NCBI GenBank assembly: GCA_963580245.1
Contig: CAUZJO010000004.1
Location: 6,380 to 70,379 of the forward strand
Reading direction: 5' to 3'
Length of the DNA stretch: 64,000 nucleotides
DNA from: Candidatus Sumerlaeia bacterium
GTDB lineage: Bacteria > Sumerlaeota > Sumerlaeia > MVZB01
Shown: piece by piece, positions 1-64,000 of the stretch
Position numbering within the stretch: position 1 is the stretch's first letter
How the letters are laid out: the number at the start of each line of letters is the position of its first letter
Notes under the pieces: generated by a model
Databases searched by the model: none
What the model was told of the DNA's origin: nothing
Seen by the model: the letters and a program-made list of their open reading frames with translations, nothing else
Translations under genes and position numbers: made by a program

Positions 1-559
1 GGCAGATGACCAGCGCCACCGAGCCGGCCAGGCCGTCCATGTTGTCGAGCAAATTAAAGGAATTCGTCAGCACAAGCACCCACAGGGCCGTGGCCAGCCA
101 TCCGATGGGGCCGGGAAGGAATCCGCGGATCGTGATGTCGGCGCCCACCAGGGGGACGACCGCGAGGAGCTGGACGGCCAGCTTGGTCTTCGGCCCCAGG
201 GGTCGCAGGTCGTCGGTCAAACCGAGCGCAAAGACCACCCCCGCGCCCCCAAGGACCGCCCATACCTGAACGCGGATGCCGGCGATGTTCTCGAGATACG
301 GCCCCAGCGCCGACAGACCGGCGGGCAAGCGCGAGGCAAGCGCATCCGCCCCGATCATCCCCCCGGCCACCAGCAATCCGAACGTGGCGAAGATGCCCCA
401 ACCGCCGGTCATCGCGATGGCCCGATCGTGCGCCTTGCGGCCCTCGGGCTGGTCGAGCAACCCCCAGATTCGCCCCAAGCGGCGGGCGACCGCGCACAGG
501 ACCGCCGACAGCGTCAAAGCGACGAGAAAAACGGCGATGTAGAGAACCAGCCAATGCAT
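1..559 (-). CDS. Glycosyltransferase family 4 (MraY/WecA-like UDP-sugar phospho-transferase), 3' end truncated by window edge
   Basis: Reverse-strand translation from ATG at 557-559 gives MHWLVLYIAVF...VLTNSFNLLDNMDGLAGSVALVIC. The NxxNxxDGxDGL motif and the multiple TM helices are typical of MraY/WecA. The ORF runs off the left edge. Confidence 0.72.
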   Translation of the reverse strand, partial: MHWLVLYIAVFLVALTLSAVLCAVARRLGRIWGLLDQPEGRKAHDRAIAMTGGWGIFATFGLLVAGGMIGADALASRLPAGLSALGPYLENIAGIRVQVWAVLGGAGVVFALGLTDDLRPLGPKTKLAVQLLAVVPLVGADITIRGFLPGPIGWLATALWVLVLTNSFNLLDNMDGLAGSVALVIC

Positions 560-1025
560 GGTATTGCGAGTTGGATGCTTTCAAGCTCACGGTGATCCCA
601 TAAACCCATGCAGCTTGACAAAACACCCCTTTGATGGCAAGCGCGACGCGGTTGAAAGGCAATGGGACGCAGATTTTACGGATTGGGCGGATTTTCACGG
701 ACCAAGCCCGGCGTCATGAAGCCAGCCAAAACGATCTCGCGCCATAATCAAGATGGGGACGACGATGAGGGCGAATACCTTAAAGGCACCTCTAAAAATT
801 CAGTCCCGGCAGGGACGATTGCTTTCAGCCCGCCACGCAAGTGGCGGGAAATCAAACCAATAAAGAATTGGAGTCCCATCGGGACGACCGCAAACCGGAT
901 TTTTAGAGGTTCCATTAAGCATGTTTAATAGATCTCAAACGCCAATGCGGCGGGTGCTGAGATTCTGAACAATCATTCCAGCCCAAACAAGACCATGCCT
1001 GAAATCCGCCGTGCCGATAGCTCGC

Positions 1026-2396
1026 TCAAGCAAACAGCTCGCTGATCTCCCCGAAGTCCATCGGTCCCTTCGGCGAGATGCTTTCGATATACTCAAACGC
1101 GCGGCCCGAGGGGGTTTGCGTGACTTTCTTGGTCCAGTCGATGCCCATCAGGGAATAGATCGTAATCAGGACGTCCTCGGGATAGATCGACCGTCCCTTA
1201 TGCCAGCCCGTCTCGGTGGGGTGGGCGCCGATTTCGTCGGTTGCGCCGATGACCTTTCCGCCTTGGACCCCCGCGCCGGCGAACACACCGACGCCGGCAT
1301 AGCGGTAGTGATCGCGCCCGCCGCCCATCGTCAATTCGCCCGGCGTGCGGCCGAATTCGCCCATGCAGGCGATGAAAACCCTGTCGATCAGGCGTTCTCC
1401 CTGGGCGTCTTTTCGCGACTCAAGGTCGTCGAGCAGGTTGGACAGGGCGGCGTCGAGTTGGCCGCACAATGAATATTGGCCGGCACCCGCGGCGTAGGCC
1501 CCGCCGTGCAGGTCCCAGCCTCCGTGCGAGATGAAGATGAATTTCGCCCCCGCATCGGCCTCAACCATATTGCGGGCCATGACGCAGGAGTCGCCCAAGC
1601 CCGTCGCGCCGTAACGCGCATGGTCCTCCGCTGGAACGCTGAAGACCGGCCCGGCCTTGGGGTTGTCGAGCATCGGGTAGGCCGACTGATAATAGGCGTC
1701 GATATCGCTGAATATCCGGCCCCGGTGCGGGTCCGTCTCGCGCCAGCCGCGGTCAAGCCTGCCGAGCAACTGCCGACGCCGTTGATAATCCCCTTTCTCG
1801 CTGTCGGAGAGGACAAAGGGCGGCGGCGAATCGCTGAACATCGCCATGGGGGCGTGCGCCGACGGCAACATGCCGGGCCCGACGAGCGAGGACGTATCCA
1901 TGTTCATCGCGACGAAGGGCGGGAGGAAGTCCGATGCCCGGCGCTGGTCCCGGGTTTCATAGGCGATCACCGAGCCGACCGATGGGATTTCCTGAAGTCT
2001 GGCCGGGCTGAGGATTCGCCCCGCCTGCAAGTAATAGGTGCCCCTTGCGTGCTCGGCCTCCCATGCCTCAAGCGAGCGGATGATGGCATACTTGTCGAGG
2101 CGTTTGGAAAGCTCCGGCATCAACCCCACCGGCATGCGGACGCCCGGCTTGACGGTCTGGATATCAAAATCCTCCGGCGTCCATTTGCCTTCCTTCACGT
2201 CGAAGGTGTCAAGCTGGCTGGGGCCGCCCTGTAGGAACAACAGGATGCAGACATCGGCCCCGCCGCGCATCTTGGCCGAGGATTTCGCCTCGACGTTGCT
2301 CGCCCTGAGGATCGGCGCGAGGGAGTAACCCAGGACGCTGACCCCGCCGATTCTCATAAAGTCTCTACGCGTCAGTCTCGGGATTTCAAGTGCCAT
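1026..2396 (-). CDS. DUF1501 domain protein (sulfatase-like fold, Tat signal), partner of the PSD1 protein
   Basis: 456 aa; N-terminal RRDFMRIGG Tat-type signal. The conserved DUF1501 body is typical of Planctomycetes/Verrucomicrobia. The DUF1553 gene lies immediately upstream on the same strand. TGA stop. Confidence 0.85.
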   Translation of the reverse strand: MALEIPRLTRRDFMRIGGVSVLGYSLAPILRASNVEAKSSAKMRGGADVCILLFLQGGPSQLDTFDVKEGKWTPEDFDIQTVKPGVRMPVGLMPELSKRLDKYAIIRSLEAWEAEHARGTYYLQAGRILSPARLQEIPSVGSVIAYETRDQRRASDFLPPFVAMNMDTSSLVGPGMLPSAHAPMAMFSDSPPPFVLSDSEKGDYQRRRQLLGRLDRGWRETDPHRGRIFSDIDAYYQSAYPMLDNPKAGPVFSVPAEDHARYGATGLGDSCVMARNMVEADAGAKFIFISHGGWDLHGGAYAAGAGQYSLCGQLDAALSNLLDDLESRKDAQGERLIDRVFIACMGEFGRTPGELTMGGGRDHYRYAGVGVFAGAGVQGGKVIGATDEIGAHPTETGWHKGRSIYPEDVLITIYSLMGIDWTKKVTQTPSGRAFEYIESISPKGPMDFGEISELFA

Positions 2397-2435
2397 GATC
2401 AGGGGCCCCCTTCCGAAGCTCCAGAGAAGAGAATA

Positions 2436-4769
2436 TCAGTAATTGACGATGAACTCCAGCTTATTGACCAGGGCCCATTGGAGGTCCTCCGCGCCCCGGT
2501 TGCGGTAGATTTCGATGTGTCGCATGCCCTCATTCAATTCCTCGGTCGTGGGGAAGCGCGCCAGCGTCGCCAGAAACAGTTCCTCGACGATCTCGACGTT
2601 CGTCTTGACCGGTTCTTTGTGCAGCAGTCTGTCGAGCGTGCTTCCCTCGGTGCCCGAGAGGATCTTCTTCTTCACCACGTCGCTGTTGAGCATCAGCGAG
2701 GCCTGGATGACCGAACTCTTGGTGTCGGCCTGTTTGGTCAGCCGGTTGCTCTGGCCGAAGAAATCCAGGAAGCGCTTCAGTTCCGCATCGGCCGGCGGCC
2801 CGCCGGTGGCCATGACGTATTCAATCCCATGCCCGAACACATTGGTCGCCTTGCAGAGCGCGTCATAGATCTCTTCGGCGGAAAGCCGCCGCGCCAGCTT
2901 CCGCGCGTAGTAACGATCATACTCCGGCTTGTATTCCCCCTCGAAGTGGGAGGATAGCTGATAGGCCTTCGATCGGCAAATCGCGCGCATCAGCAGGCGC
3001 AGATCGAAATTCACGCTTTGGAAATACTGGCCGAGGGCATCGAGGAGCTCCGGATGCGACGGCTGAATAGTCCAGGGCGGCGGAGGAGGATTCTCCGGAT
3101 CCTGACGCGCCAAGTCCCAGTTCAGGGGCGGGTCCACGATGCCGACGGTCATGAACCTGGACCAGATCAGGTTCGCCGTGGCCTTGGCGAACTGCGGATG
3201 CGTGGTGATCATCCGCGCATATTCCACCCGCCAATTCACTCCCTCCCGCGGCTGTTCCTTGGTCAGGATAAACTCGGGAAAAACATCGGCGGTCAGATCT
3301 CGCTTGGTGCGCAGGACGCTCGGGGCCTCCATGCGGTAACCCATGCCGCCCCAAATCGTGGGGGCCGACGTGAATTCGAAATGCTTGTTGAAGTCCTCCG
3401 GCGAGGCGATCTTGCCCTGCCAGATGTTCTCGGGACGCAGCGGCGGGCCGTCGAGCAACGTAAACGGATTACCCACCAACGTGCCCCGAATAATGCGAAG
3501 GTTGCCGAAAAACGCCGCCTGCCGCCAGAATTCGACCCGCTTTCTCTTCGAGAGCCACAGGTTGATGTCCTTGAGGTTTGGATAGCCGTCATGACAGGAG
3601 ATACATTCCAGGTTCACGCCGAGGAACGCCTTGGTCGTGTGAAGCCCGATTTCGTCGCAGGTATCCTCGTGCATGATGTCCGCGCACCGGATGCCGTCGA
3701 CCTGATGCCGCATCAGGTAGCCCGCCGATCCGGAAACCTCGCCCCCCAGCGCCGTTTCCGTCAACATCTGACGCACGACGTAATCATAAGGCAGATCGTA
3801 CAGGAGGCACAGCCGGATATACGTGCGGATAGAACCCGTGCGGTACAGGTCGCAGAAGAAATAGGTCCACTTGCTGAGGAACGGTTCCTCGACCAGCCAG
3901 GGGCCCTTGTAATCCTCGTTGCCCGGCTTATCCATGAAGTCCAGACCCAGCAGATGCTCGATCAACTCGTTGCGCTTTTCGGGGTCGGGGTCGGCCACGA
4001 ACTTGCGCACGGCATCAGCGTCGGGCAGGCGTCCCCACAGGTCCAGATAGATCCGGCGGATGAACTCATTGTCGCCGCAAAGCTCCGCATGCGGGATGTC
4101 GTCGCGGGTCATCTTCCCGAAGATGTGGTCATCGATGAAGTTTTCGGCGATCTCGACGACGGCCGGAGAAGAGGGGGGCGATTGCGCCGCGATCTGGTCG
4201 GTCAATTCCGTCGCCGCTTCGCGCTCCGACTCTTCGGTCAGGACGTGCATCTGTTGGGCCAGCATCTGGACGTAGACGGCGAGATCGGCGATCTGCTCGG
4301 GACTAAACTCGTCCTTTTGCGCTTTCATGGTCGTATCGGAAACGCCTTCGCGGATCGTCTTCTCGATCTCCGCCAGCGCGCCGCCATGGCGCCAAACCTT
4401 ATCCACCAGGTTCATGTTCGCATCGGCGGCGTTCCCATCGCTCTCGTGGCAGATCGAGCATTTGGATTCAAACGCCGCGGCGGCGAACTCCAATCTCTCA
4501 CCCGCTAGGGGGATTGCCTCCGCTTGCGCCTCCCGCGCCGGGTCCGCTGCTTCCGGTTCCGACGATTCGGCCTCGGCGGCTTCAGCCGGCGCATCGGACT
4601 CCGTGACTGCGATTTCGGGCTGATCGGCGTCGGGGGAAACTACGGATTCGCTATTGGCGGCATCCGCCGGTTCCGCCGCGGGCGTTCCGGGCGAACTCGC
4701 ACCGGCGCCGGCCATGCTTATGAGCAAACCCGTGAGGAGGGCAAGTGCCCTAAAATGAAAGACCTTCAT
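2436..4769 (-). CDS. PSD1 family protein (planctomycete cytochrome-c-like domain + DUF1549 + DUF1553)
   Basis: 777 aa with signal peptide. It has a CSICHESDGN heme-binding-like motif, a DUF1549 motif (ECISCHDGYPNLKDINLWLSKRK; RRIYLDLWGRLPDAD) and a DUF1553 C-terminus (FFGQSNRLTKQADTKSS). The gene pair is co-oriented with the DUF1501 gene. Confidence 0.85.
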   Translation of the reverse strand: MKVFHFRALALLTGLLISMAGAGASSPGTPAAEPADAANSESVVSPDADQPEIAVTESDAPAEAAEAESSEPEAADPAREAQAEAIPLAGERLEFAAAAFESKCSICHESDGNAADANMNLVDKVWRHGGALAEIEKTIREGVSDTTMKAQKDEFSPEQIADLAVYVQMLAQQMHVLTEESEREAATELTDQIAAQSPPSSPAVVEIAENFIDDHIFGKMTRDDIPHAELCGDNEFIRRIYLDLWGRLPDADAVRKFVADPDPEKRNELIEHLLGLDFMDKPGNEDYKGPWLVEEPFLSKWTYFFCDLYRTGSIRTYIRLCLLYDLPYDYVVRQMLTETALGGEVSGSAGYLMRHQVDGIRCADIMHEDTCDEIGLHTTKAFLGVNLECISCHDGYPNLKDINLWLSKRKRVEFWRQAAFFGNLRIIRGTLVGNPFTLLDGPPLRPENIWQGKIASPEDFNKHFEFTSAPTIWGGMGYRMEAPSVLRTKRDLTADVFPEFILTKEQPREGVNWRVEYARMITTHPQFAKATANLIWSRFMTVGIVDPPLNWDLARQDPENPPPPPWTIQPSHPELLDALGQYFQSVNFDLRLLMRAICRSKAYQLSSHFEGEYKPEYDRYYARKLARRLSAEEIYDALCKATNVFGHGIEYVMATGGPPADAELKRFLDFFGQSNRLTKQADTKSSVIQASLMLNSDVVKKKILSGTEGSTLDRLLHKEPVKTNVEIVEELFLATLARFPTTEELNEGMRHIEIYRNRGAEDLQWALVNKLEFIVNY

Positions 4770-4828
4770 ACTACATCGCCCGTGGTTTCATCCAGACCGA
4801 TCAACCCACCTACGCCATAAATCTGAGC

Positions 4829-4912
4829 AAATATCATGCCACTGATCGTGCGGCGGCGACAACGATCATTAAATATCATGCCACTGATCGTGCAGCGGGG
4901 GCAACGATTATT
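4829..4912. repeat. 42-bp tandem direct repeat x2 (about 88% identical) in the promoter region of the PSD1/DUF1501 operon
   Basis: The two copies are aaatatcatgccactgatcgtgcggcggcgacaacgatcatt and aaatatcatgccactgatcgtgcagcgggggcaacgattatt. They lie between the PSD1 start (4769) and the upstream gene's stop (4935). Confidence 0.8.
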
Positions 4913-4934
4913 TGACTCCGAAAAAGGCCAACCG

Positions 4935-5558
4935 TCAAGGATGCTTCGATAATCGTTCGAGGACCTTGGAGAGAAACGGGTGCCCGAAATTCAGTTGGAT
5001 CAGCTCGGCGATCCCCGGGTCCAGCGAGCGGTCGCGACGGGGCCGACGGCGGCGGTTGCAGGGGAAGTCGAAGGCGTCGTCTTGGATCGAGAGCACCCGC
5101 GGGCGGCCGTCGCCGAGCGCCAGCGGCCACAGGGCGCAACTGCGCGGTTTGGTGCGATAGGGGTCCAGCCCCAGCTCGAGCGCGGCCGTGTGCAGCGAAC
5201 AACGCGTCTCGCCCGATGCGTTGCGGTAGGCAAACACGCAGCGGCCATGTTCATCCGTATCGAGAACGATCTGCCGCGTTTCATCTTCCTCGAAGGGGTT
5301 GACCCAATCCTTGCCTTCGCGCAACCAGGACGCGTGTCGCGAGGCGTCTGGCATGCAACCGGTGATCCGTTCCATTTCCCGCCGACCCACCGTCACTTCG
5401 TAACTTGAACAACAGCAGCCCCGTTTCTTGCAACGTGCCGGATCGTAACGATGCGTGATCCGCACAAGGGCGCCCAAGTCGACGAGCAGGTTTTGGATGC
5501 GGGGGAGGGAGGTCGGGTTTCGGGTTTCGGGTCTCGGGTCTCGGGTGATAAAGCTCAA
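4935..5558 (-). CDS. Cysteine-cluster protein (YkgJ/DUF3109-like putative Zn/Fe-binding), start uncertain
   Basis: 207 aa ORF with a CKKRGCCC cluster plus further conserved Cys (CMPDASRH, CVFAY, CSLH). The N-terminus contains a (GGGTYTC)x5 nucleotide repeat encoding PETRNP-like repeats, so the true start may be downstream. Confidence 0.45.
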   Translation of the reverse strand: MSFITRDPRPETRNPTSLPRIQNLLVDLGALVRITHRYDPARCKKRGCCCSSYEVTVGRREMERITGCMPDASRHASWLREGKDWVNPFEEDETRQIVLDTDEHGRCVFAYRNASGETRCSLHTAALELGLDPYRTKPRSCALWPLALGDGRPRVLSIQDDAFDFPCNRRRRPRRDRSLDPGIAELIQLNFGHPFLSKVLERLSKHP

Positions 5559-5642
5559 AAAGTCTCTCCTCCCATCTACAGTCTGACCACATCATTCTCA
5601 CGAGACCCCCAAAACCCGAAAGGGAAACTCGATACCCGACTC

Positions 5643-6275
5643 TTACTTCTCCTCCCCCAAGCGGTCCTCATAGTGCTCAAACAACTTCTGGCGTTCAGCG
5701 GGCCCGAGCAATACTTCGGGGGTCATAAAAACGATCAGCTCACGCACCAGCTCCGAGGAATCCTCCTTGGTGCCGAAGAGCCAGCGCAGGCCCGGGATGC
5801 GGCCCAGAACGGGCGGGCGTCGTTTAATGTCCACCTTGGTATCGATCAGGATGCCGCCGATGACCATCGTCTCGTCGTCATCGATCGCCAGTTTCGTTTC
5901 AAACTCGGTGTTGTCGGTCACGATCTGATCGTTGATGATCACGCCCTCGCGCACGCGGCTGTTCTCCAGGATCATCTGCAGCATGACCTGATTGTCGACG
6001 TTGATCGTCGGTTTGACCAGCAACGTCAGTCCGACCGGCCTATATTGGATTTGGGTCGTCTGTCCCGCGGTATCGGTTTGGTTGCCGGCCTCGAAGGCAA
6101 TCTCCGAGCCGACGACCAGCCTGCCCTGTTCATTGTTGTTGAGTGCCGGGAACGGTTCGGAAACCACCCGCGAGTTGGTGTTCTTGAGCAAAAGCTGCAC
6201 GAGTAGCGCCACGTTAACGTTGGCCCCGAGCACGACGTTGCCGGCCCGCGTCGTCGTTTCGGCGGTTCGGATCAC
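5643..6275 (-). pseudogene. Secretin C-terminal domain fragment (GspD/PilQ family) lacking signal peptide and N-domains, abutting gspE 3' end
   Basis: The translation carries hallmark secretin-domain motifs: RVVSEPFPALNNNEQGRLVVGSEIAF, PVLGRIPGLRWLFG and ELIVFMTPEV. There is no ATG (the ORF track uses GTG at 6275). The same frame stays open up to 6419 and overlaps the gspE stop. The product is far too short for a functional secretin (about 210-260 aa versus more than 500). Confidence 0.6.
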
Positions 6276-6390
6276 CTCGCCCGCTTCTCGAGTGCTGATG
6301 ACGTCGGTCGGGCTGCGTGAGCTGGGTCCGAAGCTCTCGATGAAGCCCAGGTTGGACAGGCCCAGGATTGCGTTGTCGAGTTCGGCCGGG

Positions 6391-7984
6391 TCAATTGAAT
6401 TGGGATCGGGCGTGCAGAATCATGTCGTGCAGCTTCTCGTGCATCGTGAGCAGCTCGAAGATGCCCACCCGGCCCCGGTAGCCGCGCTCCAGACATTCCT
6501 CGCAGCCGTCCGGCTCGAAGACCCGCTCAGGCAAGTCGGTCACGTCGAACTGCCTGGCCAGGATCGGGTCGGGCGCCGCCGGCGCGCGGCACGAGGCGCA
6601 CAAACGCCGCACCAGGCGCTGCGCAAGCACGCCTTGGATCGACGAGGCGATCAAAAAGGGCTCGACGCCCATATCCAGCAGCCGTGTCACCGCCCCCGGC
6701 GCATCGTTGGGGTGGAGCGTCGAGAAGACCAAGTGGCCGGTCAGCGCGGCGCGGATGGCGATATCGGCCGTCTCGCGGTCCCGAACCTCGCCGACCATGA
6801 TGATGTCGGGGGCCTGGCGGACGATCGCGCGCAGGCCGTGGGCGAAATCGAGCCCGCGCCGCGGCCGCACCGGGATCTGGGTGATCCCGGCGATCTGATA
6901 CTCGACGGGAACCTCGATCGTGATGATTTTCTTCTCGGGCGTGTAAATCTAGATCAGGCTGCCGTAGAGGGTGGTCGTCTTCCCGCTGCCGGTGGGGCCG
7001 CAGATCAGCAAGTCCCGTACGACCGGTGCAACAGCGATGAATAGCGCTCGCGGATCGATTCCTCCATGCCCAGGTGGGTCAGATTGAGCAGTGACTCGTC
7101 CTTGTTGAGCAGGCGCAGCACCACGCTCTCGCCATGGATGGTCGGCACGGTCGCCACGCGCACGTCGACGCGCTCACCGAGCAGGTTGACGCAGAACTGG
7201 CCGTCCTGCGGGACGTAGCGCTCGGCGATGTCCATCCCGGCCATGATCTTGACGCGTGAGATGATCGCGGACTGGAGGTGCTTGGGGGGGCGGCATCTCG
7301 TGCAGGATGCCGTCGATGCGGTATTTGATCTTGAGCTGGGCCTCGAACGGCTCGATGTGAATGTCGCTGGCACGTTGCTCGATGGCGTTGGAGACGATCA
7401 TGTTGACCAGGTTGATCAACGTCGGCTCGCGCGCCATCTCTTGGAGGTCGTGCAGGTAGATTTCCTGGTCGCCGCCGGCCTCGCCCTCGATCTTCTCCAT
7501 GCCCTCGATCATGCTCTCGACCGTGACTCCGTAGAGTTCTTGCAGGTAATGGGCGAAGTCGCTTTCGCGCGCGACGGCGAGTCGCACGGGCCGGCCCGCC
7601 AGGAATTCGAGCTCGGCGCGCACCTCGGCGGCCAGCGGGCCGGTCGCGACGCAGCGCAGATAGCCATTCTCGCCGGCCTGAGGCAGGACGCGGCTGGCCT
7701 GGGCCAGCGAGGCCGGGATCAGGTCCTTCAGCGTGGGGGCGGGGGGGCTCGGTGAGGTCCCAGAGGGGGACGTCGGCCTGGACCGCCAGTGCCTGGGCCA
7801 GTTGGTCCTCATTGATGAAATTCAGCGAGCGCATCACGGCGCCCACAAGGGGCCGGGGTTGGGCGTGGGCCTGGACGTCAAGACAGTGATCCAGCCGCTC
7901 TTGGCTGATCAGACCATTTCCCGCGAGCCAGGCGCCCAGTAACTTCTTAGCCACGATGTTCCCTTTTGGAGCCTCGATGATCAA
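6391..7984 (-). pseudogene. gspE: Type II secretion / type IV pilus assembly ATPase (GspE/PilB family), disrupted
   Basis: GspE motifs are spread over three reading frames: an N-terminal domain, RASDIHIEPFEAQLKIKYRIDGIL, VKIMAGMDIAERYVPQDGQF, the Walker A box [43 protein letters not shown] and [11 protein letters not shown]. Both frame changes coincide with G7 homopolymers (about 7284-7290 and 7741-7747). An in-frame TAG (6950-6952) follows the Walker A box. Confidence 0.8.
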
Positions 7985-8685
7985 AGCTCCTCGGCCTCAA
8001 ATAATGCGCCGAATCCTCCACGCGACAGCGACCCGCTAGCGGCGGGAGTCAGATGGAATGTTTTGCGACAACGACGACTTCCATCGCAACATCTTCAGGA
8101 GGTAGCCTCGGTTTCCGCTAAAACCGGACTTGGAACGTTCGCGATTTGGTTTGGATCGGGTGTCATGCTATCCATGATGTCCGATGATGGTCGTCCGTGT
8201 CACCCTAATCTTCAGAGTTCCCGTCCTCGCGTCCTCGGAATCGAGCCGAAGGGCCCCGAGATGGCCGGGCATCGGCGGTCATTTCTCCCGATCCCCTGGA
8301 CTTCCCCACGGGCCGACACACCTCCGACATCCGTTGCGGCAGACTCCCTCTGATGCTTGGACGCAGGAGTTATCGAAAAGTTTCACATAAAATCAAACGT
8401 TGCGTGGCACTGTTGAGCCTAGCGCGCCAGCCCCGGACTAATTCTCTTGCATCCTCGCGGCTCGATGCGGATAAACTGAAACGATTGAGCACGGTTTGGC
8501 GCCAGTCCAACCCGTTATCGGAGTGATTGAACAGCACCGTGCCGTAGGGCGGGCACGGGGGACTCACGCGCGCGTCACGGGAATTCGTGTCGGCGAACGG
8601 GTGGCCCTCCTCGGCCAGAGCTGGATTCCGCGGCTCGGCGTCGCCAATTGGGAACTCTATTCATCACGGACGAAAAAGGGCGACG

Positions 8686-10911
8686 ATGGCCCGGGCGAAG
8701 AAATCCACCGGTAACACGACCCCCTCCTCCCCGTCGGACGCCATGCCGCCAGGCGCCCAGGTCTCGCCGGGGGCGGATTTTCCCCTCAGGCTGGAGCTAT
8801 TGTTGAGGGACCCGCCCGGCCCGGCCGGCGTGGACCCATTCGTGGTGCTGAACGATGGGGGGGAGCACGCGCGCGTTTACCTGGGCCGGATCCTGGCCGG
8901 CCAGCGGACCGTGCTGCGCCACGTGGCTGTCAAACTGGCTCCGCGCCGAGGTCAGGCGTCCGGGATCGAAGGCCAAACCCTGAGCAACGCCCAGCGGCTG
9001 AGGCGCTGGGAACGCGAGTGGAAGCATTATCGCGCGATGGCCGAGGTGCCGGCCGGGGTGACGCCGGTCTATTTCATCCAGCCGGGCCAGGCACTGGCCG
9101 GCTCCGAGCCGCGTCCGCTGATCTGGCCGCCGCTCATCTTCTGCGCTCTCACCCGGTCGCTGCTCCAACCACGTTCGCGCCAGGGGGGACGGCTGAGCGT
9201 TTGCCGCGACGATTCCGTCCTGACCCAAAACGGCCTGCCGCCCCACGGAGGATCGTATACGTTCCTCTGGGACGCCGAGGCGGTTGCGGCGGGCGAGGCG
9301 CCCACGTTTTACCAAATCCCGGCCCCCGGAGCCGAGCAGACCGTCGGCCCGGCCGAGCCATTCGACGCCTGCCTGCGCGCGACCGCCGAGCTGCTGGCCA
9401 ATCCGGGCGAGCTGGTCGCTCGCGGCTCGGACGGGGGGCTGGCCCACATCGTCGAGATCGCCCGCGACTTCCCGGCCATCCTGGACGAGGAGGTGCGTAA
9501 GAAGCTGGTCGCGGAGGACCCGGTCAAGGTATTCAGCCCTTGGCACCTGGACGAGACGCCCGTGCTGGTTTTGGAGCTTAACCGCTTCCACTACGATGAA
9601 TTCTGCGACCTGCTTGGGGGAATCGAGGGCAAGACCTTCGCCACGCGTTACGGCGGTCCAAAAGCGGCCGTCGGCCAGCGCTTGCGTTTGGGCGACAGTC
9701 TGAACGGCGAGGGGTCTTCGCCCCGGCTCCTGTTCTCCGCCGACAGCACGGGGTTGGACGCGGTCGAGCGGTTCCGCCTCAAGTGGTCGCTGTTCTCCCA
9801 ACTCTGCGGCGCGACGCTGGTGTATCAGCGCCGTTGCGGCGCCCCACATCTACGCCTCTCGCCCCGCCACGTCATGGTCCAGGTCGAGCCGAGCGGCGAG
9901 GGGCTGCCCTCGTTATGGAACTTCCAGACCCGATTGATCAGCCTGGGGTCGCCGACGCTCGAAGTCGAGGGGATGGACCTGCCCGAGATCTTCGTCCCGC
10001 CGCTGGGCACCGACCCGCTCTATCAGGCCGAATTGGTGCGCAACAGTTCGTTCGGCATTGCCCAGCGCGGCGATTTCCTGCTCACGGGCGTCGAGAAAAG
10101 CAAAGCCGAGGGCCGCTCCGAGGTCGTCGCGCAAATCCATCACGAAGGCATCGGGCTGCGCTGGCTCAGCCCCAAAGACCACATGCTGGTAACGCTGGGC
10201 AAGCATCTGGTCGCCGAAGCCGAGATCGAATTCATGGCCCACTGCGATGAGAGCAAGGATTACTCGGGCCGGATCATCTATCTGAAGAGCCTCCCCCTGG
10301 AGCTGGACAAAGACAAGGTGGCGGCGCTGGAAAAGTTGAAGGGGATTCGAGTGCCCAACGCCCAGTTCCGCCTGCTGCCCACGATGCACGTCCCATGCGA
10401 TCTGTTTAGCCTGGGGATGCTGCTTTACCGCGCGATGATCGTCAACGACGGCCAGGGGATCGGCGAGGTCGCCCTGGCGCTCGACGGGCTGCGTCAGGAC
10501 CTCAATTCACTGGCGGTGGTTGAATGCGTGGAAGGCCAGGAAGCCTCCTTCTGGGAAGCCTTGCTCAGTGGCCACCGCAATCTGGACGCGGCCACGATCT
10601 TTGACCGCCCTCAGATATTCTTCCACGAACATCAGCGCGCCCCGGACCGGCCCAACGCCATCCCCAAGTGCCTGTGGCACGAGGTCATGGCGCTGGGTCT
10701 GAAGCTGGTCACGCTCAACGAGGATTTTAGTTTCTGCGCCAATCACGGTGACTACGATCCGGAGTATCCCTCGGCGCGACTGGAGCCGCTGACCCGGCGC
10801 GTGGCGGAGATGGGCCGCAAGATCGACACCGCCTTGTTCTCATTCACCGCCCGCAACGCCGAGATCCGCCAGGCCCTCGAGCATGTCGCGCCGGAGATGA
10901 CGATCTCGTGA
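8686..10911 (+). CDS. Large uncharacterised protein with degenerate protein-kinase-like catalytic motifs (candidate pseudokinase), translationally coupled to fha
   Basis: Start taken at MARAKK (8686); the ORF is open from 8587 (GTG). Residues ~400-500 align to the kinase catalytic core but with catalytic residues substituted: HLRLSPRHVMV for HRDLKPENILV, NFQ for DFG, and SFGIAQRGDFLLTG for DxWSxGxxxYELLTG. A second similar block at ~520-615 reads GIGLRWLSPKDHMLV ... DLFSLGMLLYRAM. The stop overlaps the fha ATG (TGATG). Confidence 0.55.
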   Translation: MARAKKSTGNTTPSSPSDAMPPGAQVSPGADFPLRLELLLRDPPGPAGVDPFVVLNDGGEHARVYLGRILAGQRTVLRHVAVKLAPRRGQASGIEGQTLSNAQRLRRWEREWKHYRAMAEVPAGVTPVYFIQPGQALAGSEPRPLIWPPLIFCALTRSLLQPRSRQGGRLSVCRDDSVLTQNGLPPHGGSYTFLWDAEAVAAGEAPTFYQIPAPGAEQTVGPAEPFDACLRATAELLANPGELVARGSDGGLAHIVEIARDFPAILDEEVRKKLVAEDPVKVFSPWHLDETPVLVLELNRFHYDEFCDLLGGIEGKTFATRYGGPKAAVGQRLRLGDSLNGEGSSPRLLFSADSTGLDAVERFRLKWSLFSQLCGATLVYQRRCGAPHLRLSPRHVMVQVEPSGEGLPSLWNFQTRLISLGSPTLEVEGMDLPEIFVPPLGTDPLYQAELVRNSSFGIAQRGDFLLTGVEKSKAEGRSEVVAQIHHEGIGLRWLSPKDHMLVTLGKHLVAEAEIEFMAHCDESKDYSGRIIYLKSLPLELDKDKVAALEKLKGIRVPNAQFRLLPTMHVPCDLFSLGMLLYRAMIVNDGQGIGEVALALDGLRQDLNSLAVVECVEGQEASFWEALLSGHRNLDAATIFDRPQIFFHEHQRAPDRPNAIPKCLWHEVMALGLKLVTLNEDFSFCANHGDYDPEYPSARLEPLTRRVAEMGRKIDTALFSFTARNAEIRQALEHVAPEMTIS

Positions 10912-12773
10912 TGGCCGCGAAAAAAGCTACTCCCCTGATCTGTCTGGAGGTCATCGCCGGGCCGCTCGACGGTCTGCGCTACGAGGGCAAGCAGGGCATC
11001 GTCCAGATCGGGCGCTCCGATGGGACCGGCTCCGATAAAAAGCGCAACGACCTTGTCCTCCAGCGCGACTCCTATGCCTCGAGCTTCCATGGGAGGGTCT
11101 CCCACGCCGACGGCCAGTGGACGCTGAAAGACCTCAACAGCACCAACGGCACGTGGGCGGCCGGTCGCAAGCTGGCCAAGGGGGAGCAAACCACGTTGGT
11201 CGCAGGCGAGGTCTTCGTGGTGGGGAACACGGCGATCCGCCTGGGGACCAAGTCCTCGGGTCTGCCGCCGGTCGACCCGACGGCCTCGGCGGGATTATCG
11301 CCGGCCACCCAGACCATGCTCAATCGGGCCAGGAACGTTGCCCGCGAGCAGCTAAGCCCGTGGATCGGTGCCTCGCACGTCTTTCGGGTCATCGCCGGCT
11401 CCGACGCCCCGCCGCTGCCCGAATTCTTCCAGTCCGTCCATCTGGACTCGGCGGCGACGGCCGACATTATCACTGAATTCGATTACTGGCAAGGCGAGCT
11501 GGAATGGATCGGCAGCAACGTGCTGCGCGGCAGGCGCACACCCGAACACATGCTCAAGAACGTCCTGTCGACGCCCCGACTGCAATTGATCCTGACCCTG
11601 GCCGACCGCGTTCGCGAGAGGGCTTCGGCGCCCCACGTCGAGCCGATCCACCTGCTGGCCGGTATGTTTCTGGAACCCGGCAATATCGTGGTCCTGGCGC
11701 TGTCGGCGGCGGGTTACTCGGCCGACCAGCTCGCCGCCGCGGCCAAAAAGATCATCCAGGGCGAGGAGGAGCCGGATGAAGAGGAGGATCGGGCGCCCGA
11801 GCGCGAGGCGACCGTGCAGGTGCAGTTGCCGATGCCCGCCGCGGTCAAGCAGCGCGAGGCGGTCGATCCGGAGACGTGGCTCCTTGCGCGCCAAATGATG
11901 GACCGGCTGCAGTCGGTTCAAAACGAGTATCACATGGCCGAGCCCGAGGCGCGCTTCGAAGCGATCTGCAAGGCCGCGCGAGAGGGCCTGCAGAAGGCCC
12001 CGCCCGCCAAGCGCCTGGCGATCGTCGACGAACTCCATTATCTCTTCCCCGTGCTCGAAGAAGCCCTGGCGCCTCCTCCCTCGATCTTCGCGGAGGCGCC
12101 CAAGGAGGCTCCGGTCGGGCCGGCGGAAACGACCGACAGCCACCCGGAGCCCGATAACATGCCCGACATGGCCGCGGCGAGTGACGAGCTGGAAACGGGC
12201 GTGGACACCGATTATCTGCTCAATCAGATCTTCGGCAGCGAGAAGATCGCCCAGTCGATCAGCGAGATGGACGAGAGGAACAGCTTTCTGCGGCTGATGC
12301 AGCACCTTTATACGTTCGCGTTGGAGATGGAGCAGCTCGCCAAGGGGCTGGTCCAGTCGTTGCAGGGCGGCGCCGGGGGCGAATCGCGCTACTTCCTGCC
12401 CTTCACGGCCCACGATCTGCGCATGATGGTGCAGAAGATACTGGAGGATAAAGACGAGAGGGAGACGGTGGGAAATATCCGCCTCTACCTCTATGATCTG
12501 AGCAACTGGATCGTGGCGCTGGTGGCGGCCCACCAGAAGGCCACCAGCCAGTGGTACGGGGAGCTGTGGGAGCGCATCAGCCCGTTGGCGATCCAGGACG
12601 AGGCCAAAATCTCCTCACTCAACAAAGCCCTGGGCCAGAGCAAGGCGGAGCTGTGGAAGACCTATGAGCAGGTGGCCGTGGACCTCAAACCCGAGATCGT
12701 CGAGGACGAGTTCAACGAACGGATCGGCAAGCTGGTCACCGAGGAGTTCCGCCGCATGAGCTCTCGCGGCTGA
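10911..12773 (+). CDS. fha: FHA domain protein (T6SS Fha/TagH-like) with Clp_N-like repeats
   Basis: N-terminal FHA domain signature: GRSDG...NDLVLQRDSYASSFHGRVSHADGQWTLKDLNSTNGTWAAGRKL. Two Clp-N-like repeats follow (IGASHVFRVIAG; HVEPIHLLAGMFLEPGNIVVLALSAAGYS). The gene sits immediately upstream of tssJ-tssK-tssL-tssM, as fha1 does in P. aeruginosa H1-T6SS. Confidence 0.8.
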   Translation: MAAKKATPLICLEVIAGPLDGLRYEGKQGIVQIGRSDGTGSDKKRNDLVLQRDSYASSFHGRVSHADGQWTLKDLNSTNGTWAAGRKLAKGEQTTLVAGEVFVVGNTAIRLGTKSSGLPPVDPTASAGLSPATQTMLNRARNVAREQLSPWIGASHVFRVIAGSDAPPLPEFFQSVHLDSAATADIITEFDYWQGELEWIGSNVLRGRRTPEHMLKNVLSTPRLQLILTLADRVRERASAPHVEPIHLLAGMFLEPGNIVVLALSAAGYSADQLAAAAKKIIQGEEEPDEEEDRAPEREATVQVQLPMPAAVKQREAVDPETWLLARQMMDRLQSVQNEYHMAEPEARFEAICKAAREGLQKAPPAKRLAIVDELHYLFPVLEEALAPPPSIFAEAPKEAPVGPAETTDSHPEPDNMPDMAAASDELETGVDTDYLLNQIFGSEKIAQSISEMDERNSFLRLMQHLYTFALEMEQLAKGLVQSLQGGAGGESRYFLPFTAHDLRMMVQKILEDKDERETVGNIRLYLYDLSNWIVALVAAHQKATSQWYGELWERISPLAIQDEAKISSLNKALGQSKAELWKTYEQVAVDLKPEIVEDEFNERIGKLVTEEFRRMSSRG

Positions 12774-12965
12774 GGGCGGGCGACATTTCCATGGTTGGCG
12801 TTTTTCGCAACCCGTATATTTTAACGGGGAGAGGGAAATGCGGGCTAAAAAGGGACACTGGCGTTGTTGATCCTGATTACGAATAATGGCGGGCGTTGAA
12901 CAGGCGCGAGTTCCGCCCCCCCCAGGCGCGTGGACTCGGGGGCCAAGACCCACCGGGAGGATGGC

Positions 12966-13499
12966 ATGATGAAGCGGCACGTTTGTCTTTTGTTGGCACT
13001 GGCCTTGACCGCGGCCGGCTGCAAGAGCGTTCCGATCAAGACGCGTGAAATCCTCTTTTATCGGTCCGATGACCTCAATGACGGCCGTCCCTGCGCCGTC
13101 GATATCATCTATCCGAGAGACTACGAGCAGTTTCAGGAGATCACGCGCGAGATCGGCCCCGAGAAATGGTTCAAGAGCGACCTCTATGATCGCGTGTATA
13201 AAGACGATCCCTGGCTGGAGCGCAAGATGACCCGTGCGCGGCTCGATGTGAAGGTGCCCGAGGATGAATACATGGTCATCTTCGCCGAGTTCAGTAATCC
13301 CGACCCCAATCCCCCGCGTGGGCATCGCGCCTACCTGGTCTATGAGGAAGAAATGCAGCCCAAGGCCAAGAAAACCGAATACATCTGGGTCCACGATGGC
13401 AGTCTGGAGCGGCTGCGCAAAAAGCCCAAGCGGATGCGGCGCGACCGGGACCGTGACCGGAGGGGCCGGGATCGGGATAGCGACCGGGACAAGGATTGA
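12966..13499 (+). CDS. tssJ: T6SS outer-membrane lipoprotein TssJ (SciN family) with RD-repeat C-terminal tail
   Basis: Lipobox LLLALALTAAGC. DLNDGRPCAVDIIYPRDYEQF matches the TssJ/SciN core (LNPDxNGRPxPVxVRxYxL). Small size and the position before tssK are consistent. The C-terminal tail is RRDRDRDRRGRDRDSDRDKD. Confidence 0.65.
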   Translation: MMKRHVCLLLALALTAAGCKSVPIKTREILFYRSDDLNDGRPCAVDIIYPRDYEQFQEITREIGPEKWFKSDLYDRVYKDDPWLERKMTRARLDVKVPEDEYMVIFAEFSNPDPNPPRGHRAYLVYEEEMQPKAKKTEYIWVHDGSLERLRKKPKRMRRDRDRDRRGRDRDSDRDKD

Positions 13500-13665
13500 T
13501 CGGCCCAACCCCTGGGCCGTTAACGGAGAATTCTTCGTACTCGTAACTCGTAACTCGTAATCGAACATTCTCGATCATCGAGAGAAGAACGGAACATCGA
13601 TTACGAATTACGAGCACGAGCACGAAGGTGAGCATGAGAGTAGGGGACTTGAGGTAAGGCGGACG

Positions 13666-15033
13666 ATGAGCGAGTTCATGGAGATCAACTGGGGCGAGGG
13701 GATGTTTTTGCGGCCCCACCACTTGCAGCAATTCAGCCGCTATCGGCGGATCGCGTTGCAGCGCGAGATCGCCATGTCGCGGCCCTTCGCTTACGGCGTC
13801 CAGGAGATCAACATCTCGACGGCCGAACTCGAGGGTTTCGTCTTCTCGATCCGCTCGTGCAATATCCGGCTCAAGGACGGCACGCGCATCATGGCGCCGC
13901 ACAACGGCGAGTTCGAGCCGCGTGATTTCAAAAAGGAATTGGACGCGGCCGCCGGCGTGCTCGACGTCTGCGTCGGCGTGCCGCTGCTGATGGAACGCGA
14001 ACCCAACACGCTAACGATGTCCGAGGAGTCCACCCTCTATCACCGCCGCTACAAGGCGATGGTCGTCGAAGTGGTCGACGAGAACACCGGAGCCAACGGC
14101 CAGGCCATCGAGATGCGCAAGTTGAGCCCGCGCATTTTGTTCAAGGGCGAGGACATGGCCGGCTATGAGGTGATGCAAGTCGCCCGCATCGAGCGTTCGG
14201 GGTTCGAGGACAACAAACCGATCCTCTCGCAAAACTTCATCCCATCGATCCTGGTCATGGAAGCCTGGCCGCCGCTGTTCGATTACTGCAAGGACATCTA
14301 CCAGCAACTGATGGCCAAGAACCGCTCGCTGATCAGTCAGATCGCGGGGCGCAAGATCGCGTTCGGTTCGGAGGGGGTCGGCGGCCCCGAGGCGATGCTC
14401 AAGCTCAACATCACCAACCGCTACGCCGCCTTCCTGCGCCAATGGACGAGCATGCCCAACCTGCATCCGTTCGACGTGTTCGTCGAGCTGTGCCGCCTGG
14501 CGGGGGACCTGGCAATCTTTGATGAATCGCGCTCGGTGCCCGATATCCCGCTCTATAACCACGACGACCTGGGCGGCTCGTATCTCGACCTGCTGCGCGT
14601 CCTTGAGCGACTGATCAACAACATCCTGCCGACCACGTTCATCAAGCGGCGCTTCGAGCCCGTCGAGAACCGTCGCGAGGTGGCCCTGGAGGACGAATGG
14701 CTGCTGCCCGAAGTCGAGTTCTACCTGTGCATCGAGAGCGATCAGGACGACGACAAGATCGACCGGGAAGTCTCGTTCCTGAAGATGGGTTCGGTCGAGG
14801 ACCTGCCCACGCTGATCAACCGCCGCCTACCGGGGTTGATGCTGCGCCGGATTCGGCGCACCCCGATCGGCTTGCCCGACCGGCCCAATTACCACTTCTA
14901 CCGTATCTCGCGCGAGGGCCGGTTCTGGGACAGCTTGCTCGAGACCAGAGTGCTCTCGGCCTATGGCCTGGCCGACGAAACGCTCGAACTGGACCTGTAT
15001 ATCTTGCTTAGACCGGAGAAGGAGGGGGAATGA
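13666..15033 (+). CDS. tssK: T6SS baseplate subunit TssK
   Basis: N-terminus INWGEGMFLRPHHLQQFSRY matches the TssK hallmark (WxEGxFLxPQHFQQ). The length (455 aa) and the position between tssJ and tssL also fit. Confidence 0.85.
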   Translation: MSEFMEINWGEGMFLRPHHLQQFSRYRRIALQREIAMSRPFAYGVQEINISTAELEGFVFSIRSCNIRLKDGTRIMAPHNGEFEPRDFKKELDAAAGVLDVCVGVPLLMEREPNTLTMSEESTLYHRRYKAMVVEVVDENTGANGQAIEMRKLSPRILFKGEDMAGYEVMQVARIERSGFEDNKPILSQNFIPSILVMEAWPPLFDYCKDIYQQLMAKNRSLISQIAGRKIAFGSEGVGGPEAMLKLNITNRYAAFLRQWTSMPNLHPFDVFVELCRLAGDLAIFDESRSVPDIPLYNHDDLGGSYLDLLRVLERLINNILPTTFIKRRFEPVENRREVALEDEWLLPEVEFYLCIESDQDDDKIDREVSFLKMGSVEDLPTLINRRLPGLMLRRIRRTPIGLPDRPNYHFYRISREGRFWDSLLETRVLSAYGLADETLELDLYILLRPEKEGE

Positions 15034-15181
15034 CGGGGCAATCGGCCACCGCCGCCCATCCCCGGAACCCCGTCGTGAAACATATCGTGCTCGTAACTCG
15101 TAATCGAAATCCCGGTCATGCTCCAATGCTTGAGACCGTCCCATTACGAATTACGACCACCGACCGGCCAGGGGTGATTCG

Positions 15182-16084
15182 ATGACGCTGAATGAATTGG
15201 CCTCGGACCTGTTCCTGTTTCTGGTCACGTTCCGCCGCCAGGTCCGCAAAGGCCTGATCCCCGACATCTATCAGGTCCGCTCGCAACTGCTCGAGATCTT
15301 CGAGACCCAGCAGCAGCGCGCAAGCGAGGATCCCAAACTCGAAAAGCAATACCAAAAGGGGCGCTATCCGTTGGTGGTGACCGCCGATGAGATACTGATC
15401 AACGCCAACTGGGCCTATTCCAGTCAGTGGGAGGACGAGATCCTCGAGTACGAGTTCTTCAAGACGCGCATCGCCGGCGAGAAGTTCTTCGAGACCATCG
15501 AAGAACTCGGGGACGAAGACGACTCGGTCGCTGAAATCCTCTATCACTGCCTGGCGCTGGGTTTCGTGGGGCGTTACAAGGGGGACGCCGAGGAACTTCG
15601 CCGGCTCAAGCGCCGCCTGTATCGGATGCTCCCCGGACGCGTGGGCGAGGACGATAAACGCATCTCGCCCGACGCCTATTTCGTCGCCGAGGGGGTCAAG
15701 GACATCTACAAACCACTGATGAACCTGACCCGCATCGTGCTCATCTGCGGGACGCTCCTCATCGTCTTGTGGATCGGGTTCTTCTATTACCGCACCTTCG
15801 TCATCCCGAGTAAGATCAAGGAATTCGCCAAGGAGATGCGCCAGGCCGCCGCCCCCGGCGGATACGTCCTGGATGACGATGATGAAAACGAAGAGGAGGA
15901 GGATGAAGACGAGGACGAGGCGGATGATTTCTTCGCGCTCAAGGACGAACAGGATGAGGATGAGGACGAAGAATCCTCGGAAAACGATGACGACGCCGAT
16001 GACGTGAGTTCCGATGAAGACGATGACGGCGAAGACGAGGACGAAGACGAAGACAAGGACGAGTTGGGTGATTTGTTTGGTTAG
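15182..16084 (+). CDS. tssL: T6SS membrane protein TssL (DotU/IcmH family) with hyper-acidic periplasmic tail
   Basis: DotU core LYHCLALGFVGRYKG, a single TM (IVLICGTLLIVLWIGFFYY), then a ~95 aa D/E-rich tail. TAG stop. Confidence 0.75.
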   Translation: MTLNELASDLFLFLVTFRRQVRKGLIPDIYQVRSQLLEIFETQQQRASEDPKLEKQYQKGRYPLVVTADEILINANWAYSSQWEDEILEYEFFKTRIAGEKFFETIEELGDEDDSVAEILYHCLALGFVGRYKGDAEELRRLKRRLYRMLPGRVGEDDKRISPDAYFVAEGVKDIYKPLMNLTRIVLICGTLLIVLWIGFFYYRTFVIPSKIKEFAKEMRQAAAPGGYVLDDDDENEEEEDEDEDEADDFFALKDEQDEDEDEESSENDDDADDVSSDEDDDGEDEDEDEDKDELGDLFG

Positions 16085-16185
16085 AACCTCATCGCCGAAC
16101 GCATCGCCCGTGCTTGGGGCGTGTTGAACAGTTGGGTATGAATGTCGTGAGGCTGAAAATTGGATCGATCGGGGTGTAAACGGAA

Positions 16186-19100
16186 ATGCTCGCGCAATTA
16201 GCGAACCAGCCAATCCTCTATCGCTTTATGGCCGGGGGCTCGATGGCCATCGCCGTGATCGCGGTGATCGGCCGCTTTTTCGGCTGGACGATCGCGGGGC
16301 TGCTGATCGGCGGCTTGTTGATTGCCGCCGCCGTCATGTGGTTTTTCAACAAAGGCATCAAGCTTAAGCGCAAGAAGAAGGCCAGTGCTTTTGACAAGGG
16401 CCTGCAGGCCGACGCCGGCAAGGCCGGCCACGGCAAAGCCGAACAGCGCAAGGCCCAAGGCGAGATCTATCAGCGCTGGAACCAGGCCGTCACCGAACTC
16501 AAGCGCGGCGGCCTGAACCTCTATGATCTGCCCTGGTATTTGCTGATCGGCGAGCCCCAATCGGGCAAAAGCACCACGCTGCGCCACTCCGGCCTGGAGT
16601 TCCCCGTGGGGACCGAAGCCCTTTCGGGTGCCGGCGGCACACGCAATTGCGATTGGTGGTTCACCAACGAGGCCGTCATCCTCGACACCGCCGGTCGCTT
16701 CACCTTCCAGGAAAAAAACGCCCCCGACGCCGATGAATGGAAAAGCTTCCTCAAGTTGCTCAAGAAGAACCGCCCCGCCTGCCCGATCAACGGGGTGGTC
16801 GTGACCATCCCGCTGACCTCGCTGCTGGGCGATTCGCCCGAAGAACGGGAAGACAAGGCACGTAACCTGCGCGAGAAACTGACCGAAATCCAGCGCGAAT
16901 TGGAAGTCCAGTTCCCGGTCTTCATCCTGCTGACCAAGTCCGACCAAATCCTTGGTTTCACCGAGTTCTTTTCGCGGCTGGGTGCGACCGAACAGCGCCA
17001 GTTGCTCGGCTGGTCGATGCACGGCCCGTTCATCCAGGCCTACGACCCCGACAAGTTCAAGGAGGTCTTCGACAGTCTCTATCAACGCATCCACAAGTGG
17101 CGCAACAAGATCATCGGCGAGGACCTGAGCCTGACCGAGGTCGATAAACTCTACGTCTTCCCCGAGGAATTCAAGTCGGTCCGCGATCCCTTGCACGACT
17201 ACCTCAAATCGGTCTTCGTCAAGACGCACTACCTGCCGCCGCTGTTCTTCCGCGGCTTCTATTTCACCAGCGGCATGCAGACGGGCCAGCCGATTGCCAA
17301 GGCCTGCGCGCAACTGCTGCGCAGGGCCGGTGAGGGCGCCGACGAGATCGTCGAGCACCTGCAAAAGATCTTCGAACGTTCGCGCGCCTTCTTCATCCGC
17401 GACTTCTACATCGAAAAACTCTTCCCCGAGCGCAACCTAGTCATCCATTCCGAGAAGAAGATGAAGATGGGGCGCAAGGTGGGGATGCTGGCGGTGTGGG
17501 GCGGCGCGGCCTTGTTGCTGCTGACCATGCTGTTCATCGTCTGGCGCGGCATCATCCTAAGCCGGGGCGTGGGCGGGATCGAGCAGGCGGCCAAAGTCGT
17601 CAAACGCGAGTTCATCTCGGACGTGAGCGCGGCCCGCCGCGACGATCCCGAACCCAAGGAGACCGAGGACGCGGCCGAGGCCGTCAAAACGGCCTCTGAA
17701 TTCCATGACAAGTCCGAAAAGACGGTTGAAAAGATCGGTAGCCTGGCCCCCTATCTGCGCGACATGTATTTCCTGTACTTCTTGCAGAACAGCCTGCGAG
17801 ACCAGGGCCAGGCGCTCTACACCCAACTGGCGGCGACCGAGCCCGGGGCGAGCGCCGATGATGAGGCGATCAATCGACTCTATCGAGACTACGTCCGCCT
17901 GTGGAGCCTCAACCCGATCTGGGAGGCGCACGCGCTCGCTGATGAGGGAAGATTCAAGAAGGCCGGGTCTTTCAAGTACTCATCGATGATGCAGTCGGGC
18001 GTCACGGACAAAACGCAAGAGACGTTCCAGGACAATCTGGAGCGGCTGCGCGATATTCTCGGCGATAAGAAGGAATCACCCAACTTCGAGAAGTATCCGG
18101 TCGCCATCCCAATCGTTCCGGGTCACGTGAACCCCAAACGCAACGACGTGATCCGAAAAGAGATCGAGCACATCAAGGATAGCTTCAACCCCGTCGAGCA
18201 GGACACCGTGAATCGGGTCGTCGGGCGGGCTTCGGGGATACGTGAACTCTACGCTTCGGCCGTCGTCGGCCTGTTCAGCGTCCCATGCGGCTACCCCGAC
18301 CCCGACACCGATCCCTTCACCGACGCGCGCAATTCGATCGGGCGCATCCGCGACGCGATCCGCTCGCTCGATGAAGTCCTGGCAGCCAACGAGGACCTGG
18401 GCGGTGCCATGGTGGTTGATGAGGCCGGGATCAAGGCAAAGTTTTTGGAACTGACCTGGGTCAAGGGCACTCTCAAGAAAAGCGAGGCCAGGGATGATCT
18501 GAGGGACTACATTCTCGAATCCATTCAAGAGGTCAACGAGCGGTTCAGAGACCATGCCCAAAAGGCCAAGCAACCGCTCGAAGCAGTCGGCGACGTCATC
18601 GGCGGCGATCCGCTTGGCCTCAGCGAAGGTCTCGGGATGGCTGGCGACGGCCTGGACATGATCGAGGCGCTCGCCGAGGCCCAGAACACGATGGTGGTCA
18701 ACGTACGCGAGCGTAAACCGAAAAACCCCGACGAAGTCGATCAGACCCTCAAGGAATGGCGCGGGAATGACGCGCGGATCGCTGCGGAGAGCTGGGCCAC
18801 GCAGGCCGCCGGCAGGGTGGACCTGCCCGCCACCTGGCAGCTTCCCACCCTGGGCAACTCGGTGGGGCAGATGGTCCGGCAAAGCGATGAAGCAGTCCAC
18901 GTCGAAGCGTGGCTGGCCTACATGCGCAACGTCCAACCGGGCGTCCTGCTTTCGGGCAGCCAGATTTCCCGGGCCTCGCTCGGTGGCGATCCCCCGCCGG
19001 GGGCCACGGCCGAACGGGTCAAGAGCGCCAACGACGAATTGGCCGACCTGGCCGCGCAACTGAGCCAGTTTCGCGAGGGGATCGAGTGCGACAACAACCG

Positions 19101-20388
19101 CCAACGCGTGCGCGGGCGCATGGAGAGCATCGCCGGGGTCATCAACGCCAACAAGAACAATTTCAGCGGCTATTGGATGAAGGCTTTCGACCGCTGGCAT
19201 CCGGCCGGATGGATCGAATCGATTTCGAGTTGGAAGGCGTTCAAGCAGGACGACCTGATGCAGGGCACGGCCCTTTCGCAGCGCGTCAAGCAGGACCTCC
19301 AACGCCTGGTGGCCCACGTCAAGAACTACAAGGACACGGTCGGATCGGTCGGCAAGCTCGAGTCCATTTACTCGGACTTGCGGCAGTTCGTCACCCCCGG
19401 ATCGGCGTTGGAGAATAACGCCAACCTTTTCTCCGGCACCATCGAAGAGATGGAACTGAATGAGCTCGGGGCGCGGTTGCAACTCGAGGAGCCGGGCCAG
19501 GGCGGCATGACGCGGGCCGAGGCGATCGAGAGCATCGCCGAGCGCAGTTCCTCGCTCAATAGCAAGTTCAGGCCCTACCCCGACAAGGTGCGCGCGCTGC
19601 TGGGCGACCCCACCGAGCAATTCGAGCATGAACTGGGACAATTCCTGGCCAAATGGTCCAAGGCCCTGGCCGGTAAGTTCCCGTTCGCGGTGCCCGCCGA
19701 CCAGGTCGTGGTCGAAGCGGCGTCGATGGATATCCCCCAAGTCGACGCCAAATTGCTGCGTGACTTCTATTACGGCCCCGACAGCCTGGAGGCGTTCCTC
19801 GGCAAGTACGGCCCGATCTATGAGAAATGGTCGGACAAACCGGCGAACGAGGCGGCCAAGGATTTCTTCGACCAATGCCTCAGGCTCAAGGACTATTTCC
19901 TTGACCCCGGCGTCAAAGACTACCGCAAACTGCAACTGGAAGGGACTTACATCGGGTTCGTGGGTAAATCGACCGACGACCTGCGTCAGATCAGCGAAGT
20001 CATCCGACTACTCTTGCCGACCTCTTCCACCGAACGCAAAGTGGCCCGCTGGCGATCTCAGGTCGAAGGCGACAAGACCGCGTTTGAATGGACCCCCGGC
20101 GACTATGGCGAGGAGGGATTCCTGGTCTTCGAGTCCAAGCTCGAACGCGGCGATCGACCCAACAAGGCGGAGTTGCGCGTGGGCGGCGACTTCTCGGTCC
20201 TGGCCTACATCGTGACCCAGGTCAACGGCGTGCCCGAGGTCGAGCGGCGCAAGTGGCCGGTCAATTTCTCGGTCCAGCCCGAAAACAGCAAACAGGATCA
20301 GCGCTACATGATCAGTTTCGTCTTCGTGTTCGAAAACAGCCTGCCGCGCCTGCCCGATTGGGGAGATGTTGCAAAGTGGACGAAATGA
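16186..20388 (+). CDS. tssM: T6SS membrane complex protein TssM (IcmF family)
   Basis: Two N-terminal TM helices, then the Walker A region LYDLPWYLLIGEPQSGKSTTL (IcmF NTPase hallmark), a third TM near aa 430 and a large periplasmic domain. 1400 aa. Confidence 0.85.
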   Translation: MLAQLANQPILYRFMAGGSMAIAVIAVIGRFFGWTIAGLLIGGLLIAAAVMWFFNKGIKLKRKKKASAFDKGLQADAGKAGHGKAEQRKAQGEIYQRWNQAVTELKRGGLNLYDLPWYLLIGEPQSGKSTTLRHSGLEFPVGTEALSGAGGTRNCDWWFTNEAVILDTAGRFTFQEKNAPDADEWKSFLKLLKKNRPACPINGVVVTIPLTSLLGDSPEEREDKARNLREKLTEIQRELEVQFPVFILLTKSDQILGFTEFFSRLGATEQRQLLGWSMHGPFIQAYDPDKFKEVFDSLYQRIHKWRNKIIGEDLSLTEVDKLYVFPEEFKSVRDPLHDYLKSVFVKTHYLPPLFFRGFYFTSGMQTGQPIAKACAQLLRRAGEGADEIVEHLQKIFERSRAFFIRDFYIEKLFPERNLVIHSEKKMKMGRKVGMLAVWGGAALLLLTMLFIVWRGIILSRGVGGIEQAAKVVKREFISDVSAARRDDPEPKETEDAAEAVKTASEFHDKSEKTVEKIGSLAPYLRDMYFLYFLQNSLRDQGQALYTQLAATEPGASADDEAINRLYRDYVRLWSLNPIWEAHALADEGRFKKAGSFKYSSMMQSGVTDKTQETFQDNLERLRDILGDKKESPNFEKYPVAIPIVPGHVNPKRNDVIRKEIEHIKDSFNPVEQDTVNRVVGRASGIRELYASAVVGLFSVPCGYPDPDTDPFTDARNSIGRIRDAIRSLDEVLAANEDLGGAMVVDEAGIKAKFLELTWVKGTLKKSEARDDLRDYILESIQEVNERFRDHAQKAKQPLEAVGDVIGGDPLGLSEGLGMAGDGLDMIEALAEAQNTMVVNVRERKPKNPDEVDQTLKEWRGNDARIAAESWATQAAGRVDLPATWQLPTLGNSVGQMVRQSDEAVHVEAWLAYMRNVQPGVLLSGSQISRASLGGDPPPGATAERVKSANDELADLAAQLSQFREGIECDNNRQRVRGRMESIAGVINANKNNFSGYWMKAFDRWHPAGWIESISSWKAFKQDDLMQGTALSQRVKQDLQRLVAHVKNYKDTVGSVGKLESIYSDLRQFVTPGSALENNANLFSGTIEEMELNELGARLQLEEPGQGGMTRAEAIESIAERSSSLNSKFRPYPDKVRALLGDPTEQFEHELGQFLAKWSKALAGKFPFAVPADQVVVEAASMDIPQVDAKLLRDFYYGPDSLEAFLGKYGPIYEKWSDKPANEAAKDFFDQCLRLKDYFLDPGVKDYRKLQLEGTYIGFVGKSTDDLRQISEVIRLLLPTSSTERKVARWRSQVEGDKTAFEWTPGDYGEEGFLVFESKLERGDRPNKAELRVGGDFSVLAYIVTQVNGVPEVERRKWPVNFSVQPENSKQDQRYMISFVFVFENSLPRLPDWGDVAKWTK

Positions 20389-20503
20389 CGGGGAAGAAGC
20401 TATGGGCATTGATGGGTATTGAAAATTTGAAACGATCAATGAACCCATCAAGGTTGAATCCCCGCGCCGTGCGGCTACATTAACGTCACGAAAGCAAACG
20501 CCG

Positions 20504-21475
20504 ATGGGAATGTTTCAAAGCCTTAAGGACCGGTTCTTTTCGCGGCACGACGGGGCGATCGAGGACTTTGTGCTGGCCGCCTATGGCAAATTGCCGATCT
20601 ATAAGGACTATATTATCTGGGAATGTTACCACGGCGGGGCGGCGGAGTTTAAACAGTGGATGGATGAGACGTTCGGGTTGCAATGGGAAGAGTTCGACGG
20701 CAAGAACGCGCGCTTGGCCGGCCCCTGCCGCGCGATGCTGCTGATGCCCGGGGGGCGCAACGTCGTGGCCGTCTCGATGTGGCCATCGGCCGATGAGGGC
20801 AACATGCGCAAGTTCCCGTTCGCGCTGTTCGCGTGCTTCAATCGCGGCGAGATCGTCGGACTCGGTCTGCGCGGCGCGCTCGAGGCCCTCGATCCGGTCT
20901 GGCGGGCGCTCGAGGCCGAGTATGACCAGGTGCGCCACTGCGCCAATATCGAGGACCTCTATAGTTATTTCCAACGCTCGGCTCCCCAGGCCGAGCCGCC
21001 CGCCGAGGACCCCGCCGAAAAGGAACTGCCCCTGGCCGATTGGTTCGAGGCCATCTATCCCGGCCAGGCGGGCACCCTGCGCAAGTGGCTTGACAGCGAA
21101 CTTCAGATGGCCCTGGACGCGTACCGCGGGTTCCCCGAACAGGGCGAGTCGCTCGCCGCGCGCCTCCCGATCGCGCGCGACCTGAGCTTCTCCCGACAGG
21201 CCGAGTTCTGGGAACAGCTCTTCAAGCAAAACCTCAAGCGCTGCCCCGCCATCCCCAGCGTGGTGATTGACCTAAGCGGCCAAGACGGCCCCGCCGCGAT
21301 GAACCTGGCGTGGCGCGACCTCAAGCGCGAAGACGGTCGCCTGTTCGCCATGAAGTACGAAGACTACGAGCACCTTGAAAACCTCACTCCCGACGCCCCT
21401 CCGCGCGGCTCGGGCGAGGATATCGACCCCGACCTGACGATCGAAAAGTGGATCGCCGGCTTCGCGGAGCCGTAA
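20504..21475 (+). CDS. tagF: T6SS-associated protein TagF-like (DUF2094)
   Basis: N-terminal AAYGKLPIYKDYI resembles the TagF GFFGKLPxxGDF motif. It directly follows tssM, as in tssM-tagF arrangements. Confidence 0.55.
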   Translation: MGMFQSLKDRFFSRHDGAIEDFVLAAYGKLPIYKDYIIWECYHGGAAEFKQWMDETFGLQWEEFDGKNARLAGPCRAMLLMPGGRNVVAVSMWPSADEGNMRKFPFALFACFNRGEIVGLGLRGALEALDPVWRALEAEYDQVRHCANIEDLYSYFQRSAPQAEPPAEDPAEKELPLADWFEAIYPGQAGTLRKWLDSELQMALDAYRGFPEQGESLAARLPIARDLSFSRQAEFWEQLFKQNLKRCPAIPSVVIDLSGQDGPAAMNLAWRDLKREDGRLFAMKYEDYEHLENLTPDAPPRGSGEDIDPDLTIEKWIAGFAEP

Positions 21476-21494
21476 TCTTTCGCGGTCAGGTCGA

Positions 21495-22130
21495 TCACCA
21501 GTCATCTTCGCGAAGGTCGATCATGACGAGACCGGTCGCGAAATCGAGGATTTCATAAGGGTCCAGCCCGATGTCGAACCCTACGATCATCAGCTGCGCG
21601 CCCGCCCCAAACTCCGTCGGTGAATAACCCGGACCCATGCCCGCGCCCGTTGCGACGTCGGCGACGCTGACCTGGACGCCGTTATAACTCTCCAGACCGG
21701 CGGGCAGTCTGGGAATCCGGCGCATGCGCGGACCCGGCAGCCCGGCATAGACGCCGGCATAAGTCCCGATGAAACCGCTGGCGGCCTTCGTCGCGCGGGC
21801 ACCGACGGCGATGCCCGGTCCGAGCCTGGCGCGCAGACGGAATACGTCGACGACATCCAAGATTCGGTTCGGCGCATAGAAAACAAAGCGGTGCAGGACG
21901 CCCGGCCCATTATCCTCCGACCCCGAGTTCGGCGCCGCTTGGGTGGCCGCGCCTTCAGGGTTGCCGGGGGCCTGCCGGCTGACGGTCGCGCATCCGCCGG
22001 CCGCCAAGGCCAACGGCAAGAGCAGGACCAGTCCATTAAGGCAGACACACCGGGCCTTTGACCCGCGATAACCATTGAGTTCTTCACGTTCATGGATGTA
22101 CATATTCGACCTCCGACCATTTTGTTGCAA
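21495..22130 (-). CDS. Lipoprotein of unknown function
   Basis: Signal/lipobox LVLLLPLALAAGGC. Gly/Ala-rich secreted protein, convergent with tagF. Confidence 0.5.
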   Translation of the reverse strand: MQQNGRRSNMYIHEREELNGYRGSKARCVCLNGLVLLLPLALAAGGCATVSRQAPGNPEGAATQAAPNSGSEDNGPGVLHRFVFYAPNRILDVVDVFRLRARLGPGIAVGARATKAASGFIGTYAGVYAGLPGPRMRRIPRLPAGLESYNGVQVSVADVATGAGMGPGYSPTEFGAGAQLMIVGFDIGLDPYEILDFATGLVMIDLREDDW

Positions 22131-22337
22131 CGAAACACAATCATGTCGCCATTTTATTTTCTATCTTTTTTTGCTGTCCGAAAGGTTCGCGAAGGCCAAG
22201 TCAGCGCGGATCACTTCAATGTCCAGCGCCGCAGAGCCGAGATCGACATTTTGAGGTTGTCGAAGGATTAAAGATCGTGGTTTGCTAAACGTGGGTTTCT
22301 CACGTCATGAAGCGAAAATTAAGGTTTCCAGCAATAG

Positions 22338-22646
22338 GTGAAGGATGGACGGATGAATTCGAAACCGCCGCGGCCTAGCGGCTTGCATGAACGACCGAGC
22401 TTCTTCCTTGACACCACGCCCGAGGCATTGCACGCTTATTATGGGGTCATTTGGCGGATGACGCCCGAGGAGAGACTGAGCGTCGGCCTGCGGCTCGGCC
22501 GCCGGATGCGCGCGCTGAGCGAAGCGGCCGTCCGCATGCGCCTTCCCGACTACAATGACAAGCAGGTCCGCCTGGCCGTCATTCGGCTGCGGCTGGGCAG
22601 GGAGCTGTTCGAGAGAGCCTATCCGGGGATCGAGATCAAACCCTAA
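22338..22646 (+). CDS. Small hypothetical protein, translationally coupled to downstream nucleotidyltransferase-like gene
   Basis: 102 aa. The stop and the next ATG overlap (TAATG at 22646). Confidence 0.4.
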   Translation: MKDGRMNSKPPRPSGLHERPSFFLDTTPEALHAYYGVIWRMTPEERLSVGLRLGRRMRALSEAAVRMRLPDYNDKQVRLAVIRLRLGRELFERAYPGIEIKP

Positions 22647-23257
22647 TGGAAGGGGTCGACTTACTTCGTGAGATAACTCGCGCATTGGATGAAGTGGGAT
22701 TACCATACATGGTCACGGGGTCGGTTGGTTGCATGCTCCATGGCGAACCGCGGGCGACTTACGACATCGGCATCGTGATTGACCCAACTCCCGAACAGCG
22801 CTCCGCGATGCTCGAAGCGCTTGACCGTGACTGGATCGTCTTCGCCGACGCCGCTCGCGAGGCCCTGCGGAACCGATCGATGTTCAACGTCATCAATCAA
22901 GCCGGCGCCGAGAAGGTGGACTTCATCATTCGCCGAGATCGTGAATACAGCAAGATGGAATTCTCCCGCCGCGTCAGCGCAACGCTATTGGGCACCGAGA
23001 TTTCAGTCGTCTCGCCCGAGGATTCGATCTTGAGCAAACTCGAATGGGCCAAGAAGGGGGACTCCGAAAGACAGTTTCGCGATGCGGTCGGCGTGGCGGT
23101 AACGCAGACGGGGCGACTCGATTTCGATTACATGCGTCGGTGGGCGGGCACCTTGGGGCTATCGGACGAGCTTTCGCGTTTGCTTCGACGGACGAGCGAG
23201 ATGGGTGAGGACAGAGGGGGCGGAACGCCGCATGACGCGGGTAACCCGAAACTCTGA
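22646..23257 (+). CDS. Nucleotidyltransferase-fold protein (MNT-like), possible toxin-antitoxin/defence pair with upstream gene
   Basis: TGSVGCMLHGEPRATYDIGIVID fits the pol-beta NTase GS...D.D motif. 203 aa. Confidence 0.45.
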   Translation: MEGVDLLREITRALDEVGLPYMVTGSVGCMLHGEPRATYDIGIVIDPTPEQRSAMLEALDRDWIVFADAAREALRNRSMFNVINQAGAEKVDFIIRRDREYSKMEFSRRVSATLLGTEISVVSPEDSILSKLEWAKKGDSERQFRDAVGVAVTQTGRLDFDYMRRWAGTLGLSDELSRLLRRTSEMGEDRGGGTPHDAGNPKL

Positions 23258-23260
23258 GAG

Positions 23261-23470
23261 GTGAGGTCTTTCATGCCTGGAAAATCACCGGTCGATCCAT
23301 TCGCGATAGACAAAACGGCCCTGTCCCTATCTTCACTCGATGAAGAAGGCGATGAAAAAGCCTACTGGCTCGCGCGGACACCCGCGAAGCGACTGGCCGC
23401 CATGGAATTGATGAGGCAAATCCTTTATGGCTACGATCCGGCTACCACCCGACTTCAAAGAGTTCTTTAA
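23261..23470 (+). CDS. Small hypothetical protein; followed by a remnant of an NTase-like gene overlapping the sulfatase start
   Basis: 69 aa ORF ending TRLQRVL. Immediately downstream, another frame reads FKEFFKLLNASEIEYLVKCKDATS then stop. This reads as a truncated partner gene. Confidence 0.35.
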   Translation: MRSFMPGKSPVDPFAIDKTALSLSSLDEEGDEKAYWLARTPAKRLAAMELMRQILYGYDPATTRLQRVL

Positions 23471-23506
23471 ATTGTTGAACGCAAGCGAAATTGAGTACCT
23501 GGTAAA

Positions 23507-25231
23507 ATGCAAAGACGCGACTTCCTAAAACACCTGGGTGGGGGCGCGACGCTGGCGGCGATGCCGGGGATCGTCGACGCCACGAGCCGTCGCGAGAAGC
23601 CCAACATCTTCATGATCTTCTCTGATGACCTGACCAAGCGCGATCTTGGGTTCTACGGCAACGAGATCGTTCGCACGCCGCGGATCGACCGGTTCGCCGC
23701 CGAGGGCATGCGGTTTGATAATATGTTCACGCCCTGCCCGATGTGCGCCCCGAGCCGTTCGTCGTTGTTCACGGGGCTCTATCCGGTCCGCCACGGGGCA
23801 CATCCCAACTGGAGCGAATTGAAACCGGGCATCAAAACGTTGCCCCATTACATGTCGCGGCTCGGTTACCGGGTGATCCTGCTGGGGAAGAAACACATCA
23901 AGCCCGAGGAGAGTTACCCGTTCGAGTTCTATGATGACGACATGTCGGCGTTGGGCCCCGGCGCAGACCTCAAACGGATCCTGGCCGATCCCGGCGATAA
24001 GCCCCTTTGCATCATCATGGTCAAGTTCCACGCCCATTACGGTTGGTTCCATAACAAGCACAACTACGATCCGGAGGCGGTGGACCTGCCGCCGTACCTC
24101 GTTGACACGCCCGAGACGCGCCAACTGCGCGCAAACTACTACTCCTATATCGAGGACGTGGATATCGCCGTCGGCCGGGTCCTCGACCTGCTCGAAGAAC
24201 GCGGCATGAAGGATAACACGCTCACGATCTGGACCGCGGACCACGGGACGCAATGGCCACATGAACGTCAAAATATCTATGACGCGGCGCTCCATTGCCC
24301 GTTTATCGCCCGCTGGCCGGGGCATATCCCGCCGGGTTCGGCGACCGACGCGCTTGTCGATTACGTCGATATTCTGCCGACGTTTATCGAAGCGGCGGGC
24401 GGGGAGGTCGATGCGGTGATCGAGGAGGGAGGCGGCCAGACGTTCGACGGACGGAGTTTCCTCGGTTTGCTGCATGAGGAAAACGGAGAGCATCATGTCG
24501 CCGTCTTCGGCTGCGTGACGTGGGGCGTGATCGAAGCCTATCCGATGCGTTCGGTCCGCACCAAGACGCACAAGTACATCCGCAACATCGATTCACATTT
24601 CCGGTTCCCCACCGTCTGGGCGCTCGACATGCCGCGCCACGAAATGATGAACACGGTATGGAAATCGTGGGAGGCGAAGGCGAAGACCGATCCGTTCGCG
24701 GCCGAGCGCGTGCGCGCCGAACTCTTTCGGCCGCCCGAGGAACTCTACGATATCCGCCGGGATCCGCACGAGTTGCATAACCTGGCCGAAGACCCGGACC
24801 ACGCCGACGTTCTGGATGAGATGCGAGAGCGACTCGAGGTCTGGATGCGACAACAGGGCGACGCCGGTGACTCGGCCTATCACAAAGACGCGGGCAAGCA
24901 GAGTTTCTTGGACGAGGTCTACTGTCGTCGCCGGGTCGTCAACGTCAAGATGATGCCGCTGGGCGCGGCGGGCGGGATGCACGACAAGGTGCGCGTCGAA
25001 CTGACCAGCCCCGTGTGGACGGCCAGGATTCATTATACGCTCGACGGAACCGAACCAACCGAGGTATCCTCACTGTATCGGGGACCCTTCGAGCTGGACC
25101 CGCCCGCAACGATCAAAGCGCGTGGTTTTTGGGACAGCGGGTCGACGCCGGTCCAGGTAACTGAATTCACGGGCGTCGATTTCCGCTTTCTCTATGAGCA
25201 GACGCACCTGAAACCCCTTTTCTGGCCGTGA
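23507..25231 (+). CDS. Sulfatase (formylglycine-dependent, Tat-signal)
   Basis: RRDFLK Tat signal, NIFMIFSDD, and the CxPxR FGly motif CPMCAPSRSSLFTG. 574 aa with a C-terminal extension. Confidence 0.88.
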   Translation: MQRRDFLKHLGGGATLAAMPGIVDATSRREKPNIFMIFSDDLTKRDLGFYGNEIVRTPRIDRFAAEGMRFDNMFTPCPMCAPSRSSLFTGLYPVRHGAHPNWSELKPGIKTLPHYMSRLGYRVILLGKKHIKPEESYPFEFYDDDMSALGPGADLKRILADPGDKPLCIIMVKFHAHYGWFHNKHNYDPEAVDLPPYLVDTPETRQLRANYYSYIEDVDIAVGRVLDLLEERGMKDNTLTIWTADHGTQWPHERQNIYDAALHCPFIARWPGHIPPGSATDALVDYVDILPTFIEAAGGEVDAVIEEGGGQTFDGRSFLGLLHEENGEHHVAVFGCVTWGVIEAYPMRSVRTKTHKYIRNIDSHFRFPTVWALDMPRHEMMNTVWKSWEAKAKTDPFAAERVRAELFRPPEELYDIRRDPHELHNLAEDPDHADVLDEMRERLEVWMRQQGDAGDSAYHKDAGKQSFLDEVYCRRRVVNVKMMPLGAAGGMHDKVRVELTSPVWTARIHYTLDGTEPTEVSSLYRGPFELDPPATIKARGFWDSGSTPVQVTEFTGVDFRFLYEQTHLKPLFWP

Positions 25232-25293
25232 CGCAGGTGGGCCGGATGGTCGCGAGCAAGCGCCGACTCTAAAAAGAATCCATAGCGGGGAGT

Positions 25294-27264
25294 GTGAGAA
25301 TGCAAGACCGCAGGACCTTTCTGAAGACGAGCGCCGCGATAACGACCGCCGCCGCGGGGTGGCTCGCGACCGGCTGCGGCTCACGACTGGGCGTGTCGGC
25401 GCCTGAAGCCCCGGCGTCGGCGCCCGACACGCTGGACCTGGCCGAGCACGGGCGGCTGGCGATCAACGGCATGCTCGGGACGCTCGACCCCGCCGTCGAC
25501 TTCGAGGCCGTGTTCCTCAACATCCTCGACGTCCACCCCGTTTACATGCTGCATTGGAGCACGATGGTCAGCGGCGTGATGCCTAAGTATATCGAGGCCC
25601 TGCCGATGCTGCGCCTGATGTCGGGCAGCGATCAGGACCGGGATATCGAGGGCGGTTTTATCAACGCGATGACGCGCAACGCCGCCGGCGACGGCCTGGT
25701 TTACGACCGCGCCGACACCGGCCGGCCCTGGAACGTCGGCGTTTACTACGGCAAGCCCGATTGGAACGAGGACTACGCCAACATGGCTGGCAACGGACGC
25801 CTGCTGGCCGGGTTTACGTTTTGGCATCAGGTCACCGGCGAGGACGTCTGGAAAGACCGCGCGCGCAAGACCGCCGAGCGGTTGCGTGAGTTGGTTTGCA
25901 CTGAAGGGGATTACGCGTATTACCCCAACCCCGGCCTGGGCAATGACTTCAGCTACCCGCGCGTCTCGGGCTGGACGACCGACAAGCCCCCGGAACGCGC
26001 CAACGAGGGCTTCGAGGGGGCCACGCTCTTTTACCTGTTCCAGCCCGTGCGCGGGTTCACGCGCTATTACCAGATGAGCGGCGATGAGCGGTTCTTGGAG
26101 CTGTCGCGCAAGTTCGTGAACTTCGGCATGCAAGATAAATTCTGGGGCGGCCGACAAGATCCGAACCCCACGGCCGGGGCCGAACGCGGCCATTTCGCCG
26201 GCCACTTCCACGGCACGTTGGCCGCCCTGCGCGGCATCCTCGACTACGCCGTCATCGCCAACGACCATCGCGTCAAGTTGATGGCGCGCGACGCCTACGA
26301 GTGGGCGCGCCAGATGGGGATTCACCGGCTGGGCTTGTTCCCGCACGACGGCGAATGGGTCGAGGGCTGCACGCTGGGCGACATGATCGGCCTGGCGGTG
26401 GCGCTGACCGACGCCGGGTTGGGCGATTACTGGGACGACGTCGAGATGGTCGCCCGCAACGGCCTCATCTGCGCCCAGGCGACCGACCTCGATGAACTCA
26501 ACCGCGTCGCGGAGGAAGGCAAAGACCGCCCCCGCGATGCCGATTGGGGCGGGCATTTCGATACACGGTTCAGGGCAAACAACAAAGGTGTCCTCCCCGG
26601 TCAGGAAATCCACGAACGCGCCATGGAGCGCACGGTCGGGGCGTTCGGCCACGTCTGGGGCGCGCGTTACCAGATTCCGCAGATGATGAGCTGCTGCGTC
26701 GCCAATTGCAGTCAGGGACTCTATTTCGCCTGGGAGGGCATCGTGCGGCGTGACGGCGACGGGGCGGCCGTCAACATGTGGCTCAACCGCCGCTCGCCGT
26801 GGGTCGACGTGTGGAGTTGGCTGCCGTACGAAGGCAAACTTATGATCCAAAACAAGGGGATGCGGCGCATCGCGGTGCGCGCGCCGAGCTGGGCGCGCCG
26901 GCACGAAATCCGCTGCGGTCTGAACGGGACCGAGGTCCAGCCCGAATGGATCGGCAACCGGATGATTTTCAGCGGCCTCAAGGGGAACGAACAACTGGTC
27001 GTCGAAACGCCCATCAAGCTCGATCGCGGCGAATACACGATGGTCAACCTGAACAACCCCGCCGAGTCCAAAGAGCGCTACGCCTGTGAGTTCAAAGGCC
27101 ACACGGCACTCAGTGCCGTCCGCACCCAGGCCGGAACGCACGCCGAGGACTTCAACTGGTACCGCCTCTTCCGCCGCGACCCCATGCGCGCCAACCAAGC
27201 CCCCCTGAGACCCACGCCCGGCTACGTCCATCCGGAAAAGCTGGTGCGCTGGGGTGTTGTGTAA
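25294..27264 (+). CDS. GH127/DUF1680-like glycoside hydrolase (beta-L-arabinofuranosidase family-like), secreted
   Basis: Tat-like signal RRTFLKTSAA. The ExC (VEGCTLGD) and adjacent CC (MMSCCVANC) motifs resemble the GH127 Zn/catalytic Cys cluster. GHFAGHFHG is also present. It is a paralog of the 28176-30086 gene. Confidence 0.55.
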   Translation: MRMQDRRTFLKTSAAITTAAAGWLATGCGSRLGVSAPEAPASAPDTLDLAEHGRLAINGMLGTLDPAVDFEAVFLNILDVHPVYMLHWSTMVSGVMPKYIEALPMLRLMSGSDQDRDIEGGFINAMTRNAAGDGLVYDRADTGRPWNVGVYYGKPDWNEDYANMAGNGRLLAGFTFWHQVTGEDVWKDRARKTAERLRELVCTEGDYAYYPNPGLGNDFSYPRVSGWTTDKPPERANEGFEGATLFYLFQPVRGFTRYYQMSGDERFLELSRKFVNFGMQDKFWGGRQDPNPTAGAERGHFAGHFHGTLAALRGILDYAVIANDHRVKLMARDAYEWARQMGIHRLGLFPHDGEWVEGCTLGDMIGLAVALTDAGLGDYWDDVEMVARNGLICAQATDLDELNRVAEEGKDRPRDADWGGHFDTRFRANNKGVLPGQEIHERAMERTVGAFGHVWGARYQIPQMMSCCVANCSQGLYFAWEGIVRRDGDGAAVNMWLNRRSPWVDVWSWLPYEGKLMIQNKGMRRIAVRAPSWARRHEIRCGLNGTEVQPEWIGNRMIFSGLKGNEQLVVETPIKLDRGEYTMVNLNNPAESKERYACEFKGHTALSAVRTQAGTHAEDFNWYRLFRRDPMRANQAPLRPTPGYVHPEKLVRWGVV

Positions 27265-27292
27265 TCCACACCGATCGCGATAGTAATGGGAG

Positions 27293-28089
27293 ATGAAACA
27301 TATGCATAAATTCAACCGCCGTTCATTCATCAGGCAGGCCACCGCCGCGGGCGGGACGATAGCACTGGGACCGCTGGCGGGGGGCCTGACGGGGGGCACG
27401 GGCTCGAAGGGCGGAGCGAAACCGCCGAACATTCTTTTTCTTTATACGGATCAACAGCACTGGGATACGATCGACGCCTATGGTGAGCCGATATTTCCGG
27501 GCCTGACGCCGAACCTGGACCGGCTGGCAAGTGAGGGGGTTCTCTTCCGGCACGCGTTCACGAATCAGCCCGTGTGCGGACCGGCGAGGGCATGTCTCCA
27601 GACCGGGCGCTACGCCACGGAGACCGGTTGTTACACGAACGATGTCGCTCTGCCGACCGACGAAAAAACCATGGCGCATTACCTTTCGGCAGGAGGATAC
27701 GAGGTTGGCTACATGGGAAAACTGCATCTGGCCTCACAATACACATATGGCGTTTGGCCGGAGAAGGGTTATGGACCGGCGGATGAATACCTGAATACGC
27801 CGGACACGCGGAATCTGCTGGATGCACCGATGCCGCCCGAATTTCGTTGCGGTTACAGGGATTTCTGGCTCGCCACCGATTCGCTTGAGTATTCGACTCG
27901 TCCTTACCATGGCCACATGTACGACGGCGATGGGAACAAGCGCGAGTATCACGACCATTACCGCGTTGATGCGCAGACCGACTGGCTGATCCATCATTGG
28001 CCGAAGTGCGCACGCGGTTGGCAGTGATCCTCAAGCGCAAAATGACCGAGATCGGCGAGCCGGAACCACAAATCCATCCTTCCACTTGA
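27293..28089 (+). pseudogene. Sulfatase pseudogene (internal deletion + frameshift)
   Basis: The N-terminal 244 aa are intact (Tat signal, NILFLYTDQQHWDT, CGPARACLQTGRY FGly motif). The frame then stops. A sulfatase C-terminal-like peptide (LAEVRTRLAVILKRKMTEIGEPEPQ) continues in another frame. About 200-250 aa of the catalytic core are missing. Confidence 0.7.
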
Positions 28090-28175
28090 TGGATATCCTC
28101 ATTATGCACTAAGATCTATCGGGATAAGTCGAAATTCGGTCAAAGTCGCTTGAGAATGAATAAGGAGACAGATGG

Positions 28176-30086
28176 ATGATCGCTCGGATGATATGTCAAC
28201 GTGTCGCAAACTTGGTCTGGGGGTTCTTCTTGGGTGCCGCCTCTGTCTTCGCGCTTGATCCGGAGGCATTCCTCGATCTCGAGAAAATGAAACCCCGGGG
28301 CCAACGGTACGAAGCCCAGGTCCCCGACACGTTGGACCTGGCCGATCGGGCCGCGCTCGCGGTAAACAGCCTGACGCGCAACGTCGAGCCGGAGAAGTTT
28401 TACGCCGTCTATCAGAGTTATCCGCTCTGGACCGACCCCGCGAATCCGGCTGGCCTAACCTGGAACATTACGGCCAAGAACGCGCGCACGTTGCCGTTCA
28501 TGCGCGTCATGAGCGGGAGCGAGCAGAACCTCGAGGTCGAATACAACATCATGAAAACGCTGCTCACCTACGTCGCCGAGGACGGGATGATGTATTACCC
28601 GTTCGGCGGCGAGGGGGCGCCCGAGGGGACGGCCTATCCGGTCGTCGACGGCATCATGGCGTTGGCCACCGAGGTCTGGCATGAACGCGACGGGAACGAC
28701 GCCTGGCTCGGCGCAATGGCCCTGCTCACAAAGGGGCTTTACAACATGGCGATCCGCGTCGAGGAACACAAATACACGTATCCCCGGTCCGAGCTGAAAA
28801 CCGTCGTCGATGAGGTCCGGGCCTATTACCCCCCCGAATCCGGATATCGAGAAGACGGCACCTGGCACTGGACGACGCGCGGCAACAAGCCGCTCATCCC
28901 GTACCGGCCGCCCGATGAACCGTATCTCGACCAACAAGGCCTGGAGGGGGCGGTCAAATGGGAGCAATCCCACGCCATGCGCACGTTGGTGAAACACTAT
29001 GCGCGCACCGGCCACGAAAAGTCGCTAGAGTTGGCCCGCCGGCTCGCGCGCTTCTGTTTGAAACCGTCGATGTGGGAAGATACCAGCGACGAAGGCTACC
29101 CCGGACATGAGCACGGCATCTTCGCCGGTCATTTTCACGGCAACATCACGGCGCTCTATTCCCTGCTGGAATTGGCGATCGCCGACGACGATCAACGGCT
29201 CAAGGAACTGGTGCGCGAGGCCTACGACCACGCCCGCCGGGTGGGCGTCATCCGGATGGGTTGGTTCCCGTGTTGGGTCTATCCTGAAAGATACAACCGC
29301 GACGCCGTTTACATAGGGATCAACGAAGCCTGCGGCGCGGCCGACATGGTCCTGCTGGCCGTCAAGCTGAGCGACGCCGGAGTGGGCGACTACTGGGACG
29401 ACGTGGACCACATCGTGCGCAACCACCTGAGCGAAATGCAGGCCTGCGACATCGAGCTGATCCGCGCGACGGGCGACCCGGTCCACGATCACGTCCGCGA
29501 ACGGTTCGTCGGCGGCTTCGGCGATGGCGGTGTCACGGGCTTGCAGCGTAACATCAATGGCTGCTGCTCGGCCAATGGCGCGATGGGCCTCTATTACGCC
29601 TGGCACGGCATCACGCGCTTCGACCAGGGCGTGGCCACCGTGAACATGTTCCTCAACCGCGCCTCGGCGTGGATGGACATCGACAGCTGCCTGCCGTACG
29701 AGGGCAAAGTGGCGCTGCACAACAAGCAGGCCCACACCGCCTACGTGCGCATCCCCGCGTGGGTCCCGCGCGCGGCGTTGAAGACCACCGTGAACGGCAA
29801 GGCCGTCAAGACCGCAAAGTCCAGCGCGTATCTTTTGTTTTCAAACCTCAAACCCGGCGACGAGATCCAACTTGAATTTCCCGTCGACCAACGGACCGAC
29901 ACCTACACGATCAACAAACAGGAATACTCGGTTTCGTTTCGCGGCAGTACGGTCGTCGACATCGACAACCGCATCGAGAGCGACAAGCTGTATCCGTACT
30001 ATCTGCGCGACGGCTTCAAAGGCACGAAAGCGCCAACCAAAACCATCACCCGCTTCGCCGCCGATGATGTGCTTCCGCTGCAATAA
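28176..30086 (+). CDS. GH127/DUF1680-like glycoside hydrolase paralog
   Basis: Shares GHFHG, GDYWDDV, the ExC (NEACGAAD) and the CC (INGCCSANG) motifs with 25294-27264. 636 aa with signal peptide. Confidence 0.55.
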   Translation: MIARMICQRVANLVWGFFLGAASVFALDPEAFLDLEKMKPRGQRYEAQVPDTLDLADRAALAVNSLTRNVEPEKFYAVYQSYPLWTDPANPAGLTWNITAKNARTLPFMRVMSGSEQNLEVEYNIMKTLLTYVAEDGMMYYPFGGEGAPEGTAYPVVDGIMALATEVWHERDGNDAWLGAMALLTKGLYNMAIRVEEHKYTYPRSELKTVVDEVRAYYPPESGYREDGTWHWTTRGNKPLIPYRPPDEPYLDQQGLEGAVKWEQSHAMRTLVKHYARTGHEKSLELARRLARFCLKPSMWEDTSDEGYPGHEHGIFAGHFHGNITALYSLLELAIADDDQRLKELVREAYDHARRVGVIRMGWFPCWVYPERYNRDAVYIGINEACGAADMVLLAVKLSDAGVGDYWDDVDHIVRNHLSEMQACDIELIRATGDPVHDHVRERFVGGFGDGGVTGLQRNINGCCSANGAMGLYYAWHGITRFDQGVATVNMFLNRASAWMDIDSCLPYEGKVALHNKQAHTAYVRIPAWVPRAALKTTVNGKAVKTAKSSAYLLFSNLKPGDEIQLEFPVDQRTDTYTINKQEYSVSFRGSTVVDIDNRIESDKLYPYYLRDGFKGTKAPTKTITRFAADDVLPLQ

Positions 30087-30141
30087 CCTCGATGCCGGAT
30101 AAGAATCCATGGACGCTCCGGGTGTCAAACGTCCTCTGCGC

Positions 30142-30960
30142 TCAGAGCAACAAACCGGCAATCGCGGCGGTTGTCCAGGAGGCAAGCGCGCCGCCGAACA
30201 TGGCGCGTAGCGCGAGGCGGGCGAGGTCCCCGCGCCGTTCGGGAGCGATGGCCCCCAAGCCGCCCAGTTGAATTCCGATCGATCCGAAGTTGGCGAAGCC
30301 GCACAGCGCGATCGTCACCGACCGCTCGGAGAGTTGCCCCGCCCCGACCAGGTCCGTCAACCGCTCGTAGGCGATAAACTCGGTGACGCAGATTTTTGTG
30401 CCGAGCAGATTGCCGACCTTGGCGGCATCTTCCCAGGCCACGCCCATCACGAGCGCGATCGGTGCGAACAGCTTGCCAAACAGGGTCGCCAGGCTGCCCG
30501 GCACGGCGCCGCGGTGTTCCGTCCCGTCGCCCGTCGAGAGAGCCTCGCCCCCCAACCACCGCCCGTCGATCAAATCGTCAAGCCCCCCAGGACCCAGTCC
30601 ACGGCGGCGATCAATGCGATGAACGCGATCAACATGGCCGCCACGTTGATGGCCAACCGCATCCCGTCGGTCGCCCCTCGCGCCGCGGCGTCCAGGAGGT
30701 TGTCGCCCACGTCGATGTCGGGCAGCTTCGCCCCTCCCACCGTTTTGGGTTCTTCGATTTCGGGGACCATCAACTTGGCGATGACCAGCGCCGCGGGGGC
30801 CGACATCACGCTGGCGATGATGAGGTGATGGGCCGAGACGCCCATGCCGATCTAGGCGGCCAACACGCCGCCCGCGATCGTCGCGAAACCCCCGACCATC
30901 ACGGCGTTGAGTTCGGAGAACGTCATCGCGCCGATATAGGGCCGGATCATCAGCGGCGCC
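30142..30960 (-). pseudogene. nupC: Nucleoside transporter NupC/CNT family, disrupted (N-terminal truncation, in-frame TAG, frameshift)
   Basis: The 3' frame reads SLATLFGKLFAPIALVMGVAWEDAAKVGNLLGTKICVTEFIAYERL...ALCGFANFGSIGIQLG. The middle frame reads [21 protein letters not shown]. The 5' piece [12 protein letters not shown] is followed by a TAG (30843-30845) where Tyr is expected. The frame change coincides with a C6/G6 run (~30583-30588). Only ~270 of ~400 aa remain. Confidence 0.75.
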
Positions 30961-31019
30961 TCGGTCGCCCGCCCCCGCGCTGATGACCTGCTTTCGACGG
31001 CGAGAGACCGGAGCCTAAA

Positions 31020-31991
31020 TCAATGCTTCAAGAGGGTCTGTGGATTATCAAGCGCGGGGACCGATCGACGCGCGCGACGGTCAAGGTGCCAGGCCGGCCA
31101 ATGCAACAGGCCCGAGGCATAGGCCCGCAAGACTGACCCCAAACGCCCCTGGCGCGCCATGTCGATGAGCCATCGCAGCTCGACTTTCAACGCGGCCCGG
31201 CGCCCACCCGGCAGGCCGCGCAGCGTCAGGTAGCGCATCCGGTTGCGCGTGTAACGGTAGACGAACCGCCGGCTACCGGTGACTTGGGTGAGGGATTCAT
31301 GGTGAATCAACCAGGCCGCCGGTTCGTACCACAACTTCCAGCCCGCCCGCGCCATCCGAACCTCCAGGTCCACTTCCTCGAAGTAGATCGGAAAAAACTT
31401 CGGGTCGAGCAGGCCGACCTGCGCCAGGGCCTCGCGCCGCATGGCCAGCGCCGCGCCGGTCACGTAATCGCATTCGCCGGGCGTTTCCCACTGACCGTCG
31501 TCCTCCTCGCCCGTCCCCAGATGCACCGTGTTGCCGTTGGGGAGGATCGCCCCGCCCGCATGTTGGATGATCCGCCCGCCCGGGTAAAGCAACTTGCATC
31601 CGACCGACCCGATGCGCGGATCGCGCTCGAACGGCGCGGCCAGGGCGGCCACCCAATTCTCCGGGACTTCGGTGTCGTCGTTGAGCAAGACAATGATCTC
31701 GCCCCGCGCGGCCTGGATGCCCACGTTGTTGCCCCCGCTGAAGCCGAGGTTGCGCTCGATGTTCAGTAACCGCGCCGCCGGAAACCGCTCGCGGACCAGG
31801 TCCGGCGTCGAATCCTCGGAACCGTTATTCACGACGATCACCTCGAACGGCGGCCCTTTGCAGGCCAAAACGCTCGTCAAACAGGCCGACAGCACCCGCT
31901 CGCCGTTCAGCGAGCAGACGACGACGGAAACAAGCGGTGTCTGGAGTTCGTCGGCAGGGGGCGTGGGCTGATCTGGTTCTTTTGAACTCAT
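31020..31991 (-). CDS. Glycosyltransferase family 2
   Basis: VSVVVCSLNGERVLSACLTSVL...FEVIVVNNGSEDSTP...LGFSGGNNVGIQAARGEIIVLLNDDTEV is a classic GT2 DxD-containing N-terminus. Confidence 0.8.
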   Translation of the reverse strand: MSSKEPDQPTPPADELQTPLVSVVVCSLNGERVLSACLTSVLACKGPPFEVIVVNNGSEDSTPDLVRERFPAARLLNIERNLGFSGGNNVGIQAARGEIIVLLNDDTEVPENWVAALAAPFERDPRIGSVGCKLLYPGGRIIQHAGGAILPNGNTVHLGTGEEDDGQWETPGECDYVTGAALAMRREALAQVGLLDPKFFPIYFEEVDLEVRMARAGWKLWYEPAAWLIHHESLTQVTGSRRFVYRYTRNRMRYLTLRGLPGGRRAALKVELRWLIDMARQGRLGSVLRAYASGLLHWPAWHLDRRARRSVPALDNPQTLLKH

Positions 31992-32298
31992 GCGGCCGCC
32001 ATGTTAGCCCCTCAATCATGGATGGATCAAGCTTGCCCTGGGATAGGAGGCATGGTCAACGCTTCCACAACCGCTTCAAACACCACGAAGCCTAGTCGAT
32101 GGAATTGATGTCCGTCTCATCCTTCCGGGTCGGGAGCCAAGAGCCGATCATCAACCAGAACAGGGATCCTTCATCGAAGCGCCGTTTACTGCCAAGACTG
32201 AATCACACCCTGTTTTCACCTGTCCCCCGACCGCCGCTTAATCTAAAATGGAATCGAGTACGCGCCGAGAAGATAAACCGGCGGAGAGAAACGCGCGA

Positions 32299-34308
32299 AT
32301 GCCTCCCTTCAAAATCCACACCGACTTCGAACTGAGCGGGGACCAGCCGCAGGCGATTGAGCGACTGACGGCGGGGTTGGGAGCGGGGTTGCCGTCTCAG
32401 GTGCTGCTGGGCGTAACGGGGTCGGGCAAGACGTTTACGATGGCCAACGTCATCGAGCGCGTCCAGCGCCCCACGCTGGTCCTTACCCACAACAAGGTCC
32501 TCGCCGCGCAGCTTTATCGCGAGTTCAAGGAACTCTTCCCCGAAAACGCCGTCGAGTTTTTCGTTTCGTATTACGATTACTATCAGCCCGAGGCTTACAT
32601 TGCCTCGTCTGATACCTATATCGAGAAGGACAGTTCGATCAACGAGGAGCTGGATAAGCTGCGGCTGTCGGCGACCCGTTCGCTCATCGAGCGGCGCGAC
32701 GTGGTGATCGTCTCGTCGGTCTCGTGCATCTATGGGATCGGCTCGCCGGCGGAGTATCGGAAATTCGTCGTGCTGGTCGAGCGCGGGCGCGAGGCGGATC
32801 GCGACGAGGTCCTGCGCCAGCTCGTCGACGGCCAGTATCAACGCAACGACGTCGATTTCCATCGCGGCACGTTTCGCGTGCGGGGCGACGTGATCGACAT
32901 CTACCCCGCCTACGAGGACAAGTCGGCGATCCGCGTCGAGTTTTTCGGCGACGTGGTCGACATGATCCACGAGATCGACCCGCTGACCGGCCAGCGGCGG
33001 CGCGGGCTGCAACGCGCGACGATTTTTCCGACCAGCCACTACGTCACCAGCCGCCCGCGCCTGGAGAAGGCCCTGCGTTCGATCGCCGTCGAACTCGAGG
33101 AGCGGGTCGGTGAAATGGAGGCGCAAAAACAGCTCGTCGAGGCGCAACGCCTGCGCGGACGGACCAAGTACGACCTCGAGATGATGTTGGAGATGGGAAC
33201 CTGCGCCGGCATCGAGAACTACTCGCGCCACCTCGACGGCCGCCAACCCGGCGATCCCCCCAGCACGCTGCTCGATTTCTTCCCCGATGATTTCATGCTG
33301 TTCGTCGATGAGAGCCACGTCTCGATCCCGCAGGTGCGCGCCATGTATAACGGCGATCGCGCGCGCAAGACCGTCTTGGTCGAGCACGGCTTCCGGCTGC
33401 CGTCGGCGCTCGATAACCGGCCGCTGAAATTCGAGGAGTTTCTGGGGCGGCTCAATCAGGTCCTGTTCGTCTCCGCCACGCCCGCCGAATGGGAATTGGA
33501 GCGTAGCGAGGGCGTGGTCGTCGAACAGGTACTGCGCCCCACGGGCCTGATGGACCCGCCCATCGAGGTGCGTCCCGCCGCCGATCAGGTCGAGGACCTG
33601 CTCGGCGAAATCCGCGAGCGCCAAGAGCGCGGCGAACGCGTGCTCATCACCACGCTGACCAAACGGATGGCCGAAGACCTCACCGAATATTACCGCGAGC
33701 TGGGCGTCAAGGCGCGTTACATGCACTCGGACATCGACACGATCGAGCGCACGGAAATCATCCGCGACCTGCGCCTGGGCGTCTTCGACGTGCTGGTGGG
33801 GATCAACCTGTTGCGCGAGGGATTGGACCTGCCCGAAGTGAGCTTGGTGGCCGTGCTCGACGCCGATAAGGAAGGCTTCCTGCGCTCGCGCACCTCGCTG
33901 ATCCAAACCGCCGGCCGCGCCGCCCGCAACGTCGAGGGCCGCGTGATCCTATACGGCGACAAGGTGACCGCATCAATGCGCACCGCGATCGATGAGACCG
34001 GCCGCCGCCGCGCGGTCCAGGCCGAGTTCAACGAAAAGCACGGCATCACGCCGCAAACGATCCGCAAGGAGATCAAGAACATCCTGGACACGGTCTACGA
34101 ATCCGACTACGCCCCGATCCCGATGCTCGATCAGGTCGCCGAACAGGAAGCCGAATACATAACCCCCAAAGAATACAAACGCCGCGTGACCCGCCTCAAA
34201 AAACAGATGCTAGACGCGGCGTCCAAACTCGAATTCGAGAAGGCGGCGAAGCTGCGCGACGAACTCTTCACCCTGGAGAAAAAGTATCTCGAGACCATGG
34301 GGATGTAG
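32299..34308 (+). CDS. uvrB: Excinuclease ABC subunit B
   Basis: [23 protein letters not shown]...[16 protein letters not shown]...[10 protein letters not shown], full length, UVR domain at the C-terminus. TAG stop. Confidence 0.95.
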
Positions 34309-34466
34309 TCCGGCGATCTTCTTTCCGAGGCCCCCTCCCCCGCGTCGCGGAGTCCAGATACGAATCAACCCCGGCGAAGTCGAAGGATCACCCCCACCGA
34401 CTCCACTGGGGTTGAAATTTTGACCGCGAACGAATTCCCGACCGAATCCAATCGCCCGAGATCGAT

Positions 34467-34952
34467 TCAGATCAGCCCGGCCAACTCGACGGCCCGCAGG
34501 GCCCGCTTCCAAGCCCTCCGCAAATGAACGATGGCCTCGTCGTAATTTTCCGCGACGACATCTTCTTCAGCTAAGGCCCTTTCCGCCTCGGCCTGGAAAA
34601 TCTTGCTCAAGACCTGCCCACATCCCGTGGGTGGCGTCGCGTCGTTGCATCCCGCGTTGCTCGCCGCGGTCTGCGCCGCTTGAATCGCCGTGTCGACAAT
34701 TCTCCTGTCGGCTTCGATCAGCAACAAGACCGCCTCGCGAACCGCCGCCTTGTCCTCATCGCTCGTCCCGGCGTCTTGCAGGACCGCCATCAACTCCTCC
34801 GCAGCCCGCCGCTCGCGACGGAACACCTTGATGCCATTGGTCTCGTTCGGGGTGAAATCGTCAATGTAGAGTTCCGACAGTAAACTGCGCGCAACAAACC
34901 GAATCGCTTCCAGAATCTTCTCATCCACCAACGCGTTGCCAGACGGCACGCG
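34467..34952 (-). CDS. Small hypothetical helical protein (start unresolved; ORF overlaps 3' end of the FG-GAP gene)
   Basis: A protein-like reading frame is open 34467-35156. Internal ATGs lie at 34790 and 35069. It overlaps the FG-GAP stop (34954) by up to 200 nt. Confidence 0.35.
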   Translation of the reverse strand, partial: RVPSGNALVDEKILEAIRFVARSLLSELYIDDFTPNETNGIKVFRRERRAAEELMAVLQDAGTSDEDKAAVREAVLLLIEADRRIVDTAIQAAQTAASNAGCNDATPPTGCGQVLSKIFQAEAERALAEEDVVAENYDEAIVHLRRAWKRALRAVELAGLI

Positions 34953-34953
34953 A

Positions 34954-36087
34954 TCAATCAGCGTACTGATAGCAATGGCTTTGAGTTCTCTGGGTGACAG
35001 GCATTCGATCTCTGACACCCATAGAAGAAACAATGTCCCTCTCAGGCTCCCAGGTGCCCAGGGCGGCATCCCAGCGTAGAAATGACGTGTAGTTTCCACC
35101 CTCGGGACGATTATTGGCGACGAGCATATCGTTATCGCCATCCTCATCGACGTCAAGAATGATCACTCCCTTTGGCCACTCTCCAACAGGGACTTCTATG
35201 GGGTCACCGCTATGAAACACACCTAGGTCGTTGTCCCAACGGATGACTCTCACGAAATCTGCGTTAGGAGGGGATGACACGATGTCGTTATAGCCATCAT
35301 TGGTTGCGTCGCCGACGGAGTAACGGTGGAGAACACCTCCTATATTGAAAGGCGCGACGGCATCGTAATCTTGGGTGGTGTCGTTCCAATGAAAACCCTC
35401 TGCATTGTTACCGTTGGCGTCAAAGAGGATATCATTGAACTGATCATTGTTGATGTCTTTGATGTTTACACCGCCACCACCCCCATCCAGCTCGTAAAGG
35501 ATGTTAAAAGAGTCTGTGTCGAAGGATACTTCTAGAATGAGAGTCTTGGGATCATCCGCGACGTTAGAGATGACCACTTCATTTAGACCGTCATTGTTGG
35601 CATCACCGATAGCCGCCGATGCTACGCCGGGCCGTCCGGGTAAATCTACCGTGTCGAAATCTATTCCATTCCAATGGAGAGCGACGAAAACCTTATTGCC
35701 TCCCGATGCGCTGAATAGGCCAATAATGTCGCCACAGCCGTCGTTATCAATATCGCCAACATAGACAAACAATCCGGGGCGGGATGTGATATTTTTCGAA
35801 GTTTCCGGGCCGATACCATCGGCGTTTCCAAAAAAGACCGACATCCCGCCCGGATTCTGGTTGATCGTCACGATATCGTCAAAACCATCACAATCAAAAT
35901 CTCCGATGCCTATGTCCAGCGGCTTGTCGCCACTGACAGGAATAATCGACGCGGAACAAAAATCGCCGCATTGGAGTGGAATTGCATCCGTTGCCTGAGC
36001 CGTGGCCAAAGCAAACGTCAGGAGGATAATTCTCCGGGTACATGTGTTGTGAGCCGTGGTCAAGCAACGAAGTGGTGGACTAAGCAT
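34954..36087 (-). CDS. FG-GAP/VCBS repeat beta-propeller protein, secreted
   Basis: Signal peptide, then repeated Ca-binding-like motifs: GDFDCDGFDDIV, GDIDNDGCGDII, GDANNDGLNEVV, KDINNDQFNDIL, GDATNDGYNDIV, LDVDEDGDNDML. Confidence 0.75.
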   Translation of the reverse strand: MLSPPLRCLTTAHNTCTRRIILLTFALATAQATDAIPLQCGDFCSASIIPVSGDKPLDIGIGDFDCDGFDDIVTINQNPGGMSVFFGNADGIGPETSKNITSRPGLFVYVGDIDNDGCGDIIGLFSASGGNKVFVALHWNGIDFDTVDLPGRPGVASAAIGDANNDGLNEVVISNVADDPKTLILEVSFDTDSFNILYELDGGGGGVNIKDINNDQFNDILFDANGNNAEGFHWNDTTQDYDAVAPFNIGGVLHRYSVGDATNDGYNDIVSSPPNADFVRVIRWDNDLGVFHSGDPIEVPVGEWPKGVIILDVDEDGDNDMLVANNRPEGGNYTSFLRWDAALGTWEPERDIVSSMGVRDRMPVTQRTQSHCYQYAD

Positions 36088-36179
36088 GTTACATCCTCCT
36101 GGTTGTTTCCGACTTCGATACCCGCGCCTTCCCGCGCTGCATCTAGCCTCAAATGGAATCTCTGGATCCCTATAGACAT

Positions 36180-36350
36180 AGAACTTGATTTCAGCTGAGA
36201 GGTTTGGCGGGAATCACAAAAAATAGTTATTTATATGAGTAGTATATATCTATTATTGTTTATACTGGAAACGTATAACTATAATATAATTTATATCAAT
36301 TATCGCAAAATGTCTTAATCGCCTACAGCAGCAATATGAGTCTTTTTAAA
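36180..36350. promoter_or_regulatory. AT-rich island (~25% GC) upstream of the FG-GAP gene / downstream of yggS
   Basis: Sequence includes aaaaatagttatttatatgagtagtatatatctattattgtttatactggaaacgtataactataatataatttatatcaattatcg, in a ~65% GC background. It sits directly 5' of the FG-GAP start (36087, minus strand). Confidence 0.5.
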
Positions 36351-36378
36351 TCGGTGCCGCAATGAATCTACGAATCTC

Positions 36379-37125
36379 TCAAGCCGTCGGCCGTGGACCG
36401 AAGATCGCCGTTCCGATCCGAACGATTGTCGCGCCCTCCTCGATCGCCGTTTCGAAATCGCCGCTCATCCCCATCGACAGATGCCGTGGCTCGAATTGAG
36501 GCGCGGGCTGGGATTCGAGGAGCAGTTGTCGCAGACGGGCGAAGTGGGGGCGTGATTGTTCCGGGTCCTCGGCGTAGGGTGGGATGGTCAACAGGCCCTC
36601 GGCCCGCACGTGGGGGGCGTGGGTGAGGGCTTGGAGGAGGTCTGGGAGGCACTGGGGTGGGGCACCGTGTTTGGATGACTCGCCGGAGACGTTGATTTGG
36701 AGGAGGATTCGTTGGGTCAGGCCCAACGCGGCGGCGCGACGTTCCAGGGCCTCGATCAGGGGGATGGAATCGACCGAGTGGATCAGGTCGAAGCGGCCGA
36801 CGACGGCGTTGGCTTTTTTTCGCTGGAGGTGGCCCACGAGATGCCAGCGGGCCTGGTTGCCGACGGCGTCGATCTTGCCCAGTGCCTCCTGAACGCGGCT
36901 TTCGCCCAAGTCTCGCTGGCCAGCCGCGATCGCCGCGCGCAGGACCGGGACCGGATGGGTCTTGCCGACGGCGACGAGCAGGACGTCTTTGGGATTGCGG
37001 CCCGCCCGCTTGGCGACCGCGTCGATCCGCTCGTGAACGAGGGCCAGGCGTTCGGGGATCCCCGCGATCGCGCCCTCCGACCCGGCCGGCGACGGATTAT
37101 TGGTTTGCTCGGGAATCTCGGACAT
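36379..37125 (-). CDS. yggS: YggS family pyridoxal-phosphate homeostasis protein
   Basis: [33 protein letters not shown]...[27 protein letters not shown]...[14 protein letters not shown]. Confidence 0.85.
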
Positions 37126-37168
37126 TGCTACGATACCTCATCCTCGTGCCGGCCAGGCGCCCGCTCCC

Positions 37169-37975
37169 ATGAATCGCACCCACCCGCCTCGATCCAAGAT
37201 AACCGCCCTGATCCCAACGTTCAACGAGCAGGCCAACATCGCCGCGTGCATCGCCTCGGTCGAGTGGGCCGACGAGGTCTTCGTGATCGACTCGTTCAGC
37301 GAGGACGAGACCCCGCGCATCGCCGCCGAGGCCGGGGCGCGCGTGGTCCAGCACGAATACGTCAACTCGGCCACCCAAAAAAACTGGGCCATCCCCCAGG
37401 CCGCTCACGAATGGGTCCTGATCGTTGACTCCGACGAACGGGTCACCCCGGCGCTGAGGGCGGAAATCGCGGCGGTCCTCGCGGCGGATGCGCGCGGCGA
37501 GTCCGGCGTCGATGACGGCTACCGCATCGGGCGGCTCAATCACTTCCTGGGCCGACGCGTGCGTTACTGCGGTTGGCAAAACGACACCTGCCTGCGCCTG
37601 TTCCGGCGCGACCGCGGCCGCTATCAGGATCGCGAGGTCCACGCCGACGTGATCATCGAGGGCACGGTGGGGAGGCTCGAAAACAAACTGCTGCACTACA
37701 CGTTCACCAACTTCGACCAGTATATGCGCAAGTTCAATCGCTATGCGATCTGGGCGGCGGGAGATCGCGGCCAGTCGACGCGCAAGGTCCGCTGGCACCA
37801 CCTCTTGCTGCGCCCGGTGGCGCGGTTCCTGAAGCAGTATTTCCTCAAGCGCGGTTTTCTGGATGGTCGCGTCGGGCTGGTCGTGTGCATGCTGGCCGCG
37901 TTCAGCGTCTTCATGAAATACGCCCGGCTGCTCGAACGCCAGCTCAATCAGCCCATGGTTAAAACCAAGGCATGA
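37169..37975 (+). CDS. Glycosyltransferase family 2 (LPS core-type)
   Basis: ITALIPTFNEQANIAACIASVEWADEVFVIDSFSEDETPRIA...VLIVDSDERV. The ORF is open from 37100; start taken at MNRTHPP. Confidence 0.75.
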   Translation: MNRTHPPRSKITALIPTFNEQANIAACIASVEWADEVFVIDSFSEDETPRIAAEAGARVVQHEYVNSATQKNWAIPQAAHEWVLIVDSDERVTPALRAEIAAVLAADARGESGVDDGYRIGRLNHFLGRRVRYCGWQNDTCLRLFRRDRGRYQDREVHADVIIEGTVGRLENKLLHYTFTNFDQYMRKFNRYAIWAAGDRGQSTRKVRWHHLLLRPVARFLKQYFLKRGFLDGRVGLVVCMLAAFSVFMKYARLLERQLNQPMVKTKA

Positions 37976-39135
37976 CCGCTCAACCTGAATCGGCATCCGT
38001 CGCCGGGGGCGACCGGGCCGCGGAACCGACCGGCGCGGGCGCCCCGCTGGGACCAGCGCTCAGCGGCAAGGTCGCGCCCGAGCAACCGGTGCGCATCTTC
38101 GTCAAGGGACTGAATTGGGTTGGCGACGCGATCCTCTCCACCCCGGCCCTGACCCATCTACGGCGGTGCTTCCCCAAGGCCCACATCACGCTCATGGTGC
38201 GCCCTTGGGTCGCCGCCGTTCACGAAAACAGCCCCGATATCGACGACCTCTGGGTCTTTGATGACGGCGAGTCTTGGGGGAGTTTTTACAAAGCGACCCA
38301 AATGATCCGCAAGGGCTGCTTCGACATCGGGATCGCGTTGCCCAATTCCACCCGCTCGGCGGCCTTGCTGCACCTTGGCGGCGTTCGCTACCGGATCGGA
38401 TTTAACCTGGGGGGACGCCAGTTTCTCCTGAATCGGGGCTTAAGGCGAGACCCCTCCCTGCTCGAAGACCACCAGATTTTCTACTACCTGCGCATCATCG
38501 AGCACCTGTGCGGCAAGGCCCAAGGCCGCCAGCAGCTCAGTCTGACGCCCGGCGAGCTCGAGGTCGAGGAGGCCGGCCAAGTGCTAGCGCAACGCGGTCT
38601 GGATCGGGGCCGGCCCCTGATCGGGATCGCGCCGGGATCGATCAACTCGACCGCCAAACGCTGGCCCGCCGAACGGTTCGCCGAGCTGGCCGACCAGCTC
38701 AAGGAGAAGACCGAGGCGGAAGTCCTGCTCCTCGGAAGCGAGAAGGAGAAGGACGTGCTGGATCGCGTCGAGGCATCGGCGCAAACGGTGGTCCACAACC
38801 TGGGGGGCCAACTGGGCCTGGGCCAGGCGATCGCGATGATCGCGCGGCTCAACGGGCTGATCTGCAACGATTCCGGCGCGATGCACATCGCCGCGGCGCT
38901 GGGCATCCCGACCGTCGCCATCTTCGGCCCGACCGAGTGGCAAACAACCTATCCTTTCTCTAAATCGGCCGTCATCGTGCGCAAGGAGGGAATCGACTGC
39001 GCGCCGTGCATGAGGCGTGATTGCCCGATCGACCACCGATGCATGACGCGCATCTCGGTCCAGGAGGTCTTTGACCGGTTCAAGCAGACCGTCCGGCAGG
39101 CGCGCAAAGACCGGCCCGCAAGCAACCCAAGCTGA
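37972..39135 (+). CDS. Glycosyltransferase family 9 (ADP-heptose:LPS heptosyltransferase, WaaF-like)
   Basis: RIFVKGLNWVGDAILSTPALTHLRRCFPKAHITLMVRPW...IALPNSTRSAALLHLGGVRYRIGF. Overlaps the upstream GT2 stop. Confidence 0.8.
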   Translation: MTAQPESASVAGGDRAAEPTGAGAPLGPALSGKVAPEQPVRIFVKGLNWVGDAILSTPALTHLRRCFPKAHITLMVRPWVAAVHENSPDIDDLWVFDDGESWGSFYKATQMIRKGCFDIGIALPNSTRSAALLHLGGVRYRIGFNLGGRQFLLNRGLRRDPSLLEDHQIFYYLRIIEHLCGKAQGRQQLSLTPGELEVEEAGQVLAQRGLDRGRPLIGIAPGSINSTAKRWPAERFAELADQLKEKTEAEVLLLGSEKEKDVLDRVEASAQTVVHNLGGQLGLGQAIAMIARLNGLICNDSGAMHIAAALGIPTVAIFGPTEWQTTYPFSKSAVIVRKEGIDCAPCMRRDCPIDHRCMTRISVQEVFDRFKQTVRQARKDRPASNPS

Positions 39136-39152
39136 TCCGGTCCCCGGTCACG

Positions 39153-40277
39153 ATGGCAGCCACTCAAAGCCCCGAGCCCCGTGTCGTGCATCTTGATGAC
39201 GGCCGCATCTGGCGCGGCGGCCAGAATCAGGTCTGGCTATTGACTGGCGAGCTGGCCGGGCACGGCGTTGCGCAGCAACTCGTGACGCCGGTGGGCACTT
39301 CGCTTGCCCAACGCGCTCGGGAGTCCGGCATTGAGGTGATCGCCCTGGAGATGCGGGGGGAACTGGACTGGCTCAGCCCGCGTCGCATCGCCCGGGTCGC
39401 GCGCGACTTCGACGCCAACCTGATCCACGCGCACACCAGCCACGCCCACGCCCTGGGGCTGCGCGCGCTGCGGCGGATGGGGGACGGGGCGCGGCTGGTT
39501 TCGACGCGGCGGGTCGATTTCCCGGTCGGCCGGGGGTTTTTCTCGTGCCGTAAGTACACCGCCGCCGGCCAACACTTCATCGCCATCTCCGAACGCGTGC
39601 GCGAGGTGCTGATCGAGGGGGGCGTCCCGGCCGAGCGGATCGACGTTGTCGCGAGCGGCGTACCCCCCCTGCCCCCTGAGTCGCTGTGGCCGCGCGATCG
39701 AGTGCGGGCGGATCTCGGAATCGGGCCGGACGAGATTGCGATTGTGAACGTCGGCGCCCTCACCGACCACAAAGGTCAACGCTGGCTGATCGAGGCCTCC
39801 CCGTGCGTCATCGAGGCCTTTCCCCAGGCCAGGATTCACATCCTTGGCGAGGGCGAGTTGCGGAGCGACCTGGAATCCCAGATCCGAAGACTCGGACTGG
39901 AGCGGGGAGTCGTCCTGCACGGACACATTGGCGAGGCGCGTCTGAAGCTCGCGGGATTCGACCTCTACGTCTCCAGCTCTCACATGGAGGGATTGGGAAC
40001 GGCGACCCTGGATGCGATGCTGGCGGGCCTCCCCGTCGTGGCCGCCGCGGCGGGGGGCGTGCCGGAGATCGTCCAGCAGGGCCGGACGGGCCGACTGACC
40101 CCGCCCAAAGACGCCCCCGCTCTCGCCCAAGCGATCATTCTCGCCCTGACCGAACCCGACCAAAGCCGACGCATGGCCGATGCCGCCCGACGCCGCACCC
40201 GTGAGAAGTTCTCCGTAAGCGCCATGGCCGAAGGCACGTTAGACGTGTATCGGCGTTTACTGGCCCGCTCCCTTTAA
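39153..40277 (+). CDS. Glycosyltransferase family 4 (GT1-fold)
   Basis: C-terminal SSSHMEGLGTATLDAMLAGLPVVAAAAGGVPEIV EX7E-type motif. Confidence 0.75.
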   Translation: MAATQSPEPRVVHLDDGRIWRGGQNQVWLLTGELAGHGVAQQLVTPVGTSLAQRARESGIEVIALEMRGELDWLSPRRIARVARDFDANLIHAHTSHAHALGLRALRRMGDGARLVSTRRVDFPVGRGFFSCRKYTAAGQHFIAISERVREVLIEGGVPAERIDVVASGVPPLPPESLWPRDRVRADLGIGPDEIAIVNVGALTDHKGQRWLIEASPCVIEAFPQARIHILGEGELRSDLESQIRRLGLERGVVLHGHIGEARLKLAGFDLYVSSSHMEGLGTATLDAMLAGLPVVAAAAGGVPEIVQQGRTGRLTPPKDAPALAQAIILALTEPDQSRRMADAARRRTREKFSVSAMAEGTLDVYRRLLARSL

Positions 40278-40411
40278 AGGTACGCGCGCCACCATGACAG
40301 AGAAGCGGGATTCAAAGTTGACATGATCGCCGATCGGTCCTATGTTAACTGTTGTTTACTTTCCGCGGCTTTTGAACGCTCCTCTCAATCCCATCGAGGA
40401 GGTTTGACGCC

Positions 40412-41613
40412 ATGAACACTTCTCTCCGTCTCGCCATGATCGCATCGCTTCTCGCGATGATCCTCTCGGCGACCCCGCTCGCCCAGGAGACCGTATCGCC
40501 GGGCTGGGAGGTCGGCAACGTGGGATTCGCGACCAAACCCGCGTTCGATTTCGGGCCCGACGGTCGGCTACACGTCATGGGCATGACCGAGGACTTCAGC
40601 GGCGTGGTGTGGCATGCGTCGGCCACTTCGGTCGCGGGACCCTGGCCGACGACGATCCTCGCCGCGGGCTATTTTTATGGGCCCGGAGATATTCGCGTGG
40701 ACCCCGGCGGCGACGCGCACCTCGCCTGGCATAACCACACGGAACAAGACCCCAATCACGGCGTGGTCGACAACCAAGGCGGTGTGACGGTCTATCGGAT
40801 CGACACGCCGACGAGAACCATGACGGGTGGGACAACTCGCTGGCCCTGGACGCCCAGGGGGGGCTGCACATGGCATCGGTCGATCCCAGCAGCTTCGGGG
40901 CCTCCGTCAGCCTTGAATACAGCACCTTCGACGGTAACGCGTGGACCTACAACGTCGTTCAGGAGAGCGAGTCGTTCATGTAGGGCTTCAACACGGCACT
41001 GGGGATTGACTCGACCGGCGATCCCCATATCGCCTATTGCGCGGCGAGTAACTGGACCGAACCCGCCGACTTGAGATACGCGGTTCGCGACGGCAGAACC
41101 TGGCAGGTCTCCTCCATCGTCAGCGGGGGCATCCGAGGCCGGTTCCCCTCGCTGGTGATCGACGGGGCGGATCGGCCCCATGTCGCCTGGCTCGATCTCG
41201 ATAACGGTTCCCAAGCCGGCCAACCGACGGGCGGGACGGTGCGATACGCCGTCCTCGACGGAGGCGCGTGGCAGGTCCAGGACGTGGCCCGGCTCGAGAA
41301 CGTGCTCATGGGCTTTAACCACGCCCGCAAGTCGACCTCGATCGCGCTGGATTCGGACGATGGGCCCACCATCGCCTACGCCGACCAGCGCAGCGTGATG
41401 TTCGCGCGCAAGATAAACGATGCATGGGTCAGCGAGCCGGTCCTCGAATACCAGGAGGATATCTACAAGGGTTTGGTCGTGCTGCGAATCGGGCCGGGGA
41501 ACACCGTGGGGCTGGTGACGTGGCAAGCCGAGGATTCCCAACCCGGCCTAATCCGGATCGCCCTGCGCCGCGACCCGGTGGCGGCGGAGTTGAGTTCATT
41601 TGCGGTTGAGTAG
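40412..41613 (+). pseudogene. Secreted repeat (beta-propeller-like) protein, disrupted by a frameshift (~40810) and an in-frame TAG (40981-40983)
   Basis: Signal peptide MNTSLRLAMIASLLAMILSATPLAQE. Repeating units follow (HVMGM...WHASA; HLAWHNH...VYRID; LHMASVD...WTYNVV; PHIAYCAA...LRYAVRDGRTWQV; PHVAWLDL...VRYAVLDGGAWQV; PTIAYAD...). Repeat periodicity continues across the frame break and across the TAG. Confidence 0.65.
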
Positions 41614-41644
41614 GGCGCGGTACCGAGCGCGGGGGAAATAATAG

Positions 41645-41798
41645 AACGCGGATAACGCGGATCAGCCGGATTTACGCGGATTCATACCTATTAGAAGATA
41701 GACCATCCTCGAGCATGATCATCTCGGGAGTATCGCCATGGCTCATTCAATGATCCGCGTAAATCCGGTCGATCCGCGTCATCCGCGTCATCCGCGTT
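41645..41798. repeat. ~155 bp palindromic element (MITE/REP-like): ~40 bp imperfect inverted arms built from (A/G)ACGCGGAT repeats around a central ATGATCAT palindrome
   Basis: Left arm: aacgcggataacgcggatcagccggatttacgcggattcat. The reverse complement of the right arm is acgcggatgacgcggatgacgcggatcgaccggatttacgcggatcat. It sits in the convergent spacer between the beta-propeller pseudogene and ruvC. Confidence 0.7.
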
Positions 41799-41823
41799 CC
41801 ATTCTGCTTACGGAAACCACCCT

Positions 41824-42456
41824 TCAACGCCGCCGCCGACCCTTGCGCCGGCGCGAGGCCAGGAGTGCTTTGCGCGGGTCCTCCGCATCCTCCGGCCGGC
41901 CGTTGTCCGTATCCCCGTGCGCCTGTTCGATCTTCTTGTTCAGTGCCAGGCTGTGGACGTGACACAGGGCGGTGGCGAGGGCGTCGGCGGCGTGGTCGGG
42001 GCGCGGCATCTGGTCGAGGTTGAGCAGGGAGCGGACCATCATCTGGACCTGGCGCTTGGCGGCGCGGCCGTGACCCGTTAGTGCCTGCTTGATCTGGAGC
42101 GGCGTGTACTCGACGACCTCCAACCGGCGGCGGCTGGTGGCCAACACGCAGGCGGCCCGGCCGTGAGCGACCACCATCGCCGTCTTCACGTTGCGGGCGA
42201 AGTAGATCTGCTCGATCGCCGCCACGCTCGGTTTGAGGCGCTCGACCAACGCGGTGAGTTGGTCGTGAATCTTTTCGAGCCGAGCGGGCAGCGCGTCGCC
42301 GACGCGAGTTTGGATGACGCCGTATTCCACCACCTGGCCCTGAGAGCGGTCGGGGTGCCAGTCGATGACGCCATAGCCGACATTGGCCAGGCCCGGATCA
42401 ATTCCCAGGACCCGTAGGCGTCCTGAATCGTTCGTGGTGTGGGAGGCTCGGGGCAA
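41824..42456 (-). CDS. ruvC: Crossover junction endodeoxyribonuclease RuvC (with basic C-terminal tail)
   Basis: LRVLGIDPGLANVGYGVI...AAIEQIYFARNVKTAMVVAHGRAACVLA... Confidence 0.85.
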   Translation of the reverse strand: MPRASHTTNDSGRLRVLGIDPGLANVGYGVIDWHPDRSQGQVVEYGVIQTRVGDALPARLEKIHDQLTALVERLKPSVAAIEQIYFARNVKTAMVVAHGRAACVLATSRRRLEVVEYTPLQIKQALTGHGRAAKRQVQMMVRSLLNLDQMPRPDHAADALATALCHVHSLALNKKIEQAHGDTDNGRPEDAEDPRKALLASRRRKGRRRR

Positions 42457-42534
42457 TGGTGTTCGGACGCGCCGGGCGGTTGGTTGTTTCCGTCGCCCCT
42501 TGTCAGGGGCTTTTGGCTCCGGCTTAGTTTCCCC

Positions 42535-43308
42535 TCAACCGGCGTACTGTTCGATGAGGGCGTCGTCGATTTCGTAATTGGCCGAGACCTGGGTTACGTC
42601 GTCGTGGTCTTCCAGCAGCTCGAGGAGCTTGAGCAGTTTGCTGACGTCGTCGCCTTCAACCTTGACGGTGTTTTGAGGGAGGTTCTGGATGGACGAGGCG
42701 TTGATCTTAATCGAACGCTCCTCGAGTGCCGCGCGGACCGATTCGATCCGGCCCGGCTCGGTTACGATCCGATAGACCTCACCCTCGTTTTCGAAGTCGT
42801 CGGCGCCGGCCTCGAGGGCCGCCTCCATCAGCTGGTCCTCATCCTGCCCCTCCACCGGCGCCAGGATGATCCCCTTGCGCTCGAACATCCAGCCCACGCA
42901 GCCCTGCTCGCCCAAGTTGCCGCCGAACTTGGAGAAGGCGTAGCGCAACTCGGGCGTGGTGCGGTTCTTGTTGTCGGTCGTTCCCTCGACCATGATGGCG
43001 ATCCCGCCTTGGCCGTAGCCTTCAAATACGAAATCCTCGTAGGAGACCCCTTCGAGTTCGCCGGCACCCTTCTTGATCGCGCGCTCGATGTTGTCCTTGG
43101 GCATGTTGGCGTCGCGGGCGGCCTGCGCGGCGGTTCGCAGGCGCGGGTTGCCGTTAAGATCGCTGCCGCCGATCCGCGCCGCGACCGAAATCTCCTTGAT
43201 CAGCTTGGTAAACTCCTTACCGCGCCGCGCGTCAACGATCGCCTTCTTGTGTCGGATCGAATGCCATTTAGAGTGGCCGGACAATGGGGGCGGGTTCCTT
43301 TCAAGCAA
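42535..43308 (-). CDS. yebC: YebC/PmpR family DNA-binding transcriptional regulator
   Basis: SGHSKWHSIRHKKAIVDARRGKEFTKLIKEI...GYGQGGIAIMVEGTTDNKNRT. Adjacent to ruvC, as is typical. Confidence 0.9.
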   Translation of the reverse strand: MLERNPPPLSGHSKWHSIRHKKAIVDARRGKEFTKLIKEISVAARIGGSDLNGNPRLRTAAQAARDANMPKDNIERAIKKGAGELEGVSYEDFVFEGYGQGGIAIMVEGTTDNKNRTTPELRYAFSKFGGNLGEQGCVGWMFERKGIILAPVEGQDEDQLMEAALEAGADDFENEGEVYRIVTEPGRIESVRAALEERSIKINASSIQNLPQNTVKVEGDDVSKLLKLLELLEDHDDVTQVSANYEIDDALIEQYAG

Positions 43309-43460
43309 GGGGTTTAGAACTAGGGGTTCAGGGTTTATGGTTCAGTACTGCGCGTTTAAAACTATCACGCTCATGGGCCGGATCAAGAGGAAACGATTTT
43401 GTCCGCCTCTGATCATGCGCAAAACCCATCCCCAGGGGTCTCAGCCCTGGACCCTAATCC

Positions 43461-45914
43461 CTAATACTCCGTCTCCGTCCTCTCCTCGGGCAGGTCCCCT
43501 CGCTGGTCGCGATCGGAGCGGCGGCGTGAATCGCCCGCGTCGGCATCGCGACCGGCCTCTCCGGCGTCTCCCCGGCCGCGCCGTCGGCCCGAAGCGGATC
43601 GGGAGCGGCGGGTGCCGGTCGTGGAGTCGTCGCGGGACCCCGGACGGATCGAGGCTCGCTTGTCGGCGCCGAACGCCCCGGTGGGGCCGATCATGTTGCG
43701 GTCGAGCTGTTCGAGCGCGCCGCCGAGCCGGACTTCGTTGGTCGCCGTCCCGTCGCCCACGTAGGGCTCATCGGTCAGCAGGCTGCGGCCCAGTTGTTGC
43801 CCGTCCATGTTGAACGTGTCGGTGGTCGGCTCGTCGATCTCGATCGGCAGGCTGCCGGGCTCGTCTTCATTCAGTGGCTCCCCGGAGTCGCGGGGTGAGT
43901 GGGACGTATCCAGATACATCTGGAGTTCCTCGGGAATCTCGTTGACGTCATCGGGCCCCGTCGCCAGTTCCGACTCTCCCATGCTGGCTTTTGCTTTCGC
44001 ATTGACGGCGACGACCATCAGGTCGTTCTTGGGCTGCTCTTCGATGATCGTGGGCGTGATGAAGAAGACGACGTTGCTCCGGTTGTCGATCTTCTCTTGC
44101 GTGCCGAAGAGGAAACCAAGGAATGGAATATCGGCGAGAAATGGGACGCCGGAGTTGTTTTCCGTCTCGCTGTCGCTGATCAGGCCGCCGATCACCCGCG
44201 TCTCGCCGTCGGGGATGATGAGGACCGTATCCGAACGCTGGCGGGACGTGCCGACGCCGCGCTGGGTACCCCCACTAAATTCTTCTGCTGGAACGATAAT
44301 CGGCTGGCTGTTTTCAAACGAAACCTCCAGCTCAACCAGGCCGCGATTGCTGATGTGCGGCGTGATGTCGATAATCAGACCACTCTGGACAAAGGACTGG
44401 CTCGAGCTGCGACCACCGCCGTACTGACTGCCACCACCATAGCCACCACTGAAAAAGGTATTGATGATGGGGTCGTTGCGCGTGACGTCGAACGTGCCGA
44501 TCTCGTGGTTGACGATGATAATCCGGGGCCGCAACAGCAAACGGCTCCGACTATCGCTCATCGCCGCTTTGAGTTGCGCGCGGACGTTGCCGGTCAATTG
44601 AATCGCGTTGAGTCCGCTCGCGGCGGCGTTGATGATGGGTAGTCCCTCGTCGCTGGTCAAATCATTAAACGAACCGGAAAGGGCAGGTTGATCGGCGGCG
44701 ATGGCAGCGTTCAGGTCCCTGGAATACTGCCACTCCATGCCGAAGCTCAGGTCATGATCCAGCGTAATCTGCATAACCTCGCCCTCGATCAGGACCTGCT
44801 TGCGCGGGGTGTCCAGCTCCTTGAGGATGGCGTAAATCTTATCGTGCACGCTGGTCACGTCGCGGACCACCAGCTTGCCGGTGTCGCCCTGCCATTCGAG
44901 GATCGCGTCCTCGCTGATCAGCGGTTCGATAAACGTATCGACGATCTCCTCGGCGATCTCGCCGTCCAGGCCGATGTTGACCAGGTTGTAGATGCGGATC
45001 TCCTGGTCTTGGTCGAGCAGTTCGACCAGTTGCTCCATGATCTTGATCTTCTCGAAGGTATCGGTGACGATGATCAGGCGGTTGAGCGGGTCGATGTGCA
45101 TTTCGGCGGCGTCGGATTTGATTTCCTCGAGCCGGTCGGCCAGCCCCTCGGTGTCGGCGTGCTCGATCTCGAAGACGCGCGTGTAGAGCTGGGTGTCGTA
45201 TTCCTGGACGATGGCCTGGATCATGTTGATCACGTGGGGCAGCTCCACGACGATGATCTTGTTCGATCGCTCGTCGGCGGCGATCGAGCCGATCTCCGCG
45301 TTGATCATCGGCTCGAGAACCTTGACCATCTCGGCCGCGTTGATATAGCGCAGGGGAAAAATCTGGCGGATGACCTGCTCGGCCTCGACCGTCCGCACGT
45401 AGGTGTCCTTGTCCATGATTTGATAGGCGCCGTCGTCGCGTTCGACCCATACCCATTTGTTCTCGTTGCCGATCTTGGTGAGCAGGTCTTCGACGGGGAT
45501 GTCGCGCTCGCGCAGGCTGAGCTTCTGGCCCAGTGCCGCGCCCTTGGCCTCGATCCGAACCCCGTAGTCCTTTCGCAGGCGGCTGAAGACCTCGGATATA
45601 TCCATGTCCTTGTAGACGGCCCGCACGCGCGTGCTTTCGGGCCGCTCGGTGGCGAGCGGTTCGGCCGTCTCATCGGGCACGGCACCGCCGACCTGGGCGA
45701 AGCCCTCCGGCGGCCCGCCCTCATCCTCGGATTCGGAGTCGGATTCGAAAAGGACCTCGGGGGCCTCCTCGGGGGCGGTCCTGACATCGACGCTCTCTTC
45801 CTCTTCTCCCTCTTGGGCCAAGGCGACGGGGGCGACGGCCGACAACAGCACCCAAGTCAGCAGCAAGAGGCTTTGGCTCATGAGCTGGAGCTGGAACGGG
45901 TTGCGGGGTTGCAT
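43461..45914 (-). CDS. Secretin (GspD/PilQ family), full length, with R/D/S-rich C-terminal tail
   Basis: Start taken at MQPRNPFQLQLMSQSLLLLTWVLLSAVAPVALA (signal peptide). N-domains are followed by the secretin domain (VLIEGEVMQITLDHDLSFGMEW; RVIGGLISDSETENNSGVPFLADIPFLGFLFG; VVFFITPTII). TAG stop. Confidence 0.85.
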   Translation of the reverse strand: MQPRNPFQLQLMSQSLLLLTWVLLSAVAPVALAQEGEEEESVDVRTAPEEAPEVLFESDSESEDEGGPPEGFAQVGGAVPDETAEPLATERPESTRVRAVYKDMDISEVFSRLRKDYGVRIEAKGAALGQKLSLRERDIPVEDLLTKIGNENKWVWVERDDGAYQIMDKDTYVRTVEAEQVIRQIFPLRYINAAEMVKVLEPMINAEIGSIAADERSNKIIVVELPHVINMIQAIVQEYDTQLYTRVFEIEHADTEGLADRLEEIKSDAAEMHIDPLNRLIIVTDTFEKIKIMEQLVELLDQDQEIRIYNLVNIGLDGEIAEEIVDTFIEPLISEDAILEWQGDTGKLVVRDVTSVHDKIYAILKELDTPRKQVLIEGEVMQITLDHDLSFGMEWQYSRDLNAAIAADQPALSGSFNDLTSDEGLPIINAAASGLNAIQLTGNVRAQLKAAMSDSRSRLLLRPRIIIVNHEIGTFDVTRNDPIINTFFSGGYGGGSQYGGGRSSSQSFVQSGLIIDITPHISNRGLVELEVSFENSQPIIVPAEEFSGGTQRGVGTSRQRSDTVLIIPDGETRVIGGLISDSETENNSGVPFLADIPFLGFLFGTQEKIDNRSNVVFFITPTIIEEQPKNDLMVVAVNAKAKASMGESELATGPDDVNEIPEELQMYLDTSHSPRDSGEPLNEDEPGSLPIEIDEPTTDTFNMDGQQLGRSLLTDEPYVGDGTATNEVRLGGALEQLDRNMIGPTGAFGADKRASIRPGSRDDSTTGTRRSRSASGRRRGRGDAGEAGRDADAGDSRRRSDRDQRGDLPEERTETEY

Positions 45915-45993
45915 CACGGGGACCTCTCGGGGGTGTGGGATTCTGTTAGGACGACCGATCTCGGAACCATCTGTTTGTTGTCTTCGCTTCGGA

Positions 45994-46536
45994 TTAGAAT
46001 GCGACCTCGTGCGTCTGTTTGTCTTCGCCTTGTCCAAAAGCCAGGGTGATCTTCCATTCGTCCATGTCAACCGCATCAAGCCGGACTTCAACCTCGCGAT
46101 CTTTTCTGTCTTTGGCAAGCCTGGGCGGGCCGCCGACCGTGAGCTCGAACGTCTCTTCTTCCCCCTCGCGCGTTTCCTCAAGCTCCGCCCATCCCGTGTC
46201 CATGCTCACGACGTTCCACGAGGCGACGGCGTCGAACAGATTGGGCGGCTCGGGCGTGGGCGAGGGGGTCGGCGACGGGGTGGGGGTCGGGGTGTAGAGG
46301 ACCTGCATGAAGTCCTTTCCCACCAGCGCCGCATAGTCGGGATTCGCGCTAACCGGCGCCATGGGCGTCTCGGCCCCCCCCATGGTGGTCTCGCCTTGGC
46401 TCAAGTTTTCGACATGCGTTTGGGCCTCGTAGATTTGCCTGGGCGTGGTGTAGCCGGAGTTCATGATGTAGTAGATACAGCCGCCGATGACGAAGAGCAG
46501 CAGGAAGTTAATCAGTATGAGAATGCGAGAGTTCAT
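45994..46536 (-). CDS. Small membrane-anchored/lipoprotein-like protein upstream of the secretin (PilP/pilotin-like candidate)
   Basis: N-terminal hydrophobic segment ILILINFLLLFVIGGC (possible lipobox), a TPTPTPSPTPSPTPEP linker and a C-terminal beta-rich domain. Confidence 0.4.
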   Translation of the reverse strand: MNSRILILINFLLLFVIGGCIYYIMNSGYTTPRQIYEAQTHVENLSQGETTMGGAETPMAPVSANPDYAALVGKDFMQVLYTPTPTPSPTPSPTPEPPNLFDAVASWNVVSMDTGWAELEETREGEEETFELTVGGPPRLAKDRKDREVEVRLDAVDMDEWKITLAFGQGEDKQTHEVAF

Positions 46537-46547
46537 GGTGTTGGGCG

Positions 46548-48260
46548 TTATTGCTCGATGTGGAACGCGGGCTCCTGCCGATAAAGGGCCAGGCGCGCCT
46601 CGCTGTGATCCCGCAGGTAGGGGACGTTATCCACGAAGTCCATCACCAGCGCCTCGGTCTTGCCCGGGGCCGGCCGCAAGGCCCGGCCGATACGCTGGTA
46701 GGCCCGCGATTGAGATTTTCCCCCGCCCGCCAGAATAACCGCATCCAGCGTCGGCACATCGAGTCCTTCGTCGGCAAGCGTGGTGGCGATCAGGACGGGG
46801 CGCAATTTCTGTTCCAACTCCTTCAGGCATCGCCAGCGGACTTCGCTGTCCAACGCCCCGTAGGCGAAGTTGGCCTCCGGCAACAGGTTATGGAGCAATC
46901 GGCCGTGCGCGACCTGGGCCACGAGGACCAGGACCGACCGTCCCTCGGCCGCCCACTGGGTCGCCCGTGCCGCGATCATCCGATTGCGTTCTTGGTTTTC
47001 CACAATCGCCTGCTGATAAATCTCGGGGTAGCGCCTGGCGCGAAAGATGCCCCTGGGGATCCGGCAACGGGTCATGCGCAGGCGCGGGGCGACCAGGTAT
47101 CCCCCCTCAATGAGGTCCGAGCAATTGATCGCGCTGATCTTCTCGCCCAGCGCGGCCTCGAGCAGCAGGTCACATGCGTCATCGCGCCAGGGCGTGGCCG
47201 AAAGGCCATAGCGCCACGCGGCCGAACGGGTGCGCATCGCAATCTTGTAGAACGTGTCGGCCGGGACGTGATGGCATTCGTCGAAAATGACCAGCCCGGC
47301 CTGCTCGATCGCCTCGCGGACGTGTTGCCGCGTGGACTCATCGAGCCGGGTGGGTCGCTCGGCCCGGGCGACCTCTTCGTCGGAGGCTTTGGCGGAACCC
47401 GAGGCGCGGCGCGGGCCGGCTTCGAACGCGCGGGCGGCCGTCTGGATCGTGGCCACGGTGACGGGCCCCGGACGGGCCTGGCCGTCGCCAAGGATGCCGA
47501 CCTCCTGGCCAAGCTCCCTGTGCAACACCTCCTGGGTCTGATAAAGCAGGTCCAGCGTGTGGACGAAGAAAAAGGTGGGCCGGGCGATCCGGCGAATCAG
47601 ATGGGCCGCGATGAGGGTCTTGCCCCCGCCCGTGGCGATCTGAATGATGCCGCGCCGCGCCGCGATCGCGTCATCGACGACCTTCTCCTGATAGGGTCGC
47701 AGCGGCGTGGGTTCCCCGTGGAAAGGAGGCATCGGCGAAGCTTCGTCGGTCCCCTCCGCGCCCTCCTCGACAACCTCAAACGGGATTTTCCGCTCCTCGA
47801 GGACTCTGCGGACCGTCGACCAGAGGCCCGCCGGGAACGTCCCTTTGCGCCGATCGAACAGGCGGCGCTTGCCGTCCCACTTTTTCGCCTTGTATTTGGG
47901 CGAGAATTTGTAGCCCGGCACGAAATAGGAGGTGACCTGGTCGATGTCGGCCAGCGGGATGCCGCCGCCGCTCAACTGGCCTTCCAGCGGCCCGATCCGC
48001 GCCGTGAGCGGTTGCCTGACGCCCGATCGTTCAAATTGCTCGAGGATCCTCGCGTCCAGACCGGACCGGTCGAGCGCGAACAGACGCAAAATCTCCTCGA
48101 GGTGGGAAAGATGAACCTCCCAGCGCCGCTCTTTGGGATTCCAACGGCGGTCATCGAGGGTCTTGATCGCTTTGACCAAACCGGCGTCGTACGGGAACGT
48201 TACAGCCACGGTATCTTCAGCTATCAGATCGATTTGGATGGTATTGCCTCGGCAGGCCAC
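46548..48260 (-). CDS. Superfamily-2 helicase (XPB/Rad25/type III-res-like)
   Basis: Walker A IQIATGGGKTLIAAH, DEAH-box-like VIFDECHHV, and motif VI-like QRIGRALR. Has an N-terminal extra domain. Confidence 0.7.
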   Translation of the reverse strand: MACRGNTIQIDLIAEDTVAVTFPYDAGLVKAIKTLDDRRWNPKERRWEVHLSHLEEILRLFALDRSGLDARILEQFERSGVRQPLTARIGPLEGQLSGGGIPLADIDQVTSYFVPGYKFSPKYKAKKWDGKRRLFDRRKGTFPAGLWSTVRRVLEERKIPFEVVEEGAEGTDEASPMPPFHGEPTPLRPYQEKVVDDAIAARRGIIQIATGGGKTLIAAHLIRRIARPTFFFVHTLDLLYQTQEVLHRELGQEVGILGDGQARPGPVTVATIQTAARAFEAGPRRASGSAKASDEEVARAERPTRLDESTRQHVREAIEQAGLVIFDECHHVPADTFYKIAMRTRSAAWRYGLSATPWRDDACDLLLEAALGEKISAINCSDLIEGGYLVAPRLRMTRCRIPRGIFRARRYPEIYQQAIVENQERNRMIAARATQWAAEGRSVLVLVAQVAHGRLLHNLLPEANFAYGALDSEVRWRCLKELEQKLRPVLIATTLADEGLDVPTLDAVILAGGGKSQSRAYQRIGRALRPAPGKTEALVMDFVDNVPYLRDHSEARLALYRQEPAFHIEQ

Positions 48261-48269
48261 GGCGTTGGA

Positions 48270-50333
48270 TTAGGTAAGGCTATCGTCCTCGAGGGTGGGT
48301 GCTTGGTCCGTTTGTTTCTCGGTCTCGCCCGTTTCGGTCTGGGGCTTCGCTTCCAGGAGCGCGGGATCGGGACTGGCGGGCGCGGCTTCGCGCGCGTCCG
48401 GCGGTTGCTCGCCTGCGGACTTGGGCGGCGACTGTGGTTGGGTCGCTTTCGCGGTGACGATGGGTTCGGAGCCGGGGGGCAGATCATCAAGCAGGTTGAT
48501 CTCACCGAACAGCTCGCCCATGTTGTTGAGCGCGGCGCGATCGTTCCTCTTCATATACGAGGCGACCACCTTGCGGTCCTGTTCCTTCATCATCTGGCGG
48601 CGGCTGAGCGAAATCTTGTCGCTGCCCGGATCGATCCGGGTGATTTTCGCCTCCAACCTCTCGCCCACCTTGACGACGTCGGCCAAGTTCTCGATGCGGT
48701 CACGGTCGAACTGCGAGATGTGCATGAACCCTTCCAAACCGGGGGCCAAATTGATGAACGCCCCGAACTCGGTGACGTTGACGACCTCTCCCTCGACGAC
48801 GTCCCCGATCTTGTGGCCGGCGAGGAAACCCTGGACAGGGTTATCGGTCAATTGCTTGACGCCCAATGCGATCCGCCGCCGATCAGTGTCCACGTCCAGG
48901 ACGACCGCCTCCAGCTCCTCCCCCAAGCTGGTGGCCTGGCGGGGTTGGTTGATGCGTTTGTCCCAGGTGAAATCGGAAACGTGAATCATTCCCTCCAAGC
49001 CCTCCTCCAATTCCAAAAAGGCCCCATAGCGCGTCAGACCCGTCACTTTCCCCTTGACGAGGTTGCCCTTGGAATAGCGTTGGGCAACCTCCAGCCACGG
49101 GTCTTCACCCAACTGCTTGAGCCCCAGTGACATGCGGTGGGCGTCGGCATCGACCGACAGGACGACGGCGTTCAACTCCTGACCCACCTCGACGAAATCC
49201 CCCGGTTTTTTGCCCGACGCGTCCCAGGCCATGTCGGAAATGTGGATCATCCCGTCCATTCCCTCGTCGAGCCGGACGAAGGCGCCGTAACTGGTGATCG
49301 AGACGACGGGCCCGGTGACGTGGGTATCGACCGGATAGCGTTCGGCGACGTTATCCCAGGGATTTTCGCGGGCCTTGCGACGAGACAGGGTGATTTTCCC
49401 GCTCTGCGGCTGGATCTCGATCACGTGCACCTGCAGCGGGTCCCCTTCTTTGAGGAAATCCTCGGGCTGAGCGTTGCGCTGCCAGGAGATCTCGCTACGG
49501 GGGATCAACCCATCGATGCCGCCCAGATCGACGAAAACCCCGAAGTTCACGACGCGCTTGACGGTCACGTCCATGAGCTGACCGACCTTGAAGGAATCAA
49601 GCAGCGCGTGACGCTGTTTCTCGCGTTGGCCCTCGAGCAATTTGCGCCGCGAAAGGATGATGCGCCTTTTTTCCGGGGCGTATTCGATGATCAGGCCCTC
49701 GACCTCGCGGCCGACCCAGCTCTCAAAATTCTCGACCCGGCGCAGGTCGATCTGCGATCCCGGCAAGAACGCCGTGGTGCCGATATCGATGATCAGGCCG
49801 CCTTTCACCGTCCGGGTAATCACCCCCTTGACCGGCGTCTCATTCTTGACCGCCTCTTCGATCATATCCATGGCGCGCCGGCGCTGGGCCTCGCGGTAGG
49901 ACAGAGTTACCAGCCCCGACTCGGCGTCGCTGCCCTTGACCACCGCGTCGATCACGTCACCGACCTTGACCGTGACCGACCCCTCGTGGCTCGGCAATTC
50001 ATGGAGATCGATCATGCCTTCGGATTTGTCCCCGACGTCGACCAGGACGTGGTCGGCCTTGATCGCGATGACGGTGACCGAAAGCAACTGGCCCTCGCTC
50101 AGCGAGCTGCTCATCTGGTCCAGATACTGGTCCATCATGGCGTCCATTTCCCGGTTATCCAGCTCCTGGACCTGATCGGGATCAACGTACTCGTCGGGAT
50201 CGGGGATCATCGGGGCGTGGGAGGGCCGGGCCGTGGCTTCCGGGGCCGATTCGGCGCCTTGACTCGAGTCTGGCTCGATCTTCACGTTCGAATGGGTGGG
50301 CTCATTGGTGTCGCTGGTCATATCCATTGCCAT
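48270..50333 (-). CDS. rpsA: 30S ribosomal protein S1
   Basis: Six tandem S1 domains (e.g. GQLLSVTVIAIKADHVLVDVG; GDVVEGEVVNVTEFGAFINL; GDFVEVGQELNAVVLSVD) with extended acidic N-terminus. Confidence 0.9.
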   Translation of the reverse strand: MAMDMTSDTNEPTHSNVKIEPDSSQGAESAPEATARPSHAPMIPDPDEYVDPDQVQELDNREMDAMMDQYLDQMSSSLSEGQLLSVTVIAIKADHVLVDVGDKSEGMIDLHELPSHEGSVTVKVGDVIDAVVKGSDAESGLVTLSYREAQRRRAMDMIEEAVKNETPVKGVITRTVKGGLIIDIGTTAFLPGSQIDLRRVENFESWVGREVEGLIIEYAPEKRRIILSRRKLLEGQREKQRHALLDSFKVGQLMDVTVKRVVNFGVFVDLGGIDGLIPRSEISWQRNAQPEDFLKEGDPLQVHVIEIQPQSGKITLSRRKARENPWDNVAERYPVDTHVTGPVVSITSYGAFVRLDEGMDGMIHISDMAWDASGKKPGDFVEVGQELNAVVLSVDADAHRMSLGLKQLGEDPWLEVAQRYSKGNLVKGKVTGLTRYGAFLELEEGLEGMIHVSDFTWDKRINQPRQATSLGEELEAVVLDVDTDRRRIALGVKQLTDNPVQGFLAGHKIGDVVEGEVVNVTEFGAFINLAPGLEGFMHISQFDRDRIENLADVVKVGERLEAKITRIDPGSDKISLSRRQMMKEQDRKVVASYMKRNDRAALNNMGELFGEINLLDDLPPGSEPIVTAKATQPQSPPKSAGEQPPDAREAAPASPDPALLEAKPQTETGETEKQTDQAPTLEDDSLT

Positions 50334-50497
50334 CCGTTACGCACCCGATCGTCCCAGTCATGGGCGGGGGTGGCATTTGGGGGTTGTCATGGAAAGCCTT
50401 CATCGCGGGCCGGATTCGGGAGGCGGGCTTGATTCCGCTGCGCAGCCCCCCGACCAGATCCGGACATCCATGATTCGAATTGTCCCAAATCATGGGG

Positions 50498-51001
50498 TTA
50501 AATGTCAATGGAGTTTGGGCTTTCGGATAAATCGCTCGGTTCGACAATCAAATAGCTGGAATCGTGGCCCTTGACCCTGACGGTGACTCCGACCGTCACC
50601 TCTTCCTCCTGTCGGGCCGAACGGGCGGGGAAACGGTGGTTTCGCCAACGCACCGTTCCGGTGGGCCGCAGGACCTGAACCACCTCGACAATCTCTCCCA
50701 CTCCTGGCCGCTCGCGCGCCTGCTCGTCGGCGGGAACCTCCCTGGGCGGGGGCGGGGGAGTCTGCTGGGCCGTCAATCGGATCCCCGAGCGAAAGATATA
50801 GAATGCGCAGCCGCCCGAGAGGGCCGAGGCCGCGACCACGTAAATGAGCGCCTCACCGGGGGAGTATGCACGAAAGGCGAGATAGCACGACAGACCGATG
50901 ACGCAAAGGCCCGCGATGAAGCTCATCCCATACGGGAGCACGATCTCGAGCATCATCAAGAATATTCCGACCAGCAGCAGCAGGGCGATGATCCAGAACA
51001 T
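50498..51001 (-). CDS. NfeD-like membrane protein (membrane anchor + C-terminal OB-fold)
   Basis: Three N-terminal TM helices, then GEIVEVVQVLRPTGTVRWRNHRFPARS...VTVGVTVRVKGHDSSYLIVEP. Confidence 0.6.
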   Translation of the reverse strand: MFWIIALLLLVGIFLMMLEIVLPYGMSFIAGLCVIGLSCYLAFRAYSPGEALIYVVAASALSGGCAFYIFRSGIRLTAQQTPPPPPREVPADEQARERPGVGEIVEVVQVLRPTGTVRWRNHRFPARSARQEEEVTVGVTVRVKGHDSSYLIVEPSDLSESPNSIDI

Positions 51002-51411
51002 GTTCTTCCCTCGCCGATCCCGTGAAAAGCTTCAATCCCATCCGCGCAAGGGGACGGCCCCCGATCCTCCAAGGATTCTAATGATAAGGGAGCGGAAATT
51101 CAAAACCTGAAAAGCAGAACTCGGGATCCCATCCAATGCACGCGGAGAATCCGCGGGAAGCCCTGGCAACAGGAACACGATCGAGAATCCTGGTCGTTGA
51201 ATCCTAACATGGGGGCGTCTCGCAACGACGGCGAGAGAGACCGGACCGGAATCATTCAGGGGCCGTGAAAGAAGTAGCCCCTTCCTCAGACACTATTATC
51301 TTCAATCAGGCCCGTTAATCAGGTAAAATGTGGCCTTGTGGTTGCTGTGTTGGCGATTCGGCAATATGAGTGCCCCCGCCGCCGGGCCCAAATCTGGAGG
51401 TTTTAAGGTTA

Positions 51412-53979
51412 ATGAACGAGACGTATCGCACACACGCCGAGGAACGCGCCGCGATGGGTATTCCCCCCCTTCCGCTGGGCCCGGAGCAAGCGAGGGAACT
51501 GTGCGAGTTGATCCAAAGCCCCTCCGACGGCATGGAGCAAGAGCTGCTCGATCTGCTCTCCCAGCGCATCCCCCCTGGGGTTGACCCCGCCGCCCAGGAG
51601 AAAGCCTGTTTCCTGACCCGCGTCGCCAAAGGCGAGACCTCATGCCCGCTCATCTCCAAGACCGAGGCCGTGCGGATGCTCGGGACGATGCTCGGCGGCT
51701 ACAACCTTAACTCGCTGATCGAGTTCCTCAAAGTCCCGGAACTGGCCGAGACGGCCGCCGACGCCCTGAGCCATACGCTGCTGATCTTCGACGCCTATCA
51801 TCAAGTCATCGAGATGGCCGATGGCGGCAACGCGGCGGCCGCGAGCGTCATCGAATCCTGGGCCCAGGGTGGTTGGTTCACCGACCGGCCGCCACTGCCC
51901 GAACAGATGACGGTCATGATCTACAGGGTCGAGGGTGAGATCAACACCGACGACCTCTCGCCGGCGATCCACGCCGTCTCGCGCGCCGACATCCCGCGCC
52001 ACGCGCTCACGATGGGCGAGAAACGCTTCCCCGAAGGCCGCGACCAGATCGCCCGGATGCGCGCCGAGGAGCATCAGGTCGCGTTTGTCGGCGACGTGGT
52101 CGGGACCGGCTCCTCGCGCAAATCGGCCACCAATTCCTTGTTGTGGTACATCGGCGAAGACATCCCCCATATCCCCAACAAGCGGCGCGGAGGCGTCGTC
52201 ATGGGCGGGACCCTCGCTCCGATCTTCTTCAACACGCTCCAGGATTCAGGCGCCCTGCCGATCCAGTGCGACGTCTCGGGCCTGAAGACCGGCCAGGTCG
52301 TCACGGTCCATCCCTCCGAGGGCCAGATCACGGACGAGGCGGGCGAGGTTGTCACAACCTTTGAACTCGTGCCCAACACGCTCCCCGACGAGTACCGGGC
52401 CGGCGGTCGCGTGCCCCTGATCATCGGCCGCAAGCTGACCGAAAGCGTCCGCAAGGCCCGCGGCATGGACCCGAGCGACCTATTCATCAAACCCCAGTTC
52501 GTCGTCAAGGAAGGCACCAGCTTCACGTTGGCCCAGAAGATGGTCGGCCGCGCGTGCGGCGTCGAGGGCATCCACCCGGGAACCAGTTGCACCCCCAAGA
52601 TGACGAGCGTCGGCAGTCAGGATACCACCGGCCCGATGACCCGCGATGAGATGATCGAGCTGGCCTGCCTGGGATTCAGCGCCGACCTGGTCATGCAATC
52701 GTTCTGCCACACGGCCGCCTACCCCACCGACGCCGACAAGAGGACCCACGCCACGCTGCCCGAGTTCATCATCAATCGCGGCGGCGTCCCGCTCAAACCC
52801 GGCGACGGGATCATCCACAGTTGGCTTAACCGCATGTTGTTGCCCGACACGGTCGGGACCGGCGCCGACAGCCACACGCGGTTCCCCATCGGCATCAGCT
52901 TCCCCGCCGGCTCGGGCCTGGTGGCCTTCGCCGCGGCGCTGGGGGTGATGCCGCTCGAGATGCCCGAGTCGGTCCTGGTGCGTTTCAGTGGCGAGCTGCG
53001 TCCCGGCATCACGTTGCGCGACGTCGTCAACGCCATCCCTTACCATGCGACCAAAGCGGGCCTACTGACCGTCGCGGCGAAGAACAAGAAGAACGTCTTC
53101 AACGGCCGCGTCCTGGAGATTGAAGGCCTGCCGAAGCTGAAGGTCGAGCAGGCGTTCGAAATCTCCGACGCCTCGGCCGAGCGGTCGGCGGGCGGCTGCA
53201 CGATTGAACTCGACCCCGAGCCGGTCATCGAATACATCCGCTCCAATGTCACGCTGCTCAAGTCGATGATCGCCGACGGCTACCAGGACGCCCGCGCGCT
53301 CGAGCGCCGCATCCGCAAGATGGAAGCCTGGCTCACCGAGCCGGTCCTGATGCGCCGCGACGCCAACGCCCAGTTCGCCGCGGTCCTCGAGATCGACCTG
53401 GGCGAGATCACCGAGCCGCTGGTCGCCTGCCCCAACAACCCCGACGACGTGCGCCCGCTCAGCGAGGTCGCCAACGATCCCGTCGATGATGTCTTCATCG
53501 GCTCGTGCATGACCAACATCGGCCACTACCGCGCCGCCGCCAAGGTCCTGGAGGACGAACGCTCGCTGCCCGTTCGCCTGTGGGTCTGCCCCCCGACCAA
53601 GATGGACGAGACCCAGCTCAAAACCGAAGGCGTCTACGAGGTCTTCGAGCGGATCGAGGGCTGCCGCACCGAGCTGCCCGGTTGCAGCCTGTGCATGGGG
53701 AATCAGGCGCGGCTGGAGCCGGGATCGACCTGCATGTCAACCTCGACGCGCAACTTCGACGGCCGCATGGGCGACAACTGCCGCGTCTACCTGGGCAGTG
53801 CCGAGGTCTCGGCCGTCACCGCCATCCTCGGCCGCGTCCCCACGCCCCGGGAGTATATGGACGCGGTCGTACGCAAAATCGACCCCCTGGCCGCCGAACT
53901 CTACCGCTACCTCAACTTCGACCAGCTCAAGGCCTTCCGCGACAAAGCCGCCAGGGTTGAGACCGCCGGCGTTACTTGA
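51412..53979 (+). CDS. acnB: Aconitate hydratase B (bifunctional aconitase 2 / 2-methylisocitrate dehydratase)
   Basis: MNETYRTHAEERAAMGIPPLPL N-terminal HEAT-like domain, a swivel domain, and Fe-S ligand cysteines (GSCMTNIGHY; CSLCMGNQARL). ~856 aa. Confidence 0.93.
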   Translation: MNETYRTHAEERAAMGIPPLPLGPEQARELCELIQSPSDGMEQELLDLLSQRIPPGVDPAAQEKACFLTRVAKGETSCPLISKTEAVRMLGTMLGGYNLNSLIEFLKVPELAETAADALSHTLLIFDAYHQVIEMADGGNAAAASVIESWAQGGWFTDRPPLPEQMTVMIYRVEGEINTDDLSPAIHAVSRADIPRHALTMGEKRFPEGRDQIARMRAEEHQVAFVGDVVGTGSSRKSATNSLLWYIGEDIPHIPNKRRGGVVMGGTLAPIFFNTLQDSGALPIQCDVSGLKTGQVVTVHPSEGQITDEAGEVVTTFELVPNTLPDEYRAGGRVPLIIGRKLTESVRKARGMDPSDLFIKPQFVVKEGTSFTLAQKMVGRACGVEGIHPGTSCTPKMTSVGSQDTTGPMTRDEMIELACLGFSADLVMQSFCHTAAYPTDADKRTHATLPEFIINRGGVPLKPGDGIIHSWLNRMLLPDTVGTGADSHTRFPIGISFPAGSGLVAFAAALGVMPLEMPESVLVRFSGELRPGITLRDVVNAIPYHATKAGLLTVAAKNKKNVFNGRVLEIEGLPKLKVEQAFEISDASAERSAGGCTIELDPEPVIEYIRSNVTLLKSMIADGYQDARALERRIRKMEAWLTEPVLMRRDANAQFAAVLEIDLGEITEPLVACPNNPDDVRPLSEVANDPVDDVFIGSCMTNIGHYRAAAKVLEDERSLPVRLWVCPPTKMDETQLKTEGVYEVFERIEGCRTELPGCSLCMGNQARLEPGSTCMSTSTRNFDGRMGDNCRVYLGSAEVSAVTAILGRVPTPREYMDAVVRKIDPLAAELYRYLNFDQLKAFRDKAARVETAGVT

Positions 53980-54319
53980 TCGTTCCGATACCCATCAAGG
54001 CACTGCCCGACCGGTTGGCGCTCGCACCAGCTCCAAGGCATTGATGTCAGACGTCTTGAGAAGAACATCGACCCTTTCCCCCGATTGAGCTCCGGGCGCC
54101 GGGTTCTCGATCGTTCCATCCGCTTTCATCACAACCACATCCGTCAAAACGTAGGTCACGGAATTCGTCCTGGGTCAATCCAGCCTCTTGATAATTTCCA
54201 ACATGGTTGATCGTCTTAGGTCTTTGGTGTGGATCGGCGCCGTTGCCACGGCTTCTCAGTTAATGATTGAAGTCTAGCACGAAAAAGCCCCCATTCAACT
54301 GAGCGGGGGAGCTGTTCGT

Positions 54320-54544
54320 TTAGAGCAATTCGATGAATTCTTCTTCGGTCAGACCAGCCTGTTTAAGTATGGCCTTTGTAGTGCCGCGTGGTAGATCGGC
54401 GGCATGCATTGCAACCGAAGTCATCCGCTCCTTTTGAGGGTGCCACAGGTAGAGGTGACTCCCGCGCTGGTGATGTTCGACAAACCCAGCTTTCTTGAGT
54501 GCCCGCACGACTTGTTTTGGTCGAACTGAGGGCGGCCGGATCAT
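54320..54544 (-). CDS. hicA: HicA family mRNA interferase toxin
   Basis: VVRALKKAGFVEHHQRGSHLYLWHP...TSVAMHAADLPRGTTKAILKQAGLTEEEF. 74 aa, overlapping the upstream hicB by 4 nt. Confidence 0.8.
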   Translation of the reverse strand: MIRPPSVRPKQVVRALKKAGFVEHHQRGSHLYLWHPQKERMTSVAMHAADLPRGTTKAILKQAGLTEEEFIELL

Positions 54545-54789
54545 ACGGCGGGCGTCTTCACCTCCACCGACACGTCAAACGGCGCAGTCGCCGGCACGTC
54601 GGGTGCAGGGATGGGCTGGCCAGCTTTGACCAGTGCTTCAAGAAACCCTTCGATGGCTTCCTGGGCCATCGCAACGGCGTGGCTCTGGTCGCGTCCCCAA
54701 GTGACGCAACCCCGCAACGCCGGCACGGTAACGGTGTAGCCGCCTTCCGGCTCGGCTTCGAGATGGATTTTGTATCGAGGCTTGTTCAT
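54541..54789 (-). CDS. hicB: HicB family antitoxin
   Basis: YKIHLEAEPEGGYTVTVPALRGCVTWGRDQSHAVAMAQEAIEGFLEAL. Start taken at MNKPRYK. Confidence 0.65.
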   Translation of the reverse strand: MNKPRYKIHLEAEPEGGYTVTVPALRGCVTWGRDQSHAVAMAQEAIEGFLEALVKAGQPIPAPDVPATAPFDVSVEVKTPAV

Positions 54790-55036
54790 AGAAGTAGAAT
54801 CGATCAATCGATGATTGGAGTCTATCACGAAACCCGAAAAGCGAGAAGAGCCGGATTGCGCCGAGCCTCCCCGATGGCCCGATTACCGGAGTGAATTGAA
54901 TATAGTCCAAGGGGTAATGCCTGACGCTCTTGGGGTGGTTCACGACCAACCCTTGACCGGGGAAGCCCCTCTCCCGTATCCTCGAAGAAGTGGCCTCCCA
55001 TGTGTGCCGGCCAGGAAACTTCACGCATCAACCCCC

Positions 55037-56068
55037 ATGCCCGAATCCACCCCAAAACCCGAGATCACGGTCCTCATCACCGCCCACAACGAGGCTGAGC
55101 ATATTCAGGGGTGTCTTCAGTCGATTATGGCCCAGGACTATCCGATGGAGCGGGTTGAGATCCTGCTGGTCGATGACCGCTCCAGCGACGGGACCGCCGA
55201 GCGCGCCCAGAAGATGGGATTGGACTGCCTGCGGCTGGTGACCATCGAGGCGCGGCCCGAGAAGCTGACGGCCCGCCAGGCGGCCCTCGACCGCGGCCTC
55301 ACCGAGGCCCTGGGCGAGATCATCCTGATCACCGAGGCCGACGGCCGCGTCCCGCGCGACTGGATTCGCGAGCTGAGCGGCCACATGGGGTTCCGCGACG
55401 GGGCGGCCACGGGGCCGGTCATCTTCGCCGGGGGGCGGCGGCTGTTCACCACGCTCCAGACCCTGAGTTCGGTGCTCAATTACGCATACTACCGTTGGGC
55501 GCAACGCAGCCAGGTGACGACGGGCCTGCTGGGGGCCAACTTCGCGGTCAGGCGTGAGGCCTACCTGGAGACCGGCGGCTTTCCGGCCATCGGGTTCGCC
55601 GCCGACGAGGACGTCGCGTTGGCCCGCGCGCTCAGCGATGCGGGCTGGAGCATCCGCCATCTGAATGAACCGGCCATGCTCAACCCGACCTGCTCGGGGC
55701 TGGGCGAGTTGATCGGCCGGGCCCGCCGCAAGATGCGCAGCGCGCCGCCCATGCTTAACCTGTTCGCTCTGACCCTCATCCTGTCCATCCTGCTGCTGGC
55801 CGGCTTGGCCGTGGTGTTCGGCGGCATCTGGATCTGGATGCTGGCGTTGCGATATCTGCTGGGCCTGATGGGGATCAACCTGGCCGCCGCGCAATACGCC
55901 TCGCTCAACCTCAAATTCGAGGCTCTGCTCTTCGAACCCGTCATGACGCTGCTGGGCCTGTGGGTCTTCACCTTGAACCTGTTCTGGCCGCGCTGGACTT
56001 GGGCCGGGATCGCCTATGATCGCAAAGGCCCGATTCCGGAAACCACCGAAGCCCCGTCGCGAGCCTGA
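55037..56068 (+). CDS. Glycosyltransferase family 2, membrane-bound
   Basis: ITVLITAHNEAEHIQGCLQSIMAQDYPMERVEILLVDDRSSDGT, with C-terminal TM helices. Confidence 0.75.
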   Translation: MPESTPKPEITVLITAHNEAEHIQGCLQSIMAQDYPMERVEILLVDDRSSDGTAERAQKMGLDCLRLVTIEARPEKLTARQAALDRGLTEALGEIILITEADGRVPRDWIRELSGHMGFRDGAATGPVIFAGGRRLFTTLQTLSSVLNYAYYRWAQRSQVTTGLLGANFAVRREAYLETGGFPAIGFAADEDVALARALSDAGWSIRHLNEPAMLNPTCSGLGELIGRARRKMRSAPPMLNLFALTLILSILLLAGLAVVFGGIWIWMLALRYLLGLMGINLAAAQYASLNLKFEALLFEPVMTLLGLWVFTLNLFWPRWTWAGIAYDRKGPIPETTEAPSRA

Positions 56069-56081
56069 GCGAGACGGCCCG

Positions 56082-56723
56082 TTATCCCCAACGCTTGATC
56101 GCCCAGGCGGCGGTGGCGGGGGGATCGAGGTGGCCGTGAAACGCCTCGTAGACCTCCACGTCATAGCCCAGACGCGCCCAGTCCTCGGGCAGCCAGAAGG
56201 AGCGGTGGCATTGAAACGCGTTGCCGTCCAGGTCGTCCTGCTCGACCCGGCCCACCGGTGAGAACACGGCCACGCCCCGACCCGCAAAACGCTCGAGCCG
56301 CACCAGCAACGCGATCGCCTCGCGCCGGGTGAAGTGCTCCAGCACGTCGATCAATATAGCCACGTCGAATTCGCCCGGCCCAAAATGCTCGAACACCTGC
56401 TCGACCCGCAGCTCGGTGATGGCGTGTTGCCGGGCGCGGGCACTCTGTTGCCTCAGTTTGTTCAGATACGGCTCGAAGGCGTCGACCGATTGCAGCCGAC
56501 GCCACGGGACGTTCAGAATCTGCTTGGCGATGACCGTCTCGCCCGCCCCGCATCCAAGATCGATGCACGCCAGCTCCGAGAGCTCTCCGAACACCGCCGA
56601 GAGACGCTCGGTCGCCTCGGCCCCCTGCTCAAACGTGAAACTACCCTTGGGATGGAGCTTAACCCCACCCGGCGCGGGTCGTCCGAGCCTCAGACGGGCC
56701 AACGTGATCCGGGGCGATTTCAT
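56082..56723 (-). CDS. Class I SAM-dependent methyltransferase
   Basis: Motif I IDLGCGAGE. Acidic post-I motif FDVAILIDVLEHF. Confidence 0.7.
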   Translation of the reverse strand: MKSPRITLARLRLGRPAPGGVKLHPKGSFTFEQGAEATERLSAVFGELSELACIDLGCGAGETVIAKQILNVPWRRLQSVDAFEPYLNKLRQQSARARQHAITELRVEQVFEHFGPGEFDVAILIDVLEHFTRREAIALLVRLERFAGRGVAVFSPVGRVEQDDLDGNAFQCHRSFWLPEDWARLGYDVEVYEAFHGHLDPPATAAWAIKRWG

Positions 56724-56727
56724 GGGA

Positions 56728-58314
56728 TCACTTGATAAAGTAGTTCCAAATGTCCAGCCCCGAGATCGTGAACATCAGCGTGATGAAAAAGATCACGAAG
56801 ACCATGTAGATCGGACCCAGGATTTTGGGAGGCACCGGTCGGCGGATGATCGCCTCGATAAACGAAAGCAAGATGAATCCCCCATCCAGCACGGGCAAGG
56901 GCAGCAAGTTGAAAAACATGAGCAACAGATTGAGCGTGATGAAAAACTCGAGCGAACCGACAAATCCGCGTTCGGACGCGCGCGTGATCATCACCGCAAT
57001 GGCGATCGGTCCCCCCAGGTTGTCCCGGACGTCCGTGACCGAGGCCTTCGAGAAGAACCGGACGTTGAGGACCGCCAGACCCAGAAAATGTTCAATCGTC
57101 TGCAACGGCGCCAGGGCGATCGCGCGCAAGGGATTGGCCACGCGCTTGACCCGCGTGTGAATGGAGCCGTTGAGAATCCCGATCTGGCCGCGCTCCTTGT
57201 CCTCCCAATCCGCCCGCGGGGTCATTTCGAGCGAAAGCCGCTGCCCCTCGCGCTCAACGTCGACCACGATCGTCTTGGCCGGGTTGTCCCAGATAACTTT
57301 TTGCATCTCACGAAAGGATTGGATTGGCTGCCCGTTGATGGCAGCGATCCGGTCGCCGCGCTCAATTCCGGCGCGATCGGCCGGATACTTGATGAACATC
57401 TCGCCGACGATCGGCTCGCGCTTGAGGCTCACGGCCAACTCAGTTTGGAACGTGTCGAATTCATCCCGCGACCAGCGCGGCAGGGCCAATTGAATCTCCG
57501 CGCCGTTGCGCAACACGGTCAACTCAAGCTCCGGCATCGGCGTCTGATCCGATGCGGAATCCGCCTTGAACAAAAACAGGGCGAAGTCGGCGTAAGATCG
57601 GATCACACTGCGGTCGGCTCTGCCCGACTCCTCCCCCACGGTCTCCACGAAATCATCGAAGTATGGGGTGTCGGCGCCGTTGACCGCCAGCACCTGGTCC
57701 CCCGGTTGCAGCCCCGCCTCGGTCAGCATTGAGACCTCGCGCCCGCTCTGGACTTGCCGCGCGATCGAGGGCTCCTGCACTACCTCCACGACGACGGGAT
57801 GCAGGTACACTTTCTGCCCGATAAACATGACCAGCGCCATCGCCACCATCGCCGCCACAAGGTTCATGAACACCCCACCGCCGAAGACCAACAGCTTGGT
57901 CCCCAGACCCTTGTCACGCAGGGCGAGCAGGTCGTCGTAGGAGGATTCACCGAGGCTCTTGTCTTCCTCTTGCGCCCCGCCAGGCTCCTCCGAGGCGACG
58001 GGAGCTTGCGCATCTGCTTCCCGGCCGTCTTCGGATTCGGCTTGGGCCGGCACCGACGCTTCCTCCTCCATCTCCTCCGGGACCATCCCCTTGAGCTTGA
58101 CGAAGCCACCCACGGGCAGCCAGCGCAGTGAAAACTCTATCCCGCGCCAGCGCCACTCGGTGATCTTGGGCCCCATGCCGATGGCGAACGCCTCGACCCC
58201 CACGCCCCGGATCAAAGCGAAAAACATATGACCAAACTCGTGGACGAAAACGGCCAGGCCAAACGTGAATACAATGGCCAGCGTGCCAATCAGATATTTC
58301 AGGAAGATTTCCAT
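56728..58314 (-). CDS. rseP: RIP site-2 zinc metalloprotease RseP
   Basis: HEFGHM zinc motif near the N-terminus, PDZ domains, and a C-terminal LDGG motif in TM (PLPVLDGGFILL). Confidence 0.85.
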   Translation of the reverse strand: MEIFLKYLIGTLAIVFTFGLAVFVHEFGHMFFALIRGVGVEAFAIGMGPKITEWRWRGIEFSLRWLPVGGFVKLKGMVPEEMEEEASVPAQAESEDGREADAQAPVASEEPGGAQEEDKSLGESSYDDLLALRDKGLGTKLLVFGGGVFMNLVAAMVAMALVMFIGQKVYLHPVVVEVVQEPSIARQVQSGREVSMLTEAGLQPGDQVLAVNGADTPYFDDFVETVGEESGRADRSVIRSYADFALFLFKADSASDQTPMPELELTVLRNGAEIQLALPRWSRDEFDTFQTELAVSLKREPIVGEMFIKYPADRAGIERGDRIAAINGQPIQSFREMQKVIWDNPAKTIVVDVEREGQRLSLEMTPRADWEDKERGQIGILNGSIHTRVKRVANPLRAIALAPLQTIEHFLGLAVLNVRFFSKASVTDVRDNLGGPIAIAVMITRASERGFVGSLEFFITLNLLLMFFNLLPLPVLDGGFILLSFIEAIIRRPVPPKILGPIYMVFVIFFITLMFTISGLDIWNYFIK

Positions 58315-58564
58315 GGCAAAAACGCAATCCCCTCGACGATCAAACGGCGCCCAACGCGCTGGCGGTATTCTACCAAACGGCTGATGACTCGCAAAGCCTA
58401 CTTTTTCCGATGTCCAGAATTGATCCTGATGTTGAAGGAGAGGCCGTTACCGCACGGGCCATAAGTCCCCTTTGGGGTGGAGAGTGGCTCGTATTTTATC
58501 CACAATCAATTTTAGGTGGGGTTTCAAGACTGCTGAAACCGTGCCGTAAACCTTAGCGCGCCAA

Positions 58565-59161
58565 ATGAGGCTCCATCAAGAATCACCGTCGACAAGCAGG
58601 GATCGCGTGACGGAACGACCTCTCCCAAAATACGAATGCCCACCCGTGATCGAAACCGTTCTGGGGCTCCAATTCGAGCCGCTCCAGGGCTTCAAGAATG
58701 CCCACTTGGGTGCTTTTTGGAAGAATTTGGGGGCTGAAGACTGGCCGGAGGTCTCGGACGCCCCTCCTCTCGGGCCCCAATTGAAGAGGTTTGGAGCGGC
58801 TTCGTGGGGAAGAGGCGATTTCCCCTTAAAAATTTCCCAAGACCTCTCTAGTCGCCTGAGGATCAAGAACAGAGGTGGGGACAGGATGGTCCAGAACCAG
58901 AATGGCCGGCTGCATTTCAATTGGCTGGGGGAGGTTGGGGGGCCCTATCCCCATTACGAAACCGTTCGTTCACAGTTCGGCCGGGTATTGGATCAGTTTA
59001 TTGGGTTTATCGCTCAAGAGCAGGCGGGCGACTTTCGACCCAATCAATGGGAAGTCACCTACCTGAACCATATACCGCAAGGTACGGTCTGGAATAACCC
59101 CATCGATTGGTCGTTCTTCCGTCCGCTTGGCGAGGCACCGCCGATTGTGCCTCAAGGTTGA
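58565..59161 (+). CDS. TIGR04255-like hypothetical protein (possibly truncated)
   Basis: N-terminal YECPPVIETVLGLQFEPL resembles the TIGR04255 N-terminus. At 198 aa it is shorter than typical family members. Confidence 0.35.
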   Translation: MRLHQESPSTSRDRVTERPLPKYECPPVIETVLGLQFEPLQGFKNAHLGAFWKNLGAEDWPEVSDAPPLGPQLKRFGAASWGRGDFPLKISQDLSSRLRIKNRGGDRMVQNQNGRLHFNWLGEVGGPYPHYETVRSQFGRVLDQFIGFIAQEQAGDFRPNQWEVTYLNHIPQGTVWNNPIDWSFFRPLGEAPPIVPQG

Positions 59162-59300
59162 AGGACCATTCCTACGCTCCGAGCAACGATAAGGGTAACC
59201 AAAGGGAAGCTTGGCGAGGAACAGACATGATCGAGGCCCTTGCGTGATCCTTGATTCTGATTACCCGGGGGCGCGCTTGAGGTCTTCTTCGCGCTACTCA

Positions 59301-60497
59301 TCAGCAAGTGGGTTTCTGGGATGAACGTGAGGAAACCAGAGTTTTGCCACGGCGACATAACTGGCGGGCCCAAGCATCCGCCTCGGCGATGGCCTCCAGA
59401 TCGGGATGCTCGACGGATTGATGCGCCTCCAGCACCCTCGTGATCATCGTCGCGATGTCCAAGAAGCCCATCCGTTCGGCCAGGAACCGCTCGACGGCGA
59501 CTTCGTTGGCCGCGTTGAGAACCGTCGGATAGGTCCCGCCGGCACCGATCGCCTCATACGCCAATCGCAGGCAGGGAAAAGCCTCGAGGTCGGGGCGCTC
59601 AAACGTCACGCCGCCCAGCCGGGCCAGGTCCAGCGGCTCGAACCTCGTGTTCTCGAGCCGATCGGGGTAGGCCAACACATTGGCGATCGGCAGATACATA
59701 TCGGTCACGCCCATCTGGGCCAGCATCGAGCCGTCGTGATATTCGATGATCCCGTGGATGACGCTCTGAGGGTGAACGATGACCTCGATGCGGCCCGGCT
59801 CGATCCCGAACAGGTGATGCCCCTCGATGACCTCCAGCCCCTTGTTCATCAGCGTGGCCGAATCGATCGTGATCTTGGGACCCATCTTCCAAGTGGGATG
59901 ATTGAGCGCCTGCGCGGGGGTGACGCGTTCAAGTTGGTCGCGCGTCATGCCGCGGAAGGGGCCGCCCGATGCCGTCAAGATGATCCGACGCAACGGCGTG
60001 GGGCCGGCCGCGCCGCGATCGCGTCCGTCCAGGCACTGGAACAGCGCGTTGTGTTCACTGTCGATCGGCAGGATGGCCACCCCACGGCGCCGGGCCGCCT
60101 CCATCACCAAGCGGCCGGCGGTGACCAGCGCCTCCTTGTTGGCCAAGGCCACCGTGATGCCCAACTCAATGGCCTTCAACGTCGGAGCCAGGCCCGAGTA
60201 GCCGACCGTCGCCACGATGACCAGATCGGGGCCGCAGGCTTCGATCAGCTCATCCATCCCCGCTCGGCCTCGGTGGACGCGCGCCCCATTGGTCGTCTGG
60301 ATCGGCCGCTCGCTCCCCAGACAGACCTCCCGGACACCAAACCGCCCAGCCTGCTCACTCAACCGTTCAGCCGAGGCATGGGCCGCCAGCCCGACGACTT
60401 CAAACCGGTCCGGATAATCCCCAATCACCCGCAACGCATTCTCACCGATCGAACCGGTCGAGCCGAGGATGCAGATGCGCTTGCGACCTTCAGCCAT
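59301..60497 (-). CDS. dxr: 1-deoxy-D-xylulose 5-phosphate reductoisomerase
   Basis: RICILGSTGSIGENALRVI...VALANKEALVTAG...LPIDSEHNALFQCL. Confidence 0.93.
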   Translation of the reverse strand: MAEGRKRICILGSTGSIGENALRVIGDYPDRFEVVGLAAHASAERLSEQAGRFGVREVCLGSERPIQTTNGARVHRGRAGMDELIEACGPDLVIVATVGYSGLAPTLKAIELGITVALANKEALVTAGRLVMEAARRRGVAILPIDSEHNALFQCLDGRDRGAAGPTPLRRIILTASGGPFRGMTRDQLERVTPAQALNHPTWKMGPKITIDSATLMNKGLEVIEGHHLFGIEPGRIEVIVHPQSVIHGIIEYHDGSMLAQMGVTDMYLPIANVLAYPDRLENTRFEPLDLARLGGVTFERPDLEAFPCLRLAYEAIGAGGTYPTVLNAANEVAVERFLAERMGFLDIATMITRVLEAHQSVEHPDLEAIAEADAWARQLCRRGKTLVSSRSSQKPTC

Positions 60498-60611
60498 GGG
60501 TATGAGGTCTCATGTGATGCATCGCGATTTCAGGAGGCCGATAGACGATTGACCGGCGCCTAATCCTGTCTTGACTGGAATGCACTGCGCTGGTCACGGT
60601 CGGAATATGGG

Positions 60612-60962
60612 TTAAGAAGGTCGTTCCAGGTACTCCAGCAGCGCCACGGCGTTGTTGTATTCATCGTGCCGGTCGGCGTAGAGGAGCGTGACGGGACCGC
60701 GGCGGGCCCGGCCGCGGATCGGTTCGAGGAGGATTGGATGGGCGTCCAGCTCCTTGAAATAGCACTCCTTGAATTCATCCCACCGCTCGCGGTCGTGGGC
60801 GAACCACAGGCGCAGGTCGGGGCTGGGCGCGGCATCCCTGAGCCACAGGTCGATCTTGGCCTGCTCCTTGTGCATGCCCCGCGGCCAGATGCCGTCTACC
60901 AGCACCCGCGTTCCGTCCGAGCGCTTGGGCGGCTCGAAGACTCGCTTGATCTTATACGGCAT
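60612..60962 (-). CDS. DUF488 family protein
   Basis: [54 protein letters not shown]. Confidence 0.6.
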
Positions 60963-61053
60963 GATCGCACCCCCCTGAACGATAGAATTGGGATCAGCGG
61001 GCCCGCGGCGACATCCATGAACATCAATTCTTAGTTGAAAAATGTGGTTTCCG

Positions 61054-62112
61054 TCAATGTTTTTCGCCGGGCCCCGCGCCGGCCCCCAGGCGCGGGTTGC
61101 CGGCTCGCTCACGAATGTCCCTGATCGTCGCTCGCGGTTTGGCGACCGAGCAGACCGGGCTCAGCATCGCATGGCGCCCGAATCCTATCGCCAGGAGGCT
61201 GGAGAGGTTTGACCGGTCAATCCCGCCAATGGCGACGGCCGGCGCCGGGCACGCCTCAAGCATCCGCCGCGCCTTCTCCAGGCCCAGGGTGAGTGAGGGG
61301 TCGGGCTTGGAGCGGGTGGCGAACACCGGGCCGATCGCGACGTAGTCGGGTGATTCCCGGAGGGCGGCGCGCAGTTGGCGCAGATTATGCGTCGATTTGC
61401 CGATCAGCATCCGGTCGCCGATCAGCCGCCGCGCCTCGGCCACGGGCAAGTCGTCCTGGCCCAGATGCAGGCCGTCGGCGTCGCTGAGGGCGGCGATGTC
61501 GGGGCGGTCGTTGACGACAAAGAGTGTCGAACTGCCGGCGGTGATCGCCCGCAGCCGGCGGGCCAGCGCCAGAAGCGCGCGATCGTCCAGATGCTTATCC
61601 CGCAGCTGGACGGCCGCAACCTTCTCCCTGACGGCGATCTCGGCCAGCTTTTCGTAGCCCGCCGCCGGTTCCGTCATGATGATATAAAGGCCGCGCAGCC
61701 CCTCGACGCGCTCCTTGCGGTCGAAAAGCGGCGCGATCTCCCTTTCAAGATCGTAGGTCTCGTAACGCATCGCTTTGGCCCGCCGGGCGGCGGCGGGGCG
61801 GACCAGTTTCGCGATCTCCTCGATCACGCGCAGCGATTCGCCCACGCGGCCAAACGACGCTCCGAGCATCCCGGCCACACTATCACGATGGTCCGGTTCT
61901 TTGATCTCGACGCGGCCCACGTCACCCACCGGGTCGCGGGAGGCGGTCAGCCCACGGGGCCATTCCCTCCTCAGACGACCGGCCTCGCGACGCAGGGCCT
62001 TGAGGCGGCCCGCCAACCGCGAATCGTCAAGCCCGAACCGGCAAACATCCTCGACAACCCGCAGCCCTTCGGCCAGGCGATTGAGGTTGGCGTCGATAAT
62101 GCGATTCTTCAT
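61054..62112 (-). CDS. thiE: Thiamine-phosphate synthase with N-terminal extra domain
   Basis: C-terminal ThiE TIM-barrel (LYIIMTEP...[20 protein letters not shown]...[25 protein letters not shown]...[11 protein letters not shown]...[16 protein letters not shown]...AIGGID). Confidence 0.7.
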
Positions 62113-62143
62113 TAATGACACGTTTAGCGATCCCCACCGCGCC

Positions 62144-64000
62144 TCAACCCCGCAACCGGCGCACGGCTGCGATGACATCGTCGAGCAGCCGCATGGCCTC
62201 GATGGGCGTCATCTGGTTGACGTCCAGATCGGCCAGACGCTCGAGCGCCGGCGGCAGGGCCGAGCCGAACAGGTCCAGTTGCATGATATCGACGTCATGG
62301 GTCCTGGGCGGCGCGCCCGGCCGGGGGGCCGGCACGCTGGCGGACGCTCCCTCCCCCGCATCGGGCGCGGACCGGTTGCATTCGAGACCGAACAGGATCT
62401 CGCGGGCGCGAACGAGCGTCTCTTCGGGCATCCCCGCCAGTTGGGCCGCGTAGATCCCATAGGAGCGGTCGGCCCCCCCGCGCACGATGTGATAGAGAAA
62501 CGTGATCTCCTCGCTCGACTCCCTGACGGCGACGTTGTAATTGTGCACCCGCTCCAGCCGGTTCTCGAGCTCGGTCAGCTCGTGATAATGCGTCGCGAAC
62601 AGCGAGCGGGCGCGGCGGCGGGGCTTGTTGTGCAGGTACTCGACGACCGCCCAGGCGATCGACAGCCCGTCGTAAGTCGACGTCCCCCGCCCGATCTCGT
62701 CCAGGATCACCAGGCTGCGTTCGCTGGCGTTGCGCAGGATGTTGGCCGTCTCGGTCATCTCGACCAGGAATGTCGACTGCCCGCGAGCCAGAAAATCGGT
62801 CGCCCCCACGCGCGTGAAGATGCGATCGACGAGCCCGATGCGCGCCGAGCGGGCCGGCACGAACGAGCCGATATGGGCCATCAGCGTGATCAGCGCCACT
62901 TGGCGGATGAACGTCGACTTGCCGGCCATGTTGGGGCCGGTGATGAGCCAGATCTGTTCCTCGCTCGAACTGAGACGGACGTCGTTCGAGACGAACGGCT
63001 GGTCGGTCAGGATGCTCTCAATCACGGGGTGTCGTCCGCCGACGATTTCGAGCAGGTCCGAGCCGTCAACCTCGGGCCGCACGTACCCGCCGCGCAACGC
63101 CGCCTCGCCCAGGCCGGCCAGGACGTCGGCCTCGGCCAGATCGGCGGCCAGCAACTGGATGGCGGCCGTCTCGCCGAGGATCTCCTGGCGCAACTCCTTG
63201 AAGAGCCGATACTCCACGTCGTGGATCTTGTCCTCCGCCCCGAGGATCTGCTCCTCCTTCTCCTTGAGCGACGGGGTAATGAAACGCTCGGCGTTGGTCA
63301 GCGTCTGGCGGCGGATGTAATCGTCCGGCGCCTTGTCCATGTTGGCCTTGCTGATCTCGATGTAGTAGCCAAAGACCTTGTTGTAGCCGATCTTGAGCGA
63401 GGGGATGCCGGTGCGTTCGATCTCCTGGGCGCGCATCGCGGCGATCCAGCCCTTGCCGTCGCGCGTGATGACCCGCAACTCGTCGAGCTCCGGGTTGACG
63501 CCGTCGCGCAGCATCCCGCCTTCGCGGACCGAGAACGGCGGATCGGACAGGAGGGCGCTGTCGATGCGGTTGGCCACGTGGGCCAGGGTCTGCATCCGTC
63601 GGCCGATCTCACCCAGCGTCCCCCGTCCCAGCCGCATCAGGGCCGTCTTGATCGCCGGAGCTTCGCGCAGCGAGGCGGCCAGCACGACCAGGTCGCGGGC
63701 GTTGGCCGTGCCGCAATGGAGCCGCGCCATGATGCGTTCGAGGTCGCGCACCCCGCGCAGGCCCTCGCCCAGTTGTTCGCGCATCGGGGTGCTGGCCAGC
63801 AGGCCCTCGATGGCGTCCTGTCGCGCGCGGATGGCGTCCAAGTCCTGGAGGGGCTGAAGCAGGTACTGGCGCATCAGCCGGCCGCCCATGGGGGTGCGCG
63901 TGTGATCCAGGACCTCGATCAACGTGGCGCGACGGCTGCCGTCGAGCATGTTGCGCACCAGCTCCAGCGAGTGCTGGGTCGTCGCGTCGAGCATCATCCG
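62144..64000 (-). CDS. mutS: DNA mismatch repair protein MutS, N-terminus beyond window
   Basis: Walker A GPNMAGKSTFIRQVALI, DEIGRGTSTYDGLSIAWAV, and the MutS C-terminal domain. The ORF continues past the right edge. Confidence 0.9.
   Translation of the reverse strand, partial: RMMLDATTQHSLELVRNMLDGSRRATLIEVLDHTRTPMGGRLMRQYLLQPLQDLDAIRARQDAIEGLLASTPMREQLGEGLRGVRDLERIMARLHCGTANARDLVVLAASLREAPAIKTALMRLGRGTLGEIGRRMQTLAHVANRIDSALLSDPPFSVREGGMLRDGVNPELDELRVITRDGKGWIAAMRAQEIERTGIPSLKIGYNKVFGYYIEISKANMDKAPDDYIRRQTLTNAERFITPSLKEKEEQILGAEDKIHDVEYRLFKELRQEILGETAAIQLLAADLAEADVLAGLGEAALRGGYVRPEVDGSDLLEIVGGRHPVIESILTDQPFVSNDVRLSSSEEQIWLITGPNMAGKSTFIRQVALITLMAHIGSFVPARSARIGLVDRIFTRVGATDFLARGQSTFLVEMTETANILRNASERSLVILDEIGRGTSTYDGLSIAWAVVEYLHNKPRRRARSLFATHYHELTELENRLERVHNYNVAVRESSEEITFLYHIVRGGADRSYGIYAAQLAGMPEETLVRAREILFGLECNRSAPDAGEGASASVPAPRPGAPPRTHDVDIMQLDLFGSALPPALERLADLDVNQMTPIEAMRLLDDVIAAVRRLRG

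Follow-up and report, generated by a model that had tools for sequence, protein, structure and literature searches.

The feature analyzed here lies entirely on the minus strand of a 64-kb window, by which we mean the whole stretch of DNA under study, and it comprises a gspE ATPase gene (7984-6409) with a gspD remnant next to it. Three-frame translation of positions 8060 to 5600 revealed a GspE-type ATPase spread over three frames, followed by a secretin C-domain in a separate frame, and placed the shifts in the gspE frame at three sites, near 7747, 7290, and 7012. Runs of seven G residues on the plus strand are found exactly at 7284-7290 and 7741-7747, with a switch of frame at each, just as an earlier note on this DNA had stated. 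That note counted two homopolymer frameshifts. Both are real, being 2-bp deletions relative to an intact relative (contig L001, described below), but a third frameshift, of 1 bp at 7012/7013, had been missed. The parts of the locus are as follows.

7984 to 7748, minus strand: gspE remnant segment 1, from a TTG start codon (7984-7982) to ...WDLTE, aligning with the L001 gspE from its start codon.
7747 to 7741, minus strand: lesion 1, a frame-shifting 2-bp deletion (CA in L001) directly 5' of the C7 tract; GAG CAC CCC CCC GAC in L001 versus GAG--C CCC CCC GCC in the window.
7740 to 7291, minus strand: gspE remnant segment 2, with the MshEN domain and the beginning of the T2SSE domain.
7290 to 7284, minus strand: lesion 2, a frame-shifting 2-bp deletion in Pro-Pro-Pro-Pro codons that leaves C7; CCG CCG CCC CCC in L001 became CCG CC--C CCC in the window.
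7283 to 7013, minus strand: gspE remnant segment 3, carrying the R266C codon (TGC, 7193-7191).
7013 to 7012, minus strand: lesion 3, a 1-bp deletion (ATC to A-C) just upstream of Walker A; in the alignment to L001, GGGAT[A/C]TTG became GGGA-CTTG, outside any homopolymer.
7011 to 6409, minus strand: gspE remnant segment 4, with Walker A (intact), the Asp box, the His box, and the tetracysteine motif; alignment to relatives identifies changed codons for D360V (GTT, 6912-6910), D393A (6813-6811), and T427P (6711-6709).
6951 to 6949, minus strand: lesion 4, a TAG nonsense codon in place of the CAG (Gln) of L001.
6417 to 6409, minus strand: deletion junction, a 9-nt sequence, CTGCACGCC, that aligns to both the gspE and the gspD parents.
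6413 to 5643, minus strand: gspD remnant, codons 717 to 972 of a 972-codon secretin, with no internal stop or frameshift.
6393 to 6391, minus strand: TGA ending the gspE frame, five codons into gspD-derived sequence.

When corrected for frame, the gspE remnant matched the Pfam T2SSE family (PF00437, E = 6e-121, profile positions 6 to 333 of 370) and the MshEN family (PF05157, E = 1e-11). The downstream piece matched the Secretin C-domain (PF00263, E = 9.1e-32, positions 3 to 168 of 169) and no N-terminal secretin domains. The description of this piece as a secretin C-terminal domain without a signal peptide or N0 to N3 domains therefore stands, since the remnant begins at residue 717 of 972. 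The proposed manner of its joining to gspE does not. The last 40 or so gspE codons had been thought to shift frame again and run without a stop into the secretin; instead, the last 47 codons are deleted, the gspE frame closes at the TGA at 6393-6391, and the gspD frame is a different one, open from 6419 to 5643 (777 nt). Within it, a mechanically called open reading frame (ORF) of 210 amino acids starts at a GTG at 6275 and ends at 5643. Scans of the 5.3- to 8.7-kb region for promoters, terminators, and tandem repeats yielded nothing relevant to the relic.

Comparison with the intact locus of relatives, as had been suggested, proved informative. Two contigs of the MIZU16-1 metagenome served as close comparators. 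One of them, L001 (ENA ERZ23495206, MIZU16-1 scaffold_10199), encodes an intact GspE of 574 amino acids (P0001) that is 94% identical to the frame-corrected window ATPase, followed by gspF, gspG, and pseudopilin genes (gspH and more). Upstream of the L001 gspE, and divergent from it, are the same genes for a 742-amino-acid protein and an FHA protein that lie beside the window copy. The relic adjoins a type VI secretion system (T6SS)-like cluster. The other comparator, L011 (scaffold_9120), was reached through cluster look-ups of genes downstream of the gspD remnant; it carries a full-length gspD of 972 amino acids with N0, Secretin_N, and Secretin domains (PF21305, PF03958, and PF00263), and this gene stands directly upstream of DUF3109, PSD1/PSCyt, and DUF1501 genes, as the gspD remnant does in the window. 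L001 and L011 were assembled apart from each other within that metagenome; their equal divergence and their synteny suggest that they derive from one genome. A full operon from gspE to gspD is present in a more distant relative (L002 to L004), whose GspE is 68% identical. There, gspE, gspF, and gspG are followed by three small genes of pseudopilin-like type and by gspK, and then a PilN/GspL-like gene and a pair of small genes lead up to a gspD of 1,008 amino acids. Across the relatives, the gene order is gspE-F-G-H-I-J-K-L-(M/C)-D, and the GspE proteins are 552 to 574 amino acids long.

Positions 1 to 5100 of L001 align with window positions 11511 to 6409 at 93.2% identity, and the match ends at 6409. 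Positions 4196 to 8778 of L011 align with window positions 6417 to 1832 at 92.1% identity. Because homology to L001 stops at 6409 and homology to L011 begins at 6417, the interior of the operon has been deleted from the window, and with it went the 3' end of gspE, 47 codons long, and gspD up to codon 716. The earlier suggestion that a deletion collapsed a gspE...gspD locus is thus borne out, as L001 and L011 hold both sides intact and are flanked as the window is. Both parents fit the 9 nt at 6417-6409, reading CTGCACGCC in gspE of L001 and CTGGACGCC in gspD of L011; the microhomology extends over 8 of 9 nt, CTG(C/G)ACGCC, with an exact core of 5 nt, ACGCC. The missing segment amounts to about 10 to 11 kb, made up of 3,026 nt present in L001, 4,199 nt present in L011, and a gap of about 3.5 kb estimated by analogy with the L002 operon. 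The genes for gspF, the major pseudopilin gspG, the minor pseudopilins H to K, and the L/M/C assembly platform, all absent between gspE and gspD in the window, are found in L001, L011, and L002. Among those ORFs of the 64-kb window that were scanned, no Pfam families of the gspF to gspM/C type were detected.

The assignment of the pieces to a relic type II secretion system (T2SS) also held, in that they correspond to GspE and GspD. P0001 has TIGR02533 (GspE) as its best NCBIfam match, at 596 bits, just below the equivalog cutoff of 630, and the L011 gspD passes TIGR02517 with 394.6 bits against a cutoff of 351.35. Like members of the GspE family (PF00437, TIGR02533), the relic ATPase has an MshEN-type N-domain, a Walker A motif GPTGSGKT, a tetracysteine motif, and the T2SSE domain. 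It differs from them in that its frame is broken three times and interrupted by one nonsense codon, its last 47 residues are gone, and replacements have hit invariant residues next to the Asp box, Walker B, and the His box. The secretin piece resembles GspD (PF00263, TIGR02517) in its complete C-domain, which shares 94.5% identity with the end of the 972-amino-acid orthologue, but it lacks the signal peptide, N0, the Secretin_N repeats (N1 to N3), and the first 716 residues. The search for remaining gsp or pil genes that the note had called for found none in the 64-kb window other than a second secretin gene at 43461-46205, which is intact and encodes 914 amino acids. The idea that the gspD remnant is a recent duplicate of this second secretin was rejected, as the two share 30% identity over 117 amino acids.

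Relative to L001, the window gspE contains two 2-bp deletions, one 1-bp deletion, the CAG-to-TAG change, and missense changes. Seven indels separate the two sequences over the 5.1-kb alignment; three are frameshifting and fall within the 1.58 kb of gspE, four are intergenic, and there are none in 2.8 kb of neighboring coding sequence. This clustering of lesions in gspE is far beyond chance. A single continuous ORF of about 560 to 575 amino acids is absent, given the three frameshifts, the TAG, and the 3' truncation. An in-frame TAG had been reported at a conserved position, 6950-6952. The codon is there, but on the coding strand it occupies 6951-6949, the other coordinates coming from the palindrome TCTAGA when it is read on the plus strand, and the site is a variable Gln position. 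The claim that all GspE motifs are present was likewise right only in part. In an alignment of the window GspE with 17 relatives, the Walker A motif and the tetracysteine motif are kept and invariant, but the Asp box EDPVE has become EVPVE (D360V), the RQDPD preceding Walker B has become RQAPD (D393A), and the His box STLHTND has become STLHPND (T427P). The columns of these three changes are invariant in 16 of 16 outgroups and in P0001; at the R266C column, Arg is conserved in 13 of 16 outgroups. Polarized by the outgroups, 14 replacements are derived on the window side, five of them at invariant or near-invariant columns, and nine are derived on the P0001 side, none at an invariant column.

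Tracts of poly-G/C are classic switches of contingency loci, and two of the frame changes in gspE coincide with such tracts. One might accordingly ask whether gspE still functions through recoding or phase variation, with the tracts acting as switches or sites of programmed frameshifting and the TAG being read through. We regard this as next to inconceivable. Changes in tract length alone cannot restore the gene. The third frameshift lies away from any tract, and even a fully corrected frame would still lack the C-terminal 47 residues and carry V, A, and P at the three invariant positions. The partner genes gspF to gspL have been deleted, and the substitution pattern has turned near-neutral, as described below. 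The TAG is a normal stop in this window, where it ends 4 of the 34 ORFs, indicating the standard genetic code; on this ground, and because L001 has CAG at the site, a reading of TAG as a sense codon was also rejected.

Evidence that these lesions are real comes in part from other contigs. An ORF encoding exactly the same 159-amino-acid gspE fragment is present on four contigs, including the source contig L007 (ENA ERZ27247711, 79,709 bp) and its near-duplicate. L007, a Logan contig from SRR9039920 (L008), and a contig of ENA assembly ERZ27247714 (L009) match the window at 100% identity across lesions 2 to 4 and the junction, although their read sets may overlap; lesion 2 is also found in the independent contig L009. 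More informative is a 1,287-bp contig from JGI metagenome 3300032820 (L010), which is 98.3% identical to the window and ends short of lesions 1 and 2 and of R266C. It shares with the window the junction, which is identical in L008, L009, and L010, as well as the TAG and D360V. It does not have the 1-bp deletion (ATC is present at 7012/7013), D393A (Asp at 393), or T427P (Thr at 427). It has SNPs of its own on both sides of the junction and a nonsense change of its own within the gspD remnant, CGA to TGA near window position 6290. Since the junction and the TAG were inherited by this diverged strain, they are not products of misassembly or read error. A contig that covers the C7 tracts in a strain other than the source was looked for and none was found. 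In a further collection of metagenome contigs, which evidently lacks these samples, neither the secretin fragment nor an exact 26-nt pattern of the junction matched anything, the source contig included, and this result has no bearing on the frequency of the deletion allele.

It could be argued that the operon is in truth intact, the frameshifts having been made by homopolymer miscalls and the gspE-gspD fusion by a chimeric join, given that the source is a metagenome assembly and that 7-nt G/C runs are the sites of two frameshifts. This we hold to be extremely improbable. The same sequence occurs in three further contigs from other assemblies, and the strain from another JGI sample carries the junction and the TAG between its own SNPs. 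At the tracts, 2 bp are missing in each case; the third indel lies off any homopolymer, and there are a nonsense codon and motif-destroying substitutions besides. Elsewhere in the window, about 49 kb of other ORFs are uninterrupted, and other homopolymer runs of at least 7 leave their ORFs unbroken, so that the assembly does not generally break frames at such runs. A systematic homopolymer error of the assembly was rejected because there are lesions off the tracts and because the flanking coding sequence is free of indels relative to the intact relative. As for the join, a microhomology of 5 to 9 nt is far below the assembler k indicated by the k141 contig names. With the lesions reproduced in independent assemblies and some of them shared with L010, read-level error, the refuting case named in the note, is ruled out as their cause, so far as assemblies can test it.

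The pattern of sharing also dates the lesions. L010 also has the deletion, the nonsense codon, and D360V, which therefore predate the split between it and the window lineage; the 1-bp deletion, D393A, and T427P are absent from L010 and arose later, in the window lineage. In a three-way comparison of the window, L010, and the intact relative, nine changes fell on the window branch and 13 on the L010 branch. Changes after the split had a ratio of nonsynonymous to synonymous (N:S) of 14:7, versus 13:30 for the branch that leads to the intact relative, a difference that rests on small counts (Fisher p = 0.0076). In the gspD remnant, the post-split ratio was 10:7, and the changes there include the radical replacements L88P, V to F, and S to F. 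Selection on the locus was relaxed after inactivation, and the substitution pattern is near-neutral. Overall omega relative to the intact relative was 0.145 in gspE, 0.217 in the gspD remnant, and 0.10 to 0.27 in neighboring genes. As overall omega of the relic is still low, most of the divergence dates from before the inactivation, and relative to a dS of about 0.11 to 0.17 the loss is recent. Our verdict is that the relic formed recently and that its decay is still in progress.

The gspD remnant deserves separate consideration, since it alone among the pieces carries no disabling lesion in the window. A headless secretin of 210 to 259 amino acids (6419/6275 to 5643) might have been kept as a working stand-alone protein, with gspE alone being dead. 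The frame runs through 777 nt of the window without a stop or frameshift, it holds a complete Pfam Secretin domain, and the gene callers of several pipelines predict the 210-amino-acid ORF. Moreover, the GTG at 6275 comes after the TGA in L010, so that the 210-amino-acid ORF survives there to the end of the 1,287-bp contig. However, secretins need a signal peptide and N-domains to reach the outer membrane and assemble in it by the known route, and this protein has neither. Finding no disruption in 0.77 kb is not unlikely by chance, with a probability of about 0.1 in a Poisson estimate from the gspE lesion density, and the post-split N:S ratio with its radical changes speaks against retention, while still being compatible with some constraint. 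A search of 5.8 billion proteins with the secretin fragment at E <= 1e-10 returned the fragment itself and no other protein. A scan of genome contigs with the same fragment gave distant secretins only, one at 35% identity within a 3,257-amino-acid ORF of a Sumerlaeota metagenome-assembled genome (L005), and one at 47% identity that is cut by a contig end (L006). We therefore think it very unlikely that the ORF was retained in this way, and equally doubtful that the 210-amino-acid secretin-domain protein is expressed on its own with a new role.

By far the most probable reading, in our judgment, is that the locus is a nonfunctional relic of a T2SS operon in a Candidatus Sumerlaeota genome, produced by a single deletion of about 10 to 11 kb and by later decay. 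The best named relatives of the UvrB protein, at 70 to 82% identity, all belong to Candidatus Sumerlaeota/Sumerlaeia, which makes the source a metagenome-assembled genome of the Sumerlaeota (BRC1). The ancestor would have carried gspE-F-G-H-I-J-K-L-(M/C-like)-gspD between the T6SS-like cluster and the DUF3109/PSD1/DUF1501 block. One deletion would then have taken the 3' end of gspE, all the genes between, and the 5' part of gspD. Its ends lie in two imperfect direct repeats of 9 nt, of which gspE has CTGCACGCC and gspD has CTGGACGCC, and the crossover fell within ACGCC; replication slippage or microhomology-mediated illegitimate recombination is the presumed mechanism. Now that the machine is lost, the leftovers evolve almost neutrally. 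The gspE stump would next have gained the CAG-to-TAG change and D360V, and afterwards, in the window lineage, the 1-bp deletion, D393A, and T427P. Slipped-strand mispairing is a likely cause of the two 2-bp deletions in the poly-C (Pro-Pro) tracts, which, like R266C, have no set place in this order. Judged from the sequence, the locus is the true pseudogene that had been proposed; it combines three frameshifts, the TAG, and motif losses relative to a syntenic intact orthologue with relaxed selection, and its lesions are reproduced in assemblies and in part shared with the sister strain. The products of the relic are probably without activity.

The locus is an ordinary and well-resolved case of operon decay and not a new kind of system. 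Secretion loci that decay by internal deletion followed by frameshift and nonsense mutations are known in bacteria, and the present one resembles them in its multiple independent lesions, its large microhomology deletion, and its near-neutral substitution. It differs in coming from an uncultured member of the Sumerlaeota and in that a sister strain and an intact relative reveal the order of its steps. Searching the literature on Sumerlaeota and type II secretion brought up nothing relevant. The locus offers a tidy small example of the order in which an operon can decay, in which a microhomology deletion was probably followed by nonsense, missense, and frameshift lesions accumulating near-neutrally. 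The loss of the T2SS is recent and lineage specific, with the system kept by close relatives, and this bears on inferences about exoenzyme secretion in these organisms. In public assemblies, three gspE pieces and the 210-amino-acid "secretin" are called as separate genes; they ought to be marked as fragments of pseudogenes, and their presence should not be read as a sign that this Sumerlaeota lineage has a T2SS.

Adjoining the relic of the type II secretion operon in the window is a T6SS-like gene set (8686-21475), in which the following reading frames were found:

8686-10911, a 741-aa ORF without a Pfam or NCBIfam match
10908-12773, an FHA protein
12900-13499, an ORF assigned to no family
13666-15033, TssK
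15134-16084, DotU/TssL
16186-20388, IcmF/TssM
20423-21475, TagF

No genes for the sheath, Hcp, VgrG, or ClpV were seen across the whole 64-kb window.

Upstream of gspE, the intergenic region carries an 8-bp tandem duplication of CGTCCTCG (two copies, 8222-8237), compared with a single copy in L001, the relative's contig with the intact gspE, and nowhere in the alignment between the window and L001 is conservation lower than in this region, at 88.6%. Past the gspD stop lies a GGGTTTC-type spacer (5606-5640) that is a net 30 nt shorter in the window than in L011, the contig of the same metagenome with the intact gspD, and that is related to an array of 4.9 TCGGGTC heptamers (5513-5546) in the 5'-terminal part of the DUF3109-like ORF. 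The PSCyt/PSD1 protein gene likewise differs from that of L011, by a 33-nt in-frame insertion at about 4519-4551 that falls within the acidic N-terminal region of the protein.

A second secretin, intact and 914 aa long, with Secretin_N and Secretin domains, is encoded on the minus strand at 43461-46205, where its neighbors are the housekeeping genes for RuvC, YebC, a helicase, and ribosomal protein S1. It was ruled out as the source of the secretin fragment in the relic, because the two are only 30% identical. On a contig from a Candidatus Sumerlaeota MAG (L005, JAPLSS010000316.1), a T2SS-type secretin domain forms the C terminus of a single 3257-aa ORF (1583-11356), an uncommonly large size for a secretin.

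Elsewhere in the window, the GC content of about 0.62 drops to 0.51 at 34300-36400, and within this stretch lies:

34954-36087, minus strand, an FG-GAP-repeat ORF

The low-GC stretch, with this ORF, may have been acquired horizontally.

Follow-up and report, generated by a model that had tools for sequence, protein, structure and literature searches.

The window (the whole stretch of 64,000 nucleotides analysed here) was found to possess seven intact ORFs, all on the plus strand, which fill positions 8686–21475 in exact agreement with the gene calls of the source contig. They encode, in order, a kinase-like protein, an FHA protein, a lipoprotein, TssK, TssL, TssM and a TagF-like protein. The H1-type gene order given in the preliminary description, fha-(lipoprotein)-tssK-tssL-tssM-tagF, was recovered and matches that of a reference T6SS cluster from Tistrella pTM1. 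The whole block lies within one 79.7-kb contig (79,709 bp) and its G+C content of 0.60–0.65 is similar to that of the remaining contig. Its flanks are those previously reported, namely a DUF1501/PSD1 pair, a sulfatase and, directly upstream of the block, a gspE-like ATPase gene bearing a frameshift, together with a truncated secretin. No mobile-element genes were detected flanking the block in a Pfam scan of the window ORFs.

The locus had been attributed to a PVC-type genome. However, the closest named homologues of TssK and of the kinase-like gene belong to Candidatus Sumerlaeota/candidate division BRC1 and share synteny with the block, which points instead to a Sumerlaeota/BRC1-like host. 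The contig is metagenomic, and this taxonomy derives from homologues of the T6SS genes and not from marker genes, so that a chimeric assembly, or a recent horizontal acquisition unrelated to host biology, has to be considered. Such an origin is extremely unlikely. The containment of the block in a single contig, its uniform G+C content and the recurrence of the same gene order and flanks in separate ENA and Logan assemblies indicate that it is not an artefact of assembly or binning, and the syntenic Sumerlaeota/BRC1 relatives and the lack of flanking mobile-element genes also speak against a foreign insert.

The first ORF (8686–10911, 741 aa) had been taken as the start of fha. This was incorrect, as it is a separate gene without a Pfam match, the FHA domain being encoded by the next gene, to which it is translationally coupled through a 4-bp ATGA overlap. 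The protein alone gave no match in Pfam, NCBIfam or the PDB. In a library of 1.84 billion proteins, 902 representatives of its family were found at E ≤ 1e-3, and among 51 diverse members nine carry a fused FHA domain, five a T6SS_FHA_C domain and four a Pfam Pkinase match. When the family profile was compared with the PDB, 31 matches were obtained, mostly to Ser/Thr kinases (best StkP, E = 6e-4), the kinase matches falling in three co-linear regions (N-lobe, catalytic loop and subdomain IX–XI). Alignment of the 51-member family with four kinases by hhalign gave a probability of 89%, the aligned segment (residues ~365–427) running from alphaE through the catalytic loop to the DFG region. Similarity to a Hanks-type kinase core is therefore seen at the level of profiles, and the product is predicted to be cytoplasmic and probably a pseudokinase. 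Its AlphaFold model is poor (pLDDT 48) and gives no evidence of fold.

The kinase-like protein retains K83 and E111 but lacks the Hanks-type catalytic residues, with the HRD Asp replaced by R390, the catalytic Asn by H395 and the DFG Asp by S419. R390 and H395 are invariant in a close alignment of nine members, and in the wider family Asp occupies the catalytic positions in just 16 and 21 of 51 members, respectively. With neither a catalytic nor a Mg-binding Asp, the protein is likelier to act as a scaffold or phospho-acceptor than as an enzyme. The reported lack of ppkA and pppA therefore needs qualification. It is true in that no active Hanks-type kinase or PP2C phosphatase was detected on the contig, since neither Pkinase nor PP2C gave a Pfam match there and PpkA/PppA references gave no tblastn match, but a degenerate kinase-like gene occupies the position expected of the kinase. 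Homologues of this gene also stand first in five otherwise complete T6SS clusters, as well as in loci L017 and L106 described below.

The FHA protein (10911–12773, 620 aa), an analogue of Fha/TagH, consists of an FHA domain (PF00498, 44 bits, residues 32–105), a Clp-N-like domain and a conserved C-terminal region of ~330 aa. The pThr-binding residues R35, S57, H60 and N79 are present and are invariant across six orthologues. A TagH-type C-terminal domain was not detected, as TIGR03354, which has a cutoff of 120, reached just 35 bits, and T6SS_FHA_C (PF20232) did not match. The family profile instead matches the N-domains of ClpC/ClpB in the PDB (E = 4e-15, profile positions ~115–290), and the orthologue in L106 has an additional ClpV-like AAA module. 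ClpV grasps the sheath through a domain of the Clp-N type.

The third gene, in the position of tssJ (12966–13499), encodes an outer-membrane-type lipoprotein of 177 aa with a signal peptide and a lipobox (...LTAAG|C), of which Cys19 is invariant in six orthologues. The C-terminal tail of the protein is an Arg/Asp repeat. No match was found in Pfam, NCBIfam or the PDB. Comparison with a 34-sequence TssJ profile by hhalign gave a probability of 68% when the signal peptide was included but 4.4% for the mature part only; although the score of the latter (21.9) was above that of 30 column shuffles (≤17.9), the probability was just that 4.4%. A single-sequence AlphaFold model had a pLDDT of 37. These comparisons do not establish homology to TssJ, and the protein is described as a putative TssJ counterpart on account of its suitable size and position.

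No protein of the module is more conserved than TssK (13666–15033, 455 aa), which shares 85% identity with a Sumerlaeota/BRC1 TssK, with a dN/dS of 0.14. The earlier assignment of this baseplate subunit stands, PF05936 covering its full length with 263 bits and TIGR03353 reaching 259 bits (cutoff 100). In characterised systems, TssK is the cytoplasmic link from TssL/TssM to the TssEFG-VgrG wedge. TssL/DotU (15182–16084, 300 aa) was identified by PF09850 (130 bits) and TIGR03349 (108 bits, cutoff 90). As read from its sequence, it has a cytoplasmic DotU domain, one TM helix (~178–205) and an acidic, low-complexity periplasmic tail without an OmpA-like domain.

TssM (16186–20388, 1400 aa) carries two TM helices in its N-terminal part, followed by an NTPase domain in the cytoplasm (Walker A motif GEPQSGKST), a third TM helix (431–462) and a periplasmic region of 940 aa. 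Its earlier identification is secure for the cytoplasmic half, which matches IcmF-related_N (217 bits), shares 35–36% identity with canonical TssM and aligns with it in hhalign at a probability of 100%. This does not extend to the periplasmic half. TIGR03348 scored 351 bits, under its cutoff of 388, because the match is confined to residues 32–503, and the periplasmic domains IcmF-related (PF06761), IcmF_helical (PF21070) and IcmF_C (PF06744) gave no match even at E ≤ 10. By the same test, five of five canonical TssMs matched all three domains and the TssMs of clade loci L016 and L017 did not. The periplasmic part aligned with a 42-sequence canonical profile at an hhalign probability of ≤0.7%, and within the clade its identity is 28–51% vs 75–85% for the cytoplasmic part. 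With the three TM helices and P-loop NTPase domain of TssM and the single TM helix of TssL, the two proteins form the inner-membrane core. A type IVB IcmF/DotU identity for the pair was considered and rejected (IcmF_IVB 55 bits against 1000, IcmH/DotU_IVB 43.9 against 50).

The last gene (20504–21475, 323 aa) encodes a TagF-like protein, a putative post-translational brake, recognised by its position and by weak matches to TagF_N (25.6 bits, gathering threshold 27) and TIGR03373 (26.9 bits, cutoff 41.2). Its orthologue at the same position in L017 has a stronger TagF_N match on record. The gene lies directly 3' of tssM in all relatives and has a dN/dS of 0.31–0.35. Of the genes named tssJ to tagF in the preliminary description, tssK, tssL and the N-terminal half of tssM are therefore firmly identified, and profiles do not secure tssJ or tagF.

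The preliminary description had noted that tail genes are lacking nearby, and this was confirmed for ~77 kb of the 79.7-kb contig and for the sequence just past the window edges. Genes for a sheath, tube, spike or baseplate wedge, or for ClpV, TssA, PpkA or PppA, were not detected on these ~77 kb, which make up the 79,709 bp except for 2.7 kb and were covered by a Pfam search of essentially all window ORFs and by precomputed Pfam matches at both contig ends. When 49 reference T6SS proteins were compared by tblastn with the window and both contig ends, just TssK, TssL and TssM found a match. A complete tssBC/hcp/vgrG set immediately beyond the window edges was looked for at both contig ends and is not there.

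The module is kept in at least four related lineages, down to a TssK identity of 48%, with differing flanks and never with adjoining tail genes; in four relatives, the 10 kb flanking the module on each side yielded no TssB, TssC, Hcp, VgrG, TssE/F/G or ClpV. None of these tail genes was found from the Sumerlaeota clade in the loci searched. TssA is distributed differently. No homologue from the window's own lineage was found (tblastn of the contig and homologue searches), tssA follows directly after tagF in L007, L009/L013 and L106, and in L027 a lone TssA (51% identical) is encoded between housekeeping genes. Among 69 sampled loci with room downstream of tssA, tssB was found within 1.5 kb 3' of tssA in 67, the sole exceptions being two clade loci; the lineage with 48% TssK identity is likewise without tssB after tssA. 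Assembly GCA_029553925.1 has the kinase-like/FHA pair on one contig and the lipoprotein-TssK-L-M-TagF block on another, and on the basis of this split dispersal is taken to be a property of the lineage.

The missing tssA, present in sister lineages, could be taken to mean that the tail half was lost and that the genes left behind no longer function and are turning into pseudogenes. Gene decay does happen at this locus, as seen from the frameshifted gspE-like ATPase and truncated secretin next door, and the periplasmic region of TssM is fast-evolving. However, a relic of this kind is very unlikely. All seven module ORFs are intact and full length compared with their orthologues, and the dN/dS of every gene is well under 1 (0.14 for TssK, 0.15 for the lipoprotein and 0.28–0.55 for the others), by which estimate purifying selection is acting on the whole module. 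The conservation of gene order across several species-level lineages with differing flanks would also not be expected of neutral remnants.

The H1-T6SS of Pseudomonas aeruginosa, to which the block had been likened, is represented here by the annotated H1-type T6SS-i cluster of Tistrella mobilis pTM1 (L019). The pTM1 cluster shares with the window the order FHA protein, lipoprotein, tssK, tssL, tssM and tagF, with 28% identity in TssK and 35% in the cytoplasmic domain of TssM, and regulation in both would be of the Fha/TagF type (for background on which see PMC3953482). However, the pTM1 block is contiguous with tssA-B-C-E-F-G-H, hcp, vgrG, pppA, ppkA and tagQRST-like genes, none of which is on the contig of the window. 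Compared with the H1 type, the FHA protein of the window has Clp-N where the TagH C-domain is expected, the kinase is soluble, degenerate and encoded upstream, the PP2C phosphatase is absent, and TssJ and the periplasmic domains of TssM are undetectable.

A closer counterpart was found in L017, an Acidobacteria-type locus whose TssK group is ~39% identical and has named members from Thermoanaerobaculia/Holophagales. It shares the seven-gene module in the same order, with a kinase-like gene of 27–28% identity, a lipoprotein of the window's family and a TssM which is recognisable in its N-domain only. Unlike that of the window, the L017 module continues past TagF into Hcp, TagJ, TssA, TssB and TssC, so that the variant anchor is here clustered with tail genes, and hence is compatible with a tail.

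The block is proposed to be the anchor and control half of a dispersed Sumerlaeota (BRC1) T6SS, the contractile half of which would be encoded at another locus or loci (probability roughly 0.7). It had been left undecided whether the core machinery is encoded elsewhere or the membrane complex is repurposed or orphan; the first option is now the better supported, given the tssA next to tagF in sister lineages, the joined cluster of L017, the split in GCA_029553925.1 and the dN/dS below 1. TssA, B, C, E, F, G, Hcp, VgrG, PAAR and ClpV would then be expected elsewhere in the genome.

A long-lived module without adjoining tail genes is, however, also what a tail-independent function would be expected to look like. 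The module of eight genes (with or without TssA) could form an envelope complex that works on its own, or could dock another apparatus, contractile or not, distinct from T6SS-i, with no canonical TssBC/Hcp/VgrG. Its persistence as a unit to 48% TssK identity is consistent with this, as are the tssB found beside tssA in all 67 comparison loci of other lineages, the non-canonical lipoprotein and TssM periplasmic part, and the failure of the searches to yield any tail gene of the clade. The type IVB proteins IcmF/DotU, which are homologues of TssM/TssL, also function without a contractile tail, although in the window, unlike in type IVB systems, the T6SS-specific TssK lies beside the pair TssM/TssL. 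On balance, a tail-less function is improbable. We know of no role for TssK and TssA beyond baseplate docking and tail polymerisation, and it is TssK which is the most conserved of the module. The FHA protein bears the type of domain that is the sheath module of ClpV, the variant TssM and lipoprotein are clustered with Hcp, TssA, TssB and TssC in L017, and the absence of tail genes holds for loci only (the contig, and ±10 kb in relatives). If tail genes were truly absent, the result would be of far greater importance. A tail-less module would be the first 'T6SS membrane complex' containing TssK to have a tail-independent role.

In the dispersed T6SS favoured here, the role of the TssJ-TssM periplasmic channel would probably be taken by the conserved lipoprotein together with the extended, rapidly evolving periplasmic region of TssM, the sequences of which have ceased to match the canonical domains. 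Firing would probably be controlled through the FHA protein, with its intact pThr-binding residues and Clp-N-type domain, its co-translated kinase-like partner more likely acting as scaffold or phospho-acceptor, and TagF would probably be the brake, as in the TagF/Fha pathway of Pseudomonas and Agrobacterium.

To our knowledge, T6SS architecture is known nearly entirely from Pseudomonadota and Bacteroidota, and no description of a T6SS in Sumerlaeota was found in the literature searched. The module indicates that anchor, adaptor and regulator genes can last through deep divergence as a self-contained unit apart from the tail genes. In the clade formed by Sumerlaeota and the Acidobacteria-type locus, the periplasmic part of the anchor, which reaches the outer membrane, appears to have been replaced or to have diverged past recognition. 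There are precedents for an envelope-spanning part deviating from canonical TssJLM in systems with a conventional tail, as TssJ, TssL and TssM are all missing from the T6SS-iii of Bacteroidota (PMC10781749) and an Acinetobacter T6SS is without an identifiable TssJ (PMC5061870). The window differs from Bacteroidota in keeping a canonical TssL and a canonical cytoplasmic half of TssM, its divergence being limited to the lipoprotein and the periplasmic half of TssM.

The uncharacterised kinase-like family, with ~900 clusters, is tied genetically, and sometimes by fusion, to the T6SS FHA protein, which suggests an overlooked control module replacing PpkA/PppA. The pairing of a catalytically dead kinase fold with FHA has a parallel in T7SSb, where the pseudokinase EssB/YukC works with the FHA domains of EssC (bioRxiv 10.1101/2020.05.09.085852; PMC9436818). 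This is an analogy only. T7SSb and T6SS are unrelated machines, and the pseudokinase of the former is bound to the membrane.

The region at 8686–21475 was found to contain seven co-directional ORFs with a high GC3, all of which equal their orthologues in length. The gene calls on a public contig of 79,709 bp (ENA ERZ27247711 k141_1224014) correspond exactly to these seven ORFs, and the same module genes are present in the Logan assembly of SRR9039920. The TssK and TssM assignments of the preliminary description were upheld by curated profiles, with TssK passing (PF05936, 263 bits; TIGR03353, 259 bits against a cutoff of 100) and the N-terminal 500 residues of TssM matching IcmF-related_N (217 bits). 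TssL/DotU scored 130 bits, with TIGR03349 over its cutoff, an FHA domain was identified by a curated profile within 10911–12773, and the last gene of the module gave a sub-threshold match to TagF_N. The fha gene does not begin at 8686, as had been proposed, 8686–10911 being a distinct gene of 741 aa which overlaps fha by 4 bp. Of the "tssJ" call, a lipoprotein of 177 aa with a lipobox cysteine (Cys19) was retained, but the name was not, as no family match was obtained. TssK, TssL, the cytoplasmic domain of TssM, the FHA domain and the lipoprotein are present and intact, and their linkage is conserved. Promoter and terminator scans gave chance-level results.

The closest named homologues of TssK (85% identity) belong to candidate division BRC1 bacterium ADurb.BinA292 and Candidatus Sumerlaeota, and that of the first gene (8686–10911) likewise belongs to Sumerlaeota, leaving the PVC-type host suggested earlier unsupported. 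The G+C content is even along the contig. It is unlikely that the module was placed on this contig by an assembly artefact, given that two assemblies agree and that synteny is conserved. A dip in G+C to 0.55 occurs at 34000–36400 (0.60–0.67 elsewhere), a segment containing an FG-GAP-repeat protein gene (34954–36087, minus strand) and an unassigned ORF of 229 aa, and this segment may represent a foreign insert.

In pairwise comparisons with the closest relatives, dN/dS was lowest for TssK (0.14) and the lipoprotein (0.15), followed by the kinase-like first gene (0.28), TssL (0.30), TagF (0.31–0.35), FHA (0.34) and TssM (0.36–0.55). The true ratios are likely lower, as dS is probably underestimated at the GC3 of the module. 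The high value for TssM is due to the divergence of its periplasmic region, which is 28–51% identical within the clade, compared with 75–85% for the cytoplasmic domain. Intact ORFs under purifying selection make it unlikely that the module is a decaying relic.

The module recurs in related loci. L007 (TssK 77% identity) and L009/L013 (75%) carry genes for the kinase-like protein, FHA, lipoprotein, TssK, TssL, TssM, TagF and TssA followed by unrelated genes, and the same eight genes, also ending after TssA, are found in the more distant L106 (48%). In assembly GCA_029553925.1 the kinase-like/FHA pair is on one contig and the lipoprotein-TssK-L-M-TagF block on another. A lone TssA, flanked by engA and a glycosyltransferase gene, was found on an 8.4-kb contig (L027) which shares a run of ENA analysis accessions with two contigs bearing TssK of the GCA_029553925.1 lineage. 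In the Acidobacteria-type locus L017 the same seven genes lead directly into hcp, tagJ, tssA, tssB and tssC; this locus falls within the TssK group at ~39% identity, the named members of which are Thermoanaerobaculia/Holophagales. Of 80 loci recovered by scanning metagenomes with TssA, 69 have at least 700 bp 3' of tssA, and tssB lies within 1.5 kb downstream of tssA in all of these (67/69) except two, both Sumerlaeota-clade loci. The recurrence of the module in relatives, together with the retention of tssB in these 67 loci, indicates on comparative sequence grounds that the split between anchor module and tail genes is derived, lineage-wide and old, and no accident of this contig.

The absence of tail genes nearby, as first described, was borne out. 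Pfam scans of nearly every plausible ORF in the window identified housekeeping and envelope genes and no additional T6SS family. When 49 reference T6SS proteins were run by tblastn against the window and contig ends, TssK, TssL and TssM were matched and nothing else; the proteins were drawn from annotated clusters (Tistrella pTM1, Leisingera, Ralstonia, a plasmid of E. coli, an Acidobacteria-type locus) and included two sister-lineage TssA. Tail genes directly past the window edges were also looked for, and no T6SS genes were found in the 6.5 kb of contig beyond one edge or in 6.5 of the 9.2 kb beyond the other. A GTDB genome scan for tail genes with TssK as query re-found BRC1 ADurb.BinA292 and nothing further, homologues of sister-lineage TssA above 36% identity were confined to two lineages in a word-index search, and the metagenome scan with TssA recovered L027 and gave no match for the window's own lineage.

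Tail genes would be expected elsewhere in the genome, because TssK, and TssA in sister lineages, are retained and strongly conserved, because the FHA protein has a Clp-N domain (family profile against ClpC/ClpB N-domains, E=4e-15), because the Acidobacteria-type cluster is contiguous, and because module genes are spread over two contigs of one assembly. A use of the module independent of a tail, or in a hybrid, is in keeping with an old and systematic split and with no clade tail gene having been seen in the searches made; it is judged unlikely. If genome-wide searches found no tail, the importance of the module would rise sharply.

Under the preferred reading of a dispersed T6SS, a mechanism may be proposed by analogy with systems characterised in Pseudomonas, Agrobacterium and EAEC (PMC3953482 and references listed in PMC5061870). 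TssL and TssM would form the inner-membrane core, the lipoprotein and the periplasmic region of TssM would reach the outer membrane, and TssK would dock the baseplate. Assembly would be gated by the FHA protein and TagF, with the kinase-like protein as a putative non-catalytic partner.

The FHA protein has intact pThr-binding residues and no TagH C-domain, and in L106 its orthologue also includes a ClpV-like AAA module. The family of the first gene comprises ~900 representative clusters, some members of which are fused with FHA or T6SS_FHA_C domains and four of which match Pkinase; its homologues stand first in five otherwise complete T6SS clusters. Against PDB the family profile matches almost only Ser/Thr kinases, and its alignment to kinases reaches a probability of 89% across alphaE, the catalytic loop and DFG. 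In the window protein the beta3 Lys and alphaC Glu are retained, and the HRD Asp, catalytic Asn and DFG Asp are replaced by Arg, His and Ser, respectively, so that a pseudokinase is the simplest interpretation. The 89% mapping (residues 365–427) was preferred to one that put the catalytic loop at residues 486–582 (hhalign, 14%). An AlphaFold model of the 741-aa protein built from 9 sequences was poor (pLDDT 48) and returned nothing from PDB by Foldseek at E<=1e-3. In alignment A7 of this family most members show CxxC...CxxC motifs between the equivalents of the kinase N-lobe and C-lobe, which would be consistent with a zinc-ribbon-like insert; these cysteines are largely gone from the window protein.

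TssM has the canonical topology, in which two TM helices precede a P-loop domain and a third TM helix leads into a long periplasmic region. None of three periplasmic Pfam domains was matched in its 940-aa periplasmic region, compared with all three in five canonical TssMs from comparison loci, and the clade TssMs of L016 and L017 resemble the window protein in this test. Profile-profile comparison of the region with 42 canonical TssMs gave probabilities of at most 0.7%. A "GKFPF"/"GRYPF" motif common to the window and canonical periplasmic parts appeared in forced alignment only and was not significant. A TssJ reference HMM matched the pre-tssK ORF in 34 comparison loci, none of this clade, and the mature lipoprotein scored just marginally over shuffled controls against TssJ in profile comparison; judged by sequence, it is not recognisably TssJ. 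Its single-sequence structure model was unusable (pLDDT 37), and a fused lipoprotein and kinase-like query for homologues of both returned the kinase-like family alone. The C-terminal end of TssL (15872–16084) is a run of ~70 residues, nearly all Asp/Glu, and that of the lipoprotein (13430–13499) is an Arg-Asp repeat tail, RDRDRDRRGRDRDSDRDKD; the two tails are of opposite charge, periplasmic, and on two presumed partners of one complex.

T6SS has been reported from Acidobacteriota and Planctomycetota (bioRxiv 10.64898/2026.06.16.732483), and the literature searched contained nothing on T6SS in Sumerlaeota and no paper on a pseudokinase linked to T6SS. Precedents for a membrane complex peculiar to one lineage exist in Bacteroidota (PMC10781749) and in Acinetobacter, where no TssJ is identifiable (PMC5061870).

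Several observations concern the surroundings of the module. The tagF-to-sulfatase gap (21495–23257) holds three small ORFs without family, of 211 aa (minus strand), 102 aa (plus) and 203 aa (plus), which are not conserved beside the module in relatives, and no similarity was detected among unknown ORFs beside the module in relatives (L023 unk727, L013 unk788, L015 unk375/541), nor between these and T6SS references. Just upstream of a sister-lineage module (L009 1808–4581) are an Imm35 immunity-family gene and two paralogues, 209 and 211 aa long and sharing 37% identity, resembling an immunity or effector array and hinting at an antibacterial role. In a BRC1-like lineage (L010 1–9110) large permease genes of the FtsX family and two genes for ABC ATPases lie directly 5' of the lipoprotein-tssK block, an arrangement reminiscent of TagS/TagT in the sensing module of the H1-T6SS. 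Upstream of the module, the 48%-identity lineage (L015 1–6001) encodes a PP2C phosphatase as well as a protein of 1735 aa that bears two canonical kinase domains, and in L007 (19432–20496) a Metallophos phosphoesterase gene comes directly after tssA; some relatives may therefore retain active phospho-signalling.

Elsewhere on the contig, a gspE/pilB-like ATPase (5643–7821, minus strand) is split into three consecutive ORFs covering T2SSE profile positions 6–54 (plus MshEN), 51–143 and 168–333, with identical breaks in the ENA and Logan assemblies; next to it comes a secretin fragment of 258 aa that retains the C-terminal Secretin domain only. A second, apparently intact secretin (43461–46205, minus strand; 914 aa stop-to-stop, Secretin and Secretin_N domains) adjoins a helicase and an S1 protein and may serve as the functional equivalent of the truncated one. 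A HicB/HicA toxin-antitoxin pair was called on the source contig at 54320–54789 (minus strand; L006 15709–16178), and further pairs, PemK/MazE and PIN/MazE, are encoded a short way beyond the window edge (L003 17111–18446).

Follow-up and report, generated by a model that had tools for sequence, protein, structure and literature searches.

In a T6SS locus of a Candidatus Sumerlaeia bacterium, a protein with the fold of a protein kinase has lost four catalytic residues, and its gene overlaps that of an FHA-domain protein in an arrangement that recurs, in places as a covalent fusion, across a bacterial protein family. The protein, referred to here as the pseudokinase, is probably a non-catalytic scaffold or switch that binds TagH (Fha) and was derived from a PpkA-like kinase. 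The locus lies in the window, the 64,000-nucleotide stretch of DNA that was analyzed (Table 1). The family comprises at least 904 cluster representatives from the Sumerlaeota, Planctomycetota, Nitrospirota, and Alphaproteobacteria, and every sequence used comes from a metagenome assembly. To judge from these sequences, it is large, uncharacterized, T6SS-specific, and descended from an active Ser/Thr kinase. In this family, TagH has a conserved kinase-fold partner, to which it is sometimes covalently fused. The first-pass annotation had supposed such a protein to be undescribed, and it is indeed absent from a 2026 review on the accessory genes of the T6SS (PMC13584744) and from a 2025 catalogue of bacterial pseudokinase families (PMC12599244).

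Table 1. Features of the pseudokinase gene and the adjoining T6SS locus (positions in the window).
Feature	Position	Strand	Remarks
Pseudokinase gene	8686..10911	+	741-aa kinase-fold protein; stop codon counted in
Kinase N-lobe (~aa 30-160)	8773..9165	+	beta1-beta3, helix C, beta4-5; predicted secondary structure
Insert 1 (~aa 161-345), between beta5 and helix E	9166..9720	+	Degenerate Cys-cluster (zinc-ribbon-like) and helical subdomain
Dead catalytic loop, H388-L-R390-L-S392-P-R-H395	9847..9870	+	Profile alignments to twitchin, LAMMER kinases and PknB
DFG equivalent, I418-S419-L420-G421 (Asp to Ser)	9937..9948	+	Aligned to kinase IDFG/MDFG
Insert 2 (~aa 459-565), beta-rich	10060..10380	+	Between APE-like Y446-Q-A-E449 and helix F
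Helix F (PCDLFSLGMLLYR, D572 invariant) and helical rest of C-lobe	10381..10908	+	
FHA-domain protein (divergent TagH/Fha)	10911..12773	+	Pfam FHA PF00498, 3.4e-11; start overlaps pseudokinase stop
Small lipoprotein in TssJ slot	12966..13499	+	Lipobox LTAAGC
TssK	13666..15033	+	PF05936, 4.6e-78
TssL (DotU)	15182..16084	+	PF09850, 8.1e-38
TssM (IcmF-related)	16186..20388	+	PF14331, 2.6e-64
TagF-like protein	20504..21475	+	PF09867 1.3e-05, TIGR03373 4.2e-06; both under curated cut-offs

The kinase fold and its catalytic positions

The 741-residue product is identical to a public hypothetical protein (P0001). By itself it has no sequence match in Pfam, NCBIfam, or the PDB, even at E<=10, and its homology to kinases is transitive, by way of the family and a predicted structure. 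The first-pass annotation had recognized kinase-like motifs, and structure prediction bore out the fold. The AF2 model built with 95 homologues (pLDDT 91.4, pTM 0.92; an earlier run with 10 close homologues reached a pLDDT of 53.9) contains a bilobal kinase fold, with a beta-rich N-lobe and helix C followed by a helical C-lobe with helices E and F. A Foldseek search with the full model returned no significant match. As modeled, the fold is that of a complete Hanks (eukaryotic-type) kinase, interrupted by two family-specific inserts.

Profile comparisons connect the family to known kinases. Nine of the 10 PDB matches of the family profile (A2) are kinases, aligned at the helix E/HRD/DFG region and at helix F. 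A profile of the active-like subclade has 179 PDB matches at E<=1, and 60 of 60 among the matches listed are kinases, the best being twitchin kinase (E=1.3e-5). Three relatives, P0051, P0044, and P0059, match Pfam Pkinase at profile positions 102-153 with E-values of 7e-6 to 6e-4; the match of P0051 (7e-6) scores below the gathering cut-off. In addition, hhalign aligns PknB with the family (probability 81.5%, E=1.1e-5), pairing HRDVKPAN with HLRLSPRH and MDFG with ISLG.

These alignments uphold part of the original motif reading, in which three of five assignments proved spurious. The earlier equation of HLRLSPRHVMV (residues 388-398) with HRDLKPENILV holds both in the family profile and in the alignment to PknB, and the motif is conserved in orthologues. 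In contrast, NFQ (412-414) is not the DFG motif, since N412 is unconserved and DFG aligns to ISLG (418-421). Similarly, the stretch SFG...FLLTG (455-468), previously read as helix F, is placed by the model at the start of the inserted beta-rich domain, in strands 459-471. A second kinase block had also been proposed. Its first element, LRWLSPKDHMLV (491-502), lies inside the beta insert and is no second catalytic loop, but the other, CDLFSLGMLLYR (571-582), is the true helix F and carries the DxWSxG motif, with D572 and G577 essentially invariant throughout the family. Instead of a repeated block, there is one kinase domain with two inserts.

At the six catalytic sites, the window protein reads K83, E111, R390, S392, H395, and S419. 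The beta3 Lys (K83, in VAVK; nt 8932-8934) and the helix-C Glu (E111; nt 9016-9018) are retained, are conserved within the clade, and occur in 57 of 95 family members, their equivalence having been assigned by motif and strand order rather than by residue-level superposition. The substitution of key catalytic residues is confirmed: the HRD Asp is R390, the loop Lys S392, the loop Asn H395, and the DFG Asp S419. Because the Lys-Glu pair is kept while these four residues are lost, the designation as a pseudokinase is supported. Relatives read HLDLKPEN at the catalytic loop and IDL[AG] at the DFG site, where the Asp column of the 95 family sequences holds D in 39, G in 37, and S in 11. The Gly-rich loop (NDGGEH, in L55-N-D-G-G-E-H-A-R-V-Y) is degenerate and does not conform to GxGxxG; only one of its Gly columns, G59, is conserved in the family (57/95). 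On this evidence, we infer that the window protein lacks phosphotransfer activity. R390, H395, and S419 are nonetheless invariant among orthologues at 41-64% identity, and together with the retained Lys-Glu pair this could reflect an unconventional activity rather than none.

Both inserts carry conserved positions of their own. The helical subdomain of insert 1 holds the conserved HYDEFCDLLGG, and its cysteine cluster, which has nine conserved Cys columns in the family, is reduced in the window protein to C153 and C173. In the model, insert 2 forms strands at 459-471, 478-485, 499-504, 514-520, 530-535, and 555-564. Its D498 is near-invariant (146 of 150 aligned representatives), and Foldseek gives weak matches to FAD-type beta-barrels. 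The C-lobe ends in a C-terminal extension with the motifs RPNAIP and ARNAE. The maximum 19-residue hydropathy of the protein is 1.25, within helix F, and no transmembrane segment was found; a Pfam scan detected neither VWA nor any other domain. Rfam, promoter, and terminator scans of the 700-nt intergenic region 5' of the gene yielded nothing notable. The 727- and 742-aa proteins encoded upstream of the gene in two related loci (L001 and L012) were considered as paralogues and rejected, the hhalign probability being below 1%.

The FHA partner and the T6SS locus

The pseudokinase and FHA genes overlap as the first-pass annotation had described. The TGA of the former (10909-10911) overlaps the start codon of the latter, whether this is the ATG at 10911 or the GTG at 10908. 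The FHA protein retains the canonical pThr-binding residues (G34-R35, S57, H60, and N79), and the corresponding GR, SxxH, and N(G)T positions are likewise retained in the FHA partners. Its relationship to TagH is distant: it matches TIGR03354 weakly (35 bits, where the cut-off is 120), has no Pfam match to T6SS_FHA_C, and aligns weakly at its C-terminus with TagH C-terminal regions (hhalign probability 53%, E=1.4e-4, 72 columns).

The lipoprotein in the TssJ slot has no detectable similarity to the bona fide TssJ proteins of two related loci (L012 and L018), where the equivalent gene matches Pfam T6SS-SciN (TssJ). Its position is kept in three others (L004, L006, and L008). The TagF-like gene occupies the same slot as the TagF_N genes of related loci.

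This organization is conserved well beyond the window. A homologue search with the 95-sequence alignment returned the close clade alone, and the narrower alignment A4 was used to find related loci. In every related locus with enough flanking sequence, the gene lies directly upstream of fha/tagH, so the association with fha extends to other genomes. The order pseudokinase-FHA-(TssJ-like)-TssK-TssL-TssM-TagF recurs in Sumerlaeota relatives (50-57% identity), and pseudokinase-TagH(FHA+T6SS_FHA_C)-TssJ-TssK-TssL-TssM in Planctomycetota and Nitrospirota. One genome has the pseudokinase-FHA pair with no tssJKLM nearby. Moreover, the kinase-fold protein is fused to FHA in nine of about 150 representatives, most of them with T6SS_FHA_C, and the fused gene fills the same slot in the T6SS cluster as the separate genes.

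Catalytic decay within the family

Motif statistics were taken from the best 150 matches of a query-biased profile. The Asp/Asn/Asp set is intact in 12 of 148 representatives (about 8%), the HRD Asp is missing in 101, and both Asp residues are missing in 64. In related lineages, G, A, N, H, or R takes the place of the HRD Asp. The full K/E/D/K/N/D set survives in a minority of relatives, which may therefore act like PpkA. At the other extreme, the Nitrospirota copies lack the entire N-lobe. The family thus offers a natural series, from intact kinase through point-mutated pseudokinase to a remnant consisting of the C-lobe, which could reveal which part of kinase-FHA signaling is needed for T6SS firing.

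The catalytically intact long forms occur in T6SS clusters with no FHA gene within 10 kb, and therefore the family is not strictly FHA-dependent. One of these forms, P0044, has no BLASTP match to the window FHA protein; at the profile level, the resemblance of its C-terminal extension to the C-terminal regions of TagH is no more than suggestive (probability 64%). The alignment of the clade contains no invariant Thr that could act as an FHA ligand. A conserved [ST]-N motif before helix C was considered as a pTxx[ILV] ligand and rejected: a helix N-cap is the likelier role, and the window clade does not retain the motif.

Proposed role and relation to known systems

The gene overlap, adjacency, and nine fusions suggest that the pseudokinase binds TagH. 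The protein would be soluble and cytoplasmic, with a decayed zinc-ribbon and helical insert before helix E and a beta-rich insert before helix F, and it would be co-translated with TagH/Fha. Most likely, the two proteins would act jointly in the cytoplasm to license or nucleate the building of the TssJ-TssL-TssM membrane complex and of the TssK baseplate, with TagF counteracting them. Contact with the FHA domain could be phospho-dependent, by way of a kinase acting in trans as proposed for MviN-FhaA, or phospho-independent, as for EssB-EssC. A broader interpretation can be put forward only tentatively. The family, with the window protein as its founding example, may be a widespread, unrecognized group of T6SS accessory proteins, "TagH-coupled kinases/pseudokinases," that constitutes a second, wholly cytoplasmic threonine-phosphorylation checkpoint. 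An ancestral active kinase with zinc-ribbon and beta-barrel inserts might have been fused to the TagH C-terminal assembly domain. Its kinase activity would then have died repeatedly, through point substitutions or deletion of the N-lobe, to leave an obligate FHA-bound scaffold or switch for TssJLM/TssK assembly, and the re-constrained dead pocket (R390, H395, S419) and D498 might now serve as new ligand or partner sites.

Three other explanations compete with a non-catalytic scaffold or switch. The protein might be an atypical kinase or another nucleotide-dependent transferase that relies on K83/E111 together with R390 and H395 for a non-canonical, possibly metal-independent reaction modifying TagH, TssL, or itself. 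The clade-wide conservation of the Lys-Glu pair, the invariance of the three replacements, the pThr-binding residues of the FHA partner, and the lack of another kinase among the scanned window ORFs would all suit such an enzyme, and precedents for active "pseudokinases" and metal-independent ATP binding have been reviewed (PMC12599244). It is nevertheless unlikely. The four phosphotransfer and Mg2+-binding residues have all been lost together and the Gly-rich loop has degenerated, while related lineages vary the catalytic positions freely and Nitrospirota members have dispensed with the N-lobe altogether. The residue losses, free variation, and N-lobe deletion argue that the conserved function of the family is likely independent of catalysis.

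Alternatively, the protein might be a purely structural T6SS subunit, for instance a cytoplasmic adaptor between the TssL/TssM membrane complex and the TssK baseplate, whose kinase ancestry is irrelevant, which plays no part in regulation or phospho-signaling, and whose adjacency to TagH reflects co-assembly only. This is consistent with co-encoding with tssJ, tssK, tssL, and tssM in related loci, with the location of the most conserved residues outside the active site (D498, D572, and HYDEFxDLLGG), and with the Nitrospirota forms that consist of the C-lobe. It is rather improbable, since the one pseudokinase-FHA pair without tssJKLM stands apart from these genes and the fusions are specifically to FHA/TagH, with none to TssK, TssL, or TssM. 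Furthermore, most studied T6SSs lack the family and assemble without it (PMC13584744), which marks it as accessory and not as part of the core. Finally, the kinase-like motifs could be a chance resemblance in an unrelated protein, as the missing direct database matches, the Foldseek result, and the spurious motif assignments might imply, but this is refuted by the PDB kinase matches of the subclade profile and the PknB alignment and is scarcely credible.

One known system close to the scaffold or switch proposed here is the threonine phosphorylation pathway of PpkA (TagE) and Fha1 (TagH), which operates in the T6SSs of Pseudomonas, Agrobacterium, and Serratia. As with PpkA, the pseudokinase has a Hanks-type fold and its gene adjoins that of TagH within a T6SS cluster, with TagF present in the window locus. 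Unlike PpkA, it has neither a transmembrane helix nor a periplasmic (vWA-type) sensor domain, contains two large inserts, and is undetected by Pfam Pkinase. Catalytic residues are missing from the window member and from roughly 90% of representatives. The first-pass annotation had noted that ppkA and pppA are missing, and the window ORFs scanned contain no Hanks-kinase motif, Pkinase domain, or PP2C domain of the PppA/TagG type. Frequent fusion to TagH is a further difference; to our knowledge, no PpkA-TagH fusion has been reported. The pseudokinase may substitute for PpkA, as first suggested. The family bears on how FHA/TagH triggers T6SS assembly, a question that is sharpest for the many systems in which TagH occurs without PpkA.

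Pairing of a bacterial pseudokinase with an FHA protein has a parallel in Mycobacterium tuberculosis, where, as Gee et al. (2012; cited in PMC3953482) reportedly found, the MviN (MurJ) pseudokinase recruits FhaA after phosphorylation in trans by a real kinase. MviN functions in cell wall synthesis, is fused to a membrane flippase, and has a defined pThr site, whereas the window clade alignment shows no conserved Thr. EssB/YukC is described as a degraded, non-catalytic kinase-fold scaffold of type VIIb secretion that works with the FHA domains of EssC (PMC12599244; 10.1101/2020.05.09.085852). The pseudokinase resembles it as a dead kinase fold in a secretion machine with an FHA-domain partner. 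In contrast, EssB resides in the membrane in Gram-positive T7SSb and is degraded at all three catalytic motifs, while the window protein is soluble and T6SS-linked, retains the Lys-Glu pair, and differs in its inserts; between the two, no sequence relationship was detected.

Seven families of bacterial pseudokinases have been catalogued, ActPs1-3, GLW, CP1, DYD, and DLHK, none of them tied to the T6SS or FHA (PMC12599244). They share with the present family a derivation from Ser/Thr kinases and degraded motifs, and CP1 and DLHK are also soluble. As published, GLW carries GLW in place of HRD along with a transmembrane segment; DLHK is helicase-linked and is missing the beta3 Lys, though not the HRD Asp; CP1 is always fused to COG3899; and DYD is a membrane-bound family of Gram-positive bacteria with a beta3 Arg (PMC12599244). 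Set against these published descriptions, the pseudokinase differs in motif states, domain partners, and membrane topology. It would represent an eighth bacterial family, overlooked by profile-based kinome surveys because Pfam Pkinase fails to detect it.

Kinase-like fold of the window protein

The window protein, identical to the public hypothetical protein P0001, has an alternative GTG start at 8587 that gives a longer reading, but orthologue N-termini favor the ATG at 8686. On its own it has no Pfam, NCBIfam or PDB sequence match, even at E ≤ 10, and the relatives recovered by a word-indexed search numbered just 10, each a metagenome protein of Sumerlaeota type with 41-64% identity. An exhaustive profile search of 1.84 billion cluster representatives recovered 904 proteins at E ≤ 1e-3, of which 155 reach E ≤ 1e-30. 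Family members are mostly about 700 aa long, with some of about 450 aa and some of about 1100 aa.

When the family profile was compared with the PDB, nine of the ten matches were kinases, aligned at helix E, HRD, DFG and helix F. The profile of an active-like subclade gave 179 PDB matches at E ≤ 1 (best E, 1.3e-5), and among the matches listed all 60 were kinases. In addition, three relatives, P0051, P0044 and P0059, match positions 102-153 of Pfam Pkinase (E = 7e-6 to 6e-4, below the gathering score). The PknB kinase domain aligned with the family in hhalign (probability 81.5%, E = 1.1e-5), placing HRDVKPAN opposite HLRLSPRH and MDFG opposite ISLG. The kinase fold suspected in the first-pass annotation is also given by the secondary structure of the predicted model, and the window protein is predicted to have this fold. 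All of the evidence is computational and drawn from metagenome assemblies, and the structure is a predicted one.

The domain anatomy, read from the secondary structure of the predicted model and the family alignments, is collected in the table. The model predicts one kinase domain rather than two, and the protein is soluble, with no transmembrane segment. Based on this anatomy and the alignments, the first-pass annotation was therefore right to read HLRLSPRH as an HRD-like loop, in agreement with both the PknB and the PDB alignments, and right about DLFSLGMLLYR, which coincides with helix F. Its other three motif assignments have to be revised: the DFG equivalent is ISLG and not NFQ, helix F is not SFG...LLTG, and residues 491-502, taken for a second catalytic loop, lie inside the beta-rich insert 2.

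Most relatives carry nine conserved Cys columns in insert 1, in a zinc-ribbon-like arrangement, and the window protein retains two of the nine. Insert 2 weakly resembles FAD-type beta-barrels. D572 in helix F and D498 in the beta insert are conserved more strongly than any other residue of the family. The latter (codon 10177-10179; conserved in 146 of 150 aligned representatives) lies outside the kinase core, and we know of no counterpart in kinases.

Features of the window genes (nucleotide positions) and of the pseudokinase gene product (residues)
Feature	Position	Strand	Remark
Pseudokinase gene	8686-10911	+	uninterrupted ORF, 741 aa
FHA/TagH-like gene	10911-12773	+	PF00498
TssJ-slot lipoprotein	12966-13499	+	lipobox LTAAGC
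N-lobe	residues ~30-160		VAVK83 and helix-C E111
Insert 1	residues ~161-345		
Helix E	residues 357-384		
Catalytic loop	residues 388-395		
DFG equivalent	residues 418-421		
APE-like Y-Q-A-E	residues 446-449		
Insert 2, beta-rich domain	residues ~459-565		
Helix F	residues 569-585		PCDLFSLGMLLYR
Helical C-lobe remainder and C-terminal extension	residues 586-741		

State of the catalytic residues

The window protein has K83 and E111 and may still hold the Lys-Glu bridge. That key catalytic residues are substituted, as noted at first reading, is confirmed: R390 stands at the HRD Asp, S392 at the loop Lys, H395 at the loop Asn and S419 at the DFG Asp, and the Gly-rich loop is degenerate. The replacement residues are invariant across the clade of close relatives. 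Among the best 150 matches of a query-biased profile, 148 representatives have the catalytic region aligned. Asp/Lys/Asn/Asp is intact in seven of these and Asp/Asn/Asp in 12, while the HRD Asp is gone in 101, the DFG Asp in 95 and both in 64. From these alignments, the family is predicted to be kinase-derived and predominantly non-catalytic, and the window protein to be a pseudokinase. The main rival, that K83/E111 and a re-constrained R390/H395 pocket support an unconventional enzymatic activity, seems unlikely.

The Nitrospirota copies (L014-L021; for example, L018 9968-11308) are about 450 aa long and comprise the C-lobe half only (profile positions ~285-725), with no separate N-lobe ORF found within 10 kb. 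At one of these loci, L021, two ORFs take the place of the single family gene, which may reflect a frameshift or a pseudogene.

Genomic linkage of the predicted pseudokinase to TagH

As initially noted, the pseudokinase gene overlaps fha: its TGA stop (10909-10911) shares bases with the start of the next gene, at ATG 10911 or GTG 10908, which encodes an FHA domain (PF00498, 3.4e-11). The reported absence of ppkA and pppA also holds, with no Pkinase or PP2C domain in the window ORFs scanned and no canonical HRDxKxxN, DFG or DxWSxG in a six-frame motif scan of the window. In Sumerlaeota relatives (50-57% identity) the gene order is identical, pseudokinase-FHA-small ORF-TssK-TssL-TssM-TagF; at one related locus, L001, the pseudokinase-FHA pair occurs by itself, with no tssJKLM. 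When one genome per species was scanned, 14 loci with a family gene emerged, from Sumerlaeota, Nitrospirota (Manganitrophaceae among them), Planctomycetota and one alphaproteobacterium. TssK-TssL-TssM lie about 1.8 kb downstream in every scanned locus with enough flank, and the intervening genes in the loci examined are TagH (FHA plus T6SS_FHA_C) and TssJ. The first-pass observation is confirmed in part, and its interpretation as a pseudokinase next to fha is supported.

Nine of about 150 representatives among the best matches are pseudokinase::FHA fusions, most with T6SS_FHA_C, whose sole annotation is "FHA domain-containing protein [Planctomycetota]". The HRD Asp is absent in all nine, and one lies at precisely the corresponding position in a complete T6SS cluster. 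P0044 and P0051, long forms with an intact catalytic set (~1100 aa; L022 10001-13339 and L023 10001-13213), lie inside T6SS clusters beside TssJKLM, with no FHA gene found within 10 kb. Their C-terminal extension of about 300 aa gives a suggestive alignment with the TagH C-terminal region (hhalign probability 64%, E = 6.6e-5, 211 columns), which suggests kinase::TagH-C fusions bypassing FHA. The window genes overlap, and the family shows invariant TagH adjacency, recurrent fusion with TagH and an exclusive T6SS context, with no FHA gene within 10 kb of the intact long forms. The FHA partners in all lineages retain the Gly-Arg, Ser-x-x-His and Asn that bind phosphothreonine in characterised FHA domains.

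The PpkA-Fha1 module is closest in working to the proposed pseudokinase-TagH module; the pseudokinase differs from PpkA in kinase profile, catalytic residues, transmembrane and periplasmic domains and PppA partner. The EssB/YukC-EssC and MviN-FhaA pseudokinase-FHA scaffolds are alike in logic but unlike in sequence and topology. Among the T6SS accessory genes tabulated in a 2026 review (PMC13584744) there is no pseudokinase, and of the Tag components belonging to the T6SS itself TagE/PpkA alone is of Ser/Thr kinase type. Compared by published descriptions, none of the seven bacterial pseudokinase families in a 2025 review (PMC12599244) matches in motifs, partners or taxa. A full-text literature search, which covered few subscription journals, found no prior description of the family. 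Sequence and model support a putative kinase/FHA control module of the T6SS that is cytoplasmic, insert-bearing, mostly dead and TagH-fused.

In such a module, the pseudokinase would bind TagH and serve as a scaffold or conformational switch coupling it to the TssJLM membrane complex and TssK baseplate assembly, with TagF as the antagonist of this assembly. The ancestral protein would have been an active PpkA-like kinase. Neither an invariant Thr in the clade alignment nor a kinase in the window was found, so the FHA contact may be phospho-independent, by analogy with EssB-EssC, or may, like that of MviN-FhaA, rely on a kinase whose gene lies elsewhere.

The T6SS operon and its surroundings

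After the FHA gene, a TssJ-slot lipoprotein, TssK, TssL, TssM and a TagF-like protein follow on the same strand. The operon (8686-21475) contains membrane-complex and regulatory genes only, and no sheath, tube or baseplate genes (TssA/B/C/E/F/G, Hcp, VgrG, ClpV) occur within the 64 kb. T6SS_FHA_C is undetected by Pfam in the window FHA/TagH-like protein. Between its FHA domain and C-terminal region lies a weak Clp_N-like segment (residues ~242-283; PF02861, E = 0.0015, below cut-off), and its orthologues give the same weak match. The TssJ-slot lipoprotein has no Pfam match and no detectable similarity to bona fide TssJ. Its C-terminal tail is an unusual Arg/Asp repeat, RDRDRDRRGRDRDSDRDKD, and orthologues occupy the equivalent position at three related loci (L004, L006 and L008).

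The operon is flanked by Planctomycete-type PSD1/PSCyt2/DUF1501 genes, sulfatases and housekeeping genes. A non-coding gap of about 700 nt (7985-8685) lies 5' of the pseudokinase gene, with no Rfam match and with promoter and terminator pattern counts not above shuffled sequence. Divergent to the operon is an ORF at 7079-7984 (-) with an N-terminus similar to an MshE-type cyclic-di-GMP-binding motif (NF053729; score 28.3 bits, cut-off 38), which could tie the T6SS operon to a second messenger.

Follow-up and report, generated by a model that had tools for sequence, protein, structure and literature searches.

The window, which is the whole 64-kb stretch of DNA analysed, carries a T6SS gene cluster in which FHA, TssK (T6SS_VasE), TssL (DotU) and TssM (IcmF-related_N) were confirmed by Pfam, with a weak TagF_N match under Pfam's cut-off and no evident regulator gene. 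The order of the T6SS genes around the features described here is conserved in relatives. Upstream of tssK lies a tssJ-like gene whose protein has homologues only in the same T6SS context; its 3' end is a hexamer repeat (GACCGG-like, 13443-13490) that encodes an R/D-rich tail. Two hairpins, A and B, occupy the intergenic spacers on either side of tssK, in both cases between co-directional T6SS genes. The features are as follows.

12875-12884, plus strand: solo right-arm-type 10-mer GATTACGAAT in the FHA-tssJ spacer (direct repeat D4)
12966-13499, plus strand: tssJ-like lipoprotein gene (lipoprotein-like ORF without a Pfam match)
13533-13626, plus strand: hairpin A in the tssJ-tssK spacer (MFE and centroid structure, inverted repeats I4 and I5)
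13535-13565, plus strand: left arm of A, heptamers TCGTAC-TCGTAAC-TCGTAAC-TCGTAAT-CGAA in tandem
13571-13585, no strand assigned: apex palindrome of A, TCTCGATCATCGAGA, read as TCTCGAT-C-ATCGAGA
13596-13626, plus strand: right arm of A, TCGA-TTACGAA-TTACGAG-CACGAG-CACGAAG
13651-13654, plus strand: tssK Shine-Dalgarno GAGG, predicted mostly open
13666-15033, plus strand: tssK (Pfam T6SS_VasE, E = 4.6e-78), with hairpins on both sides
15068-15071, plus strand: CCCC upstream of hairpin B, predicted partner of the tssL Shine-Dalgarno in a helix closing the base of B
15085-15160, plus strand: hairpin B in the tssK-tssL spacer (inverted repeat I6, direct repeats D5, D8 and D10)
15171-15174, plus strand: tssL Shine-Dalgarno GGGG, predicted sequestered
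15182-16084, plus strand: tssL (Pfam DotU, E = 8.1e-38)

The first base of hairpin A lies 34 nt past the tssJ stop codon and its last base 40 nt ahead of the tssK ATG. TRF resolved the left arm into 3.9 copies of period 7 (13535-13560), with an exact period-7 run at 13539-13560, and by our count from the sequence TAA is present there in all three plus-strand frames. In the right arm the heptamers pass gradually into hexamers, reported by TRF as period 6 at 13610-13625. The stem and its apex thus bear out the imperfect hairpin of about 95 nt with a central near-palindrome that the initial annotation had placed in this spacer. The apex palindrome is private to hairpin A and missing from B. Folded as RNA, the tssJ-tssK spacer reached -59.7 kcal/mol (z = -3.8), a value equalled by 0 of 200 shuffles. 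Hairpin B begins 52 nt past the tssK stop codon and ends 22 nt ahead of the tssL ATG, with a left arm at 15085-15108, a right arm at 15143-15160 and two heptamer units; its fold has a z of -2.1, equalled by 7 of 200 shuffles.

The recurrence of the motif in the tssK-tssL spacer, also claimed beforehand, is real, since the left arm CTCGTAACTCGTAATCGAA is identical between A and B at 19/19 positions and the right arm ATTACGAATTACGA(G/C)CAC matches at 17/18. Both arms are displaced by exactly 1543 nt, and the inter-arm length is therefore 34 nt in both hairpins; just 4 of these 34 bases are identical by manual count. In A as in B, about 52.5 bp, or some five turns of the helix, separate the centres of the two arms. 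Both stems, at 75-95 nt, are imperfect and made of tandem units, and each hairpin combines a tandem 7-nt repeat with a nearby complementary array, as in an inverted heptamer array. Within the source population the spacer of A has the same sequence in four assemblies and that of B in both assemblies covering it, with no variation in unit number seen across these.

Hairpins had been proposed for three consecutive T6SS spacers, and folding the spacers, as had been suggested, supports two of them. In the FHA-tssJ spacer the lone 10-mer GATTACGAAT has no inverted partner, and the spacer folds no better than its shuffles (z = -0.6). By our own calculation from composition, this 10-mer is expected about 0.03 times per window; we therefore take it for a relic or solo arm rather than a hairpin. 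The window contains CTCGTAA 8 times where 2.75 occurrences would be expected, a count reached in 0 of 100 shuffles, and 6 of the 8 lie inside hairpins A and B. No further tandem or inverted arrangement of TCGTAA/TTACGA was found in the 64 kb, in agreement with the initial annotation. Hairpins with repeat arms of different units also occur in this genome, at 5510-5640 and 41645-41798; the likeness once noted between the apex of A and the latter comes down to the shared 7-mer GATCATC, the apex palindromes otherwise differing, and we regard it as weak.

The two ribosome-binding sites downstream of the hairpins are predicted to differ in accessibility. In the partition function each G of the tssL GGGG is paired with an overall probability of 0.86-0.96, about 0.5 of it with CCCC 15068-15071, and the CCCC-GGGG helix is also part of both the MFE and the centroid structure of the hairpin B spacer. 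For the tssK GAGG, the first G is paired at 0.82 and the other three bases at only 0.03-0.12.

We compared the same junctions in related lineages. In most relatives, whose TssK is 75-81% identical, the tssJ/tssK/tssL junctions overlap or nearly abut (overlapping or 2-6 nt in L123, L133, L135, L139-142 and L148), which points to translational coupling. The source lineage has junction spacers of 166 nt (tssJ/tssK) and 148 nt (tssK/tssL), with one hairpin in each. The closest relative, L121 (TssK 85% identical), has GC-rich spacers of similar length without TCGTAA and without a significant fold; past the gene ends the window spacers could not be aligned to them, and no insertion boundaries emerged from this comparison. 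In L125 the tssJ-tssK spacer is unstructured and tssK overlaps tssL. L134 carries a hexamer arm, (TCACGA/TTACGA)x5, immediately ahead of tssK at a contig break, L136 has two ACGTGTCCA/TGGACATGT hairpins directly after tssK (z = -3.5), and L147 has a REP-flanked Y1 (RAYT-like) transposase in the FHA-tssJ spacer, ahead of tssJ. In all, the hairpins, or the spacers themselves, are missing in 8 of 9 related lineages. The comparison of related genomes, which had been named in advance as a refuting test for the motif, found it missing from orthologous T6SS spacers. As judged from these sequences, A and B are lineage-specific and not a T6SS-specific control site. A conserved T6SS cis-regulatory element was rejected, the hairpins not being at orthologous positions in the related operons.

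Far from the T6SS, arms of this kind turn out to be widespread. We scanned 185,579 species genomes (596 Gb) for TCGTAANTCGTAA-N20-50-TTACGANTTACGA, that is, (TCGTAAN)2-loop-(NTTACGA)2, and obtained at least 120 loci against about 0.07 expected by chance. Every match listed is a hairpin with tandem-heptamer arms and an unrelated loop, and inverted-array hairpins with the TCGTAA core occur in at least 8 phyla; the matches listed include Acidobacteriota, Cyanobacteria, Bacteroidota, Planctomycetota, Gemmatimonadota, Chloroflexota, Proteobacteria and others, many of them in Nostoc, Anabaena, Tolypothrix and Stigonema with the unit TCGTAAT. Unit numbers among the matches listed are unequal and variable. 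Period-7 arrays number 294 at the listed loci against at most 12 for any other period, a difference that is partly ascertainment. Two or more hairpins within 8 kb were found for 13 of the 120 matches listed, and a pair within 1.5 kb, as formed by A and B, is unusual for the class.

The position of the class hairpins is biased. By crude ORF calls, the hairpin spacers among the matches listed are co-directional in 73 cases, convergent in 18 and divergent in 3, whereas among the other spacers at the listed loci the divergent ones account for 18% of the number and 30% of the length (p = 2e-5 and 8e-11, respectively). Of 134 gene 3' ends at the matches listed, 105 are no more than 30 nt away from the hairpin core. 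The stop codons of 58 of these 105 share the phase of the heptamers, against 14% expected, so that the array itself supplies the stop. Next to the listed hairpins stand housekeeping genes of unrelated kinds, whose 73 proteins cover 106 Pfam families, with neither an enriched gene family nor any T6SS gene near the hairpins among the matches listed.

Other collections were searched as well. On viral contigs the target heptamer gave 3 matches and two permuted control heptamers 1 and 0, numbers too small to set TCGTAA apart from the controls. A metagenome scan with the exact arms of the source genome, TCGTAACTCGTAAT-N20-50-ATTACGAATTACGA, returned 5 matches, all from unrelated organisms; the source population evidently lies outside this collection, since the JGI contig bearing hairpin A (L137) was not returned. 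With E allowed up to 10, Rfam 15 gave no meaningful match at 12700-15300. At gathering scores it matched none of the hairpins at 18 class loci, returning unrelated tRNA and cobalamin riboswitch matches only. As strings, TCGTAA repeat dimers were found in no paper in our literature search.

Repeats of comparable design are known. Short tandemly repeated repetitive (STRR) heptamers of heterocystous cyanobacteria were reportedly described by Mazel and co-workers in 1990, and their classical units are CCCCAGT, TTGGTCA and CAACAGT. Like the arms of A and B, STRR form intergenic tandem arrays of heptamers, but they are described as direct arrays, not hairpins, and the source here is a Sumerlaeota/BRC1-like bacterium. 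Similar in architecture are the inverted GGGAATC pairs of Xanthomonas and the GGGGAYT pairs of Nostoc (Rehm et al. 2015, PMC4692102), in which a few tandem 7-nt units form opposite-strand arrays able to fold into stem-loops, located intergenically between mostly co-oriented and rarely divergent ORFs, with unit number and presence differing among related genomes. Inverted heptamer arrays are thus already known with another unit: Xanthomonas has 70-75 GGGAATC array pairs, mostly between co-oriented ORFs and only 7-8% between divergent ones (PMC4692102). Unlike these units, TCGTAAY is AT-rich, carries a stop codon and can form no G-quadruplex; its core recurs across many phyla, and in the 64-kb window just two copies are seen, both in one operon. 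The TAACTGA heptamers found intergenically in marine Beggiatoaceae, Cyanobacteria and Bacteroidetes, for which a post-transcriptional role has been proposed (MacGregor 2015, PMC4679880), are likewise stop-containing tandem heptamers that can overlap gene ends by a few units, and have a patchy cross-phylum spread suggesting transfer or convergence. In contrast to the TCGTAAN class, whose arrays are inverted and lie tight against the stop codon upstream, TAACTGA sets are direct and lie just ahead of start codons (169 direct versus 1 inverted; PMC4679880). In most bacterial genomes the long SSRs are most often of the heptanucleotide type, according to Mrazek 2007 as relayed in PMC4679880; the Xanthomonas and Nostoc pairs belong to this class, whose over-representation has been known since 2007 without an accepted explanation.

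The REP/BIME (REPIN) sequences of Enterobacteria and Pseudomonas are also imperfect palindromes in intergenic DNA, with flanking genes that are co-directional or convergent. In operon mRNAs REPs reportedly can make upstream segments more stable or hinder ribosomes close to stop codons, as Newbury in 1987 and Liang, Rudd and Deutscher in 2015 are said to have found. REPs are, however, palindromes of unique sequence, 20-40 nt long, with a conserved 5' tetranucleotide and a link to RAYTs, unlike A and B. RNase R and PNPase act jointly in degrading mRNAs that contain REPs (PMC12320835).

We weighed several other explanations against these data. A REP/REPIN- or MITE-like element mobilised by a transposase in trans, with two insertions and a decayed third copy here, would fit the variable presence among close lineages, the REP-like placement of the class after gene 3' ends and rarely between divergent genes, and the genuine REP-flanked Y1 transposase of the related L147; the strand asymmetry of the stems would fit recognition as one-strand ssDNA. 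We nonetheless consider it unlikely, because the unrelated loops (4/34) imply that the copied unit was not a whole element, target-site duplication is visible at neither copy, tblastn with the RAYT-like protein of L147 gave no Y1 transposase match in the window or at the class loci (L001-L146 were covered), the unequal and variable unit numbers are those expected from slippage, and the unchanging spacers in the source population give no sign of activity. We rejected a MITE, given the unrelated internal 34 nt and the lack of flanking direct repeats, and do not class the hairpins as REP/REPIN, as their 75-95-nt stems consist of tandem units and there is no RAYT in the DNA examined. An integron attC was rejected since the arms TCGTAAC/ATTACGA misfit the RYYYAAC...GTTRRRY cores and the flanks are order-conserved core T6SS genes, and CRISPR-like and operator readings were dropped on sequence features and non-conservation. 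Quite unlikely, in our estimate, is control of tssJ/K/L by a sequence-specific protein acting through ATTACGAAT/TCGTAAY units, be it a transcription factor or nucleoid-type protein on DNA or an RNA-binding protein on the arms. Such a protein would explain why the arms are kept exactly between A and B around unrelated loops at the same spacing of roughly five turns, why an exact solo 10-mer with only about 0.03 expected per window sits in a third consecutive operon spacer, and why the motif is missing from the remaining 60 kb; moreover, S1, Csp and CsrA have been proposed as single-strand binders of TAACTGA repeats (PMC4679880). Yet the motif is missing in 8 of 9 related operons, most of which have no spacer at all, the same arms stand beside unrelated housekeeping genes in many phyla among the matches listed, a 7-bp period would put successive sites off one face of B-DNA, and the cluster has no evident regulator gene. 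The regulator-binding heptamers of the initial annotation are not supported, on two of these grounds that it had itself named as refuting: absence from the related lineages and the commonness of such arms in unrelated intergenic regions.

The two strands of the stems fold unequally. All stem mismatches on the sense strand of the operon are C.A, and the minus strand folds better by 13-14 kcal/mol (minus strand, A -57.5 and B -37.5 kcal/mol; plus strand, -43.7 and -24.5), and has 7 distinct G.U pairs where the plus strand has 1, some of them at positions not common to A and B. This is the reverse of what selection on an mRNA hairpin would give, and it speaks for an antisense RNA or ssDNA hairpin as the functional molecule, for instance as the end or processing site of a transcript silencing tssJ-tssK-tssL. 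The asymmetry also falls in the tail of the class distribution, an absolute sense-antisense difference of at least 13 being reached at 3 of the 76 class loci listed. We still judge an antisense function very improbable, as the hairpins are followed neither by a U-tract nor by a promoter-like site or a gene on the minus strand, the mismatches common to A and B are not independent given their shared ancestry, and one mutated unit spread by slippage can yield several like mismatches. In the class there is no preference for the sense strand (G.U pairs 201 versus 196, p = 0.17, at 76 listed loci), and RNA-level selection is therefore not demonstrated for it. We find decidedly improbable the idea that the TCGTAAN hairpins are one cross-phylum functional class instead of many independent products of slippage, in which a conserved factor reads the 7-nt-periodic arms on a preferred strand at gene 3' ends, the all-frame stops are selected and the tssK pair is a recruited instance; if it were true, the pair bracketing tssK would set TssK dosage or drive antisense control. 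Intrinsic terminators or attenuators within the operon are the least probable of these readings, with only a very slim chance of being right. The stable stem-loops do lie shortly after stop codons, and many Pyrinomonadaceae members among the matches listed have an A-tract ahead of the stem and a T-tract after it, like bidirectional terminators. But no T/U run follows either window hairpin on either strand (the tails are GGTGAGCA and CGACCGGC), the essential downstream genes tssL and tssM need read-through, and a promoter and terminator consensus scan of 12000-16500 found nothing at the hairpins.

The explanation we favour, at a probability of roughly 0.55 for the whole including its proposed origin and effects, is that A and B, together with the solo 10-mer as an orphan arm, are lineage-specific intercistronic heptamer palindromes belonging to a widespread class of intergenic inverted heptamer arrays. 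Of the initial proposals, that of a small repeat family comes closest to the evidence; it holds for a cross-phylum class of SSR hairpins, and not for a demonstrated mobile element. Replication slippage would multiply the 7-nt unit TCGTAAY, while template switching in a quasi-palindrome, or local copying between spacers, would keep the arms complementary and A and B alike. Identical arms and identical arm spacing around unrelated loops are not predicted by slippage alone. In the source lineage, spacers with hairpins appear to have taken over from translationally coupled tssJ/tssK/tssL junctions. The mRNA stem-loops, predicted thermodynamically at -44 and -25 kcal/mol in the sense orientation, could uncouple the translation of the three cistrons, and in a REP-like role they may block 3'-5' exonucleases or serve as a substrate for a double-strand RNase, giving segmental mRNA stability around tssK. 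The base helix of B is predicted to hide the tssL ribosome-binding site and that of tssK to be mostly open, which would favour TssK output over TssL. On these predictions the hairpins probably alter mRNA stability or translation, and the RNA processing or attenuation role suggested initially is possible on the modelled folds, which occupy sites typical of 3'-end or intercistronic elements; the data also agree fully with hairpins of mild function or near neutrality.

Since the repeats of this operon lack the conservation of a control element, annotating them as a regulator site is not warranted. The class to which A and B would belong is a defined and searchable subset of hairpins with a positional rule: its members hug gene 3' ends, often give the stop codon and shun divergent promoters, which makes the over-representation of heptamers in bacteria more testable. 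For the T6SS operon itself, the change from coupled, overlapping junctions to hairpin spacers in one lineage offers a natural before-and-after comparison for polycistronic expression.

The hairpins lie in a plus-strand gene row of T6SS membrane-complex and baseplate genes, within a window of ~62% G+C. The features of the row are as follows.

10908-12773, plus strand, FHA protein
12966-13499, plus strand, lipoprotein-like ORF in the tssJ position, no Pfam match
13533-13626, stem of hairpin A, in the tssJ-tssK spacer (166 nt)
13666-15033, plus strand, TssK
15085-15160, hairpin B, in the tssK-tssL spacer (148 nt)
15182-16084, plus strand, TssL/DotU
16186-20388, plus strand, TssM
plus strand, TagF-like, a weak match under the Pfam cut-off

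Both hairpins are built from tandem TCGTAAY heptamers. The left arm of hairpin A reads TCGTAC-TCGTAAC-TCGTAAC-TCGTAAT-CGA (period 7 and 3.9 copies by TRF), and its right arm TCGA-TTACGAA-TTACGAG-CACGAG-CACGAAG. The spacer holding it folds to -59.7 kcal/mol with a z of -3.8 relative to its shuffles, none of 200 folding as well, and the spacer of hairpin B gives z = -2.1. The arms of the two hairpins are identical at 19 of 19 positions on the left and 17 of 18 on the right and are offset by exactly 1543 nt on both sides, with unrelated sequence in the 34 nt between the arms (4/34 bases identical). The initial annotation had described such hairpins in three consecutive T6SS spacers. Those on either side of tssK are real, and the third site, in the FHA-tssJ spacer, is a half-site: the exact 10-mer GATTACGAAT at 12875-12884, for which no inverted partner was found, in a spacer whose fold is not significant (z = -0.6). 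Since we calculate from base composition that only ~0.03 such 10-mers are expected per window, this one is probably a solo arm or relic rather than noise. The initial annotation had also not seen the motif elsewhere in the window. The 64 kb contain no further tandem or inverted arrangement of the TCGTAAY unit, and CTCGTAA, enriched at 8 occurrences versus 2.75 expected, lies inside the hairpins in six of the eight cases.

We then compared the same junctions in the T6SS gene row of nine other lineages, found via TssK and TssJ homologues. In the closest locus, L121 (TssK 85% identical), the two spacers are 180 and 149 nt long, GC-rich and without TCGTAA; they cannot be aligned with those of the window, and their folds are no more stable than those of shuffles (z = 0.0 and +1.3). 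In L133 with L139-142 (TssK 81%), L123 (77%), L148 (77%) and L135 (76%), tssJ and tssK overlap by 4-8 nt, and tssK and tssL overlap or lie 2-6 nt apart. L125 (75%) has an unstructured 133-nt tssJ-tssK spacer (z = +1.0) and a tssK/tssL overlap. Tightly packed junctions, presumably with translational coupling, are thus the common state, and the spacers that hold the hairpins in this lineage are derived. By this comparison the hairpins are not conserved among the T6SS operons, and the earlier suggestion that they could be T6SS regulator sites is not supported. Four assemblies of the source population share an identical hairpin A spacer, and the two that extend over the hairpin B spacer likewise agree in it, giving no sign of rapid switching of unit number.

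Palindromes of other kinds occupy these junctions in three lineages. The L134 contig (TssK 79%) starts within the tssJ-tssK spacer with a hexamer array, TCACGA-TTACGA-TTACGA-TCACGA-TCACGA (positions 1-36), which ends 30 nt upstream of the tssK ATG; the assembly probably broke here at a related hairpin, of which the array would be the right arm. In L136 (TssK 75%), two adjacent hairpins at 2385-2450, directly 3' of the tssK stop, have a z of -3.5 and the common arms AACGTGTCCA / TGGACATGT(T/G); they occupy the junction equivalent to that of hairpin B and belong to another palindrome family. L147 (1-764; JGI 3300009093, TssJ 56% identical) has a gene for a 171-aa Y1_Tnp (IS200/RAYT-like) protein directly upstream of the tssJ homologue, flanked by REP-type hairpins of the GCCCGC-GAAG-GCGGGC type in opposite orientations, a classic REP/RAYT arrangement. 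The tssK-flanking junctions thus repeatedly gather lineage-specific palindromes, of which the TCGTAAY hairpins are one case.

The hairpins also belong to a much wider class. A scan of 596 Gb, with each species represented by a single genome, for TCGTAANTCGTAA, 20-50 nt, TTACGANTTACGA, a pattern with 24 specified bases, yielded at least 120 loci against ~0.07 chance matches expected by our calculation. Every match listed is a hairpin with tandem-heptamer arms and a short unrelated loop, and among these matches the seventh heptamer base is characteristic of the lineage. Most come from Pyrinomonadaceae and other Acidobacteriota, with TCGTAAA/TCGTGAA; Nostoc, Anabaena, Tolypothrix and Stigonema have TCGTAAT and Bacteroidota TCGTAAG, and the units are mixed in Planctomycetota, Gemmatimonadales, Chloroflexia, Armatimonadetes and several Proteobacteria. 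Genes were placed by a crude longest-ORF caller, whose calls turned out to be genuine genes, with 106 Pfam families across 73 proteins (among them acetyl-CoA carboxylase, Mur ligases, MreB, RimM and GidA). By these calls, the spacers holding listed hairpins are co-directional in 73 cases, convergent in 18 and divergent in only 3, whereas divergent spacers account for 18% of the number and 30% of the length of the remaining spacers in the same loci (p = 2e-5 and 8e-11). Of the gene 3' ends facing a listed hairpin, 105/134 lie within 30 nt of its core, and 58 of these 105 have their stop codon in heptamer phase versus 14% expected, so that the array's own TAA or TGA terminates the gene. By their sequence alone, three TCGTAAN units place a TAA in each of the three frames, and the other strand gains the same from the complementary arm. 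No T6SS protein and no Y1 transposase is encoded at the listed loci, and no Rfam family covers these hairpins. Period-7 arrays number 294 at the class loci against at most 12 for any other period, an excess that is partly ascertainment, and ~100 of them have units other than the scanned one. Two or more hairpins within 8 kb occur at 13 of the 120 listed loci, and a pair only 1.5 kb apart, like A and B, is unusual for the class. Many Pyrinomonadaceae TCGTAAA hairpins (e.g. L002, L053, L066, L104) have an A-tract and GCC on one side and GGC and a T-tract on the other (AAAAGCCGTGAA ... TTCACGGCTTTT), the commonest form being of nearly constant length (50-52 nt); because of this bracketing they look like extended bidirectional intrinsic terminators.

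Heptamer arrays as such are known. According to Mrazek et al. 2007, as summarised in PMC4679880 and PMC4692102, heptanucleotide repeats outnumber the other long simple-sequence repeats of most bacterial genomes, and polymerase slippage is their proposed cause. Two Xanthomonas genomes hold 186 and 183 GGGAATC arrays, 70-75 of them as inverted pairs capable of forming stem-loops; 65-70% lie between co-oriented ORFs, 16% between convergent and 7-8% between divergent ones, their length and presence differ among species, and their function is unknown (Rehm et al., PMC4692102). TAACTGA direct repeats have a patchy cross-phylum distribution, and overlap of a stop-containing heptamer with gene ends is limited to a few units (MacGregor, PMC4679880). 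The window hairpins fit this known kind. The small repeat family and RNA hairpin options of the initial annotation are partly supported. The TCGTAAN unit and hairpin form gave no match as strings in a literature text search and are not mentioned in PMC4679880; the cross-phylum subclass is possibly an unreported detail.

Three features fit poorly with the main reading, which is given below: the clustering of the two hairpins, their strand asymmetry and the identity of their arms. The sense-strand stem mismatches of A and B are all C.A, so the antisense strand has G.U pairs and folds better (-57.5 and -37.5 kcal/mol for A and B versus -43.7 and -24.5); distinct G.U pairs number seven on the minus strand and one on the plus strand, some at positions not common to both hairpins. 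By our reasoning, the opposite pattern would be expected if the coding or leading strand were subject to a deamination bias. This asymmetry keeps alive, at low probability, the reading that the functional molecule is an antisense RNA or single-stranded DNA; across the class, neither strand is preferred with respect to the flanking genes (G.U 201 vs 196, p = 0.17). Alternatively, the arms could be sites for a sequence-specific binder, which would predict both identical arms and spacing with unrelated loops and the solo 10-mer in the FHA-tssJ spacer. We nevertheless regard a binder as unlikely, mainly because the hairpins are not conserved in the relatives' T6SS operons.

Other features of the window were recorded alongside. 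Sources label the TssK and lipoprotein homologues as candidate division BRC1 / Candidatus Sumerlaeota, and DUF1501, PSD1 and PSCyt2 genes lie near the row. The T6SS gene set looks split or partial, since no sheath, Hcp or VgrG gene was found among the window ORFs checked. After the TagF-like gene come short ORFs without a Pfam match and then sulfatase genes (20504-23300); in L123 and L125 a TssA-type gene (ImpA_N / T6SS_VasJ) follows it. The tssJ-like gene ends, directly before hairpin A, in a degenerate GACCGG-like hexamer repeat of 8.5 copies (13443-13490) that encodes an Arg/Asp-rich tail, and an R/D/E-rich tail also ends the L121 homologue. The strongest local inverted repeat of the window, at 41645-41798, consists of tandem 9-mers, (AACGCGGAT)x4 / (ATCCGCGTC)x4.9, in 36-nt arms 92% complementary around a 71-nt loop; its architecture is that of the T6SS hairpins, with a different unit and period. 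The likeness once noted between its apex and that of hairpin A extends to a common GATCATC 7-mer, but the apex palindromes otherwise differ. Another repeat-armed hairpin (~5510-5640), between minus-strand secretin-like and DUF3109-like genes, pairs a TCGGGTT/TCGGGTC array (x4.9, 5513-5546) with a partial AACCCGA partner, GAGACCC...AACCCGAAA (5595-5621; 27-nt arms, 74% complementary), and the called start of the DUF3109-like gene probably over-extends into the array. A 42-nt unit is duplicated in tandem at 4829-4912 (90% identity, TRF), between the PSD1/PSCyt2 and DUF3109-like genes. At ~6390-7815 (L126 2726-4147), a T2SS/T4P ATPase domain (T2SSE, MshEN) is broken across three short consecutive minus-strand ORFs adjoining a 210-aa secretin fragment, which suggests a decayed secretion or pilus locus.

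Hairpins A and B, read as lineage-specific heptamer repeats, most likely originated by slippage together with quasi-palindrome template switching or local copying. REP hairpins in E. coli operons act as intercistronic stem-loops that affect segmental stability and processing. In the same manner, A and B would set segmental stability or processing of a polycistronic mRNA, and as intercistronic stem-loops they would uncouple translation; RNase R and PNPase together degrade REP-containing mRNAs (PMC12320835). By partition function, all four G in the tssL Shine-Dalgarno GGGG (15171-15174) are predicted 0.86-0.96 paired, about half of this with CCCC at 15068-15071 through a helix closing hairpin B at its base. 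Most of the tssK Shine-Dalgarno GAGG (13651-13654) is predicted to be open, with pairing of 0.82 at the first G and 0.03-0.12 at the other three bases. Such pairing would favour TssK output over TssL, a prediction only, which would agree with TssK being present in more copies in known T6SS assemblies. The hairpins are of little interest for the T6SS operon itself; the class of TCGTAAN hairpins, whose position follows a clear rule, offers a modest lead on the long-standing puzzle of why heptamer repeats are over-represented in bacteria.
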